Shown: piece after piece, positions 1 to 64,000 of the stretch | Layout of the letters: each line of letters begins with the position of its first letter | Numbering within the stretch: position 1 is the first letter of the stretch | Origin: Squalus acanthias | Taxonomy: Eukaryota | Direction: 5' to 3' | Assembly: GCA_030390025.1 (NCBI GenBank) | Contig: CM059431.1 | Coordinates: 134,170,001-134,234,000, forward strand | DNA length: 64,000 nt | Notes under the pieces: generated by a model | Told to the model about the DNA's origin: nothing | The model's database searches: none | The model's input: only the letters and a program-made list of their open reading frames with translations | Made by a program: the position numbers and the translations under genes

Positions 1-1270
1 CAACCCCACGGAAAGGTAAAGATTCAGCCCTTACTGTTCCTTTTTGGCCAGAAACAAATTGAATGCCTGTTTAAGCTGCGGTAGGTTCAAAGCTCACCCA
101 CATCACGTTAATTATGCTAAACCCAGAAATTTGGACAGGTTCATTCCTTGTTGTCACAGATGGGTACGATTCCCACCACATCTGCTGCTTCCAGGATGGG
201 GCACAAAAATCATCTCCTTTGCATTTACTCCCAGTTTAGAAACACGCTGGAGGCGATTTTCCCTGAATACTTTAGGTGCTAAAGAGCCTCCGAGGTGGCC
301 AAGATGGGGTCTTGAGCTGCAACACCTGTTTCGGCTGCGTTTAGCGCAAGACGCAATTCTTGGTAAAGTAATTGAAGTGCGCACTAGAACCAGCTGCCCG
401 GAGGATCATTAAGGGTCTGATTGACAATTAAAGAGGTTGCACGGCATTTTTGTGGCTAGCGCTTCGACTACCACCCTCTCCTAATAGCAACCAGTTGAAC
501 AAGAGTTCTGAGGATTTTGAGCACTACTTGAAAGCATGCTCAGCTTTCACTGTTTACTTGCTGCTGAAGGTTTGTAGAGGATTTTGAGACATATTGGGAG
601 ACTTTCTGGGACAGTTTGTCGGGACTTCACCAACAATCTTACAACATTTATTCCGGAAATGCTCTGAGGACTTCACCTAAAGAGAGCGAGTGCTGTGCTA
701 CTCTATCTTATTGGACACTTATAGGATTCACCAGGAATAAAGGATAATGGGCATCTTGCTAGGGATCCCTGGAGGAGGACAGGAGGCCAGACAAAGCAGC
801 ACCAGCTGCTTCAGGAGAGAGGGACAGGAGGGCGAGGTAGACTCCTTCCCCGCCATGGGTACAGGACATCCCTCCTCCTCTGAAATCCTCAACCAGGACC
901 TCCAGTGTCACATCCGAGAACCTGTACGTCCTCTTCCTCAGTCCCTGAGCCACCCTGAAACGTGCCGTTGTGTGTCAGCCAGCGCACTCCACACCTTCAG
1001 TGGAAGTGGGTGTGTGGAGGCTACATATACCGCTCCATGAAAATTGCTTCTAATCAGCGCTTGAGTGTTAAACCTGCAGGTGTCAGCAATTAGCCCCAAA
1101 ATTGCATACTGAAACCTGTTTTCACCCTTTCACCAAAATAACCCCCGCTGTACCTCAGGCACCAGGATGTCTGTTTCCCTAGTTTAAAAAGATGCTGTTC
1201 CTCAGGTACCAGGATACTCTCCACTTTTAAATCACAGAAAACACAATGGACCCATGACGTCTAAGTTATA

Positions 1271-2207
1271 CAAAAGCAAAATACTGCGGATGCTGGAAAT
1301 TTGAAATAAAAACATTAAATGCTGGAAATACTCAGCAGGTCAGGCGAAAGGTCATTGACCTGAAATATTGGCCCAGAAATTTGACTCGGAGGCTTGCCGC
1401 GGGGGTAAGGATCGCGCGCGATATCACATACCGCGTCTGCCGTCCTTGTTTGCCCCCGCAGGAACTTCGGGTCCTGGGCCTCTCCCTAGTGCCGGCGCGC
1501 AGTGTGTGCGTGTCCCAGGGGCGCAGTTAGTGCGATGCGACCTCTGGGATCACGTGGGCCATGGAGAGCCAATGGCAGCAGACCATCTTTCATTCATAGA
1601 TTTGACAGGAGACCTGTCAAATCTGTCAATTGAAAGAGGCCCCAAAAGAACAGCTAAACGTCAAATAAATAAAAAAAAAAAACCATCACATTAATAAAAT
1701 AACTATAGTTAAATAAATTAACCACTTTAAACAAAAATGTAAATTTTTGAAAAAATTAAAAAAAAATTTAAAAGTTATAAAAATAAACTTACCTTTCTTT
1801 AAAGTCTCTAAAAAAGATAAACCTGTTGAAAAAAATTAAAAATTATACTTAATTAACTACTTACCTTGTTCAAAAGGGGTCTTACGCCTCCTTTTTACTT
1901 GTGTAGAATCTTCCATACTTACCCTCGCGTTGAAACCTGAAAAAAAACCTAAGTGTGCTGCGTGCGCGCAGCCTCTAGTGCGCATGCGGTTCACCTAGGA
2001 ACCGCCCCCTTCGCCATACCGGAAGTGCCGGTTTCCCGCGCATGTGCAGTGCATGCAGGAAACCGGCACTTCGGGAACGAATACGGGTGAGGACGCACTG
2101 AGTACTCACCCGTTCTCGGCCGAATTTTTGGGCCATTAACTCTGTTTCTCTGTCCACAGATGCTGCCTGATCTGCTGAGTATTTCCAGCATTTTCTGTTT
2201 TTATGTA
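1271..2207. mobile_element. Short inverted Penelope-like (pLTR) insertion, interrupted by a MITE
   Basis: Arm 1317-1346 (aaatgctggaaatactcagcaggtcaggc) is an inverted match to about 2165-2193. Flanked by taagttata at 1262-1270 and 2208-2216. Contains gaaaggtcattgacctgaaa, resembling a truncated hammerhead stem II. Confidence 0.6.
1370..2134. mobile_element. Non-autonomous Harbinger-type MITE (765 bp)
   Basis: TIRs GGCCCAGAAATTTG / rc GGCCCAAAAATTCG; 3-bp TSD ATT (1367-1369, 2135-2137); no transposase. Confidence 0.8.
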
Positions 2208-2624
2208 TAAGTTATAGTTGTTCAATAACTTCAGAATCCTCTTCGTGGAAGAGCTGCCTGGAGACACCAAGCAAGTCTGCTGCTCGCCTGGGTCAAAAAA
2301 ATGAGGCACGAGGCTCAATATCAGGTGGGCTTCAAGTCGAACCTGTTCTGGTGCAGGCATCATTCCCTGCCAAGCCAGCGCGAACCAATTTCTAGGTCAG
2401 TGCCTCAGAATTTTCAACACATGTTGACTAGTGTGGTGGAGTCCACAATCTGAATGTGTGGGCTTCTGCTGCATGGAATCAAAATTCTACAATCCACCAA
2501 TGAACTCTCATACTGTTGCCATGCAGGCTCTGGACCCTATTACTTTGTAATCTTTGGACAGTCAAGGAAATTGTAACCATAGGGGATTCAGTAATCAACA
2601 TGTTCTCCTTGAGTCCACTCATTC

Positions 2625-3108
2625 AACAACAACTTACATTTATATAGCACCTGTAACATAGTAAAACGTCCCAAGGCTCTTTTACGGGGGCATTTTCAGA
2701 CAAAATTTGACACCAAGCCGCATAAAGAGATATTAGGAAAGGTGACCAAAAGCTTAGGTTTTAAGCAGCGATTTAAAGGGAGAGAGGCAGAGGGAGAGAG
2801 GTTTAGGGAGGGAATTCCAGAGCTTCAGGCCTAGGTAGCTGAAGAAATGACCACCAATAGTGGAGCGAAGGAAATGAGGGATGCGCAAGAGCCCAGAATT
2901 GGAGGAATGCACAGATCTTGTAGGGTTGTAGGAGGTAACATAGATATGGAGGGGATAGGCCATGGAGGGATTTAAACACCGGGATGAGAATTTTTAAATT
3001 GAGGCGTTGCCAAACCGAGAGCCAATATAGGTCAGCAAGCACAGGGGTGATGGGTGATTGGGACTTGGTGCGAGTTGGGATATGGGAAGCAGAGTTTTGC
3101 AAGTCCTG
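2625..3108 (-). mobile_element. L2-type LINE 3' fragment
   Basis: ITPVLADLYWLSVWQRLNLKILI C-terminal motif in ORF 2803-3138, plus (caa)n-cttacatttatatagcacc tail. Confidence 0.75.
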
Positions 3109-5820
3109 CCACATCCAGTCGTGAATAATGGTGGACAATTAAACAACTAACGGGAAGAGGAGTATCCACGAACATCCCCATCCTCAATGATGGAGGAGCC
3201 CAGCACATGAGTGCAAAAGTCAAGGCTGAAGCGTTCGCAAACATTTTCAGCCAGAAGTGCCGAGTGGATGATCCATCTCGGCCTCCTGCTGAGATCCCCA
3301 CCATCACAGAAGCCAGTCTTCAGCCAATTCGATTCACTCCATATGATATCAACAAACGTGTGCACTGGATACAGCAAAGGCTATGGGCCCCGACAATATC
3401 CCAGCTGTCGTGCTAAAGACTTGTGCTCCAGAACAGGCCGCACCTCTAGCAAAGCTGTTCCAGTACAGCTACAACACTGGCATGTACCCGACAATGTGGA
3501 AAACTGACCAGGTATGTCCTGTCCACAAAAAGCAGGACAAATCCAATCCGGCCAATTACCGCCCCATCAGTCTACTCTCAATCATCAGCAAAGTGATGGA
3601 AGGGGTCTTCAACAGTGCTACCAAGCGGCACTTACTTACCAATAACCTGCTCACTGATGCTCAGTTAGGGTTCCGCCAGGACCACTTACCTCATTACAGC
3701 TTTAGTCCAAGCATGGACAAAAGAGCTGAATTCCAGAGGTGAGGTGAGAGCGACTGCCCTTCATCAATGCAGCATTTGACCGAGTGTGACTCTCCACTGG
3801 CTGGAGTCATACCTAGCACAAAGAAAGATGGTAGTGGTTGTTGGAGGTCAATCATCTCAGCCCCAGGACATCGCTGCAGGAGTTCCTCAGGGCAGTGTCC
3901 TAGGCCCAACTATTTTCAGCTCCTTCATCAATGATCGTTCCTCCATCATAGGTCAGAAATAGGAATGTTCGCTGATGATTGCACAGTGTTCAGTTCCATT
4001 CGCAACTCTTCAGCTAACGATGCAGTCCATGCCCGCATGCAGCAAGACCTGGACAACATTCAGGCTTGGGCTGATAAGTGGCCAGTAACATTCATGCCAC
4101 ACAAGTGCCAGGCAATGACTATCTCCAACAAGAGAGAGTCTAACCACCTCCCCTTGCCATTCAACGGGATTACCATCACAGAATCCCCCACCATCAACAT
4201 TCTGGGGGGTCACCATTGACCAGAAACTTAACTGGACCAGCCACATAAATACTGTGGCAACAAGAGCAGGTCAGAGGCTGGGTATTCTGCGGCGAGTGTC
4301 TCATAGAATCATAGAATGGTTACAGCACAGAAGCTGGCCATTCGGCCCGTCATGACATCTCTCTACAAGAGCACTTCAGCTATTCTCACTCCCCCGCCCT
4401 TTCCTCGTAGCCCTGCAAGTTTTTTTCCTTCAGGTACTTATCCAATTCCCTTTTGAAAGCCACGATTGAATCTGCCTCCACCACCTTTTCAGACATTGCA
4501 TTCCAGATCATAACCACTCGCTGCGTAAAAATGTTTTTCCTCATGTCGTCTTTGGTTCTTCTGCCAATCACCTTAAATCTGTGTCCTCTGGTTTTCACCC
4601 CTCCACCAATGGGAACAGTTTCTCTTTATCTACTCTGTCTAGACCCATCATGATTTTGAACACCTCTATCAAATCTCCTCTCAACCTTCACTGCTCTAAG
4701 GAGAACAACCCCAGCTTCTCCAGTCTATCCACGTAACTAAAGTCCCTCATCCCTGGAACCATTCTTGTAAATCTTTTCTGCACCCTCTCTAAGGCCTTCA
4801 CATCCTTCCTACAGTGCGATGCCCAGAATTGGATTCAATACTCCAGTTGAGGCAGAACCAGTGTTTTATAAAACTTCATCATAACTTCCTAACTTTTTGT
4901 ACTCTATGCCTCTATTTATAAAGCCCAGGATCCCGTATGCTTTTTTAATCGCTTTCTCAACCTGCCCTGCCACCTTCAACGATTTGTGCACATATACCCG
5001 CAGGTCTCTCTGTTCATGCACCCCCTTTAGAATTGTACCCTTTAGTTTATATTGCCTCTCCTCATTCTTCCTACCAAAATGTATCGCTTCACACTTTTCT
5101 GCGTTAAATTTCATCTGCCACGTGTCCGCCCATTCCACCAGCCTGTTTATGTCCTCTTAAAGTCTATCACTATCCTCCTCACTGTTTACTATACTTCCAA
5201 GTTTTGTGTCATCTGCAAATTTTGAAATTGTGTCCTGTACACCCAAGTCCAAGTCATTAATATATATCAAAAAAAGCAGTGGTCCTAGTAGTACCCCCGG
5301 GTAACACCTCGTGACTTTCTATCATCTACAATGCCACAAGTCAGGAGTGTGATGGAATACTCTCCACTTGCCTGGATGCGTGCAGCTCCAACAACACTCA
5401 ACAAGCTCGACACCATCCAGGACAAAGCAGCCCACTTGATTGGCACCCCATCCACCATCTTAAACATTCACTCCCTCCGCCACTGGCGTACCGTGGCTGC
5501 AGTGATGCACTGTGGCAACTCACCAAGGCTTCTTCGACAGCAGCTCCCAAACCCGCAATCTCTACCAACTAGAAGGTCAAGGGCAGCAGGCCACCATCAC
5601 CTCCAAGTTCCCTTTCAAGTCACACACCATCCTGATTTGCTCCTTCATCATTGCTGGGTCAAAATCCTGGAATTCCCTCCCTCACAGCACTGTGGGAGTA
5701 CCTTCACCACATGGACTGCAGCAGTTCAAGAAGGCAGCTCACCACCACCTTCTCAAGGGCAATTAGGGATGGGCAATAAATGCTGGCCTTGTCAGTGACA
5801 CCCACATCCCATAAACAAAT
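3109..5820 (+). mobile_element. Degenerate CR1-group LINE ('family B', 3' end gggcaataaatgctggcc), split by a CR1 insertion
   Basis: RT motifs GPDNIP, NYRPISLLS and MFADD in fragmented ORFs. The sequence resumes at about 5323 after the insertion and ends in the family 3' tail. Confidence 0.8.
4304..5310 (-). mobile_element. 5'-truncated CR1 LINE
   Basis: ORFs 4866-5138 (WQMKFNAEKC) and 4386-4598 (TRGHRFK..FTQRVV); (catagaat)n tail at about 4302. Confidence 0.85.
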
Positions 5821-6829
5821 AAAAAAGTGTGGGAGGTGGGAGGCTGGCTAGGATCAGTGGGCACGTTGAGACAAAGTTCAGTAGCAAGAGCAGACAGGGA
5901 AGAGGCATGCATGATTTAGTTGTTGCTGGATGAAAACATCTCTGAACTTTTGCAGATCCCTTATCCAATGCGTGCACAGAATTCATGCAGGGCCAGGATA
6001 CCCCCACAGACGCTCAATTGTTGCAGCCTACAACTGTGCCATCTGAGTCTTTTCATATTCGGTGTAGTTCTTTGAAGATAACCCAGATTCTTTCTTTATG
6101 GATAGGTAATTAGCATATTAATTATTTCTATTACTCAAGAAGATGCAATATACACATTTTGTTTTCTTTGCTGACTGGAGAATTGTTTATTAGGCCAGTT
6201 CTAGAATAAATGCACCACGACCACCCCCCACTGATGCCAGCTGCTATCCTCCCGATCGCCACCGACCTCTACCAACCCTTCTTGATCCAAGCCACAGCTA
6301 CACTCCCTACCAATCACCACTACCCTCACTCCTAATGACCGCTATCCTCTCTCCCGATCGCCCCCCTTCTCAGTCAACCCTCTCCTGATCTCTCCCTCTC
6401 CTGTTCATCCCCCGTCCCAGTCACCTCCATTCCCAGTTCCCTTTAAGGACTTACCTGAGGATCTTTGCTGTTGTTGCAGCGGCCCGATCATCGAGTCCTC
6501 TTCTCCAGTGGCCTCTTGGGGACACCCATTAGGTGTCTGCAGTTCACTGGCTCAATAATAATTAGGCACGAGGCCCAATATTACACGTGCCTCGGGCTTA
6601 TCCATTCAGGCACAGACATCGTTCCCCTTTGTTAGGTGCGCTCGAATTTCTTGGCCACTATTTTTTTTTAATTTATTTCACTTCTCCCACACTAAAAGAA
6701 AAGTCAGCTATCATTTTCCATTTTAAATTAACAATGTGTTGGCTTAAAATTACACAAAAAAGATATACAGAAATGTTATAATATGAAGCATTATGAATTT
6801 CTGCCAGCTAATTTTTTAATTTTCTCAGG

Positions 6830-9228
6830 ATGTGGGCGTTGTTGACAATGCTGGCATTTTTTGCCCATCCTAGTTGCCCTAAAGAAGCTGGTGGTGGACC
6901 TTCTTGCAGTCCGTGTTCCCGCAGTGTTCTTAGGTAAGGAGTTCCAGGATTTTGACCCCGCGGCAATGAAGGATCGGCGATACATTTTGTCCTTCTAGGT
7001 GGTGGAGGTCACGGGTTTGCGAGAGGTTGCTGAAGAAGCCTTGGCGAGTTGCTGTAGTGCATTCTGTAGATAGTGCACACTGCAGCCACAGTACACTGAT
7101 GGTGAAGGGAGTGGATGTTTAAGCTGCTGGATGGGGGTGCTTTGTTCTGGATGGTGTCAAGCTTCTTGAGTGCTGTTGCAGCTGCACTCATCCAACAACA
7201 ACAACTTGCATTTATATAGCACCTTTAACGTAGTAAAAAGTCCCAAGGTGCTTCACAGCAGCGTTATCAAACAACATCTGACACTGTGCCACATAAGGCG
7301 ATATTAGGACAGATGACCAAAAGCCTGGTAAAAGAGGTAGGTTTTAAGGAGTGTCTTAAAGAAGGAGAGGGAGAGAGGTGGAGAGGTTTAGGAAGGGAAT
7401 TGCAGAGCTTACTCCCAGGCAGCTAAAAACATGGCTGCCAATAGTGAAGCGATTAAAATCGGGGATGCGCAAGAGGCCAGAATTGGAGGAGCACAGATAT
7501 CTCGGAGGATTGTAGGGCTGGAGGAGATTACAGAGATAAGGGGGTAAAAATTCACTTGGTTGCGCCACCCGTTAGCGCCTTAAGAGGGCGCTAATGGGGC
7601 GCAAAGCCGCTAACGCCCGGGCGCAGCGATGTTTGCGCCGCTCGAGAACTTAACTTGAGATTGTGCGGCGGCGCTAAAACTTACCGCTGCGACCACCTGC
7701 GCGCGCAGATTGTGACGTCATTCCATGGTGCAACGCCCTTGGGGCGCCCCGTAGCGGAAATTGAGTGGCGCCCCCTGCCTTACCGCCTGGCGCTTCCAAC
7801 GACCAGAAGACTGGAACGCTATCAATCGCTGTGGGGCTGGGGGGGGGGCGCTATTTAAAGGGGGCCTCTTCCTGTCTTTTATTGTTGGTGGCATTTTTGA
7901 ACTACGCATTCTGAGAGAGAGAGGGAGAGACTTCTGGAGAGATTCAACGTTGTGTGAAGGAGTTTTGGGTACTGAGCAGCACTTTGCAGGTTCATTTTGA
8001 TTTGCCATTCCTTGTATCGATTTAGCAGAGACCGTGGGAGCTGCACTCTGAGCTCTTTGCCTGGTGCTCTCCATTGTTCTTTCCAGCACATTTGATGTGC
8101 AAGTCTCTCCAGGCCGAGATTCAAGGCAGCAATGAACTGGATGTGGATGGAAAGCAAGATTAACCATCCCCTTTAAGAACTGGCCCGTGCCATTGTGTGT
8201 GTGTTCCATTGCTGACTGACATTACATGAGCTTCGCCAGCGCTCCGAGTTAGCGCCTCACTGCTCGGCCTTTGCGCCTTAAGAGAGGTGTGCAGCGCCTG
8301 CTTTAGCGCTCCACTCACCTCCCGGGGCGGTAAAAGTGAAGTTTCCCGTCAATGCCGATAATTAGCGCCAGGCGCTAATATTTGCGTCCGGACGATATTT
8401 GCGCCCCAAATGGGGCGCGACCTAATTTCTACCCCAAGGAGCGGTGAGGCCATGGAGAAATTTGAAAACAAGGATGAGAATTTTAAAATTGAGGTGTCGC
8501 AAGACCAGGAGCTAATGTAGGTCAGCGAGCACAGGGGCGATGGTTGAACGGAACTTGGTGCGAGTTAGGATACGGGCAGCAGAATTTTGGATGAGCTCAA
8601 GTTTATGGAGGATGGAAGATGGGAAGCCGGCCAGGAGAGCATTAGAATAGTGAAGTCTAGAGTTAAAAAAGGCAAGGATGAGTGTTTCAGCAGCAGATGG
8701 GCTAAGGCAGGGGCGGAGTCAGGCAATGTTACGGAGGTGAAAGTAGGCAGTCTTGGTGATGGTGCGGATATGTGGTTGGAAGCTCATCTCGGGGTCAAAT
8801 ATGACACCAAGGTTGCAAACAGTCTGGTTCAGCCTCAGACAGTTGCCAGGGAAAGGGATGGAGTCGGTGGCTAGGGAACAGAGTTTGTGGTGGGGACCAA
8901 AGACAATGGCTTCGGTCTTTGCAATATTTAGTTGGAGGAAATTTCTGCTCATCCAGTACTGTGGAGAGTATTCCATCACACTTCTGACTTGTGCCTTGTA
9001 GATGGTAAAGAGGCTTTATGGAGTTAGGAGATGAGTCACTCGCCACAGAATACCCAGCCATGGGCCTGCTCTACTAGCCTCGGCATTTATGTGGCTCGTC
9101 CAGTTCAGTTTCTGGTCAATGGTGACACCCAAATGTTGATGGTGAGGTACTTGGCAACGGTATTGCCATTGAATGTCAAGGGGAGGTGGCTCTGCTCTCT
9201 CTTGTTGGAGATGGTCATTGTCTGACAA
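6830..9228 (-). mobile_element. Family B LINE 3' fragment interrupted by an L2 (about 7195-8957), which itself contains a Harbinger MITE
   Basis: Family B sequence stops at gctgcactcatcca (about 7194) and resumes at ggagagtattccatcac (about 8963). The L2 has a (caa)n tail and the NFLQLNIAKTEAIVFG motif. Confidence 0.75.
7541..8435 (+). mobile_element. Non-autonomous Harbinger derivative (895 bp), copy 1
   Basis: TIRs GGGGTAAAAATT / rc GGGGTAGAAATT; TSD AAG; homologous to both ends of the 19101-23209 element; the flanks rejoin into continuous L2. Confidence 0.9.
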
Positions 9229-9245
9229 TTAGCTGTTAATTAAAA

Positions 9246-9398
9246 GGGGGAAATTTTAACTTTGGGCAATAGTGTAAAACCGGTGATATCGGATCAGCCG
9301 CCCATTATACATCTCTCCCGATTTATATAATAAATATAATGGGCGGCTGATCTGATATTGCCTGTTTTGCACTATCCCCAAAAGTTAAAATTATCCCC
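9246..9398. mobile_element. Hairpin MITE (about 150 bp)
   Basis: About 63-bp imperfect inverted arms GGGG(G/A)(A/T)AATTTTAAC...GATCAGCCGCCCATTATA around an AT-rich spacer; Harbinger-like termini. Confidence 0.75.
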
Positions 9399-9919
9399 AA
9401 TGAGTCTTAAATTTCTTTAAAAGCCTCTCAGGTGGAACTTCAACAACTGTATTCTGAAAATCTAGGTAATCCCTCGATTGAATTTATCTGCTGATTTAAT
9501 TACTTCTTTAAAGATTTTGAGAAGATCTGTATGGCTTGACTTCTGCTCTTTAGATGAGTATTCCCATATAATACCTGCAACAATTTTGCCCACCACAGGT
9601 GTTGGACTAAGTAGTCTAGAATTTTAAAGTTTATATCCTATTCCTTTTTTGAACACTGGGATAACATTTGCTATTTTCAATTTTTAGGAGCTCCCTAAAT
9701 ACAGTTCCTGCATATATGGAGCTCCTAAAAACATTTATCAATTCCCTCACTTCACTTCCCTGACAAAATATTGATTGTATCCCATTTGGCTTAGGAGTGT
9801 CAAATTAAATTCCATGTGCATAATTTTAAAAACATTTTTTGCTTTACAATGGCTAAGTATTCATTTTAGATAGAAATGAGGCAGGCCCAGTATGAACATT
9901 TGCATTTTATTAACCATAC

Positions 9920-10041
9920 CTGAGAATATTTTTTATAGTACATCTGTTTCTCAACTTCCAGCTGCGACTGAGTATGTTGTAATTGCTTTTTTAGTTGATC
10001 TATTTCATCTTGGATTTTATCAGATTGGTTCTTCTGCTTTT
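9920..10041 (-). CDS. DZIP1: Next coding exon of the DZIP1-family gene (coiled coil), 122 nt, phase 1 to phase 0
   Basis: taacag acceptor and CAG|gtatgg donor. Splices in frame to the 13397-13481 exon (G+AA=Glu), giving EKQKNQSDKIQDEIDQLKKQLQHTQSQLEVEKQMYYKKYSQ, a heptad-like segment as follows the DZIP1 finger. Confidence 0.85.
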
Positions 10042-11799
10042 CTGTTAATATAACAATTATATAAAATAAGCCACAAAGAATTGTCAACATTTTTGAATAC
10101 ATACATACTTGAAACAAGTCTTTAGACCAAAATCTGAGATCTAAAAGTTCCAGATGGTCACAGAATAGAGAACATAGCATAAGAACAAAAAAAATCTGGA
10201 AGGATGAGAAAACATCTAGAGAGATAGCTAATCTATAAAAAATAGATAAATAGAAATAATCTGCTCAGTACAATAGGACAAGGTACAATTGGGCTGGTTA
10301 TAAGACACAACCATCAAATGTGGAAACTAAAAGCTATTTTCTTTACAGTCCAACAAATATGTCTTTGAAATTATAATAATGTTTTCAATATATTTGAAAA
10401 TACGAATGTAGGAATATGTAACAGTAAAATGTATTAATGTAGTGTCACTTCACCCACAGATCCCAGAACTAGACCCCATTATCCTTTCAGCCAATCCCTA
10501 AGCCATGTAAACAAGGAGCAATCAGATCATAGCACCATATCTGTAATGTATTTTCTGATGGTTTGAACCAATCATATTCTTTAACAGAATAAGTTTTATT
10601 GTGTTATACAGCCACGATGACAATTTCCTGTTTCCCCTCTCCCTTCAGCTAAACCTCTGCTTGGTCCTTCAATGAGATTAGGAGTTAGTTGGGATGATTT
10701 ACCTCCCTGATCACATATTTCTACTTTTATGGGCTGCTCTGTTGCAATTGTCAGTCTAACCCTCCTCCTCAGCATATTAATCATACTTAATAATAAAGAC
10801 CCAGAGATTCGTGCACTTGGCACATTTACGTTATAGGGCTCGTTTTATGGCACAAAAGTTCCAGGAAATTATGGTGCATGTGACTCACGCCACTCCTTAC
10901 GCCACACCTGGGACTTTTGCACCACACCACCATTTCCCTCGCCAAAAGCGTTGAACAGCTAATTTTCATAGCTCCGCTCCCTCAAATCAATTAAAGATTG
11001 GCGCTTGATGACCATTCTAATTCATACATCTATTGCTATTTAATCTCCATTATTTTTATTCTATTGTGAGTTTAACCTTTAATTACATAGGACATTTCCT
11101 ACAATCAACTGAATGAATCAATTACTTTTCCTTTTGTTAAAAACATCAGTACTCTGTTTACTAATGACCCTTTTTAAAATCAGATTATTTTGTTTTTATT
11201 TAAGCAATAGAAGAACATAAAATATTTAAAATATGGCAACACTGCTGAATGCGCAATCGTGTTTGACCCAGAGGCAAGAGGCAATGCACTAACAAGCCTT
11301 AAACCCATTTATGCTTAATTAATTAAATTGGCTGTATGTTAATTTGGTGTTAAAATATTTGGTGGGGTAATCGATACATTAACATTATGGGTTTAATGGG
11401 ATGTCAGTTTTGTGGGTTGAAAGGAGATATCAAGGATATTTCAGGACTATTCCGACCTGTTATTTATATTGTCGGACTACACACTGTAGGAACGGAAACT
11501 AATTTTCCCATCCAGGATTGACAAAATATATGAACTGAGGCAGCAAACTAGGTTGAAGTAGCAGAAGATCGATTTTAGCACAAGAAAGAAAGAGAAAGAA
11601 AAAAGAGAAAGACTAAAAGAACAAACTCTGCTCTCGAAGCCGGTTATATCTTTCATACAGTTGTTAATTACACGTCTGAAACTAAAGGGAAACTGTACTT
11701 GCTCGCTAAATATTGGTTATAAAGGTGTAAACAGCTCCCATTTTGTCAGTGCGGGTTTGCCAGCTTAGATAATTCAATATTTATTCCTATTTATATCTT

Positions 11800-12432
11800 A
11801 GAATCCATAGCGCACAGGAGGCTATTTGGCCTATCGTGACTGTGGCGGCTCTTTGAGAGTCCATTCTCCTGCTTTTTCCCCCCCATAACCGTGCAAATTT
11901 CTCCTTTTCAAGTATTTATCCAATTCACTTTTGAAAGTTACTATTAAATCTGCTTTCACCACCCTTTCAGCGAATGCGTTCCACATCGTAACAACTCACT
12001 GCGTAAAAACAATTCTCCTCATTTCCCCCCTGGTTTTTTGCCAATTATCTTAAATCTGTGTCCTCTGGTTACTGACCCGCCTGTCAATGGAAACAGTTTA
12101 TCCCTCTCTACTCTACAAAACCTCTCATACTTCTGAACACATCTATTAAATCTCCTCTTAACCGTCTCTGCTCCAAGGAGAACAATCCCAGCTTCTCTAG
12201 TCTCTCCACATAACTGAAGTCCCTCATCCCTGGTACCATTCTGGTAAATCTCGTCTGCACTCTCTCCTAGGCCACTTCCTGAAGTGTGGTGCCCAGAATG
12301 GGACACAATACTCCAGCCGAGACCTAACCTGTGATTTATAAAGCTTTACCATAACTTCCTTGATTTTGTACTCTATGCCTCTATTTACTTCATACTTCTC
12401 TGTATTAATTTCATCTGCCATGTGCCTGCCCA
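11800..12432 (-). mobile_element. CR1 LINE 3' fragment, degenerate
   Basis: LYKSQVRSRLEYCVPFW and TRGHRFKIIG motifs in minus-strand ORFs. Confidence 0.8.
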
Positions 12433-13396
12433 TTTTTCAGCAATTTACTGCTGGATATTTATTAAAAAACAAATACATTGGCTTGAAATTCCCGCTGAAG
12501 TCAATTCCTGCAATAAAATTAATTCTTAACCGGGGGGAGGTGAGGATTTATGCTGCTAGATTTTTCTTTGAAAACTGTCACTTTCATGTTTACCTAAAGT
12601 TCTCAGATAATCCTGCTGTTAAATCTTTTATCCATAATTCAATTACCAGGACTATCCATTGGCTGCGCAGTTACTGATTTGCCGCTATGCTTGTTGCAAT
12701 GTATTCTAATCAGTTCTCCAGCAAATTTTGGCATAAATTCAGCATTGGAGGTTCATCACCAATATCTGTTTCAGTGAATTCCATGGCAATATATAGCAGT
12801 GCATTACATTTTTAGCAAGTATTTGCTGGGTCAGATCAGTCATACCATGTTTATCAGAGATATTAAGTATTGGAGTATGGATCAGTACTTCTGATCCTGT
12901 TTACTATTATTGTTATACTACAATATTAAACCACATGAAGTAACTATTTTAGTTTCTAATGTAGATATGACTAAATACTTATGAAATAGATTGAAAAATA
13001 CATTAAAAAAATCTACAAGCAGCAGAAATAAAAAGGACAAAATTGTACAAAGTGATTACGATAGAGTCAAAGTTTGCATGGCTGAGGTCGAAATTACGCA
13101 GCACCTTAACAAAATCCACTTTAACCAATGAGTCAATGAGAACTCAATCTACCACCAGAGGTCATGATAAGCAGCTTTCATTAAATTTTGATTATTTGTT
13201 TTGCATTTGCTTGAAAAGTGGTGTATAAATGTGGATGTAATATATACAAATCTCTATTTTAAACATTTAAAGTAGAAGACAGTTCAAACATTTAATGCTG
13301 TACCAACCTCTGGCCATATGCTTCTGATTGTCTATTAATTTTATCGATGGAAAATTAGTTAAATTGGATTATGTTATTAAGAAGTTCATCACTCAC

Positions 13397-13481
13397 CAAC
13401 ATCAATTTGATCTGGGTGCCGACGTTGGATGTGACTTTGCATAAAAAAATAGTTCAGAAAGGTTTTGTCACAATATTGGCA
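13397..13481 (-). CDS. DZIP1: Internal coding exon of a DZIP1/iguana-family gene (C2H2 zinc finger), 85 nt, phase 0 to phase 1
   Basis: Polypyrimidine tract plus gcag acceptor and G|gtgagt donor. Translates CQYCDKTFLNYFFMQSHIQRRHPDQIDV, resembling the recalled DZIP1 finger (CxxCDKxFxNxxFxQSHIQRRH). DZIP1L is not fully excluded. Confidence 0.88.
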
Positions 13482-15670
13482 CTGCAAAAAAAGAGAAATA
13501 AAGAAATATCTACATCCAGCAATAAACAGATTAAAGATATAGTGAATTTCTTTCCTCATTAGGGAGCAGCAATTTTTATTCAAGTAAACTGATATTCATA
13601 GTTATTTAAAAAAAACAAATATTGTATGTTATATAAATCATTTAACAGCAAAACACAACAAAAAGATTGAAGGAATAATTATAGAAAAGTCATATTCAAA
13701 GACTAATTAGCAAATATGTAGAATACATTGTTGACAAAGTGTGCCCTCTTGTGGCTTCTAGGTGATTATTAGAGGGTAAAAAAGTGCAACAAACTAGCAG
13801 ATCTCCTGTGGTCAGACTGCAGAACATCATTGATAGAATTTTGAAAGAAGTTTGTGGGTATATCCTCATAGATAGTGCAGTATTTCTCTGATTGGTTCTT
13901 GGGATAGATAAATAAATAAATAGAATTGTATTTTCATTACCCGCTGCTGGTAGATTAATAAATGTCAACATTCAAGATTAGATTGGATAGGTGGACGAAG
14001 GAAAAATGGATAAACAGATATGGGAACAGGGTGAATTATGTAATTAGCTGACATGGAGGATAAATCCTGATACAGACTAGTTGGGTTAAATGGCATGTTT
14101 CTGTGTTGTAACTTCTATGTATTTCTGTGTATGGATACTACTGGGAAAAGCATGTTTAAGGCTGTTTTAACTGGTCAGCTTAGCATGCATGGGTGCTCAG
14201 CATGGGAACAGTCCTGGGGGGGGGAATTTCTTAAGAGGAATTTCTCAGCAGTGACTTGGAAAGCCTGCAATATTTATAATACAGCTGAGCATTATTTTTA
14301 TCTAAATAACTAGTCAATATCCTGTGATATTGCGCATAGAGTGTCAAGATCAAGTGTAGTCCTCAGGTGAAGTGGGGTCAGAGGCTGGAGGATAATTGAA
14401 CAGGGCGCGCAGAAGTAATTCAGTCACCATTTTAAAAATCATACATCTGTCCTTATTTCCATTATAAAGTCCTGTGTCCTCAATTATAATGGAAACTGCC
14501 CATGTAAATATGGCACGCTGTAATTGCATGTGCCTCCACTGACAGGAGGTTATAATTACATTGTGATAAGTATACAGATGAAGGCTCCATTATAAATGCA
14601 GACATAGGAATTTATAATTTATAAATTGAGAAGAATCTTCCACACAGATGGAAGATTTGTAATATATTAAATATATAAATAGAAAGAACCAACAAGTCTA
14701 TATAATGTAACTACAGCAAAACATCCCAAAGCACTTCACAGAGGTGTAAGAAAAAGCTTGGTTTTAAGGAGAACAATGAATTTGGAAGGAAAAGTAAACT
14801 AGGATAGAGCTTCAGCTGTGCCTGATTGCATAGCTTACTTACTGTCAGTTTGGAAGCTGTGCATATTGTGTAGCTGCTTGTGTCTTTACCATAAGGGAAG
14901 TTGGAATCAGATTGGGAGTTCTTGTGTGGAAAAATATTTCTTTTGGGGGGGGGGGGCGGAGAATGTTTTGCTTTGTTTGTGAGGTTCCAATGCTAGACAG
15001 TAGAGGTGTACTTCAACCTCAGTTTCAAATTCATTTTTTGAAATATACATGGAGATCAGTAAGTAGGCCCACTTTGGGCCAAGGCGGTTCCTAGACGACT
15101 TGGCTGGTGATGGAAGTTCGGAACCAAGTCAGTCCTCCATGGCAGACTTGGTAGTCTGATACCTGAACCAGACAGGCACTGTTGATGATTGACCAGTCAG
15201 CCTGGCTCACTAGTAGAACTTGGAGGGGCAGACTTGTCACTGGAGCCTGAAATCATTCTCACTCAGCTCCAGATAACCCTCCAGTCAATTCTGTACTGAT
15301 GAGCTATGCAGTTTTAGAAGGTTAAACTTCAGCAGGACACCCGCACACGCTTGGAGGTACCTAAGTCTTGGTTCTGCCAACCTGCATCGGAACTCTTTGG
15401 ACTTGGGTAACTGGGGTGTATCTCTAATGAAGAGAGTGAGTTTTTGGATTCAATAGCCCACAATAACCACCTGGTTAAACATACAGTACATGTCTTACAC
15501 AGGAATAGATTGTTGTGATAAACAAATACCAAATTGGAAATCAACCAGTACTGTACATTAATATGCTAAATAATAAAAGATATACTCACACATTTGTTTT
15601 ACTCTAACAATTGGTCTTCTGTAGAACAAGATCAAGATAACCAAAAGAAATCAGCGTACTATATTGGAAC

Positions 15671-15824
15671 ATGATGCGGAGATGCCGGTGTTGGACTGGG
15701 GTGGACAAAAATGAGAAGTCGCACAACACCAGGTTATAGTCCAACAGTTTTATTTGAATTCAATTGAATTTGAATTGAATTCAAATAAAACTGTTGGACT
15801 ATAACCTGGTGTTGTGCGACTTCT
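15671..15824. mobile_element. Penelope-like inverted pLTR insertion (short copy)
   Basis: Perfect 52-bp arms 15714-15765 and 15773-15824, plus an unpaired 43-bp tail; 11-bp TSD tatattggaac; same family as 31573-31956. Confidence 0.8.
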
Positions 15825-17029
15825 TATATTGGAACATAGCAGGCCATTCAGCCCCTCAAGCCTGTTTCACCATTCAATGAGATCATGGCTGCTCTGTCTC
15901 CTAACTCCATCCACTCACCTTGGCTCCATATCCCTCAATACCCTTGGCTAGCAAAAATCTATCGATCTCAGATTTTAAATTATTAATTGAGCTAGCATCC
16001 ACTGGATTTTATGGGAGAAAGTGCCACACTTCTATCACCCTTTGTGCGAAGAAGTGTTTCCTAACTGCTTAATGGCCTGGCTCTCTGATTTTAAGGTTAT
16101 GTCCCCCTGTCCTAGATTCGACACCAGCAGAAAAAGTTTCTCTCTATCTACTCTAGCAATTCCTCTCAAAATCTTAAAAACCTCAGTTAAATCACCTCTT
16201 AATCTTCTATATTCGAGGGAATACAAGCCTAGTTTATTTAATATCTCCTAATAATTTCACCCTTGGAGCCCTGGTAACATTCTGGTGAATCTGCGCTGCA
16301 CTCCTTCCAAGGCCAATATATCCTTTCTAAGTTTCGGTGTGCAGACTCCAAATGTGGTCTAACCAGGACTTTGTATAGCTGTAGCAAAACTTCCTCCCCT
16401 TTATATTCTAGCCCGTTAGATATAAAGGCAAACATTCCTTTAGCCTTTTTGATTATTTTTTGTACCTGACCACTACATTTTAGTGATCCGTATACATGGA
16501 CCGCTAATTTCTTTGGCCATCTACTATTCCTAGTTTTTCACCAACGAAAAAATACTCGGATCTATTCTTTTTTGGTTCAAAATGGATGACCTCACACTTA
16601 CCTGTGTTGCAATCTATCTGCCACAGTTTTGCCCACTCACTTAATCTATCAATGTCTCTTTGTAATTTTATGCTCCCCACTGCACTACTTACTATGCCAC
16701 TAATCTTTGCGTCATCGGCAAACTTGGATATATGGCTCTCTATTGTGTTATCTAAGTCATTAATAAATATAGTGAATAGTTGAGGCCCCACTGCAGATCC
16801 TTGTGGGAGACCACTAGTCACTTTCTTCCAATTCGAGTGCATTCCCATTATCCCTGCACTCTGTCGCCTGCCACCTTAACCAATCCCCTAACCAGCTTTA
16901 ATTTTAGCTAACAGTCTCTTACATAGAACTTTATCGAATGCCTTCTAGAAGTCCATCTAAACTGCATCCACAGACATTCCCCTGTCTATCACTTTAGTTA
17001 CTTCCTCAAAAAAATCAATTAGGTTCATT

Positions 17030-18507
17030 TAATAATTCATTAGAAAAAGGTGCAGTGCCAGAGGACTGGCAAATAGCTAACGTAATATCTATATTTAAGA
17101 AGGGGGATAGAACATGTCCAGGAAATTATAGACCAGTCAGCTTAACATCAGTGGTAGGAAAAATAATGGAATCCCTACTAAAGGAGAAAATAGAACATCT
17201 AGAAACCAAAAACATAGTAATGAATAGTCAGCATGGATTTCAAAAGGGAAAGTCTTGCTTGACCAACCTCATTGAATTTTTTGAAGAGGTAACAGAGAGA
17301 GTAGACAATGGTAATGCAGTAGATTATCTAGATTTTCAAAAGGCCTTCGATAAGGTACCTCATAATAGACTGATGAAAAAGGTCAGAGAATGCAGAGTCG
17401 GGGGACAAGTAGCAGAATGGATAGCTAGCTGGCTTCAAGACAGAAAGCAGAGAGTAGGAGTAAAATGTAGCTATTCAGAGTGGCAGAAGGTGGGTAGTGG
17501 TGTTCCACAATGATCAGTGCTAGGACCACTGTTGTTCACAATTTATATTAACAATTTAGACTTTGGAATCAAAAACACAATTTCTAAATTTGTGGATGAC
17601 ACCAAATTGGGGGCGTAGTCAATACTAAGGAGGACTGCAACAAATTACAGGAGGACATTAATAAACTTGCAGAATAGGCATATAATTGGCAAATAAAGTT
17701 CAACACAGATAAATGTGAGGTATTACATTTTGGTAGGAACAATAGGGAGGTCATTTGTTACTTGGAGGGTGCGAGTCTAGGTGGGGTAGAGGAACAAAGG
17801 GATCTCGGAGTACAAATACACAAATCACTAAATGTTGCGACACAGGTTAGCAAGGCCATAAAAAAAGCAAACCAAGCACTAGGGTTTATTTCTCGAGGTA
17901 TAGAACTGAAAAGTAGGGAAGTTATGCTAAACCTGTATCGAACCTTGGTTAGACCACACTGCGTGCAGTTCTGGTCGCCATATTAAAGAAAGGATATAGA
18001 GGCACTGGAGAGGGTGCAGAGAAGATTTAGAAGGTTGATACCAGAAATGCGAGGGTATACATATCAGGAAAGGATGAACAAGCTGGGTCTCTTTTCTCTT
18101 GAAAAAAGTCTGAGGGGTGACCTAAAAGAGGTCTTTAAAATTATGAAAGGTTTTGATAGAGTGGATATAGAGAGAATGTTTCCACTTGTGGGCAAGAGCA
18201 TAACTAGAGGCCATCAATATAAGATAGTCACCAAGAAATCCAATACTGAATTCAGAAGAAACTTCTTTACCCAAAGAGTGGTGAGAATGTGAAACTCACT
18301 ACCACAGGGAGTGGTTGAAGCGAAAAGTATAGACGCATTTAAGGGGAGGCTAGACAAGCAGATGAGGGAGGAGGGAATAGAGAGTTATGCTGATAGATTT
18401 AGATGAGGAAAGACGGGAGGAGGCTCGAGTGGAGCATAAACGCCGGCATGGACTGGTTGGGCTGAATGGCCTGTTTCTGTGCTGTATATCCTATGTAATC
18501 CTATGTA
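17030..18507 (+). mobile_element. 5'-truncated CR1 LINE nested in CR1
   Basis: ORFs 17055-17513, 17762-17986 and 18014-18292 encode CR1 RT; tail (tcctatgtaa)n. Confidence 0.88.
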
Positions 18508-19599
18508 ATTAGACATGACCTTCCCATTACAAATCCATGTTGGCTCTCTCTAATCAGCTCAAATTTCACTGAGTGCTTAGTCAATCTGTCCTTAACTATA
18601 GGTTCCAATATCTTCCCCACAATTGATATCAGATTAACAGGTCTATAATTTCCTGGTTTCACTTTTCTTAAAAAATGGAGGTACATTTGCAATTTTCCAA
18701 TCTAAATGGATAATTCCTGAATCGAGAGAGCTTTGGAAGATTATGGCTAAAGCATCTGCAATTTCCTCACCTACTTCTTTTAAAGCCCTAATGTGGAAAC
18801 CATCAGGTCCTGGGGATTTGTCAGTCTTTATTGCCATTATTTTTTCTAGTACTGTTTTCGTGCTTACCTTAATTTTAGCAAGTTCCAGGCCTTGATTCAT
18901 TATTAGTTTCCTTGGAATGCTAGGTATATTATCTTAGTAACTGTTACGTTTTTCCCTTTCAAACTTAACATTGAATTTGATCATATTTTGATCACGGTTA
19001 GATAAATGTTCCCTTACTATTAGATTAGTAACTAAGTCTGGCTCATTACTAATTACTAAATCTAGTATGGCCTGCCCTCTTGCTGGTTCTAGAACATATT
19101 GGGGGAAAAATTCGGTTGGCTTGTACGTCCCGTTAGCGCCCTAAGAGGGCGCTAATGGGGCGCAAAGCAACTAGCGCCTGGGCGTTGCAATGTTTGCGCA
19201 ACTCACAAAATTGACTAGAGTTTTTGCGGCAGCGCAAAAGTTTACCGCTCCGATCTCCTGCGCTCGCAGATCGTGACGTCAATCGAGCGAGCAACGCCCC
19301 GAACCGCATATTGAGTGGCGCCCCCCTCCTTTCCACCTGGCACAAGCAACGACAGGGAGACTGGAACGTTTCCCAGTCAGTGAGGGGCTGGGGGGGCGCT
19401 ATTTAAAGGCAGCGTCTTCCTGGCTTTTTCGGTGGTAGACATTTTTGCACCACTCATTCTGACAGAGAGAGAGATTCTGAGAGAGAGATAGAGAGACTTC
19501 TGCATAGAGTCAACGCTGTGTGAAGTAGTTTTGGCTACTGAGCATCACTTTGCAGGTACTTTTGGATTTGACCTTCATTACTTCGATTGCCAAGAGACT

Positions 19600-20634
19600 T
19601 TGGGGGCTGCACTGATTCGGGGCGTTGTCCTGCGCCTGCAGAATCGGAGGGAACAGGGACGCAGAGAGAGAATGGCAATCATGGCCAGACAGAGGTGGGC
19701 CAACAGGCCTCTGCACAGGAGACCTTACCCTCCCAGGGTATTCCGGGAACAATTCTCCTACTTTCATTTGTCTGAGGAGCAGTGTTTGCGCAGGCTGCGC
19801 TTCAGCAAGGAGGTGGTCACTGAGCTCTGCCACCTGCTGCAGCCAGATCTGCAGCCTCTACTGAGGACTCTGTTGGTGGCTGTGAAGGTCACAGTGGCTC
19901 TGAACTTTTATGCCACCGGCTCCTTTCAAGCAGCTACTGGGGACATCGCCAATATCTCCCAGTTCGCGGTCCATTGCTGTATCCGTCAGGTCACAAATGC
20001 CCTCTATAAAAGGAGACGCCAGTACATCTCTTTCCCGATGACCCGGGCCAAACAGCATGAACGCGCATTGGGCTTTGCGAGGATAGCGGGCTTCCCCATG
20101 GTGCAGGGCGCCATTGACTGCACGCGTGTGGCATTGCGGGCACCGCATGAGAATGCAGAGGTTTTCCGAAACCGCAAGGGGTTCCACTCCTTAAACGTCC
20201 AGTTGGTCTGTGACCACAGACAGCTGATACTCGCTGTCAATGCCCGCTATCCTGGCAGCAGCCACGATGCTTTCATCCTGCGCCAGACTGCTGTGCCAGA
20301 ACTTTTCCAGGCACCGCATCAGCCAAGTGGTTGGCTCCTCGGGGACAAGGGTTACCATCCACTGTGCACCTGGCTGATGACACCGCTCCATAACCCCAAC
20401 ACCCCTGCTGAGCTGCGGTACAATGAGAGCCATCTTGCCACCAGAAACATCATTGAGCAGACGATCGGCGTGCTCAAGCAACGGTTCCACTGTCTGGACC
20501 ACTCAGGAGGAGCTCTGCAGTACTCACCTGAGCAAGTCTCCCTCTTCATAGTTGTGTGCTGCATGCTTCATAACCTGGCAATCCTCAGGACCCAGCCAAT
20601 GCCACCAGGCCTTGGAGCACCACCGGAGGAGGAG

Positions 20635-20666
<32 letters not shown>

Positions 20667-20841
20667 TCAGCAGCAGCACCAAGGTGGGAGGGAGACCCAC
20701 AATGTTGCAACTGCAAGGGCCGTCCGTCAACGGCTGATAACAAGCCGCTTCTCGGCCCCTACTGAGGAAATGGCTTCTGGCATGGAGAACAACATGAATG
20801 AAAGCAACCCACAACCCCAAAGCCGGCCAAGGCAGCAATGA
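19600..20841 (+). CDS. Harbinger (HARBI1-like) DDE transposase; frame open, probable start ATG now TTG
   Basis: GAIDCTRV, NRKGFHSLNVQLVCD, YPGSSHDAF, LLGDKGY, RNIIEQTIGVLKQRF and CCMLHN motifs with an acidic tail. The MITE at 30023-30887 has ATGGGGGCT at the homologous position. Confidence 0.85.
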
Positions 20842-21060
20842 TTCCAAAGGCCAAACCTGTACATTTTGAATACAAAAACTTTTTTATTTTACACTCTGTG
20901 TGTGTCATTTCTTTATGACAAATTAATAGAAACAAACACAAAAAATAATTCATTAACATTACTGGTTCTCACAACCTGGAGATAATGTCCAAAGCACTAA
21001 ACAAAAGTTTGAACACGAACCTCGGCCTTTAATAAAAAATTTAACATTTCGTCACACCTC

Positions 21061-22849
21061 CTACTTTTTGCCCTTCGAGGGTGATCGCCTTCCCTTACGC
21101 ACTTCCCCCCTTCCCATCCTATTGCTTCTCCATAATGGAGCCCCAGTGGCTGCAGCAAGGCTGTTGGAAGGCTGCTCACTGTCAGAACCTGAGACTACAG
21201 ATGCCCTTGAAGGACGGCCTTGACCAGCTCTGGGCCTGGAGGGCCCGGCTGCAGACTGCACCAACTATGCATGGGCGGTAGCAGTCTGGGCTACAGGCGG
21301 TGGCAAGTGCAATGGGGAAGTGACAGTGGTGGCAGCAGGAATGCTGTCATCTTGAGAGAGGACAGCAACTCCCTGCTCAACCGACACACTGGCACTCCCA
21401 CGGGGCAGCACCTCAGCATCCGGAGCAATCTGCTGCAGCACAGATTGCTGGTCTGCTGCGGCGCGGAGAGCGCCCCGGGGAAATGTGTCCGAACCAGCGA
21501 CAATGGCAGCAGTCAGTGCTTGCGTGACCACAATCTGAGTCTGCATGAGACCAGTCTGAGATTGGATCACGGCAGCCAGTGACTGAATTGCAGCACTAAG
21601 CATTAGCGTGGCATCCACCTGTGCTACAGCAAAGTGCTCCACACTCCTTGCCAGTGCATCAATGCATTCGGGCACCCTTCCCACTGCACCCATGAGCTCA
21701 GTGTGCATGTCCACCGCCTGGGTGTTCATTTCAGTGCAGCAGGACTTGCTGGCCTACTCTCCCTCCGGGGAAAAGGCCCCCGAGCTTACCTCGCCACATC
21801 GCGTTGCTGCAGCCCGCTGGGTCCCGGAGCTTCACCCTCATCAGACCCTTTCCCCCTGCTCCCCTCCAGGGAAGATGTGGTGCCAGTGTGGGCATGGGCT
21901 TCCTCGGGAGAGGGTGGCGCTGAAGCTCCGGCTTCCTCTTCCTCCTCGCCTGCGGCTTCACTCCCATTGGCAGCTTCAGGGCCCGTCTCCTCAGCTGGTG
22001 AATCACCATCTGAAAGCAGGGAGGTACAAGAGTGGCTTTAGCGTGAGGACAGGGGGGCAGTAATGGAGGAATGAGTGGAGCGATTTAGTAAGTTGGATTG
22101 AAAGTGTAAAAGGCTGGTGTTGTGAGGGACAAGTGGAATGAGAGAGGAGAGAAAGCTGATGACCTTACCATTGCTGTCCCGAACAGGGTCGGCCTCTCCA
22201 GCGGCGACGGAACCGATCACCTGGCTTGCCACAATCCTGTGGACGCGCGCCTCAAGATCGCTGAGGGGTTGCAGCTGAGGCCGCCCTCCACCTGTCCATT
22301 GCTGCTGTCTCCTATTATGAGACAGCTTGGCCTGCAAGAAAAAGGACGGCGTCTGAATAAATATACAGCCATGGTCTTGCCAGATGTGCCTCCCATAATT
22401 GAATAGCCCTTAATGTATGCAGCCATGTGCTTGCCTGATGTGCCTCCCATAGTTGAATAGCCCTTACTGTATGCAAGGTGTGGAATGTGCGTGTGCGTTT
22501 CATGAGAGGGCCATAGGTGTTGGATGAGTGTTGGGCATTGGGGTTTTAAGACCCGCTGGCCATAGAGTGAGGTTGAGATGGAGGGATGGAGAGATATTGA
22601 AAAAAAGCCACTCACACTGACGACCCGAGTGAGGTCGTTGAACTTTTTGCGACATTGAGTATGGGTCCGGGGCACCATGCTCCTGGAGGAGACGTGCTGA
22701 GCCACCTCCCTCCACACTCTTCTGTAGTCGCGCGGCAAAGGCCTCCTGCCATTCTCAGGGAAGAGTATAGATCTGTGCTCCACCACGCCAACCAGAGCCT
22801 CCAAGGCCCGCTCGCTGAAGCGCTGAGCTCGTTCTCTCACCCTCTCCAT
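21061..22849 (-). pseudogene. Spliced Myb/SANT-like DNA-binding partner gene of the Harbinger; exon 3 disrupted
   Basis: Exon 1 22849-22616 (RFSERALEALV..W.EVA..V..R...QCRKKFNDL, gtgagt donor); exon 2 22331-22169 (TGGG motif, gtaagg donor); exon 3 from 22009 with TAA at 21786-21788 and a frame change before the 21729-21265 ORF. Confidence 0.8.
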
Positions 22850-24166
22850 AGTCCTTGGCTGGAAAATGTAATCACAGGTCTCTCCCGGTCGAGATTCAAG
22901 GCTCCAATGAGCAGTGTGCGGCTGGAGAGCAAGATCGACTCTCCCCTTTAAGAACTGGCCAGCGCCAGTGTGTCTGTGTTCCATCGCTAACTGACAGCAC
23001 CTGCGCTGCGCCCGCGCTCTGAGTTAGGGCCTCGCTCCTCGGCCTTTGCGCCTTCAGACAGGTGTGCAGTGCCTAATTTAGCGCTCCAATCAGCTCCAGG
23101 GGCGATAGAAGCCAAGTTTGCAGTCGGAGGCGATAATTAGTGCTAGGCGCTAAACTTTGCGCCCGGCCGATAATTGCGCCCCAAGCGGGGCGATACCGAA
23201 TTTCTCCCCATTGTACCAGAAAACTATTTTGAATGCACTCAAGAAATTCACTACTTTTCTGACTTTAGCTACTCTGTTCTTCCCAATCTATATGAAAATT
23301 AAAGTCTTTCATTAAAACAACTCTGCTTTTGCTATAAGCCTCTCTAATCTATGAATTAATACATTCTGCCACTTCATTGTTGCTATCAGGAGGCCTGTAG
23401 ACAACTCCCATTATAGTTTTAAGTCCTCTCTTATTCCTCAATTCTAACCATAGAGTCTCTGTTGATTGCTTTCCTATGTTGCAGTATCATGGACAGGTGT
23501 GGCTTGAATGACAAGTCAAATAATTGGTTGAATTTGAATTCAATTAACTGGTACAACTTTATGCACTACCTTCTTCTACAGACACCATTTTGCAGAATAA
23601 ATTCATTTGCTTAGGTAAGCACTTTTAACTAAGTGCTGAGCAAAAAAAGTCAAGATCACTTCATAGAAAAAAGAAAAATCTGTTTTCAAGAATCACATAG
23701 TGAATTAACAATTTCCAAATCAGGGATTCCCACATATCATTCAAAATGTATGCCACTGTCACATATATCCTACCAGGTTACACTAATAATATTTCCCTGA
23801 TGATATCAAATATCCATCATTTAATGGATACAAGTTCTGGAAAGTTTAAACCACGATATTCTCTTCTCTCTCTCTGTCTCTGTCTCCCCAAACACACACA
23901 CACAAACAGGAAAAATATTTTTAAACATTGATTTCTCATTTCTCTAGGGATGGGCAATAAATGCTGGCCTTGCCAGCGACGCCCAGATCCCATAAGCGAA
24001 TACAAAAAATATATTTTTTGTTTTAAAACAGCAGTTGCCCAATGATTCAAAATAAATTGTCTATGAAATGTGGTTATCCATTCATAATGAACAACTATGT
24101 CAGAAAGATTGCTCGGAGCAACAATGCAATCAGGATTAGGAAGGTCATTTTATTTCCATAACTACC

Positions 24167-24459
24167 ATGTTCAAGAATTTCGGAGGGGAGTTTAAAGATA
24201 TGGGAAAAGTGGGGAATGAATTTCAAGGGTATAGGAGGACTAGCAAAAGAAAAAGGTGGCAGGTTGTGGTATTTATGAGCAGTGGGAGGGAAATGAGGGG
24301 AAACAGTGGTGGTGGGCGGGGGTTATACTTTGTAGGGGTGGGGCCAAGATGTGGAAGTCGGGTACTGGGATTTAGGAGTAGTGGAGGTGGGAGCACTGAC
24401 AACCTGGGGTCTGTGACACTGGGAAGTGCATGTGATGGGTGTGTGAACATTGGGAAGGA
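24167..24459 (+). repeat. About 290-bp near-identical direct duplicate of 26040-26331
   Basis: Both start atgttcaagaatttcggagggg and end gtgaacattgggaagga; their ORF translations are nearly identical. Confidence 0.9.
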
Positions 24460-25123
24460 TTATTCAGCTCTTACCCTTGCTACTTAAATAGACACTTACA
24501 TGATGATTGGAAATTATTTTAATTATACTAGAAGATCTCCTATGGTCTTGCTAAAGACAAGTTGGAGGGAACACTGTTTGTAACATACAATGTAACATAC
24601 AATAATTATTGGGGCCACTGATTTAGTGATTGAATAAATAAAATTGCATTTTTATAATGGAGTATAAATAATGGAGGCTCAAATCCATCACTGTGTGCAT
24701 ATTTGCATGCAATGTGCTGTATGATAAAGAAAAAAAGATTAAAAATGGGATATTGGAGAATGCATCACTGCACATGTATATTCTAGGTTATGGTGAGAAT
24801 AAAAGGAATGTTGATTAAAAATAAAGAATGAAGGTAAAATGATAGATATAGAAATGAAATTAACTTGTTTGAAAAAGGTAAAGTTATATATTGAAAAGCT
24901 TTTACAAAATTACATAATTTTATGAATGATGGGAATGGAAGTTAAAATGGAAATGTTATAATCGATGAATATATTACAAATCTTACATCTGCATGTACCT
25001 CCTGTCACATTTTTCAATTGTAAGTCCCTATAATCACATTTATAATGGAAATTGCCGATATAGAGTTGCCACGCAGTAGTTACACATTCCTGCCAATAGA
25101 GATGCTGCAGTGCCAACACTGTT

Positions 25124-25296
25124 AAGAAAGAAAGATTTGCATTTATATAGCACCTTTCACAACCACCGGACGTCTCAAAGCACTTTACAGTCAATGAAGT
25201 ACTTTTTTGAAGTGGAGTCGCTGTTGCAATGTGGGAAACGCGGCAGCCAATTTGCGCACAGCAAGGTCCCACAAACAGCAATGTGATAATGACCAG
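25124..25296 (-). mobile_element. 3' fragment of a SINE with L2-type tail (SacSINE1/DeuSINE-like)
   Basis: (aaga)n-ttgcatttatatagcacctt tail shared with the L2 copies here, followed by a different body (gcggcagccaatttgcgcacagcaag). Family name is from memory. Confidence 0.55.
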
Positions 25297-26751
25297 CACA
25301 TAAATATAGTATGACAAATTTACAAAGGTACTTTCATTCATAAATATGGACATAGGAATTTGTAATGGAAATATAAATATATGGACAAAATGCAAGAGTT
25401 CAAAATAGCAATTGAATTTCACTTGACAACTACATTTGTTCACTGGAAACGCATGTGTGTGTATATATGTGCTTGTGTATATCTACACTGATATAATGTT
25501 TGTAAAAATATTTTATATAGTGTGTGTATTCAATATAATTTGGGTGGAGTATTTTGTATATATAGACATTATAAAAATATAGAATTTTATGTTTTCACTA
25601 GGGTCAGTTTGTGTGCAGGGAGGATGGAAAGTTGTGTTTATGTCAGTGAGTGTCTGACAGTGCATGTGTCATTAGACAAATGTTGGGGCATAGTGTTCAA
25701 GCGGAAGATTTGTTTTCAAAAATAATAGTCCTGTTGGATTTTGTTATGTGAGTGGATGTATGGTAGACAGAGGGAGAACATTAGAGAGTTTGGGTTGAGT
25801 GCTGGGAAAGTATAAAATGGAGGAGGAAATATGAAGAGATGCAAAGAGGGGGTAAAGTGGAAGCTTGGGTTAAGAGTTTGGTGGTGAGTGATGTGTGGAA
25901 AAGGGACTGGTAGAATGAAGTGCGAGGGCGGAGGAGAGAATTAGAATGATAAAAGAGAAAATGACAAGCAATATATATGGAAATATTTATGTACTGGCGA
26001 GGGTTGTCTTAGGGTTTGGGAGTACTAGGGACTTTCTGGATGTTCAAGAATTTCGGAGGGGAGTTTAAAGATATGGGAAAAGTGGGGAATGAGTTTCAAG
26101 GGTATAGGAGGACTAGCAAAAGAAAAAGGTGGCAGGTTGTGGTATTTATGAGCAGTGGGAGGGAAATGAGGGGAAACAGTGGTGGTGGGCGGGGGTTATA
26201 CTTTGTAGGGGTGGGGCCAAGATGTGGGAGTGGGGTACTGGGATTTAGGAGTAGTGGAGGTGGTAGCACTGACAACCTGGGGTGTGTGACACTGGGAAGT
26301 GCATGTGATGGGTGTGTGAACATTGGGAAGGAGCTCTTCAGGGTATAGGAGAAGTTAAGGAGCAGTTCTGGCAAGACAGGTGTGGAAAATGACTCAACAT
26401 TGGCTCCGAACCCCATGAAGCCGCATGGCATCAGGTCAAACATGGGCAAGGAATCCTCCTGCTGATTACCACCTATCGCCCTCAATCAGCTGATGCATCA
26501 GTACTCCTCCAGGTTGAACACCACTTCGAAGTATCACTGAGGGTAGCAAGGGCACAGAACCTACTCTGGGTGGGGGACTTCAATGTCCATCACCAAGACT
26601 GACTCGGTAGCACCACTACTGACCAAGCTGGCAGAGTCCTGAAGGACATAGCTGCCAGACTGGGCCTGCGGCAGGTGGTGAGAGGACCAACGCAAGGGAA
26701 AAACCTACTTGAACTCGTTCTCACTAATCTACCTGTCGCAGATGCACTTCT

Positions 26752-28030
26752 CATACGAACATATGAATTAGGAGCAGGAGTAGGCCACTCGGCCCCTCGA
26801 GCCTGCTCCGCCATTCAATAAGATCATGGCTGATCCGATTATTCCACATTCCCGCCTACCCCCGATAACTTTTCACCCCCTTGCTTACCAAGAATCTATC
26901 TACCTCTGCCTTAAAAATATTCAAAGACTCTGCTTCCACCGCCCTCTGAGGAGAGAGTTCCAAAGACTCACGACCTTCTGTGAGAAAATTGTTTTCCTCA
27001 TCTCTGTCTTAAATGGGCGACTCCTTATTTTTAAACAGTGACCCCTAGTTCTAGATTCTCCCACAAGAGGAAACATCCTCTCCACATCCACCCTGTCCAG
27101 ACCCCTCAGGATCTTATATGTTTCAATCAAGTCACCTCTTACTCACAGAATCCCCACAGTGCAGATAGAGGCCATTTCAGCCCATCGAGCCTGCACTGAC
27201 ACATTTCCCACCCTATCCCCGTAACCCCACGTATTTAATCCCCCCCTAACACTAAGGGTCAATTTATCACAGCCAAATCAACCTAACCCGCACATCTTTG
27301 GACTGTGGGAGGAAACCGGAGCACCCGGAGGAAACCTACGCAGACACGGGGAGAATGTGCAAACTCCACACAGACAGTTACCCGGGGCCGGATTCGAACC
27401 CGGGTCCCTGGCGCTGTGAGGCAACAGTGCTAACCACTATGCCACCGTGTTACTCTTCTAAACTCCAGCGGATACAAGCCTAGCCTGTCCAACCTTCCCT
27501 CATAAGACAACCCGCCCATTCCAGGTATTAGTCTAGTAAACCTTCTCTGAACTGCTTCCAATGCATTTACATCCTTCCTTAAATAAGGAGACCAATACTG
27601 TACACAGTACTCCAGATGTGGGTGTGACTGCCTCCTGGAATAAAGTGTCCAGGTAACTTTCCCCCTCCCTGATGCATCGCAGAGTCCGCAGCTCGGCCTC
27701 CAGCTCATCAACTCTGAGCCGAAGCTCCTCAAGCCGTAGACACTTACCGCAGACGTGTTCGTCCTGGATCACACTGGCGTCCAGGAGCTCCCACATACTG
27801 CAGTCGCAACACATCACCTGCCCTGCCATCTTTATTGAGTCTTAATTAATTTATTTTTATTAATTAATAATTAACAAACCCTACTACACCTAATAAGATT
27901 TATTACTGCTAGTAAACTAGTACTAATGAAACCTTACAATGACTAATAAATTTCCTGGGCTTTAAAAGATAAGGGAAGTGAGCAAAATACTCACGAAGCA
28001 ATCACTTACCCTTTTCCCTGTGATGTCACC
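26752..28030 (-). mobile_element. Internally deleted CR1: 5'UTR and ORF1 N-terminus joined to the ORF2 3' end and tail
   Basis: ORF1 MAGQVMCCDCSMWE..CGKCLRLEELRLRV (27829-27623) abuts PHLEYCVQYWSPYLRKD; CR1 tail at about 26752. Confidence 0.8.
27145..27449 (-). mobile_element. tRNA-derived V-SINE (HE1-like)
   Basis: Minus-strand A-box (tggcatagtgg) and B-box (ggttcgaatcc), V-domain-like ggaggaaaccggagcacccggaggaaacc, CR1-derived tail, 6-bp TSD TTACTC. Confidence 0.85.
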
Positions 28031-30022
28031 TTTTATTTTTCTCCACATGCAGAATACTCCATGACAGTATTGCTAAGAGTGTCCACCACACAGTCCTTGT
28101 GGAGACAAAGTCCCGTCTTCACACTGAGGACACCCTCCATCATGTTGTGTGGCACTACCACTATGCTAAATAGGATAGATTCAGAACTGATATAGCAACT
28201 CAAAACTGGACATCCATGAGGAGCTGTGCGACATCAGCAGCAGCAGAATTGTTTTCCACCACAATCTGTAGCCTCATAGCCTGGTATATCCTTCATTCTA
28301 CCATTACCATCAAGACAGGGGATCAATCCTGGTTTAATGAGGAGTATAGAAGAACATGCCAGGAGCAGCACCAGCCATACCTAAAAATGAGGTGCCAACC
28401 TGGTGAAGCTACAACACAGGACTACATGCATGCTAAACAGCGGAAGCAGCATGCTACAGACAGAGCTAAGCGATCCCACAAACAACGGATCAGATCAAAG
28501 CTCTGCAGTCCAGCCATATCCAGTCGTAAATGGTGGTGGACAATTAAATAACTAATGCGAGGAGAAGGCTCCATGAGCGCCCCCACACTCAATGATGGCG
28601 TAGCCCAACACGTGAGTGCAAAAATCAAGGCTGAAGCATTTGCAACCATCTTCAGCCAGAAGTGCCAAGTGGTTGATCCATCTTGGCTTCCTCCCGAGAT
28701 CTCCATTGTCACAGAAGCCAGTCTTCAGCCAATTTGATTCACTCCTCGTGATATCAAGAAACGGCTGAGCGCACTGGGTACAGCAAAGACTATGGGCCCC
28801 GACAACATCACGGCTGTAGTGCTGAAGTCTTGTGCTCCAGAACTAGCCGCGTCTCTAGCCAAGCTGTTCCAGTACAGCTACAACACTGGCATCTACCCGA
28901 TAAAGAGGAAAATTGCCCAGGTATGCCCTGTGGTGGAGCCCAGCACGTGAGTGCAAAAGACAAGGCTGAAGCATACGCAACCCTTTCAGCCAGAAGTGGC
29001 AAGTGGATTATCCATCTCGGCCTCCTCCTGCTGTCCAAACCATCACAGAAGCCAGTCATCAGCCAATTTGATTCACACCACATGATATCAAGAAACAGCT
29101 GAGCGCACTGGATACAGCAAAGAATCCTAGCTGTCGTGCTGAAGACTTGTGCTCCAGAACTAGCCGCTCCTCTAGCCAAGCTGTTCCAGTACAGCTACAA
29201 CATTGGCATCTACCCGACAATGTGAAAAATTGCCCAGGAATGTCCTGCCCACAAGAAGCAGGGCAAATCTAATCCGGCCAATTACTGCCCCATCAGTCTA
29301 CTCTCAATCATCAGCAAAGTGATGGAAGGTGTCATCGACAGTGCTATCAAGCAGCACTTACTCACCAATAACCTGCTTACCAATGCTCAGTTTGGGTTCC
29401 GCCAGGACCACTCAGCCCCAGACCTCATTACAGCCTTGGTCCAAACATGCAAAACAGCTGAATTCCAGAGATGAGGTGAGAGCGACTGCCCTTGACATCA
29501 AGTCAGCATTTGACCAAGTGTGGCATCAAGGAGCCCTAGTAAAATTGAAGTCAATGGGAATTATGGGGAAAACTCTCCACTGGCTGGAGTCATACCTAGC
29601 ACAAAGGAAGATGGTTGTGGTTGTTGGAGCCCACTCATCTCAGGCCCAGGACATCGCTGCAGGAGTTCCTCAGGGCAGCGTCCTAGGCCCAACGATCTTC
29701 AGCCGTTTCATCAATGGCCTTCCCTCATCGGAAGATCAGAAGAGCGGATGTTCGACGATGATTGCACAGTGTTCAGTTCCATTTGCAATTCCTCAGATAA
29801 TGAAGCAGTCTATGCCTGCATGCAGCAAGACCTGGATGACATTCAGGCTTGGGCTGATAAGTGGCAAGTAACATTTATGCCACACAAGTGTAGGGTTTGG
29901 CCGGTGGCAACATCAGTGGATGCATGTGCCTCAAGGATTTTTGGACTTTTAAAATGGATATGTATCCTTTTAAAATGGAGACACACGTGGGCTGCGTTTT
30001 AAAAATGGAGTTTGGACTTTTG

Positions 30023-30887
30023 GGGGGAAAAATTCAGTATCGCCCCGTTTGGGGCACCATTATCGGCCGTGCGCAAAGTTTAGCGCCTGGCGCTAATTAT
30101 CGCCTCCGACTGCAAACTTTACTTTTATCGCCCCTGGAGGTGATTGGAGCGCTAAATCAGGCGCTACACATCTGTCTTAAGGCGCAAAGGCCGAGGAGCG
30201 AGGTGCTACCTCAGAGCGCTGGCGAAGCTCATGTGATGTCAGTCAGCAATGGAACACACACACAATGGCCCCGGCCAGTTCTTAAAGGGGAGGGTCGCTC
30301 TTGCTCTACATCCACACCCTGCTCATTGCAGCCTTGAATCTCGGCCTGGAGAGACCTGCACATCATATCTGTTGGAAAGAACAATGGAGAGGCCCAGGGA
30401 AAGAGCTCAGACGGCAGCCCCCATATTCTCCTCTAAATCGCTGCAAGGAAGATCAAACCAGAAAGAACCTGCAAAGTGCTGCTCAGTACCCAAAACTCCT
30501 CAACACAGCTTTGAATATCTCCTGCAGTCTCTCCCTCTCACTCAGAATGCGTGGCGCAAAAATTTCGCCGACAAAAAAAGACAGGAAGTGGTCGCCTTTC
30601 AATAGCGCTCCCCCAGTCCCTTCCTGACTGCAAAACGCTCCCCTCAACCTGTCGTTGCTAGCGGCAGGCAGTAAGACAGGGGGTGCCACTCAATATCCGG
30701 TCCGGGGCGCTACATTCTCGACTGGCACAGGAGATCGTGGCGGTAGTGTTTAGCGCCGCCGCAAAATGTCTAGTTAATTTCGTGAGCGGCGCAAAGATCG
30801 CCGCGCACAGGCACTAGTTGCTTTGCACCCCATTGGCGCCCACTTAAGGCGCTAACGGGAGGCGCAATCCAACTGAATTTTTCCCCC
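30023..30887 (-). mobile_element. Non-autonomous Harbinger derivative (865 bp), copy 2
   Basis: TIR GGGGGAAAAATTCAGT at both ends; TSD TTG; homologous to 7541-8435. Confidence 0.9.
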
Positions 30888-31572
30888 TTGGACTTTAAAA
30901 GGGACTGCCTGTTGGTTTTTGTGAAGATAGCAGGAACTGTCTGTTTTTTGGGCTGCCATGGGACCTGTCTCAACGCTGACATCATGAAAGGCAGGAGCCT
31001 TTTCATATTCGAACTTGTGAGATTTGGGGAAAACCACCCTTTGTCCATGGAGCCGGGATGTCTGGATGGACAATGAGGTTTGGAGGCCAAAAGTAACACC
31101 TCTGGATTCTTTCAATGAAGGAGCAGTCAAGAACTTAACAAACAGTTAGCAATTCGAGTACTGCTCATCTACAATAATGGCTTAACATTATTTTCTTCAA
31201 GATGACCAATCCAGGACATGAGACATCACCAGGTAAACCAACTAGCATCTCTGCGACCATGGTAACCAGGAATTGCCCAGCAAGTTTTGTGTATTGCACG
31301 GGGTATAAACATGCTGAACTTTGGGGATGCAGAGCTTCTTGGTTTGTTGGTTGTTGTCTGCCTGCTTCTCTCTACCATCTGTAACGGGGTTCTCCGCATA
31401 ACTACGCGTCCGCCAACTCTCCAGTAACGCCCGAAGTTAGTGCCTCGCTGTACCGCCTGAACGCAACTCTCTAGGCCTCATCGCATGCCTCTGTTAGGCA
31501 CGGTTTTGTCTCCGGAGTCGAACGGAGCCGGGACCGCGTGAATCAACGACAAGGGCTGGTAATTATATCCAG

Positions 31573-31956
31573 AATTGAGAGGTCGCACAACACCAGGTTA
31601 TAGTCCAACAGTTTTATTTGAAATCACAAGCTTTCGGAGCTATCGATTTGCTCCTTCCTCAGGTGAAGTAAATTAGATACAGAATCTCCAAAGCATATAT
31701 AGATGGAAAACAAAGCATGTGTACTTTACAATTGCAGACCAAACTTATTGGTCTGCAATTGTAAAGTACACATGCTTTGTTTTCCATCTATATATGCTTT
31801 GGAGATTCTGTATCTAATTTACTTCACCTGAGGAAGGAGCAAATCGATAGCTCCGAAAGCTTGTGATTTCAAATAAAACTGTTGGACTATAACCTGGTGT
31901 TGTGCGACCTCTCAATTTTGTCCACCCCAGTCCAACACCGGCATCTCCGCATCATG
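31573..31956. mobile_element. Penelope-like inverted pLTR insertion: perfect 170-bp hairpin plus 39-bp tail
   Basis: 31573-31742 is the exact reverse complement of 31748-31917 (loop actta); 12-bp TSD aattatatccag. Confidence 0.88.
31824..31866 (+). ncRNA. Putative minimal type I hammerhead ribozyme (mirror copy on the minus strand at 31624-31666)
   Basis: tcac-CTGAGGA-a-GGAGC-aaatcgata-GCTCC-GAAA-gc-TT-gtga: stem I tcac/gtga, stem II, and palindromic aagctt in place of stem III. Confidence 0.7.
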
Positions 31957-32719
31957 AATTATATCCAGCACACACCTCTAGAAATCCCCAAGACCGCCCG
32001 CGTGTTTTGCTGCTGAGGAACTGCAAGTGTCCAAGACGCAGGCTAGCACATGTGTGTGTGTGAGGAGGCTTCCAAGTATGGGTTCTGACCAAACCGGGAG
32101 AGGGGTTTAGTTAGAAGGGTTTTTGCCTTATCTAGGCTTAGATTCTGGGAAGGGGTTGGTTCGGCGTAACCAACAGGGTGGATATTTTAGTCTAAAGTTA
32201 TAAGCTAGTGTCCATGGTCATCTACTCGTTCTGCCGTAAGTGAGAGGAGTAGGGATTGTCGTTTTTGTGAGTGTAATAAAAGGAATCGATCTTTGACCAA
32301 CCTGAACCGTTTTGTTGCAGGCATTAGACTCTCAGATTTATAATTAATAAGATTAGCTAGAGTGGACAAGAGAGACTCATTAAGCCAAGGCCCTACAATA
32401 TCATTGTTCATATCTCGGTCTGGTCCAAGTGTTGATCAACATCCACTGATTTCCAAATTTGTCATTCCCACCATCCACACTCAAACCCTTCCAACCCCAC
32501 TTCCTTCTGTATCCGTCTTGGTAAAAAAAAAACTCTCCCTCAAGTCACTTATAACTGCAATTCCAAATTCCCAACTATGGCTTTCCATTCACCTCAACAC
32601 TTCTATACCCGTCAATTTGCAACCACTCCCTCACCCCCTCTTTTGATGCCCTTGTTCCGAACAAAACATTGACTCTCTCCCAACCCAGTCATACCCTAAG
32701 ATGAGCCTTACGATGAGAG

Positions 32720-34842
32720 AAGGTCATTGATGAAGCAGCTGAAGATGGTTGGGCCTAGGACACTGCCCTGAGGAACTCCTGCAGTGATGTCCTGGGGCTG
32801 AGATGATTGGCCTCCAACAACCACAACCATCTTCCTTAGTGCTAGGTATGATTCTACCCAGTGGAGTTCCTTTTTTTATTCGATGTGGGCGTCGCTGGCA
32901 AGGCCAGCATTTATTGCCCATCCCTAGTTGCCCTTGAGAAGGTGGTGGTGAGCTGCCTTCTTGAACTGCTGCAGTCTGTGTGGTGTAAGTACTCCCACAG
33001 TGCTGTTAGGGAGGAAGTTCCAGGATTTTAACCCAGCGACGATGAAGGAACGGCAATATACTTCCAAGTCAGGATTGTGTGTGACTTGGAGGGGAACTTT
33101 CAGGTGATGGGGTTCCCATGCGCCTGCTGCACTTGTCCTTCTAGGTGGTAGAGGTTGCGGATTTGGGAGGTGTTGCCGAAGAAGCCTTGGCGAGTTGCTG
33201 CAGTGCATTTGTAGATGGTACACACTGCAACCACGGTACGCCAGTAGTGGAGGGAGTGAATGTTTAAGGTGGTGGATGGGGATCCAATCAAGCGGGTTGC
33301 TTTGTCCTGGATGGTGTCGAGCTTCTTGAGTGTTGTTGAAGCTGCACTAATCCAGGCAAGTGGAGAGTATTCCATCACACTCCTGACTCGTGCCATGCAG
33401 AATACCCAGCCTCTGACCCACTCTTGTTGCCACAGTATCACAGTATTTATGTTGCTGGTCCAGTTAAGTTTCTGGTCAATGGTGACCCCAGGATGTTGAT
33501 GGTGGGGAATTCGGCGATGGTAATGCCGTTGAATGTCATGGGGAGGTGATTAGACTCTCACTTGTTGGAGATAGTCATTGCCTTGCACTTGTGTGGCACG
33601 AATGTTACTTGCCACTTATCAGCCCAAGCCTGAATGTTGTCCAGGTCTTGCTGCATGCGGGCATGGACTGCTTCATTTTCTAAGGAGCTGCGAATTGAAC
33701 TGAACACTGTACAATCATCAGTGAACATCCGCACTTCTGACCTTATGATGGAGGGAAGGTCATTGATGAAGCAGCTGAAGAGGGTTGGGCCTAGGACACT
33801 GCCCTGAGGAACTCCTGCAGCGATGTCCTGGGGCTGAGAAGATTGACCTCCAACTATCATAACCATCTTCCTTTGTGCTAGGTATGACTGCAGCCAGTAG
33901 ACTGTTTCTCTTCTGATTCCCATTGACTTCAATATTACTAGGGCTGCTTGATGCCACACTCGGTCAAATGCTGCCTAGATGTCAAGGGCAGTCGCTCTCA
34001 CCTCACCTCTGGAATTCAGCTCTTTTGTCCATGTTTGGAACAAGGCTGTAATGAGGTCTGGAGCTGAGTGGTCCTGGCAGAACCCAAACTGAGCATCGGT
34101 GAGCAGGTTATTGGTGAGGAAGTACCACTTGATAGCACTGTCGATGACACCTTCCATCACTGTGCTGATGATTGAGAGAAGGCTGATGGGGTGTTAATTG
34201 GCTGGATTGGATTTAGAATCATAGAGTGGTTACAGCACGGAAGAAGGCCATTGGGCCCATCAAGCTCATGCCAGCTCTCTGCAAGAGCACTTCAGCTTGT
34301 CCCACTCCCCCACCCTTCTCCCCTAGCCCAGCAAATTTCTTTCCTTCAAATACTTATCCAACTCCCTTTTGAAAGCTATGATTCGTCCTGCTTTTCGTGG
34401 ACAGGACATACCTGGGCAGTTTTCCATATTGTTGGGTAGATGCCAGTGTTGTAGCTGTACTGGAACAGCTTGGCTAGAGTTGCTGCTAGTTCTGGAGCAC
34501 AAGTCTTCAGCACGACTGCCAGAATGTTGTCGGGTCTTGGCTGTATCCAGGGCGCTCAGCCGTTTCTTGATATCACGTGGAGTGAATTGAATTGACTGAA
34601 GACTGGCTTCTGTGATGGTGGGGAACTCAGGAGGAGGCCGAGATGGATCATCCACTCGGCACTTATGGCTGAAGATGGTTGCAAACGCTTCAGCCTTGTG
34701 TTTTACACCCGCGTGCTAGGCTCTGCTGTCATTGAGGATGGGGATATTCATGGAGCCTCCTCCTCCGGTGAGTTGTTTAATTCTCCACCACCATTCACGA
34801 CTGGATGTGACAGGACTGCAGAGCTTTGATCTGATCCGTTGA
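32720..34842 (-). mobile_element. Family B LINE fragments with a short CR1 3' insertion (about 34214-34381)
   Basis: GVPQGSVLGP, FTDD and WADKWQVTF motifs; family 3' tail at about 32875-32925. Confidence 0.8.
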
Positions 34843-36740
34843 GTATATTCAAGGCTGAGATACGTAGATTTCTGGACGCTAGGGGAATCAAGGGATATGG
34901 AGATTGGGAAAGTGGAGTTGAGGTTGAAGATCAGCTAAGATTTAATTAATGGCGGAGCAGAATCGAGGGGCATATGGCCTACTCCTGCTCCTAATTTTTA
35001 TGTTCTTATGTTCCTATATTCTTATGTCCAAAAATCTACATATCTCAGCCTTGAATATACTCAACGACTGAGCATCCACAGCTCTGTCGGGTAGAGAATT
35101 CCAAAGATTCACAACCCTCTGAGTGAAGAAATTCCTCTTCATCTCAGTCTTAAAATGCTGACCCCTTATCCTGAGACTATGCCCCCTAGTTCTAGACACT
35201 CCAACCAGGGAAAACAACCTCTCAGCATCTACCCTGTCACTCCCCCTCGGAATCTTATTTGTTTCAATGAGATCACCTCTCATTCTTCTAAACGCCAGAG
35301 AGTATAGGCCCATTCTACTCAATCTCTCCTCACAGGACAACCCTCTCATCCCAGGGATCAATCTAGTGAACCTTTGTTGCACCACCACTAAGGTAAGTAT
35401 ATCCTTCCTTAGATAAGGAGACCAAAACTGTGCACAGTACTCCAGGTGTGGTCTCACCAAAGCCCTGTACAACTGTAGGAAGTACTCCTTACTCTTGTAC
35501 TCCAACTCCCTTGCAAAAAGACCAACATGCCATTTGCCTTCCTAATTGCTCGCTGTACCTGCATGCTAACTCTCTGTGCTTCCTGCACTAGGACGCGTAA
35601 ATCTCTCTCAACACCAACATTTAATAGTTTCTCACCATTTAAAAAATATTGGGGGAGAAAATCGGCATCGCCCTGTTTGGGGTGCAATTATCGGCCGGGC
35701 ACAAAGTTTCGCGCCTGGCGCTAATTATCGCCTCCGACTGCAAACTTGGCTTCTATCGCCCCTGGAGGTGATTGGAGCGCTAAATCAGGTGCTACACACC
35801 TCTCTTAAAGTGCTAACGCCGAGGAGCGAGGTACTAACTCAGAGCGCTGGCGAACCTCATGTGATGTCAGTCAGCAATGGAACACAGACACACTGGCGCC
35901 GGCCATTTCCTAAAGGGGAGGGTCCATCTTGCTCTCCATCTACACCCTGCTCATTGCAGCCTTGAACCTCAGCCTGGAGAGACCTGTACATCAATTCTGC
36001 TGGAAAGAACAATGGAGAGTCCCAGGAAAAGAGCTCAGAGTGCAGCCCCGGTAGTCTCTTCTAAATTGATGCAAGGAAGGACAAATCAAAATTAACCTGC
36101 AAAGTGCAGCTCAATACCCAAAGCTCCTTCACACAGTGTTGAGTCTCTCCAGAAGTCTCTCTCTCTCTCTCAGAATATGTGGTTCAAAAATGTCACCGAC
36201 AAAAAAAGTCAGGAAGTGGTCGCCTTTAAATAGCGCTCCCCTAGTCCCTTCCCGACTGCAAAACGTTCCCCTCAACCTGTCATTGCTAGAGGCAGGCAGT
36301 AAGGCAGGGGGTGCCACTCAATATCCGGTCCAGGGCACTACCGGGGCATTGCACGCTCGACTGACGACACGATCTGAGGGCGCAGGAGATCGTGGCGGTA
36401 GTGTTTATCACCGCCACAAAATTTCTGGTCAATTTCGTGAGCGGCGCAACCATCGCCGCGCCCGGGCGCTAGTTGCTTTGCGACCCATTAGCACTCTCTT
36501 AAAGTGCTAACGGGAGGCGCAAAGCAACCAAATTTTTCCCCCATTCTGTTTTCCTATTGTTCCTACCAAAGTGAATAACCTCACATTTCCCCACATTATA
36601 CTCCATCTGCCACCTTATTGCCCACTTAACCTGTCTATATCTTTTGCAGGCTCTTTGTGTCCTCCTCACAGCTTACTTTCCCACCTAGCTTTGCATCGTC
36701 AGCAAACTTGGATACATTACACTTGGTCCCTTCATCTACC
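34842..36740. mobile_element. Two CR1 3' pieces tail to tail (+ 34842-35013; - about 35015-36740)
   Basis: (ttcttatg)n tail at about 35000; ORF 35014-35505 is a CR1 ORF2 C-terminus; the minus copy continues after the MITE. Confidence 0.75.
35651..36542 (-). mobile_element. Non-autonomous Harbinger derivative (892 bp), copy 3
   Basis: TIRs GGGGGAGAAAAT / rc GGGGGAAAAATT; TSD ATT; CR1 is continuous across it. Confidence 0.9.
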
Positions 36741-37349
36741 TTTTTTAGCCAGTACATAGCAAGCCGAACAAGAGAGGAGGCGGTTCAGGACTTAGTTTTA
36801 GGGAATCAAGATGGGCAGACCAAAGGGGTATCAGTGAGAGACCATTTTGGTGGTAGCGATTATAATTCAGTTAGATTTAGCGCAGTTATGGAAAAGGATG
36901 AAGATAGATCAGGAGTAAAAGTTCTCAATCGGGGAAAGGCCAATAATACTAAGCTGAGATGTGATTTAGCAAAAGTGGACTGGAAACAGTTACTTGAAGT
37001 TAAATCAGTGTCAGAGCAGTGGGAGGCATTCAAGCAGGAGATGGTGAGGGTTCAGACTAAGTATGTTCCCACAAAGAAAAATGGTGGGACTCCCAAATCT
37101 AGAGCCCCCTGCAGGTCAAGGAGCATACGGGGTAGGCTAAGGCAAAAAAAGGAAGCTTATGGCAGCTACCAAGCGCTAAATGCTGCAGAAAGCCTAGAGG
37201 AGTATAGAAAGTGCAGGGGTGAAATTAAAAAGGAAATTAGGAAAGGAAATAGAGGGCATGAAAAAAGATTGGCAAGTAAAATCAAGGAAAACCCAAAGAT
37301 GTATTACAAATACATAAAGAGCAAGAGGATAACTAAAGAAAGAGTAGGG

Positions 37350-40300
37350 TGTGGCGGATCGCCACCTAAACGGGCATTATCCACTTTTCCGTCCGTGGAC
37401 AAATATCGAGCACCTTCCCTTTAAGGCACCTTACCTTTAAGGCAGGAGTGGGTGGGGCCTCAGGATTTTTCAGAGAATTCTAAGAGCAGTCGGTTCAGCC
37501 ATTTTGTACCATGCAGTTATTAAAAAAGTCTCTTGTTTTCCACACATGGATTCAGCCTTAATTCGTGTTTCGCGGCAGCCTCAACATTGGTGACCCCGAC
37601 GCTCAGAACGTATTCCGAGCACTGCAATGGCGGACACGAACGCAGTTTCCGTGAAACTGCCGGAGTTTTGGGAAAACCAGCCCGAAGCCTGGTTTCTCCA
37701 AGCTGAATCTCGCTTCCGGCTGCGAAACATCACCACAGATGGGACGAAGTACGACTATCTCGTCACATCACTCGGTAGTGCCGCAGTTTCGAAGGTTTGG
37801 ACAGCGCTGCAGAACCCACCAGAGGAAGGCAAGTACGCACATCTCAAGACAGCGCTCCTTAAAAAATTTACGGCCTCGGCATATCAGCGAAACTGCCACC
37901 TCCTCGACCTTCCAGGCCTCGGTGACGCCTCACCGTCAGACCTCCTCTCCCACATGCTCTCCCTCACCGACGAGAGCCCACCCGGATCCCTCTTCCGCAC
38001 GCTGTTCAACCGCCAGCTCCCTCTCAGCATCCGCCCAGCGATCGTGGCGTCCGGCCTCACGAACCTGGAAGCCCTGGCCGATGAGGCCGACAAGCTGCTG
38101 TCCGCTCACTCCAGCCGCGACGTCACTCCGGACCTGGCAGCCAATGCCTGGGCGCGCGCCTCACCGGCCACCACGCGGCCACAAGGGCCTGCCACCAGGC
38201 CCACGGGGCCTTCACGCCCCACTAACCTGGGCCACTGCTACTACCACGCACGGTTCGGCGCCAGGGCACAACGGTGCACACCTCCCTGCTCTTTCAAGTT
38301 CGCCCCCGTACCAGCCCCCGCGATGGCCGTGGGCCACGCGGGCTCCCTGCTGTTCGTCACGGATGACAAAACCGGCCGCCGGTTCCTGTGCGACACTGGG
38401 GCTCAGCACAGCATCATCCCTCCCTCGACATCCAAAAGGGCGAACGAGGACCGGCGCTGGCTGCTGCTAACAGCTCGGAAATCTGGATGTATGGCACCCG
38501 GACAGTCACCCTCGACCTCGCTGGTCGCCGCTACCGATGGGAGTTCATCACTGCCAAGGTGCTCTCCCCTCTCATCGGCGCAGATTTCCTGTGCGCCCAC
38601 GGCCTACTGGTAGACATCCCCCGTCACCGCCTCGTGGACGTGAACACCATGTCCCCCATCCTGGGCGTCATGGCCCCCCGTCAACCCGCCGACATGGCGT
38701 CACAGTGCCACGCCCGGGCCACGGATGACTACTCGGCACTCCTGGACGAATTCCCGGCCCTTACCAATCCGACCTTCTCCGCGGAGGCCGCCAAACACGG
38801 GGTGGAACACTTCATCCCCAGCACAGGCCCCCCAGTGTACGCCCACACCCGCAGGCTGGACCCGACCAAACTGGAGATCGCGCGGACCAAGTTTGCCACC
38901 ATGGAACAGCTCGGCATCATCCGCCGCTCCAACAGTCCCTGGGCCTCCCCACTCCACATCGCCCCCAAACCAGGCGGAGGATGGCGCCCCTGCAGGGATT
39001 ACCGGCGCTTCAACGACGCCAACACCCATGATTGGTACCCCGTGCCGCACATTCAGGACTTCACGGCTAGACTGGCCGGCCGCTCAGTCTTTTCCACGGT
39101 CGACCTGGTGCGCGGCTACCACCAAGTCCCCGTCCACCCCGCGGACGTCCCCAAGACGGCTGTAATCACCCCCTTCGGCCTGTTCAAGTTCCTGCGGATG
39201 CCCTTCGGCCTCAAAAACGCGGCCCAGGCATTCCAACGGCTCATGGACTCGGTCCTTCGGGACCTGAAGTTCCTGTTCGTCTACCTGGATGACATCCTGG
39301 TAGCCAGTTCCTCCAAGCAAGAACACCTCGAACACCTTTGCATCCTGTTCGGGCGCCTCAGCGACCACGGGTTCATCCTCAGCCCAGCCAAATGCCAGTG
39401 CGGCCTGGACAAGATCGACTTCCTCGGCCACCACATCACCCATGCTGGGGCCATTCCCCTGCCCACCAAGGTGCAGGCCGTCCAACAATTTCCCCGCCCC
39501 ACCACCATCAAAGGCCTCCAGGAGTTCCTCGGGATGGTGAATTTCTTCATCCCCAAAGCGGCGTCCCTCATGAGGCCCCTGTATGAAGCCCTCCGGGGCA
39601 GGAGCGGCAAGATGGCGGTCGAATGGACGGCAGACGCGTCCGCCACCTTTGATTCCACCAAGACCGCGCTCGCCAACGCCACCCTGCTCGCGCACCCACG
39701 GCCCAATGCCAGGGTAGCGCTCACCACGGACGCCTCCGACCACGCGGTCGGCGCCGTGTATGAGCAGTGGGTCGACGGCGCCTGGCAACCACTTGCCTTC
39801 TTCAGCCGCCAACTACGCCCCCCAGAGGTCAAGTACAGCACCTTCGACCGCGAGCTCCTCGCGCTGTTCCTGGCGGTCCGCCATTTCCAGTTTTTGCTTG
39901 AAGGCCACCCCTTCACTGCGTTTGTCGACCACAAGCCCCTGACATTCGCAATGGCAAAGACAACCGACCCCTGGTCCACCAGGCAGCAGCGCCAGCTCAC
40001 GGCAGTGTCCGAGTTCACCACGGACATCCAACACGTCTCCGGCCGAGACAATGTGGTAGCCGACTGCCTCTCCCGCCCCGCCATCTACGCCGCACACCTG
40101 GCAGTCGACTACGCTCAACTCGCAGCAGACCAGATCACCGACCCTGATCTGCTCTCCGCACCCACCAACCTACCAGGGCTACGCCTGGCCGACGTCGCCT
40201 GTGGCCCGACCGCAGTCATGGTCAAGTGCGACATATCCCTATGTCAACCTCGGTTCGTCGTCCCAGCGTCCTGGCGCCGCCGGGTATTCGACATTTTCCA

Positions 40301-41675
40301 CAACCTCTCCCACCCCGGCGCCCGCACATCCATCAAATTGGTAGCCAACCGCTTTGTCTGGCGCGGCCTTCACAAGGATGTGCGTACTTGGGCCAACTCC
40401 TGCCTAGCCTGCCAACGGGCCAAGGTACAGCAACACACGAAAGCACCCCTCGAGGAGTTTACCGTCCCCTCGCGGAGATTCGACCACATCCACGTGGACA
40501 TCGTCGGGCCCCTGCCGCCGTCACAAGGCCACACGCACTTGCTGACCATCGTTGACCGCACCACGCGCTGGCCCGAGGCAATTCCACTGACCTCTACCAC
40601 CACCGCCGACATCGCCAGAGCCTTCGTCAGCACCTGGGTCGCACGGTTCGGCGTCCCCTCCGACATGACGTCGGACAGAGGTCCGCAATTTACCTCTGAA
40701 CTCTGGACCGCCGTCGCACGCAATCTCTAGGTGACCATTCACCGCACAACAGCATACCACCCCCAAACCAACGGACTGTGTGAGCGGTTCCACAGATCCT
40801 TGAAGGCATTTCTTCGAGCCAGCCTCCAGGACGGCGCCTGGACCGACCGACTTCCGTGGGTCCTCCTCGGCCTGCGCACCGCGGTTAAAGAAGACCTCCA
40901 TGCATCGGCAGCAGAGCTCGTGTACGGTCAGCCGCTGCGCGTACCCGGCGAGTTCCTGCCCACCGCCACGACACCCTGGTCAGCCGACCAGCAACGCCAC
41001 GACTTCGCCTCACCGACGCTGCAGTTCGCCCCGGTGCCCATTGCCCGACACAGCGAATCCACCTCACACATCCCACTAAGCCTGCACCAGGCACGGTTTG
41101 TTTTCGTCCGGAACGACGCCCACCGCGGACCCCTTCAACCCCTGTACGACAGGCCCTACAAGGTGCTACAGGCTGGGGACAAATTTTTCACCCTGCAAGT
41201 GGGCGACAGGACCGAAAAAGTGTCGGTTGACCGACTCAAGCCAGCACACTCGGAGCCCGGTGAGCAGGTCCCTGTAGCTCATCCACGCGGCCGACCTGCC
41301 CTCAAGCCGGTTCACCCGGCTGCTCCACGCCCGGCCGTTCCACGTCCACCGGCGTCCTACAAGAGCCGCTCCGGCCGGCCCATCAGACCGCCGCACCGTC
41401 TCGTCCACACCTCCTAAGTGGATTCTGGGGGGAGCTGTGTGGCGGATCGCCACCTAAACGGGCATTATCCACTTTTCAGTCCAGGGACAAATATCGAGCA
41501 CCTTCCCTTTAAGGCACCTTACCTTTAAGGCAGGAGTGGGCGGGGCCTCAGGATTTTTCCAGAGAATTCTGGGAGCAGTCTGTTCAGCCATTTTGTACCA
41601 TGCAGTTATTAAAAAAGTCTCTTGTTTTCCACACATGGATTCAGCTTTAATTTGTGTTTCGCGGTAGCCTCAACA
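37350..41675 (+). mobile_element. Full-length Ty3/Gypsy LTR retrotransposon, CsRn1-like
   Basis: LTRs 37350-37586 and 41438-41675 (TG..CA; about 10 substitutions and 1 indel by eye); 4-bp TSD AGGG; PBS TGGTGACCCCGACG at 37588-37601 (tRNA-Trp); G-run PPT before the 3' LTR; Gag CYYHARFGARAQRCTPPC motif. Confidence 0.95.
37627..41417 (+). pseudogene. gag-pol (PR, RT, RNase H, IN) of the CsRn1-like Gypsy, disrupted
   Basis: CDTGA protease, YLDD, TDAS, HPG..C..C, DIVGP, SDRG and ERFH motifs. Frameshift inside the protease (about 38420-38430) and TAG at 40728-40730. Confidence 0.9.
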
Positions 41676-42517
41676 AGGGCCTATTAGAGACCAAAAAGGA
41701 ATCTTGTGTGTGGAGGCGGAAGACATGGGCTTGCAACGTAATGAATACTTTGCATCTGTCTTCACAAAAGAGAGGGACGATGCAGACATTGTTGTTAAGG
41801 AGGAGTATGAAATATTAGATGAGATAAACATAGTGAAAGAGGAAGTATTAAGGGGTTTAGCATCTTTGAAAGTAGATAAATCACCAGAACTGGATGAAAT
41901 GTATCCCATGCTGTTAAGAGAAGGGAGGAAAGAGCAGAGGCTCTGACCATCACTTTTCAATCCTCTCTGGCTACATGTGTGGTGCCAGAGGACTGGAGGT
42001 CTGCTAACAATTTACCGCTGTTTAAAAATGGAGAAAGGAATAGACCGAGTAATTACAGGCCAGTCAGCCTAACCTCGGTGGTGGGCAAATTGTTGGAAAA
42101 AGTTCTGAGGGACAGTATTAATCATCATTTAAAAGACACGGATTAATCAAGGTCAGTCAGCATGGATTTGTTAAGGGAAGATCATGTCTGACTAGATTGA
42201 ATATTTTGAGATGGTAACAAGCAGGGTAGTGCGTTTGATGTAGTCTACATGGATTTTAGCAAGGCTTTTGACAAGGCCCCACATGGCAGACTGGTCAGAA
42301 AAGTAAAAGCCCATGGGATCCAAGGGAAAGTGGCAAGTTGGATCCAAAATTGGCTCAGTGGCAGGAAGCAAAGGGTAATGGTCGATGGGTATCTTTGTGA
42401 CTGGAAGGCTGTTTCCAGTGGGGTTCCGCAGAGCTCAGTGCTAGGTCCCTTGCTTTTTGTGGTATACATCAATGATTTAGACTTCAATGTAGGAGGAATG
42501 ATTAAGAAGTTTGCAGA

Positions 42518-45396
42518 CAGGAAGATGGCTTGAAGTGTGTCTACTTCAATGCAAGGAGCATCCGGAATAAGGTAGGAGAACTTGGAGCGTAGATTGGTAC
42601 TTGGGACTACGATGTGGTGGCCATTACGGAGACATGGTTAGAACAGGGACAGGAATGGTTGTTGGAAGTTCCGGGGTATAGATGTTTCAGTAAGAGTAGG
42701 GAAGTTGGTAAGAAAGGTGGAGGAGTAGCATTGTTAATCAAGGATAGTTTAACAGCGGCAGAAAGGCAGTTTGAGGGGGATCTGCCGTCTGAGGTAATAT
42801 GGGCTGAAGTTAGAAATAGGAAAGGAGCGGTCACGTTGTTAGGAGTTTTCTTCAGGCCCCCAAATAGTAATAAAAATGTGGAGGAAGAAATTGCAAAGCA
42901 GATTATGAATAGGTGTGGAGGTCACAGAGTAGTTGTCATGGGTGACTTCAACTTTCCAAATATTGATTGGAACCTTTATAGGTCAAACAGTTCGGATGGG
43001 ATAGTTTTTGCACAGTGTGTGCAGGAGGGTTTCCTGACACAATATGTGGATAGGCCGACAAGAGGTGGGGCCACGTTGGATTTGGTACTGGGTAATGAAC
43101 CGGGCCAAGTGTTTGATTTGTATGTGGGAGAGCACTTTGGAGATAGTGACCACAATTCGGTAACTTTCACTATTGCAATGGAGAGGGATAGGGCCATACG
43201 GCAGGGTAGGGTTTATAATTGGGGGAGGGGTAATTATGATGCGATTAGGCAAGAATTAGGGAGTATAAGATGGGAACAGAAACTATCAGGGAAAGGCACA
43301 AACGAAAAGTGGAGCTTTTTCATGGAGCAATTACTGCGTGTCCTTGATAGGTATGTCCCTGTCAGGCAGGGAGGAAATGGCCGAGTGAGAGAACCATGGT
43401 TCACAAAAGAGGTTGAATGTCTAGTCAAGAGGAAAAAAGAAGCGTATGTAAGGATGAGAAAACAAGGTTCAGTTGGGTCGATTGAGGGGTACAAGGTAGC
43501 AAGGAATGAGCTAAAAAAAGAGCTTAGGAGAGCTAGGAGGGGGCATGAGAAGTCCTTGGCGGGTCGGATCAAGAAAAACCCCAAGGCTTTTTACTCTTAT
43601 GTGAGAAATAAAAGAATGACCAGGGTGAGGGTAGGGCCGTTCAAGGACAGTAGTGGGAACTTGTGCATGGAGTCAGAAGAGATAGGAGAGGTGATGAATG
43701 AATACTTTTCGTCAGTGTTCACCGAGGAGAGGGGCCATGTTCTTGAGGATGAGAGTGTGATAAAGGTGGATAGGCTGGAGGTGGTAGATGTTCTGAGGGA
43801 AGATGTTTTAGCAATTTTGAAGAACCTGAGGGTCGATAAGTCCCCTGGGCCAGATGGGATATATCCTAGGATTCTTTGGGAGGCAAGGGAGCAGATTGCA
43901 GAGCCTCTGGCTTTGATCTTTGGGTCCTCACTGTCCACGGGGATGGTGCCAGAGGACTGGAGAGTGGCGAATGTTGTTCCTCTCTTCAAGAAAGGAAATA
44001 GGAATGACCCTGGTAATTATAGGCCGGTTAGTCTTACTTCGGTGGTTGGTAAGATAATGGAAAAGGTCCTGAGGGATAGGATTTATGACCATTTGGAAAG
44101 GGGCAACTTAATCAGGGATAGTCAACACGGATTCGTGAAGGGTAAGTCTTGCCTAACAAATTTGATTGAATTCTTTGAGGAGGTAACTAAGTGTGTGGAT
44201 GAAGGTAGAGCAGTTGATGTCGTATACATGGATTTTAGTAAGGCGTTTGATAAGGTTCCCCATGGTCGTCTCATGAAGAAAGTAAGGAGTTGTGGGATAG
44301 AGGGAAATTTGGCAGATTGGATAAGTAACTGGCTATCTCATAGAAGGCAGAGGGTGGTGGTGGATGGAACATTTTCGGACTGGAGACCAGTTACCAGCGG
44401 TGTGCCACAGGGGTCGGTGCTGGGTCCTCTGCTGTTTGTGATTTTTATCAATGACTTGGAGGAGGGGACTGAAGGGTGGATCAGTAAATTTGCTGATGAC
44501 ACCAAGATTGGTGGAGTAGTGGATGAGGTGGAGGGCAGTTGTAGGCTGCAAAGAGACATTGATAGGATGCAGAGCTGGGCCGAAAAATGGCAGATGGAAT
44601 TTAACCCTGATAAGTGCGAGGTGATTCATTTTGGTAGGGCAAATTTGAATAAGGATTACAGGGTCAACGGCAGGGTTCTGAGGAACGTGGAGGAGCAGAG
44701 GGATCTGGGGGTTCATATCCACAGATCTCTGAAGGTTGCCACTCAAGTGGATAGAGCAGTAAAGAAGGCCTATGGTGTGTTGGCGTTTATTAACAGAGGG
44801 TTTGAGTTTAAGAACCGTGAGGTTATGCTGCAACTGTACAGGACCTTGGTGAGACCACATTTGGAATATTGTGTGCAGTTCTGGTCACCTCACTATAGGA
44901 AGGATGTGGAAGCATTGGAAAGAGTGCAAAGGAGATTTACCAGGATGCTGCCTGGTTTGGGGGGGAGGTCTTATGAGGAAAGATTGAGGGAGTTGGGGCT
45001 TTTCTCTTTAGAGCGGAGGAGGATGAGAGGCGACTTAATAGAGGTTTATAAGATGATGAGGGGGATAGATAGAGTGGATGTTCAGAGACTATTTCCTCGG
45101 GTAGAGGCAGCTGTTACAAGGGGGCATAACTATAAGGTGCATGGGGGGAGATATAGAAGGGATGTCTGAGGTAGATTCTTTACTCAGAGAGTGGTTGGGG
45201 TGTGGAATGGACTGCCTGCTGTGATAGTGGAGTCGGACACTTTAGGAACTTTCAAGCGGTTATTGGATAAGCACATGGAGCACACCAGAGTGATAGGGAG
45301 TGTGATAGCTTGATCTTGGTCTCGGACAATGCTCGGCACAACATCGAGGGCCGAAGGGCCTGTACTGTGCTGTACTGTTCTATGTTCTATGTTCTA
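42518..45396 (+). mobile_element. Young CR1 LINE with an almost complete ORF2 (APE endonuclease + RT)
   Basis: 851-aa open frame 42614-45169 (ITETW, GDFN, SDH, PQGSVLGP, FADD), bounded by single premature stops (TAG about 42590, TGA 45167); (ttctatg)n tail. Confidence 0.93.
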
Positions 45397-46225
45397 TGAT
45401 ACAAAAATTGGCCTTGTGGTTGATAGTAAGGAAGAAAGCTGCAGACTGCAGGAAGATATCAATGGACTAGTCAGGTGCGCAGAAAAGTGGCAAATGGAAT
45501 TCAATCCAGAGAAGTGTGAGGTAATGCATATGGGGAGCGTTAATGAGGCAAGGGAATACACAATAAATGGTAGGATACTTAGAAGAGTAGAGGAATAGAC
45601 GGACCTTGGAGTGCATGTCCACAGATCCCTGAAGGTAGCAGGACAGGTAGATATGATGGTTAAGAAGGCATACGGGATTATTTTCCTTTATTCGCCAAGG
45701 CATAGAATATAAGAGCAAGGAGGTTATGCTTGAACTGTGTAAAACATTAGTTAGGCTACAGCTAGAGTACTGTGTACAGTTCTGATCACCTCATTGCAGG
45801 AAAGATGTGATTGCACTAGAGAGGGTATTGAGGAGATTTACAAGGTTGTTGCCAGGCTTGGAGAATTTTAGCTGTGAGGAAAGATTGGATAGGCTGGGGT
45901 TGTTTTCTTTGGAACAGAGGAGGCTGAGGGGAGACCTAACTGAGGTGTATAAAATTATGAGGTGTCTGGATAGAATGGATAGGAAGGACCTATTTTCCCT
46001 AGCAGAGAGGTCAATAACCAGGAGGCATAGATTTAAAGTAATTGGTAGAAGGATTAGAGGGGAGTTGAGGAGAACTTTTTTCACCCAGAGGGTGGTGGGG
46101 GTCTGGAACTGACCCTGAAAAGGTGGTTGAGCCAGAAACGCTCATCACACTTAAAAAGTATTTGGATAAGCACTTGAAGTGCCGTAACCTACAAGACTAT
46201 GGACCAAGAGCTGGATAGTGGGATT

Positions 46226-47130
46226 AGGCTAACTCCTCAAACTCCCTCAGCAGAACCTCATTCTTAGTTCTACCCATATCGTTGGTTCCTATGTGGACCA
46301 CGACAACTGGATCATCCCTCTCCCACTCCAAGTTCTTCTCCAGCCATGAGAAGATATCCTTAACCCTGGCACCAGGCAGGCAACACAGCCTTTGGGACGC
46401 CAGCTCACGACTGCAGAGAACAGTATCTAACCCCTGACTATACTGTCCCCTACCACGACTATATTCCTTATTACTCCCCCAACTTGAATGGCCCCCCTGT
46501 ACCACAGTGCCGTGATCAGTTTGTCCATTCTCCCTGCAGTCCTTGTTCTCAACTACACAGGCAGCGAGTACCTCATACCTGTTGCACAAGGTCAAGGGCT
46601 GAGGCTTCTCCATCACTACATCCTGGGTCCCCATACCTTCCTGACTTGCAGTCACACCCTCCTGTCCCTGACTACTGACTAACTCTAAAGTACTACTTAA
46701 CCTAAGGGACATGACTGCCTCCCGGAACAAAGTACCCAGATAACTCTCCCCCTCCCTGATGCATCGCAATGTCTCCAGCTCAACAACTCTGAGCCGAAGT
46801 TCCTTGAGTTGCAGACACTTACCGCTGATGTGGTTGTCTGGGATATCACTGGTCTCCACAAACTCCCACATGCTGCAGTTACGATATACCACCTGCCCTG
46901 CCATCTCTACATAACATTATTTTATTTCTTTAATTAGTTAAAGTTTTTATTCAATTGATTATTTTTAGTTTTAATTTGTTAATCTAGTTTAAGTTATTAA
47001 TTTAATGAAGTAATAGCAGTTATTGTTTTACCAGCTCTTAATTTAACCCACTACCCTAACATAGAGAGCAAAAAAAGCTGTAATACTCAGCAACCAATCA
47101 CCTACCTGCTGCCTTGTGACGTCACTCCTT
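46226..47130 (-). mobile_element. CR1 5' fragment: 5'UTR and ORF1 (zinc finger/leucine zipper + SGNH esterase-like domain)
   Basis: ORF 46224-46904 with CSMWE..KCLQLKELRLRV, CLPGARVKDI and VVVHIGTND; homologous to 27623-28030. Confidence 0.82.
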
Positions 47131-47544
47131 GATTTTTGATTTACCAAATATACTCTGCATCGCTTCACTCCGTTAAGCCAATGGGACACAGAGTGTATCT
47201 GGCACACAACCATATATCAGCAGATCTGGCTAGAACACATCAAGAACTATCGGGCCCAGTCTCCTCTGCCAAAAATACTCCAGGATCATCTTATAGAGCA
47301 AAGATAACCCCCAGCTTCTTTTCTTTACTACCAGCCATCTCCTTAAACCTCTCTCCCCCGCTGTTTCAATGCTCATTAACAACAAGAGCAAAGAGCTCAT
47401 GGAATTCTTCGGCATAACGACCAGCTGTTCAGATGCCTCTGCTTTGATCCCCCTTCCCCTTAACCACCACGCCAAACCTGCCACTCCCTAGCCCTGAACC
47501 TAAGCCTTTCTCCAGTTTCCCACCCATCTCCCCTCATGCCCTCA

Positions 47545-50445
47545 TTGATCTCAGCTGGGTACAGAAGCCTGGACTAATAATCCAGAGATGTGAGTTCAAA
47601 TCCCACCACGGCAGCTTGTGAATTTGAATTCAGTTAAATCAATAAATCTGGAATAAAATGTTAGTCTCAATAACGGTGACCATGAAACTATCGGATTGTC
47701 ATAGAAACCCAACTGGTTCACTAATGTCCTTTAGGGAATGAAACCTTCCGTCCTTACCCTGTCTGCCCTATATGTGACTCCAGTCCCAATCAATGTGGTT
47801 GACTCTTAACTGCCCTCTGAAATAGCCTAGCAAGCCACCCAGTTGTATCAAACTGCTGCAAAAAGTAAATAGGACTAAAACCGGACGGACCACCCAACAT
47901 TGCTTTGACATCGGATTCAGACATGACAAAGGCACACCCAGCCCACTAACATCTGGGGACATATGCCAAAATTGGGAGAAAGCTGTCCCATAGACTCATC
48001 AAGCAACAACCTGACCTAACAGCCAATGTCCCAAACACCTCCATCACCCTCCCTGGGTATGTTATGTCCTGACCCACCAGAGGTAGCGACACAGTGGTAT
48101 ACAAGTGAGAGAGAGTGGACCTGGGAGTCATTAACATTGACACTGGACCACATGAAGTCTTATAGTCTCATGTCAAACACGGGCAAGGAAACCTCCTGCT
48201 GATCACCACCTACTGCTCTGCCTCAGCTGTTGAATCAGTACATGTTGAACACAACTGAGGATAGCAAGGGCAGACAATATACTCTGGGTGGGGGACTTCA
48301 GTGTTCATCACCAAGAGTGGCTCGGTAGCACCACTACTAAGTGAGTTGGCCGAGCACTGAAGAACACAGCTGCCAGACAGGGCTTGCAACAGGTAACGAG
48401 AACCAACACGAGGGAAAAACCTACTTGACTTCCTCCTCACCAATCTAACTGTCGCAGATGCACTGCACAGTCTTTGTGGAGACAAAGTCCTGTCTTCACT
48501 CCAAGAACACCGTCCATCAAGCTGTGTGGCACTGCCATGTGGTGGCGATTTAGAACAGATCTAGCAGCTAAAAACTGGGCATTCATGAAGTGCTGTGGGC
48601 CATGAGCAGTAGCAGAATTGTATTCCACCACAATCTGTAACCTCACATTACCTCTCTACCATTACCATCAAAGCCAGGCGATAAACCCTGTGCTGTAGAG
48701 TGTAGAAGAGCATGCCAGCAGGCGTATCTGAAAATGAGGTGCCAATCTGGTGAAGCTACAAAACAGAACTGACATGCATGCTAAACAGCAGAAGCAACAT
48801 GCTATAGTCAAAGCTAAGTGATCCTACAACCAACAAATCAGATCAAAGCTCTGCAGTCCTGCCATATCAAGTCGTGAATGGTGGTGGAGAATTAAACAAC
48901 TAACGGGAGGAGAAGGCTCCATGAATATCCCCATTCTCAACGAGGCTGAAGTATTCGCAACCATCTTCAGCCAGAAGTGGCGAGTGGATGATCCATCTCG
49001 GCCTCTTCCTGAGGTCCTCACCATCAGACACCAGTCTTCAGTCAATTCAATTTACTCCACATGATATCAATAAACAGCTGAGCACAATGTCGTGCTAAAG
49101 ACTTGTGCTCCAGAACTAGCCGTGCCTCTAGCCAAGCTGTTCCAGTACAGCTGCAACACTTGCATCTACCCGACAAAGTGGAAAATTACCCAGGTATGTC
49201 CTGCCCACAAAAAGTAGTATAAATCCAATCCGGCCAATTACGGCCCCATCAGTCTACTCTCAATCATCAGCAAAGTGATGGAAGGTGTCATCAACAGTGT
49301 TATCAAGTTGTCAATAACCTGCTCACCAATGCCCAGTTTGGGTTCCACCAAGACCACCTAGCTCCAGACCTCATTACAGCCTTGGTCCAAACATGGACAA
49401 AAGAGCCGAGTTCCAGAGGTGTGGTGAGAGTGACTGCCCTTTACATCAAGGCAGCATTTGACCAAGTATGGCACCAAGGAGCCCTAGTAAAATTTAAGTC
49501 AATGGGAATCGGGAAAGGCCAATCATCTCAGCCCCAAGGCATCGCTGCAGGAGTTAATCAGGAAAGTCCTAGGCCCAACCATCTTCAGCTGCTTCATCAA
49601 TGACCTTTCCTCCATCATAAGGTCAGAAGTGGGGATGTTCGCTGATGATTGTACAGTGTTCAGTTCCATTCACAATTCCTCAGATAACAAAGTAGTTTGT
49701 GCTTGCATGCAGAAAGACTTGGACAACATCCAGGCTTGGGCTGATAAGTGGCAAGTAACATTCGTGCCACACAAGTGGCAGGCAATGACCATCTCCAACA
49801 AGAGAGTTTAACCAACGCCCCTTGACATTTAACAGCATTTCCATCATCAAATTCCCCACCATCAACATGCTGGGGGTCACCATTGACCAGACACTGAACC
49901 GGACCAGCCACATAAATACTGTGGCTATAAGAGCAGGTCAGAGGCTGGGTAATCTGAGGCAAGTGACTCATCTCCTGACTCCCCAAAGCCTTTCCACCAC
50001 CTACAAGGCACAAATCAGGATTGTAATGGAATAATCCCCACTTGCCTGGATGAGTGAAGCTCTAACACTCAAGAAGCTCAACGACATTCAGGACAAAGCG
50101 GCCCGCTTGATCGGCACCCCATCCACCATCTTAAACATTCACTCCCTCCACAACCGGCACAACGTGGCTACAGTGTGTACCATCTACAAGATGCACTGCA
50201 GCAACTTGTCAATTCTTCTTCAAAAGCACCTCCCAAACCCATGACCTCTACCAGCTAGAAGGACAAGGGCAGCAGGCACATGGAAACACCACCACCTCCA
50301 AGTTCCTTTCCAAGTCACACACCAACCAGACTTGGAAATATAACGCCATTCCTTGATCGTCGCTGGGTCAAAAATCCTGAAACTCCCTACTTAACAGCAC
50401 TGTGGGAGTACCTTCAAGCGATTCAAGAAGGTGGCTCACCACCAC
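47545..50445 (+). mobile_element. Near full-length but degenerate family B LINE including its 5' region
   Basis: Fragmented endonuclease and RT ORFs (GDFS, ALYIKAAFD, MFADD), colinear with the other family B copies. Confidence 0.78.
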
Positions 50446-51295
50446 TACGACCATACTACATTATCACTCCTTGTCCTCTCTGCAACCTTTGACATGGTCA
50501 ATCACCCCATCCTCCTCCAATGCCTCTCTTCCATTCAGTGCCTTTGCTTCGTTCCACTTTTACCTATCCAATCATAGCCAGCGCATATCCATCAATGGCT
50601 CCTCTTCCCACCCCCTGCACTGTTACCTCCGGGGTCCCCCTCAGATTTATCCTTGGTCCCCTCCTCGTCATCATCTATATGCTGCCACTTGGCAACATTA
50701 TCCGAAAACATGGGGTCAGCTTCCACATTTACACTCACAACACATAGCTTTATCTTTTAACCAGCTCTCTCAACCCCTCCACTGTCCGTGTTGTCAGACA
50801 GGTTGTTTGACATTCAGTCTTGGATGAGCTGAAATTTCTCCCAGCAAAACATTGGGAAAATCAAAACCATCGTTTTTGCCCCCCACCACACGTTCCATAC
50901 CCTTGCCACCGACTCCATCCCATTCCCTGGCCACTATTATCTCAGGCTGAATCCGACTGCTCATAACCTCGGTGTCCTATTCAACCCCAACCCAATATCC
51001 TCTCCATCACCTAAATCATGTAATTCCAAGTAACATCGTGTCGTAAGAATGAGCCTTACGCGTGGTGAACTTAAAGTAAGCTTTAATCAACTAAAAAGGT
51101 GCTACATACAAAAGAGGTCTTACTCTATGCCTCTCCAGGATCCAACTGATCAGTCCAGTATTTATCCTGGACTGATCACAGGAAGTGATGCAATAAAGTT
51201 CGAGTCACAGGAAGCTGTATTGTGTTACCACATTCTCCCCCCCCAAAAGATTAGGAGGCCAGGAAGAAGTTCGAGTCACAGGAAGCTGTATTGTG

Positions 51296-54200
51296 TTACC
51301 ACATTCTCCCTCCATTTCGTAGCCGCTGGACGAGGGAGAGCCGCACCCGTTTGGGTTCTCGTAGCGGTAGAGGGCCCCTAGCCCATTTACCCGCCGCGGG
51401 CCATGGACCAGAGTCCGAGTGATCCAGCCCGCTCTGTGAGGGGTCAGGACGATCCTGACTGTGTACTGGTGCCCGTACGGGTGTCGGGCAGGGCTGTGGC
51501 AGATCCGTTTCCGAGCGTACGGTACGGGGTGGATCGTGGCTGCGCGTGCGAGCCCCGACGGGCTCATAGTCAGTCTGCCCCAGGTCGGCACGCTGGAGTG
51601 AGGTACCAGCCGGCGTCAGATCCAGATCGTGATGAGAGGCACCTGGCGAGCCCAGAGATGTGCCTGGTACAATATCATCCCCTGGTGTCCCTCTATGTTT
51701 CGGCGGGCAGGGAGCCAGATCCTGCAATGACACAGTAGATTCCCGACCGTCAGGATACCGAATATAGGCGTAGGTAGGGTTGACGTCAGTGAGCTCAACC
51801 TCATCTACCAGGGGGTCATTCTTAGACGCCCGGACATATCTTCGGAGTAGCACTGGTCCCGGTGCAGTCAGCCACGACGGGAGAGATATCCCATAGGATG
51901 AGCGACGCTGAAATCGGAAGAACCGTTCATGAGGCGTCGTATTTGTGGCGGTCGAAAGGAGGGACCGTGTGGAGTGTAATGCGTCTGGAAGTACTGCTTC
52001 CCATTGCTGGTTGGGTAGGCCCCGAGATCTCAAAGCCAGACGTACCGCATTCCAGATGATAGCGTTAAAACGCTCGACTTGCCCATTCCCGACCGGGTGA
52101 TAAGGCGTCGTTTTGCTGGCAGCAATACCCCGTTCCGAGAGATAGGCCTTGAGTTCTCCTGACATAAAAGAAGGGCCCCGATCCGAATGAACATAGGATG
52201 CCATGCCACAGAAAGCAAATACCTGCTCAAGGCAGCTGATAACCGTGGTCGTCAGCATATTGGGGCAGGGAAAGGCAAACGGAAAACGGGAATACTCATC
52301 GACCATGGTCAATAGATAAGTGTTGCGAGTTGAAGAGGGCAACGGCCCCTTAAAATCGATGCTAAGCCGTTGCATTGGCTGGGTCGCATGTATGAGTATA
52401 CCACCCGAGGGGCGGAAAAACCGAGGTTTCAATTCCGCACAGACTCTGCAGTCCGAGCACATCTTCTTTACATCCCCGGTAGAGAATGGGAGATTTCGGG
52501 ACCGCACGAAGTGTAGCATGCGAGTAACGCCCGGATGACACAACCCATCATGGATGTCTACGAGCGTAGAGGGTGCCATGGCGGAGCAGAATGCTCGTGT
52601 GAGGGTATCCGGAGCCACATTCTCCTTGCCAGGTCAATAGTGGATGGTGTAACCAAAAGAGGCCAATTCCAGCCGCCAAAGCTGGATTTTATTATTTTTA
52701 ATTTTGGTCCGTTTTCGATTATCGAGCATGAAGGCGACCGATCGCTGGTCCGTGATTAAGGTAAAGTGCTGGCGAGCTAGGAGATGACTCCACTTCCGTA
52801 CTGCCTCTATGATGGCTGTAGCTTCTTTCTCGACTGGAGGATAATGTAGCTCAGCCCCTTGAAAAGTCCTGGACAAAAATGCCACCGGACGACCTTCCTG
52901 ATTCAGAGTGGCCGAGATCGCCACCTCCGAGGCATCACACTCAACGACAAAAGGAAGACTCTCATCGATGGAGTGAAGAGTCGCTTTCTTCAACAGTTTT
53001 TTCAGGAGGTTAAAGGCTGCAACAGCCGCTGTGTCTAGTGGGAATGTGCTGGCCTTCAGTAGAGGTTGGATTCGGTCCGAGAAGTTAGGAATCCATTTAG
53101 CATAGTATGCAAACAGGCCGAGGGCCCGGCGCAAGGAGGCCGGATTCTTAGGTGGCGGGAGTTCTTGGAGTGGGCGAAGCCTTTCAGGGTCAGGTTTAAT
53201 GATGCCATTGCCCACACAATAGCCAAGGATGTTGATGGTTGGTTGTGACTCAATGGATTTAGCCGCATTTAATGTCAAATTACGGTGCTGGAGTGCGTCC
53301 CAAAATCGTTGGAGATTGGCGTCATGTTCCCGCTGATTGCGACCTGCGACAGTAATATTGTCCAGATAAGGAAACGTATCCTTCAAGTCTTCCTGTTTGA
53401 CCAGGTCATCCATTGCTCGCTGGAAGACAGCCACTCCATTAGTGACCCCAAAGGGGAGGCGACGAAATTGATACAGCCGTCCATTGGCTTCAAAGGCCGT
53501 ATACTGCTTGTCTGAGACCTTCAAGGGTACCTGATGATAGGCACTTTTTAGATCATATGTTGAGAACACCGTGTACTCAGCCAATTTATTAAGCATATCA
53601 TCGATGCGCGGCAATGGGTATGCGTCCAAGTCCGTATATTGATTGATGGTCTGTGAATAGTCAATGCACAGCCGTTTCTTGTGAGGTTGTTTTGGAGTCC
53701 ATTATTAAGGAAACAGTAACAAGACATTTGGATAATCATAATTTAATAGGACAAAGTCAGCATGGTTTTACGAAGGGGAAGTCATGTTTGACAAATTTGC
53801 TGGAGTTCTTTGAGGAAGTAACATATAGAGTGGATAAAGGGGAACCAGTGGACGTAGTGTATTTAGACTTCCAAAAGGCATTTGACAAGGTGCCACACAA
53901 AAGATTATTGCTTAAGGTAAAAAATCACGGGATTGGGGGTAATATTCTGGCATGGATAGAGGATTGGCTATCTAACAGAAAGCAAAGAGTTGGGATAAAT
54001 GGTTCATTCTCAGACTGGCAATCAGTAACTAGTGGTGTTCCACAGGGGTCAGTGCTGGGTCCCCAACTCTTCACAATCTATATTAACGATTTGGAGGAAG
54101 GGACCAAGTGTAACATATCAAAATTTGCAGATGATACAAAGATGGGAGGGAAAGTAGTGAGTGAGGAGGACATTAAAAACCTGCAAGGGGACATAGACAG

Positions 54201-56750
54201 GCTAAGTAAGTGGGCAGAGATTTGGCAGATGGAATACAGCACTGGAAAGTGTGAGGTGATGCACTTTGGCAGGAAAAATCCTAGAGCAATTTATTATCTT
54301 AATGGCAAGAAACTGGAGAGTACTGAAGTGCAAAGGGATCTGGGGGTCCTGGTGCACGAAACTCAAAAGGTTAGTATGCAGGTGCAGCAAGTGATTAAGA
54401 AGGCAAATGGAATGTTGGCTTTCATTGCTAGGGGGATAGAATATAAAAATAGGGAGGTATTGCTTCAGTTGTACAAGGTATTGGTGAGACCGCACCTGGA
54501 ATACTGCATACAGTTTTGGTGTCCTTACTTAAGGAAAGACATCCTTGCTCTCGAGGCAGTGCAAAAAAGGTTCACTCGGTTAATCCCGGAGATGAGGGGG
54601 TGGTCATATGAGGAGAGGTTGGGTAGATTGGGACTCTACTCATTGGAGTTCAGAAGAATGAGAGGCGATCTTATTGAAACATATAAGATTGTGAAGGGGT
54701 TGGATCGGGTGGATGCGGGGAGGATGTTCCCGATGACGGGTGAGACGAGAACTAGGGGACATAGTCTTAGAATAAGGGGCTGCTCTTTCAAAACTGAGAT
54801 GAGGAGGAACTACTTCACTCAGAGGGTGGTAGGTCCATGGAATATGCTGCCACAAAAAGCTGTAGAAGCTACAACATTAATTAAATTTAAAACAGAAATA
54901 GACAGTTTCCTAGAAGTAAAGGGCATTAAGGGTTACGGGGAACGGGCAGGAATTTGGACATGAGTCTAGGTTCGGATCGGTCATGGCCCTGTGGGTAGTG
55001 GAGCGGGCCCAGGGACTGTGTAGCCTGATTCTGCTCCTATTTCGTGTGTGCAATTCTGTTAGATGCAGGAGATGTTTCTGTGATAGATAGTAGATTGGCG
55101 GTTAGGATCAGATCAGCCATGATCTTATTGAATGGCGGAGCAGGCTCGATGGGCCGATTGGCCTACTCCTGCTCCTATTTCTTATGTTCTTATGTTCTTA
55201 TGTTGTAGAGGGTTCTTAACAATAACGACCTGGGCGCGCCATGGCGACGAACAAGGCTCGATGATATCCTCTGCTAAAAGCCGAGAAATCTCAGCCGCAA
55301 TAAAAGACTGGTCTTCCTGACTGAAACGTCGTGACTTTGTTTTAATCGGTTTGCATCGAGGAGGGATACTGGAAAACAGTGAGGGTTCATCCAGTGAAGC
55401 TGCTGACAATGCACAGAACGGTAATCGAGGTAGTATATTAGAAATAGTGAGTTCAGGTTTGGATCCGCCGAACTCAATGGTGAGCTTCTTATGCTGCTTT
55501 TGAAAATCCAGCCCTAAGATAAGATCACTACATAAGTCCTTGAGCACCGAAAGCTGGGTGGAGGGATACCTGCGACCATTAAGTGTTATTTCAACCATAC
55601 AAAAGCCAGAAATTCTGGTATTAAGTGATGACTGAGCCATCGCAACTGCCTGGTCCGATGGGAAAACATGTAGCTTTAACTCTGCAACAATCTGTTCCCT
55701 AATGAAACTATCAGTGCTACCTGAGTCAATTAAGGCATCTAAAGTATGTCCATTAATTGATGCTTTTGTAGCTGCATGGAATAGGTTCTGAGGACAAGCA
55801 GCTGTAATTGGTGTCGTTGCACAAAGAGTGGCTGAAACTCTAGGTGTGTTTCTTCGAGAGGAAGCACGATAGATTTTAGCCGGAACATCTTGATAGGCCC
55901 TTACCGGGGCAGTTCGGTAGGACTTAGCTTGATAAGCCCTCGTAGAGGCTCTTGATAGGCAAACCTTTGCAAAATGACCCTTTTTGTTGCAATGACTGCA
56001 AAACGCATTGCGAGCAGGGCAGAATTTCCGAGGGTGGAACTCATCACCACAAAAGAAGCATTTCTTAGATTGCCAAGAGGCTGCCACAGTGGGGTCATCA
56101 TCCTCTTCATCAGTGAAGTCATCAGATTGATCGTCAGGGATAAAGACCTCCCTAATAGAGTTCACCTGTGGCCTCTTAAATTGCCTGACTGTAGTTAAGG
56201 CAGTTGACCGAGGTCTGGGCACTGTATAAAGGTCTGCATTTCTTTTTGCCAGATCTAGAGAGCAAGCCATGTCATAAGCTTTCTGAAGCTCAAGTGTCTT
56301 ACTTTCCAGTAGACGCTGGCGTATAAATGGGGAGGCAAGCCCGCAGATGAAAGCATCACGGATCATTTCTTCACAGTACAGCTCAGCTGAGGCCGCCCGA
56401 AAGTTACAGTCCATACTAAGTCTGCGAAGCTCTTGGAGGAATTTATCAATGGATTCCTCCGGCCCTTGTTGGGCTGTAGCTAGTAGATGTCTGGCATAGA
56501 CCTCATTCGTTGTCTTAGTATATAGTCTCTTAAGCGTCCGAATTGCCTCCTCGTAACTGTCCCATTTCTCCACATACTGAAATACATTCGGGGTGACACA
56601 GTTGATGAGTATCCGCAACTTTGAGTTATCATCAGCCTTACAATATTCAAGAAAATTGTCAAACGTGCGATACCAGTGTTTCCACACCTTACCGGCTGCT
56701 GGGGTGTTTGGGTCCAAGTCAAGACGCGATGGTTTAAGGATGTTTTCCAT
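51296..56750 (-). pseudogene. Single-frame gag-pol of the second Gypsy, split by CR1 (53681-55194) and one TGA (52634-52636)
   Basis: Two Cys/His knuckles, LIDSGS protease, KNPLQHK|KRLCIDY rejoined across the insertion, YLDN, ECDAS, HDGLCHPG..C..C, IDFKGP, SDRG and VERFN. Confidence 0.9.
53681..55194 (+). mobile_element. Very young 5'-truncated CR1 LINE, RT frame uninterrupted
   Basis: Open frame to the natural stop at 54963; (ttcttatg)n tail; TTCTT on both sides (53676-53680, 55195-55199). Confidence 0.93.
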
Positions 56751-57379
56751 GATGGGTGATTCCCTGGATCCTTAGTTCCGAGTTCGTCCAAAAAGTTTGA
56801 GTGCGAAGTTTCCCAACGTTGATTAAATTGTCGTAAGAATGAGCCTTACGCGTGGTGAACTTAAAGTAAGCTTTAATCAACTAAAAAGGTGCTACATACA
56901 AAAGAGGTCTTACTCTATGCCTCTCCAGGATCCAACTGATCAGTCCAGTATTTATCCTGGACTGATCACAGGAAGTGATGCAATAAAGTTCGAGTCACAG
57001 GAAGCTGTATTGTGTTACCACACATCGCTTGCCTTCACTCCCAGCTCAGCCCATTTGTTGCTGAAGCCATCATCACCTCCAGACTCGACCATTAGAATGC
57101 TATCCTGGCTGGCCTCCTATTCTCCACCATCCGTAAACTTCAGCTCATCCAAACACTCTGCAGCCTGTATCCTATTCTGCACCAAGTCCCACTCAACCAT
57201 TATCCCATCTCGCGCTGACCTACGTTGGCTCCCGGTTTCCCAACATTTCCCATTTAAAATTCTCATTCTCTTATTTAAATTCCTTCATGGCCTCGTCCCT
57301 TTCTACCTCTGTAACCTCCTCTGGCCCTAAAACCTGCTCCCTAACTCTCTGTTCTTCTGTCTCTGACTTCTTGTGCCAT

Positions 57380-58096
57380 TATTTGCACGTTTAAGTTTTT
57401 ACATCTATTACATAGCAAGTTGCTGAATGTACAACGCAACGAGGGAAACAGGGCACCTGGGACCTGAGTGAACAGGGCAAGCAAGTGTGTATCTCCTTAA
57501 CGAATCAGATTGAAAGATTGTGAAATAAACAGCACAAGGACTGAGAAGGAAATGTAAATTAGAGTGGGTGAATTCAATGTCAAATCAAGTATGGAAAGAG
57601 AAAGAGAGAGAGAAAGAAAAATTGGATTAAAAGAGAAAAAAGAAACAGAAAGGAAAAGTAAAAAAAAATGTAAAAATGTAAAATGTTCCTTTTTTTAAAT
57701 CTCCTATAATTACTATCTGAAGAATGAGACTCCACACATGTAATAGTTAATTTTCGGCGCCAGAAAGGTTAATTGGCAGTAATTAACACTTATCACATTG
57801 TTAAAAGGGTACTTAGACTTGAAATGACAACACTTAACTTTCTATGGCGAGTTTAGTTCGTATCTACCACACAAATACAGCAACTTCAAGCCATTCAATA
57901 CATTTCAATGGTGAGGCATACAGGGAGATGCAGTTTTCACAAAGCTAACATTGCAGCAGCGCAACTCGGACAGCAACTTTTGGATATTTACCTTTAACCG
58001 CGTATCTGCCCCTCACCTGAAGTTGCCGTACCATTTCCACATAAGTAACGGCATCGCGATTAGCTTCACCATTATTTTGACAGCAAATTCGGGCCC
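57380..58096. mobile_element. Probable truncated Harbinger-type non-autonomous element
   Basis: Interrupts the L2; right end gcaaattcgggccc resembles the other GG(G)CCC..AATT termini; left TIR not found. Confidence 0.45.
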
Positions 58097-58719
58097 CTTG
58101 TGCTCCCCCCCCTTCTTCACCCACCATTGGTGACCATGCCTTCAGCCACTTAGGCCCTCAGCCTCTCAGACTTCCCCCCCACCCTTAAAAGCTTCCGCAC
58201 CCACTTCCCTCTTCTCCTTTAACACCCTCCTTAAAAACCACCACTTCAACCAAGTTTTCGGTCACCACTCCCAATATATTCTTTGGCTCGGTGTCCATTT
58301 TGCTTTATTGCACCTCTGTGTAGATCGATCCTTGGGGGACTCCAGAGGTAACAGTGCGGGAGTGGGAAGAGAAGCCATTGTAGGTGATTCTCTGGCTATG
58401 ACTGGATAGATAAGACTGGAATTAAAAAGATTAGCCAGGCAACTTCGAAGCTGTGATGAGACAATGGTCTGCAGTCAGCAGATTGGAGAAGGCAATTGCC
58501 TAGGAAGTGGTGAAAGCCCTATTAGTCTAAAGCTAAAAATTTTGTGATAAGAAGAGCAGAGGTGTAAGATTATGTGTTGCCTGGAGAAGGGACACAACGC
58601 AGGATCATGGTTCCTGAAGGGATATCAGGGAACACCAGTGAAGAAAGTTTCTCCTTTCGCTATGAGGACTGGTCACCCTCCGTGGTCGTGTCGCATTCCC
58701 TGCTTAAAGGGTTGTATTT

Positions 58720-59673
58720 GTTTCTTTCTTTCTTTCTTAGGCAGTCCCTCGGAACCGAGGATGACTTGCTTCCACATTAAAAATGAGTTCGCAGGTGACT
58801 GATGAGTCCAATGCGGGACCTACAGTCTCTGTCACAGGTGGGGCAGACGGTGGTCGAAGGGGCAGGTGGGTGGGGTGCTTGGGTTGACGTACGCTCCTTG
58901 CGCTTGGCTTCCGCTTGCTCCCGGCGAAGAGACTCGAGGTGTTCGGCGCCTTCCCGGATGCTTCTCCTCCACTTTGTGCGGTCTTGGGACAGGGATTCCC
59001 AGGTGTCGGTGGGGATGTTACACTTTTTCAAGGAGGCTTTGAGGGTGTCCTTGAAGCGTTTCCTCTGCCCACCTGGGGCTCTCTTGCCGTGCCGGAGCTC
59101 CGAGTAGAGCGCTTGTTTTGGGAGTCTCGTATCGGGCATGCGGACAATGTGACCCGTCCATCGGAACTGATCGAGCGTGGTCAAAGCTTCGATGCTGGGG
59201 ATGTTGGCCTGAGCAAGAACACAGACGTTGGTGCACCTATCCTGCCAATGGATTTGCAGGATCTTGCGGAGGCAGCGTTGGTGGTACCTCTCCAGTGCTT
59301 TGAGGTGCCTGCTGTACATGGTCCATGTCTCTGAGGCATACAGCAGGGCGGGTATCACTGCTGCTCTGTAGACCATGAGCTTAGTGCCGGGTTTGAGGTC
59401 CTGGTCTTCAAACACTCTCTTCCTCAGGCGACCGAAGGCTGCACTGGCACACTGAAGGCGGTGTCGGACTTCGTCGTCGATGTCTGCCCTTGTTGACAGT
59501 AGGCTCCCGAGGTATGGAAAGTGGTCCACGTTGTCCAAGGCCTTGTCGTGGATTTTGATAATCAGGGGGCAGTACTGTGTAGCGGGGGCAGGTTGGTAGA
59601 GGACCTTTGTCTTATGGATGTTTAGTGTAAGGCCCATGTTCTCGTACGCTTCGGTGAAGGTGTTGACGATGGT
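58720..59673 (-). mobile_element. 5'-truncated RTE-clade LINE
   Basis: ORF 58777-59637: GLTLNIHKTKV, FPYLGS, RLPKQALYSEL and a terminal CPTC..H..TH finger; very short 3'UTR with hairpin and (aaga)n tail. Confidence 0.88.
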
Positions 59674-59759
59674 TTGGGTTATAATAAACTTGAATAAAAA
59701 GGAACAAACCTATATTTGTGCTTTTCATTTCTCAGGCGCTGAACATTATATATCTGTGG

Positions 59760-61480
59760 GGAGAAGTAACGTAAAGGGGAATCAAGGGATACGGAGATCA
59801 GGCGGGAAAGTGGAGTTGATGTCGATGATCAGCCATGATCTTATTGAATGGCGGAGCAGGCTCGAGGGGCCGTATGGCCTACTCCTGCTCTTATTTCTTA
59901 TGTTCTTAAAGATCATTACAAGTTGCACAGACTAGGCTTATATTCCCTTGAATACAGAGGATTATCTAATTGAGGTGTTAAAGATGATTAAAGGGTTTGA
60001 TAGAGTAGATCGAGAGAAACTATTTCATCTGGTGGGAGAGTCCAGAACAAGGGGGCATAACCTTAAACTAAGAGCAAGACCATTCAGGGGTGATGTCAGA
60101 AAGCTCTTCTTCGCACAAAGGGTAGTGGAAATCTGAAACTCTCTCCCCACCAAAAAGCTGTTGAGGGTAGGTCAATTGAAAATTTCAAAACTGTCTATTT
60201 TCAAAAGGCATTTGATAAGGTGCCACACAAGAGGTTGTTACACAAGGGCTAACGGAGGTAATATATTAGCTTGGATTGAGGATTGGTTAACGGACAGAAA
60301 ATAGAGAGTAGGAATAAACGGGTCATTTTTGGCTTGGCAGGTTGTAACTAGTGGGGTGCCGCAAGGATCAGTGCTTGGGCCTCAGCTATTTACAATCTAT
60401 ATCAGGGGACCAAGTGTAATGTATCCAAGTTTGCTGACAATATAAAGCTAGGTGGGAAAGTAAGCTGTGAGGAGGATGCAAAGAGGCTGCAAAGGGATAC
60501 AGACAGGGTAAGTGAGTGGGCAAGAAGGTGGCAGATGAAGTATAATGTGGGGAAGTGTGAAATTATCCACTTTGGTAGGAAGAATGGCAAAGCAGAATAT
60601 TTTTTAAAAGGTGAGCAATTAGTAAATGTTGGTATGTAGAGGGATTTGGGTGTCCTTATACACAAGTCACAGAAAGTTAACATGCAGGTACAGCAATTAG
60701 GAAGGCAAATGGCATATTGGCCTTTATTGCAAGTGGGTTGGAGTACAAGAGTAAGGAAGTCTTTTGCAATTATATAGGACTTTGGTGAGACCACACCTGG
60801 AGTACTTTGTATAGTTTTAGTCTCCTTACCTAAGCAAGGATTTACTTGCCTTAGAGGGGGTGCAACAAAGGTTCACTAGATTGATTCCTGGGATGAGAAT
60901 TTTGTCCTATGAGGAGAGATTGAGTAGAATGGGCCTATATTCTCTGGAGTTTGGAAGAATGAGAGGTGATCTCATTGAAATGTATAACATTCTTGGAAGG
61001 CTTGACAAGGTAGATGCTGAGAGGCGGTTTCCTCTGGCTGGGGAGTCTAGAACTAACAGTCATAGTCTCAGGATAAGGGGTTGGCCAGTAAGATGAGGAG
61101 AAATTTTTTCAGAGGGTTGTGAATCTTTGGAATTCTCTACCCCAGAGGGTTGTAGATGCTCAGTCATTGAGTATATTCAAGCCTGAGAGCGATAGATTTT
61201 TGGACACTAAGGGAATCAAGGGATATGGGGATAGGGTGGGAAAGTGGAGTTGAGGTACAAGATTAGCCATGATCTGATTGAATGGCAGAGCAGGATCGAG
61301 AGACCATATGGCCTATTCCTGCTCCTATTTCTTATATTCTTATGAGATTGTCTATTTTTGTTAGACAAGGGTTTTGAGGGTTACGGAACCAAGGCGGGCC
61401 GATGGAGTTAAGATACAGATCAACCATGATCTAATTGAATAGCGGAATAGGCTCGAGGGGCTGAATGGCCTGTTCCCATG
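59760..61480 (+). mobile_element. Cluster of CR1 3' fragments; about 60194-61343 is nested in another copy
   Basis: Three CR1 tails; host continuity aaaactg|agattg. Confidence 0.8.
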
Positions 61481-62269
61481 TTTCAAAGTTAGGCATCCCT
61501 ACCATTTCTTTAGGTGGGAGCGACGGCTGTTCTTAAGACTGACAGTATTCCATTCCCTTTCAGAAAGAGGTCAATGCTGTTGATTCCCCAAAATCTTCTG
61601 GAAGATCATTTAAAGGTCCTTCCATGCCGATAGCTCACCAGAGGAACCAATAGAGCCTGTACTGATCAGGAGGGAGTTGGAACGTCTTCTTGCCAGAAAC
61701 ATAGAGACTGATTTGAATTAGGAACATAGGAGACAATAAAGCTGTTTTGTGGCTTATGAGTTGTAGAAGAGACAGGGAAAGAGGGCTATTTCAGTGTTGC
61801 ACTTCAGAGAGTGCTTGTGCTTCTGATCTGACAGAGATCAATCAAGAATTTAAGAGCTTCCATGTTGTAATTTGTAAGTTTGAGAAAGTGTTTCAACCGA
61901 CCAAGAGAGGAGCCAGTATTTCAGAAATGACTGTCCTCCATCAGCCATTATACCTCTTTTCCAATACTCCTGATGTGGATACGCCTGGCTACTTTTAAAA
62001 GTCTTGATTATCTTAATTTCTGTGGTATGGCAAACACTCCCAGATCTTTTTTCTTTTGGCTATTGATTGATCTACTATACATTTACAGCATTTTCTGTTT
62101 TAATTTCTGATATACAGCATTTACAGTTTTTCTTGTTATCGACTCGGATTAGGTTTGGGCATCTATAATTTCCAACAGAATGTATGGCTTCTCATTTCTC
62201 GACTCTCATTCCTAAGCAGTTCAAATGCACTCCATTGTTGAGTGGCAACATACCTCTAAGGGTCATGCT

Positions 62270-63680
62270 TTTTTTTTAATTAGTTTATGGGATCTGGGCG
62301 TCGCTGGCAAGGCCAGCATTTATTGCCCATCTCTAGTTGCCCTTGAGAAGGTGGTGGTCATAGAGTCATAGGGCTGGATTTTCATTGACCCGTGGAGGCG
62401 GGTTTGGAGGCGTGTGGGGGGTTAAAATTGCGAAAACTGGCGGGCGGGCACAAGTCCGCCTCCATCCCGCCTCCACGCAATTTTCATTAAATCGTGTCTG
62501 CTGGTCCCGACTCTGTCCCGCCTCTTAGAGGTGGGAAAGGCTGTTAAGGCCCTTAACAAGCACTAAATTGCCTCTATAATGCTGTTTTGAAAGGCCTTTG
62601 TGATTTTAACCCTTTTTCTATGTGAAGCATGCCTGTTCTGAACCACGAATGTGAAACCTGGCGGGAGCACATTTGGATAGTTGATTATGGCCGGCCGGCT
62701 GGCTGGCTGGCTTTGGGGATACATATATGGATAGCTATGTGGATGAATCTATATATGGATGGATGGAGAGGAGACATATCTGGGAGTGGTGGTGTAAAAA
62801 TATCTAGGAGCAGACTTAGGGCTGCTGATGCTCATTTTGCATCCAGGTCCTCTCACAGCAAAGGCCAGGCAGTCTCTGAAGACCTTCAATGCAGCAGCAA
62901 TGATGACATCATCAGAGGCGACTTTCAGACTGAAAACACTAATTGGTTCATGGGTTCCCACATGCTGGAACTCAATTGCCCAATTAGGTGAAAATTGCAT
63001 CAATCTCCCACATCCAATTGCAGTCGGGTGGATAACACGAAAAGTGGATGACACGACCCCAACCCGCCCCAGTATCAAAATCCAGCCCATAGAGTTATAC
63101 AGCACAGAAAGAGGCCCTTCGGCCCATCGTGTCTGCGCCGGCCATCAAGCCCTGTCTATTTTGAGCCGCCTTCTTGAACTGCTGCAGTCTGTGTGGTGAA
63201 GGTACTCCCACAGTGCTGTTAGGGAGGGAGTTCCAGGATTTTGACCCAGCGACGATGAAGGATCGGCGATATACTTCTAAGTCAGGATAGTGTGTGACTT
63301 GGAGGGGAATTTGAAGGCGGTGGTGTTCCCATGTGCCTGCTGCCCTTGTCCTTCTAGGTGGAAGAGGTCGTGGGTTTGGGAGGTGCTGTCGAAGAAGCCT
63401 TGGCGAGTTGCTGCAGTGCATCTTGTAGATGGTACACACTGCAGCCACGGTACGCCGGTGGTGGAGGGAATGAATGTTTAAGGTGGTGGATGGGGTGCCA
63501 ATCAAACGGGCTGCTTTGTCCTGGATGGTGTCGAGCTTCTTGAGTGTTGTTGGAGCTGCACTCATCCAAGCAAGTGGAAAGTATTCCATCACACTCCTGA
63601 CTTGTGCCTTGTAGATGGTGGAAAGGCTTTGGGGAGTCAGGAGGTGAGACACTCGCCGCAGAATACCTAGCCTCTGACAA
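62270..63680 (-). mobile_element. Family B LINE 3' fragment interrupted by a short CR1 tail that contains a MITE
   Basis: ORF 63095-63691 (YKAQVRSVMEY); family tail at 62270-62358; catagagtc-ata-gagttatacagcacag CR1 tail. Confidence 0.78.
62371..63088. mobile_element. Non-autonomous Harbinger-type MITE (718 bp)
   Basis: Perfect 12-bp TIR GGGCTGGATTTT; 3-bp TSD ATA. Confidence 0.85.
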
Positions 63681-64000
63681 TTAGAGAACAAGAATGCATT
63701 CTGTCAATTCCAATTGCGGAGCTTCTCGTTGTATGTCCAGCTCCACCTATATAGCAATTATGTAGGAGGAATGCATATCGGATAAATTGTTTTATATTCT
63801 CCTGGGTCCTTCTGATAATTCTCCTCTCAGGTCTACGGTTCACTCTTCCATAGTAAATGGAGGATTTCAATCCTGATTCGATAATTAACTACACATTGCA
63901 GGTTATGAAAGATGATGTAAACTCCTTCTATTCTGCATTACCAATGTGCCATAATGCCAACCTCAGAAGATACCATTTTAACACTTCTATTCCATGTCAA

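What the first reader, a model, noticed from the sequence alone, without database searches (positions are those of the whole stretch)
31573..31956. Perfect 170-bp hairpin with a hammerhead motif on each strand inside a probable host intron
Seen: mismatch-free 170-bp arms, 5-nt loop, 39-bp unpaired tail, 12-bp TSD and a CUGAGGA/GAAA hammerhead core with palindromic AAGCUU. Known: Penelope-like elements form inverted pLTR structures with a short tail and carry minimal hammerheads proposed to cleave as dimers. Inference: a very young insertion; either transcription direction, including the DZIP1 pre-mRNA if it spans this site, would contain one ribozyme plus its antisense, giving long dsRNA (ADAR/Dicer substrate) that would sequester the ribozyme. 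The core has an extra A before stem II.
Basis: partly seen in the sequence, partly recalled or inferred. Interest (0 to 1): 0.7.

Follow-up and report, generated by a model that had tools for sequence, protein, structure and literature searches.

The report
Head-to-head Penelope stub in shark intron
The hairpin is real but ordinary: it is one of many near-identical, mirror-image stubs left by a young Penelope-type jumping gene in a shark genome, likely inside a DZIP1 intron, and its two tiny ribozyme motifs are predicted to be zipped shut in the host gene's RNA.

Summary
Observation confirmed: 170-bp perfect arms, 5-nt loop, 39-nt tail, 12-bp TSD and one minimal hammerhead (min-HHR) per strand. 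Both arms match, letter for letter, the pseudo-LTR of a full-length 3,141-bp Penelope-like element with an intact 892-aa RT/GIY-YIG ORF (Neptune-type linker). The genome holds 2,461 exact copies of the 42-nt hammerhead. Of 75 sampled insertions, 38 are head-to-head and 53 have 11-14-bp TSDs. This layout and the 'extra A' are both described in print for PLEs. The stub sits in an LTR-like repeat within a ~51-kb interval between consecutive DZIP1 coding exons (minus strand). In read-through RNA of either direction the antisense arm is made first, and forcing the ribozyme fold costs 74 kcal/mol, so it is predicted silent. One addition: family 5' ends pile up at an Inr-like A 32 nt below a TATA-like box, and this copy keeps both motifs on both arms, so RNAs started there would carry a free hammerhead. 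Cleavage, expression, editing and polymorphism were not shown. The scan noted the same kind of stub before in other sharks and elsewhere in this genome. New member of a known kind; low interest.

The parts
31561..31572 (.). Left target-site duplication (12 bp)
   Evidence: single copy at empty sites of the host repeat
31573..31742 (-). Inverted 5'-truncated pLTR copy (element positions -206 to -37, A of ORF ATG = 0), no tail
   Evidence: exact match to full-length unit in L032
31624..31666 (-). Minimal type-I hammerhead motif, in the sense of the DZIP1 pre-mRNA; predicted cut between 31628 and 31627
   Evidence: mirror of + copy
31669..31701 (-). TATA-like box (31701-31694) and Inr-like A (31669); inferred element start site, pointing leftwards
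   Evidence: 5'-end pile-up of family copies at -133
31743..31744 (.). 2-nt junction (AC) matching neither arm
31745..31917 (+). Sense 5'-truncated pLTR copy (element -209 to -37)
   Evidence: exact match to full-length unit
31789..31821 (+). TATA-like box (31789-31796) and Inr-like A (31821); inferred element start site, pointing rightwards
31824..31866 (+). Minimal type-I hammerhead motif (stem I 4 bp, stem II 5 bp, extra A, no stem III, palindromic AAGCUU); predicted cut after 31862
   Evidence: 2,461 exact 42-nt copies in genome
31918..31956 (+). 39-nt one-sided tail, ending in the ATG of the element's ORF
31957..31968 (.). Right target-site duplication (12 bp)
29889..32316 (+). Older LTR-like repeat that hosts the insertion (begins TGTA, AATAAA near its end, about 87-96% to other copies, carries a separate insert at about 30024-30887, stops short of the family's 3' end)
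13485..64000 (-). Inferred DZIP1 intron (runs to about window-equivalent 64,694) between exons for aa 1-180 and aa 180-208

Best explanation
This is a young, doubly 5'-truncated, head-to-head insertion of an endonuclease-bearing Penelope-like retroelement (Neptune-type linker) that likely lies in a DZIP1 intron, and its two hammerhead motifs are predicted to be locked in a 170-bp duplex in the host pre-mRNA, so it most likely does nothing beyond adding an intronic dsRNA. Shown: both arms are exact pieces of the element's pLTR; they end at the family's two fixed 3' end points (about -37 and +2), which leaves the 39-nt tail on one side; a 12-bp AT-rich target was duplicated; the copy has no ORF. 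Inferred: the element protein nicked both strands about 12 bp apart, primed two cDNAs from two adjacent internal start sites on element RNA (as shown in vitro for the anole element PAc), both stopped about 210 nt upstream, and the two 5' ends were joined with 2 extra bases. Because both arms reach past the inferred start site at -133, the template was likely the downstream pLTR of a read-through transcript. Predicted: in either read-through direction the antisense arm is transcribed first, so the ribozyme emerges next to its complement.
For: Exact identity of both arms to a full-length unit with an 892-aa ORF; RVT_1 hit; YIDD, GTAMG, CX4CxxC and VVY..YIG motifs; many homologues carry PF01541. 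40 of the 40 scored full-length hits, the window's own included, are 100% identical to the 209-nt arm plus tail; 2,461 exact hammerhead 42-mers. Of 75 insertions on contig C1, 38 head-to-head, 35 of those 38 with a one-sided tail, 25 with both arms spanning the hammerhead, 53 of 75 with an 11-14-bp TSD, 12 bp modal; 23 head-to-head and 0 tail-to-tail pairs among the first 100 listed matches. 3' ends cluster in two groups, about -39 to -29 and -3 to +11. Stem II pair probability about 1e-22 and 74 kcal/mol cost to force stems I+II in both directions. Layout described in PMC8557442, PMC3846280, PMC2377424; tail = sequence between two RT start sites in PMC11167929; min-HHR monomers inactive in PMC4209133 and protein-assisted in PMC11167929.
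Against: No RNA from this locus was seen; the RNA-like runs are contigs dominated by other copies. The two-cDNA route is inferred from end positions; a fold-back or template-switch route from one cDNA is not excluded (self-priming is argued in PMC3846280). Folding is equilibrium modelling without proteins. Both arms keep TATA/Inr-like motifs, so the copy need not be transcriptionally inert.
Confidence: 0.9

Rival explanations
1. Same origin, but the stub is a working divergent promoter: each arm starts RNA at its Inr-like A, giving transcripts that begin with an unsequestered hammerhead, one of them in the DZIP1 sense direction inside the intron.
For: 14 of 121 arms end exactly at -133 and 33 of 121 at -135 to -129, against 11 at -150 to -136; 5 of 11 unselected bystander insertions also have an arm starting at -128 to -134; TATA-like box at -165; stem II probability 0.95 (+) and 0.89 (-) for RNA folded from that A; TATA plus Inr-like motifs were described in an Adineta pLTR (PMC3846280).
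Against: Only about 75 nt upstream of the site are kept; young TEs are usually silenced (recalled); D. virilis Penelope uses a TATA-less internal promoter (PMC2377424); stem I probability is only about 0.2; monomeric min-HHRs did not cleave (PMC4209133) and position 17 is U, a poor cleavage base (recalled). The pile-up could also be RT stalling at a structured or protein-bound site.
Confidence: 0.12
2. The hammerhead cuts the DZIP1 pre-mRNA and acts as a regulatory or mutagenic switch.
For: An intact core lies in the DZIP1 sense orientation at 31666-31624.
Against: Its complement is transcribed about 175 nt earlier and costs 74 kcal/mol to displace; no stem III; no second sense copy nearby for a dimer; site about 18 kb from the nearest exon.
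Confidence: 0.03
3. The palindrome is an assembly artefact (fold-back read) or a MITE/miRNA-type hairpin.
For: Perfect symmetry; no contig in four public runs bridges the tail-flank junction, which the tool says proves nothing; Rfam miRNA models score below their cut-offs.
Against: Different flanks on both sides that rejoin into the host repeat with one TSD copy; one-sided tail; 38 of 75 family insertions have the same build at varied lengths.
Confidence: 0.03

Closest known systems
Inverted-pLTR insertions of EN+ Penelope-like elements (D. virilis Penelope; Adineta vaga Pen2a/Pen2; PMC3846280, PMC8557442, PMC2377424)
   Same: Head-to-head 5'-truncated copies, 30-40-bp tail on one side, TSD, partial tandems with pLTRs elsewhere in the family, TATA/Inr-like motifs in the pLTR (Adineta).
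   Different: Shark family; this copy has lost the whole ORF; tail ends at the ATG instead of inside the ORF; TSD mostly 11-14 bp against 8-10 bp in the Adineta examples.
Minimal type-I hammerheads of metazoan PLEs (Cervera and De la Pena 2014, PMC4209133)
   Same: Intact C3-A9 and G12-A15.1 core, extra nucleotide between 9 and 10.1, G10.1-C11.1, 4-bp helix I, no helix III, palindromic 15.2-16.2; opposite-strand pairs 100-700 bp apart are reported there too.
   Different: Helix II is 5 bp (7-8 bp in Schistosoma); position 17 is U; the sections read do not treat sharks.
PAc (Poseidon of Anolis carolinensis; Frangieh et al. 2024, PMC11167929)
   Same: Two adjacent 3' end points that define the tail; AT-rich target (this TSD begins AATT; sampled TSDs 72% AT).
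   Different: PAc is Penelope/Poseidon clade, its HHR overlaps the start codon and its RT start sites lie 111-118 nt inside the ORF; here the HHR lies 87-130 nt upstream of the ATG and the ORF has the Neptune/Nematis Zn-finger-like linker.
Non-LTR retrozymes (bioRxiv 10.64898/2026.07.22.740005)
   Same: Short non-autonomous HHR-bearing sequences derived from PLE pLTRs.
   Different: Retrozymes are defined there as tandem repeats with at least two consecutive HHR units; this is an inverted pair with a TSD.

Membership tests
EN+ Penelope-like element | Single ORF with RT and C-terminal GIY-YIG endonuclease linked to this repeat | tested here: met
   892-aa ORF starts at the ATG that ends the tail; RVT_1 E 2.6e-8; no GIY-YIG Pfam hit on the protein itself, but VVY..YIG motif at about 790-807 and PF01541 on many homologues
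EN+ Penelope-like element | Tandem or partial-tandem copies forming pseudo-LTRs | tested here: met
   3,141-bp tandem unit with 462 nt between ORFs in L032
EN+ Penelope-like element | Inverted 5'-truncated copy at the 5' end and 30-40-bp tail on one side | tested here: met
   This copy; 38 of 75 head-to-head, 35 of 38 with one-sided tail
EN+ Penelope-like element | Target-site duplication | tested here: met
   12 bp, single at empty sites; 53 of 75 with 11-14 bp
Neptune/Nematis clades | CX2-5CxxC motif between RT and EN | tested here: met
   CHGKLCKTC at 753; definition from PMC8557442 passages
Neptune clade | RT phylogeny with reference Neptune elements | not tested
   No named reference PLE proteins came from the tools
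PLE minimal hammerhead | Conserved core, extra base between 9 and 10.1, G10.1-C11.1, palindromic 15.2-16.2, helices I and II | tested here: met
   Sequence and local fold (fold z only -1.4 to -1.7); features from PMC4209133
PLE minimal hammerhead | Self-cleavage as dimer or with element protein | not testable with these tools
   Needs an assay; the AAGCUU self-duplex is predicted at -6.5 kcal/mol, but the lowest-energy dimer swaps stem II instead
Rfam hammerhead families | Covariance-model match | tested here: not met
   No hammerhead among 6 matches in the window stretch or 4 in the full-length pLTR
Non-LTR retrozyme | At least two consecutive tandem units with HHR | tested here: not met
   Units are inverted, not tandem
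miRNA precursor | Rfam family match at gathering score | tested here: not met
   MIR447 101 of 200 bits, MIR5649 74 of 100, pairing without sequence match

The most novel reading that the evidence does not exclude
Head-to-head stubs that reach past the element's start site are ready-made divergent promoters: this one would fire into the DZIP1 intron in the gene's own direction, making RNAs that begin with a free hammerhead which the element's protein, supplied by many intact young copies, could activate in trans. The family's 5'-end pile-up would also place the hammerhead in the first 45 nt of the element's transcript, as a decapping or leader-trimming device.
Probability: 0.12. Interest if true: 0.5.

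Novelty: new member of a known kind. Interest (0 to 1): 0.14.

Why it matters
As a locus it matters little: it is one of an estimated several hundred two-hammerhead stubs in this genome (23 of 75 sampled insertions carry the exact motif on both arms; 2,461 exact matches in all; extrapolation from contig C1 only). The family is more useful than the copy. It is very young, has intact ORFs, and its many near-identical insertions record RT start points, the likely transcription start and inversion junctions, which makes it a good natural data set for the still unresolved PLE transposition cycle and the role of PLE hammerheads.

Tried and rejected
Rfam search for a hammerhead: none; expected for a motif without stem III. 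miRNA and snoRNA hits: below cut-off, rejected. Presence/absence from public runs: no contig bridged the tail-flank junction in X1, X4 (one sample), X3 (about 55% read) or X6, and nothing covered 31967-31998 at 99% likeness; in X1 a 713-nt contig lay on 32314-32732 only with its letters 294-713, with 5 other letters and 1 gap. These fit an absent insertion or a different haplotype but are holes in repeat-rich contigs and are not counted as evidence; only one arm was laid each time. Expression and editing: runs X15 and X16 are only guessed to be RNA and are contigs pooled over all copies; no A>G differences were listed, which says nothing about this locus. An exact empty-site probe found 0 matches in the assembly. 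A search with the 3' 64 nt alone, meant to give a sample not selected on the hammerhead, returned nothing because the words are too common. In vivo cleavage signature: 2 of 121 arms begin at -93 to -88 (cut site -92/-91), the second window stub begins at about -90 on both arms by BLAST (-86 by exact match), and one arm ends at -88; the sample was selected on an intact hammerhead, so this is inconclusive. Cap-derived G at the -133 ends: seen in a few junctions but confounded by the other arm; not counted. A splice acceptor as cause of the -133 pile-up was considered and rejected: no AG there and no constant upstream exon in the junctions. No paper on these stubs in sharks came up in four searches; most subscription papers and Repbase are not searchable here, and no supplements were read.

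Full report
Observation. The structure is exactly as described. Arms 31573-31742 and 31748-31917 pair for 170 bp without mismatch around the loop ACTTA; a 39-nt tail follows the right arm; AATTATATCCAG flanks both ends. The fold is far beyond chance (-339.4 kcal/mol, 0 of 100 shuffles as good). A CUGAGGA...GAAA core occurs once per strand. The local fold gives a 4-bp stem I and a 5-bp stem II with no stem III (z only -1.4 to -1.7 for the two short fragments, +0.7 for the 128-nt one). Rfam finds no hammerhead.

What it is. The 209-nt arm plus tail has 762 first-look candidates in the genome, and all 40 that were scored are 100% identical over the full length, the window's own included. In tandem copies the sequence runs straight into an 892-aa ORF whose ATG is the last three bases of the tail. 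The repeat unit is 3,141 bp with 462 nt between ORFs; a second tandem locus, L031, holds 479-bp pieces and no ORF of 200 aa. The protein has an RVT_1 domain, YIDD and GTAMG motifs, a CX4CxxC linker and a VVY..YIG endonuclease motif. Pfam gave no GIY-YIG hit on the protein itself, but many homologues carry PF01541 and the closest named ones are shark proteins at 80-93% identity. The linker marks the Neptune/Nematis type according to PMC8557442 (passages); no tree was built. Both arms match the full-length unit letter for letter, so the insertion is very young. The sense arm spans element positions -209 to +2 and the antisense arm -206 to -37 (A of ATG = 0); two bases, AC, match neither.

Is the layout special? 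No. The 42-nt hammerhead has 2,461 exact matches. I fetched all 75 insertions behind the first 100 listed matches, all on contig C1. Of these, 38 are head-to-head, 35 of the 38 have a tail on one side, 25 have both arms spanning the hammerhead, and 53 of 75 have an 11-14-bp TSD with 12 bp the commonest; 14 had none found. Among the 100 listed matches 23 pairs are head-to-head and none tail-to-tail. The 30 loci show the same pattern at longer lengths. Inverted truncated copies with a 30-40-bp one-sided tail are described as typical of EN+ PLEs (PMC8557442, PMC3846280, PMC2377424; passages). [quoted passage not shown]

Setting. The stub interrupts an older repeat that starts with TGTA at 29889 and is matched to 32316; other copies are about 87-96% alike and carry the 12-mer once. 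Its TGTA start, AATAAA and a TACA seen after the matching 3' part in one copy (L130) make it LTR-like; its class was not tested further. A Dzip-like_N exon lies just beyond the window on the minus strand, closest to shark DZIP1 proteins at 79-93%. Further exons follow collinearly at 13484-13398 and 10051-9920 and in the stretches left of the window, with GT after the first exon and AG before the next. The hairpin therefore likely lies in an intron of about 51 kb, 18 kb from the nearer exon. No spliced read was seen.

How it likely arose. Family 3' ends fall in two groups, about -39 to -29 and -3 to +11 (BLAST ends, a few bases loose). For the anole element PAc, the protein nicks both strands at AT-rich sites and starts reverse transcription at two adjacent internal sites, and the tail is the sequence between them (PMC11167929, parts 1-2 of 4 read). 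The simplest reading is two cDNAs, one primed at each nick from one of the two start points, both cut short and joined at their 5' ends. This step is inferred; self-priming on one template, argued in PMC3846280, is not excluded.

What it likely does. In read-through RNA of either direction the antisense arm comes first. Stem II pairs have probability about 1e-22 and forcing stems I and II costs 74 kcal/mol. A single min-HHR showed no cleavage and dimers only low cleavage (PMC4209133); the PAc ribozyme needed protein (PMC11167929). So cleavage of DZIP1 pre-mRNA is unlikely. A 170-bp intronic duplex is a plausible ADAR substrate by analogy with inverted Alu pairs (established knowledge; seen as a listing only), but nothing here tests it.

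One addition. Family 5' ends pile up at -133: 14 of 121 arms end exactly there and 33 of 121 at -135 to -129, against 11 at -150 to -136 (binomial p 5e-9, overstated because paired arms are not independent and the sample was selected on the hammerhead). Five of 11 unselected bystander insertions also have an arm starting at -128 to -134. The base is the A of an Inr-like TTACTTC, 32 nt below a TATA-like box at -165, three bases before stem I. It is likely the element's transcription start, although RT stalling is a rival. This copy reaches further upstream, so both arms keep the two motifs, pointing outward at 31821 (+) and 31669 (-). RNA folded from those points forms stem II with probability 0.95 and 0.89 and stem I with about 0.2. 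That is the only route by which these hammerheads could be free, and it is untested. Earlier scan notes on other sharks pointed to the RNA leader and to family end positions and prompted this test.

Results that gave nothing. Public runs could not settle polymorphism, expression or editing; an unselected sample of 5' ends could not be drawn; the signature of in vivo cleavage is inconclusive. The retrozyme preprint (passages) defines its elements as tandem arrays, which this is not.

Verdict. Real, correctly read, and ordinary: a new member of a known kind. Interest 0.14.

Noticed in passing
window 15670-15824: Second, shorter stub of the same family: 52-bp perfect arms, tail to the ATG, duplicated TATATTGGAACAT on both sides; both arms begin at about -90, next to the predicted hammerhead cut site, and lack the ribozyme.
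   Followed up: partly
family-wide, L047-L121: 5' ends pile up at an Inr-like A at -133 below a TATA-like box at -165, placing the hammerhead at the very start of the likely transcript.
   Followed up: partly
window 29889-32316: LTR-like repeat of about 1.15 kb or more (334-353 first-look candidates) inserted into a LINE RT remnant; it carries a separate insert with inverted ends at about 30024-30887, also seen in L130, and stops about 100 nt short of the family's 3' end.
   Followed up: partly
window 32314-32732: In run X1 a 713-nt contig lies here only with its letters 294-713, as if that sample had other unique DNA where the window has the LTR-like repeat.
   Followed up: no
window 19492-20841 (+) and 22217-23023 (-): Convergent DDE_Tnp_4 transposase and Myb/SANT ORFs, a pairing recalled as typical of PIF/Harbinger transposons.
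   Followed up: no
window 37594-41417 (+), 42593-45169 (+), 51296-56771 (-): Long ORFs of LTR-retrotransposon type (DUF7041, RT, RNase H, integrase; protease) and an 858-aa APE-RT LINE ORF, all within the inferred DZIP1 intron; a 438-aa RT ORF at 53647-54963 (+) lies inside the second LTR element.
   Followed up: no
L031 (G000:C3:111973500-111983400): Three 479-bp 3' pieces of the element spaced 3,204 bp apart with no long ORF, probably carried in a larger tandem repeat.
   Followed up: no
window 32711-32836 and 32879-33000: Very high-copy repeats by contig depth, with an 11-bp inverted pair at 32741-32751/32824-32834.
   Followed up: no

What the first reader, a model, noticed from the sequence alone, without database searches (positions are those of the whole stretch)
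56818..56881. Gypsy element with no tRNA PBS: the PBS position is complementary to its own LTR
Seen: just after the 5' LTR the sense (minus) strand reads a-TTTAATCAAC (56827-56818) rather than TGG.., and this is the exact complement of GTTGATTAAA inside the LTR (56881-56872), which includes the ATTAAA poly(A)-type signal. Known: Tf1/sushi-group elements self-prime by pairing the PBS with their own RNA 5' end. Inference: this element, in which I see no chromodomain, may prime without tRNA and/or hide its 5' poly(A) signal in a stem that only the 5' LTR can form. The partner lies about 70 nt after the TATA-like box, which does not fit the simple Tf1 model, so the mechanism could differ.
Basis: partly seen in the sequence, partly recalled or inferred. 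Interest (0 to 1): 0.8.

Follow-up and report, generated by a model that had tools for sequence, protein, structure and literature searches.

The report
Self-priming Gypsy retrotransposon lineage of animals
This jumping gene, and nearly all of its distant relatives that could be checked, lack the usual docking site for a host tRNA and instead carry a site that pairs with their own terminal repeat, so they very probably start copying themselves with a piece of their own RNA, a trick proven so far only in a fission-yeast element.

Summary
Confirmed, and lineage-wide. The window holds a young Gypsy LTR retrotransposon (identical 194-bp LTRs, no chromodomain). Its PBS pairs with its own LTR over 10 bp here and 11 bp in 28 of 30 genomic copies. 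Among relatives of 32-50% Gag-protease identity, 26 of 27 testable families pair at least 10 of 11 PBS bases with their own LTR, using 25 different PBS 11-mers; non-cognate combinations reach that in 3%. The helix always starts next to the LTR's terminal CA and ends at an A-rich junction followed by a small hairpin (23 of 27). That register is what a primer needs, so Tf1-like self-priming is the best reading (0.72). The partner usually ends in a poly(A) hexamer, so occlusion is probably a by-product. No RNA ends or cDNA were seen; the start site is inferred. The lineage is not nested among the chromoviruses sampled, but a sister relationship is not rejected. It may be the Cigr-1 clade (untested). 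Ten literature searches found no report for such an animal lineage. This scan noted self-priming before in diatom Copia and fungal and moss Gypsy elements, not in this lineage.

The parts
56829..57022 (-). 5' LTR, 194 bp, TG...CA
   Evidence: 194 of 194 identical to the 3' LTR
56872..56882 (-). predicted self-primer AGTTGATTAAA; its last six bases (56877-56872) are the ATTAAA poly(A) hexamer; A56882 is the predicted RNA start (inferred)
56859..56871 (-). small hairpin H1 starting at the base after the self-primer; predicted cleavage between 56872 and 56871 (inferred)
   Evidence: fold; at least 4 bp in 23 of 27 families, 6.4 expected
56832..56850 (-). U5 hairpin near the LTR end; present here, not conserved above chance across families
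   Evidence: 7 of 27 against 5.2 expected
56817..56827 (-). primer-binding site, after a 1-nt spacer (56828); no TGG; complementary to 56872-56882 (10 bp in this copy, 11 bp in most copies)
56949..56956 (-).
55200..56750 (-). Gag (CCHC knuckle), protease and start of RT; ATG 77 nt after the PBS start
53695..55200 (+). LINE fragment with an RT domain (CR1-like by its tail, recalled) inserted in the RT region in opposite orientation; limits approximate
52637..53695 (-). RT and RNase H; an in-frame stop follows at 52636-52634
51296..52633 (-). integrase (H2C2, rve), no chromodomain
51267..51305 (-). 39-nt duplicate of the LTR 5' end with its own purine tract, shared by the subfamily
51233..51244 (-). 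polypurine tract
51039..51232 (-). 3' LTR; same hexamer, no PBS behind it

Best explanation
The element is a young copy of an animal Ty3/Gypsy lineage that primes minus-strand DNA synthesis with the 5' end of its own RNA, as Tf1 does. Transcription starts without a TATA box at or just before the outer end of the helix (here A56882). The first 11-15 or so bases fold forward onto the PBS. A cut at the junction between this helix and the stacked hairpin H1 (AAA|G, 56872/56871), most likely by the element's RNase H, frees a 3' OH one base outside the LTR's terminal CA. RT then copies U5 and the rest of R; the remaining R (about 15-25 nt up to the poly(A) site) serves for strand transfer. Because R is so short, the poly(A) hexamer lies inside the primer and is paired only at the 5' LTR. 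Shown: the complementarity, its fixed register, its covariation, H1, the lack of a TGG PBS and of a chromodomain. Inferred: start site, cleavage, the enzyme that cleaves, the poly(A) site.
For: (1) Covariation: 56 of 62 loci and 26 of 27 families pair at least 10 of PBS bases 1-11 with their own LTR; 25 distinct 11-mers; cognate 94% against non-cognate 3.3%. Pairing beats permutation at positions -4 to -15 (p<0.01). (2) Without any anchor rule, the longest perfect inverted repeat upstream of gag is this helix in 61 of 73 sequences (my reading of the rows). (3) Register: in 19 of 31 loci with an LTR-LTR repeat the LTR end could be set from the repeat alone; 16 of the 19 have a 13-19 bp perfect duplex starting 1 nt after the CA, none has TGG. 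The loop varies from 31 to 71 nt. A primer's 3' end must lie there, since it sets the end of the linear DNA (established knowledge). (4) Fixed inner junction: A at -3 to -1 in 24-26 of 26, then R-C-C-T, and H1 in 23 of 27 against 6.4 expected. (5) One copy (L051) of an otherwise uniform family has the same substitution in both LTRs and the matching one in the PBS, as expected if the PBS is re-copied from the primer. (6) Outer end: G at -10 in 22 of 26, A at -11 in 18 of 26, 81% pyrimidine at -16 to -13 against 57% upstream, a YR dinucleotide at -12 to -10 in 27 of 27 against 75% in control windows. (7) Control: the other Gypsy element in the window has a TGG PBS and only a 4-bp self-duplex. 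(8) Precedent: in Tf1 the first 11 bases pair with the PBS and RNase H cuts between bases 11 and 12 (PMC7175516, passage).
Against: No RNA start, RNA end or primer-tagged cDNA was observed. Pairing at -12 and -13 is strong (23 and 24 of 26; 8.4 and 12.7 expected), upstream of the initiator-like A at -11, so either the start is further upstream or the partner is not the RNA 5' end. In the host family a TATA-like octamer 74 nt upstream is kept between subfamilies. The Tf1 'pretzel' is not supported: loop against PBS-downstream duplexes rank like non-cognate pairs (mean rank 0.48) and the U5 stem is not above chance. Six of 62 loci pair 9 or fewer of 11. Five of 32 families could not be tested, among them L035, the closest metagenome locus by Gag, whose 118 nt of leader show no clear LTR end. 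The L051 double change is a single case, and selection alone could also give it.
Confidence: 0.72

Rival explanations
1. Self-priming with a different geometry: the primer is still LTR sequence, but it comes from an internal site (RNA starting about 40 nt upstream, from the TATA-like octamer) or from the U3-R copy at the 3' end of the same or the partner RNA, cut at the same AAA|G junction.
For: Pairing extends to -13/-15 and in some families to 17-21 bp, beyond the initiator-like A. The 3' LTR copy always contains these bases. The GATAAATA hairpin is kept in both host subfamilies. No pretzel.
Against: No TATA conserved across 23 families examined. The initiator-like context sits at the outer end of the helix. 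Cutting the 3' copy would remove the R needed as strand-transfer acceptor on that molecule (inference).
Confidence: 0.17
2. The helix is selected to hide the 5' poly(A) signal (or to package or dimerise the RNA), and priming is done by something else that binds the same site.
For: AATAAA or ATTAAA ends the partner exactly in 17 of 27 families, and most others are near variants. Only the 5' LTR has a PBS behind it.
Against: Occlusion needs no fixed register at the LTR end, yet the register is fixed while the loop varies 31-71 nt. Ten of 27 families lack a canonical hexamer at that exact place. It leaves the primer unexplained: 25 different PBS 11-mers would each need another RNA.
Confidence: 0.07
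3. A tRNA half or other host RNA fragment ending in AAA primes, and the LTR match is incidental.
For: Half-tRNA priming exists in Copia lineages (PMC6317226, passage). The host tRNA set was barely sampled: 20 loci, Lys and Cys only.
Against: The PBS tracks the element's own LTR across families, not a fixed host sequence. Best match in the 20 tRNA loci was 7 nt. No Rfam family matches the LTR-PBS region.
Confidence: 0.03
4. Chance complementarity in A/T-rich sequence.
For: The shared TTTA/TAAA end gives non-cognate pairs a mean of 7.6 of 11.
Against: Cognate mean 10.7 of 11; 11 of 11 in 76% of cognate against 0.4% of non-cognate draws; 7 of 20,000 shuffles.
Confidence: 0.01

Closest known systems
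Tf1/Tf2 of Schizosaccharomyces pombe and the Tf1/sushi group of chromoviruses (PMC7175516, PMC10085805, PMC4600332: passages read)
   Same: No tRNA PBS; PBS complementary to an LTR segment upstream; 11-bp duplex in the host family; primer 3' end next to the terminal CA; poly(A) signal close to the LTR 3' end, as noted for Sushi LTRs (PMC3601003, passage).
   Different: No chromodomain, SH3_Tf2-1 or Retrotrans_gag hit in the element or in the 120 + 120 relatives listed. Duplex mostly 13-17 bp. The three-duplex pretzel is not supported; a local hairpin stacks on the primer end instead. The poly(A) hexamer forms the primer's 3' end. RT forms its own clade (100/100).
Predicted self-primers elsewhere: Tcn1 clade (Gypsy) and TAR lineage with Houba and Osr-1 (Copia) (PMC6317226, passages)
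   Same: Self-priming predicted from PBS-LTR complementarity; shows that the mechanism occurs outside Tf1/sushi.
   Different: Plants and fungi; TAR is Copia. None is an animal Gypsy lineage without chromodomain.
Cigr-1 of Ciona intestinalis and the Cigr-1 clade (PMC6238403 passages and supplement 3; RepeatMasker class Gypsy-Cigr named in a supplement of PMC8556966)
   Same: Recalled from the abstract of Simmen and Bird 2000 (not held): one ORF of about 1,210 codons and 245-bp LTRs, which fits these 3.8-4.4 kb single-ORF elements. Five Cigr-1-clade families are listed for Biomphalaria glabrata, where a member of this lineage has many copies.
   Different: No Cigr-1 sequence was available, so identity is untested. 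The papers seen say nothing about its PBS.
Skipper of dictyostelids (PMC5006619, passages) and fungal GalEa Copia (as cited in PMC6934838)
   Same: Canonical TGG PBS lost.
   Different: Skipper has a polypyrimidine tract with no complement in the LTR and carries a chromodomain; the GalEa hairpin lies within the internal region.

Membership tests
Ty3/Gypsy LTR retrotransposon | two LTRs (TG...CA), target duplication, PPT | tested here: met
Ty3/Gypsy LTR retrotransposon | domain order Gag-PR-RT-RH-IN, Ty3-like RT | tested here: met
   best solved-structure match is Ty3 RT, E 2e-46
Tf1/sushi group (chromoviruses) | PBS complementary to own LTR, no tRNA PBS | tested here: met
Tf1/sushi group (chromoviruses) | chromodomain at the integrase C-terminus | tested here: not met
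   PF00385 in none of the 120 of 239 and 120 of 1454 relatives listed, but in many rows of the chromovirus control search
Tf1/sushi group (chromoviruses) | RT-RH falls within chromoviruses | tested here: inconclusive
   Not nested among 8 chromodomain-bearing rows (each group 100% bootstrap), but a sister relationship is not rejected (p-AU 0.389). Those rows are algal or unnamed; no Tf1 or sushi sequence was in the tree.
Tf1/sushi group (chromoviruses) | three-duplex pretzel structure | tested here: not met
   mean rank 0.48 for loop against PBS-downstream duplexes; U5 stem 7 of 27 against 5.2 expected
Tf1/sushi group (chromoviruses) | self-primer is the RNA 5' end and is released by RNase H | not testable with these tools
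   only assembled contigs were available
Cigr-1 clade / Gypsy-Cigr | RT clusters with Cigr-1 of Ciona intestinalis | not testable with these tools
   no reference sequence in the supplements searched; original paper not held
Cigr-1 clade / Gypsy-Cigr | single ORF of about 1,200 codons, short LTRs (recalled) | tested here: met
   full-length relatives mostly 1,170-1,260 aa; LTRs about 150-230 bp; the comparison values are recalled
CsRN1 or Mag lineages (tRNA-primed) | TGG-type PBS | tested here: not met
   0 of 19 loci with an independently set LTR end; RT 26-33% identical to the in-window TGG element and to Mag-like L031-L033 (these two clade labels are recalled)

The most novel reading that the evidence does not exclude
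An independent, animal-wide invention of tRNA-free priming in which the primer is not the capped 5' end but an internal or 3'-LTR-derived segment ending in the poly(A) signal, cut at a helix-hairpin junction, so that one 11-15 nt element serves as primer, poly(A) signal and template that rewrites the PBS each cycle.
Probability: 0.15. Interest if true: 0.78.

Novelty: new variant of a known kind. Interest (0 to 1): 0.55.

Why it matters
Self-priming is described as a hallmark of Tf1/sushi chromoviruses, with scattered predictions in plant Copia. A large lineage without chromodomain, whose proteins occur in cnidarians, molluscs, crustaceans, nematodes and this vertebrate-sized genome, appears to use it with another RNA architecture. 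This bears on whether hairpin priming is ancestral or repeatedly gained (raised in PMC3601003). It would put hundreds of young copies beyond the reach of tRNA-fragment interference at the PBS (inference). It also means that PBS-based annotation misses the lineage. The 27 families give a ready covariation map of what RT and RNase H must recognise.

Tried and rejected
RNA evidence: no RNA holder listed on record; four runs laid were contigs only and give no start, end or strand; no verdict on expression or start site. Contigs L050, L079 and L073 begin at or near the outer end of the helix, which looked like RNA starts; rejected because they include exactly 55, 55 and 77 LTR bases, typical assembly word lengths. 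The pyrimidine tract plus AG looked like a splice acceptor; rejected because -11 is T or C in 8 of 26 families. Pretzel duplex and U5 stem: not above controls. TATA at -30: no exact match near -30 in 23 families. Host tRNA survey returned only Lys and Cys genes (63 matches, 20 examined), so the comparison with all tRNAs was not done. The tRNA behind the control element's TGG PBS was not found (no match, then copies of the element itself); tRNA-Trp is recalled. Viral collection: 4 distant loci with the Gag alignment, none with RT queries; the repeats of L031-L033 are circular overlaps, so their PBS could not serve as controls. A sushi-type Gag family search in the host found nothing and had no working control. 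The FastTree sister grouping with the in-window TGG element did not hold under IQ-TREE. Clade naming through supplements failed; some supplement files were not searchable (PMC6238403 file 2; PMC8556966 files 11, 13, 14; PMC3670739 file 1) and could bear on the name. Levin 1995, Lin and Levin 1997 and 1998, Esnault and Levin 2015 and Simmen and Bird 2000 were not held; the last could already mention this PBS. Rows left out: 8 of 79 metagenome loci whose match did not reach the Gag start; of the remaining 71 plus L002, 8 had no anchor, 1 was dropped by the anchor filter and 1 had too little LTR.

Full report
Observation. The finding lies at the 5' junction of a Ty3/Gypsy LTR retrotransposon on the minus strand, 57022-51039. 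The two LTRs are 194 bp, start TG, end CA and are identical at 194 of 194 positions; the flanks repeat CGATG. After the 5' LTR come one A and TTTAATCAAC, the complement of GTTGATTAAA at 56881-56872. Shuffled LTRs hold that 10-mer in 7 of 20,000 trials. The coding region has Gag with a zinc knuckle, protease, RT, RNase H and integrase, and no chromodomain. This copy is broken by a LINE fragment in RT (about 53695-55200) and an in-frame stop before the integrase.

The family in its host. The genome has 3.71 billion bases. A search with the LTR-gag junction scored 40 of 1,497 candidates, all about 99% identical. Of 30 copies fetched, 28 pair over 11 bp, the window copy over 10, and one has a change at PBS position 1. 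Contigs of public runs showed a second LTR type; a 30-base marker of it matches 727 times, mostly in pairs 4,237 bases apart. Its three 5' junctions examined pair over 12 bp. So both young subfamilies spread with this PBS.

Relatives. The Gag search found 239 longer proteins, an RT-RH search 1,454; named hosts include corals and anemones, gastropods, crustaceans and the nematodes Trichinella and Trichuris. I could not see the DNA of those named records. The test used 79 metagenome loci of 32-50% Gag-protease identity. Seventy-one reach the Gag start; with one typical host copy they form 32 families at 80% DNA identity. With no assumption, the longest perfect inverted repeat in up to 400 bases before gag is the PBS-LTR helix in 61 of 73 sequences. 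In 19 of the 31 loci with an LTR-LTR repeat the LTR end could be read from the repeat; 16 of them have a 13-19 bp perfect duplex starting one base after the CA, three have shorter ones through point changes, none has TGG. For the rest I used an anchor motif chosen after seeing the data; it is blind to the partner but favours T-rich PBS starts. That gave 62 loci in 27 families; five families were untestable. Of the 62, 45 pair 11 of 11, 11 pair 10, and 6 pair 7-9. Taking the best copy, 26 of 27 families reach at least 10 of 11, with 25 distinct PBS 11-mers. Drawing random members, cognate pairs reach 10 or more in 94% of cases, non-cognate pairs in 3.3%. By position, pairing beats permutation from -4 to -15, is uninformative at the invariant A's (-1 to -3), and fades to background from -16. 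All four pair types occur at several positions. One copy, L051, has the same substitution in both LTRs and the matching one in the PBS.

Anatomy. The inner end is fixed on both sides. On the PBS side it follows a one-base spacer (A in 58 of 62, G in 4). On the LTR side it is AAA followed by R-C-C-T, which opens a small hairpin in 23 of 27 families, 6.4 expected. The loop is 31-71 bases. The last six bases of the partner are AATAAA or ATTAAA in 17 of 27 families. The outer end has a pyrimidine-rich run, then mostly A at -11 and G at -10, which resembles an initiator (consensus recalled); part of this may be plain shared ancestry. No TATA box is conserved. The other Gypsy element in the window (37349-41675) has a TGG PBS and a 4-bp best self-duplex.

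Mechanism. A minus-strand primer must end next to the terminal CA, because it sets the end of the linear DNA (established knowledge). No TGG site exists there, and the only sequence that tracks the PBS from family to family is the element's own LTR. The simplest model is that of Tf1, where the first 11 bases pair with the PBS and RNase H cuts after base 11 (PMC7175516, passage). Here the predicted primer is 56882-56872 and the cut AAA|G. A leader starting at 56882 folds into this helix with both hairpins, though not more stably than shuffles (z -1.2; z -2.4 for the whole LTR plus leader). Copying of the primer during plus-strand synthesis would carry LTR changes into the PBS (recalled for Tf1; inferred here), which fits L051. 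Two results do not fit neatly. Pairing at -12 and -13 is nearly as strong as in the core, so most primers would be at least 13 bases or the partner is not the 5' end. And the Tf1 pretzel (PMC10085805, passage) is not supported. I give 0.72 to 5'-end self-priming, 0.17 to self-priming from an internal or 3' copy, 0.07 to occlusion as the main role, 0.03 to a host RNA fragment, 0.01 to chance.

Placement. RT-RH of the window element, four tested families and ten protein relatives form one clade (100/100), apart from eight chromodomain-bearing rows (100/98). The sister group is unresolved and holding the two together is not rejected (p-AU 0.389). The tree had 40 rows, a single-matrix model and no Tf1 or sushi sequence. 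So the lineage works like Tf1/sushi but fails two of its tested features (chromodomain, pretzel), and independent origin is open. Size and structure suggest the Cigr-1 clade (recalled); untested.

Literature. Ten searches found no report of self-priming in an animal Gypsy lineage without chromodomain. Seen as passages: PMC3601003, PMC6317226, PMC6934838, PMC6238403 (also supplement 3, parts 2-3), PMC4600332, PMC10085805, PMC7175516, PMC5006619, PMC3670739, PMC8220671. Term searches with nothing useful: PMC2774666, PMC11042837, supplements of PMC8556966 and PMC3670739. The primary Tf1 papers, the Cigr-1 paper, Repbase and GyDB were not available, so an earlier remark cannot be excluded. Earlier notes of this scan report the same architecture in diatom Copia and in fungal and moss Gypsy elements; none matched this Gag or an animal lineage.

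Verdict. A real, strongly supported, lineage-wide RNA structure; most likely a new variant of a known mechanism in a large group of animal retrotransposons. Interest 0.55.

Noticed in passing
window 51267-51315 (-): A 39-nt duplicate of the LTR 5' end with its own purine tract lies 34 nt before the real PPT; the ORF ends inside it. All 40 scored copies share it; 3 of 3 copies of the second subfamily lack it. Looks like a fixed template-switch product that gives two possible plus-strand start sites.
   Followed up: partly
window 56941-56968 (-): 12-bp inverted repeat in U3 with GATAAATA in the loop, kept in both host subfamilies with one change in the arm; could be a GATA or TATA element. Role unknown.
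   Followed up: partly
window 37349-41675 (+): Second Gypsy element, 238-bp LTRs about 95% identical, DUF7041 Gag, TGG PBS; a junction pattern matches 2,236 times in the genome.
   Followed up: partly
window 19492-23023: DDE_Tnp_4 transposase ORF (+) and a Myb/SANT ORF (-): a Harbinger-like DNA transposon (family name recalled).
   Followed up: no
window 42593-46900, 53695-55200, 59700-61500: Several LINE fragments with endonuclease and RT domains.
   Followed up: no
L134, L135 (G000:C2868, G000:C8): Retroelements whose pol seems to carry a second RNase H before the integrase (read by eye); retrovirus-like.
   Followed up: no
L035:1-118: Closest metagenome locus by Gag; the contig starts with an AAAGCC motif like the primer junction but has no clear CA-spacer-PBS; truncated or a real exception.
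   Followed up: partly
L043 family: Two sub-groups differ at PBS position 14 (19-bp against 13-bp helix), each with several copies, suggesting that position 14 is not required there.
   Followed up: partly
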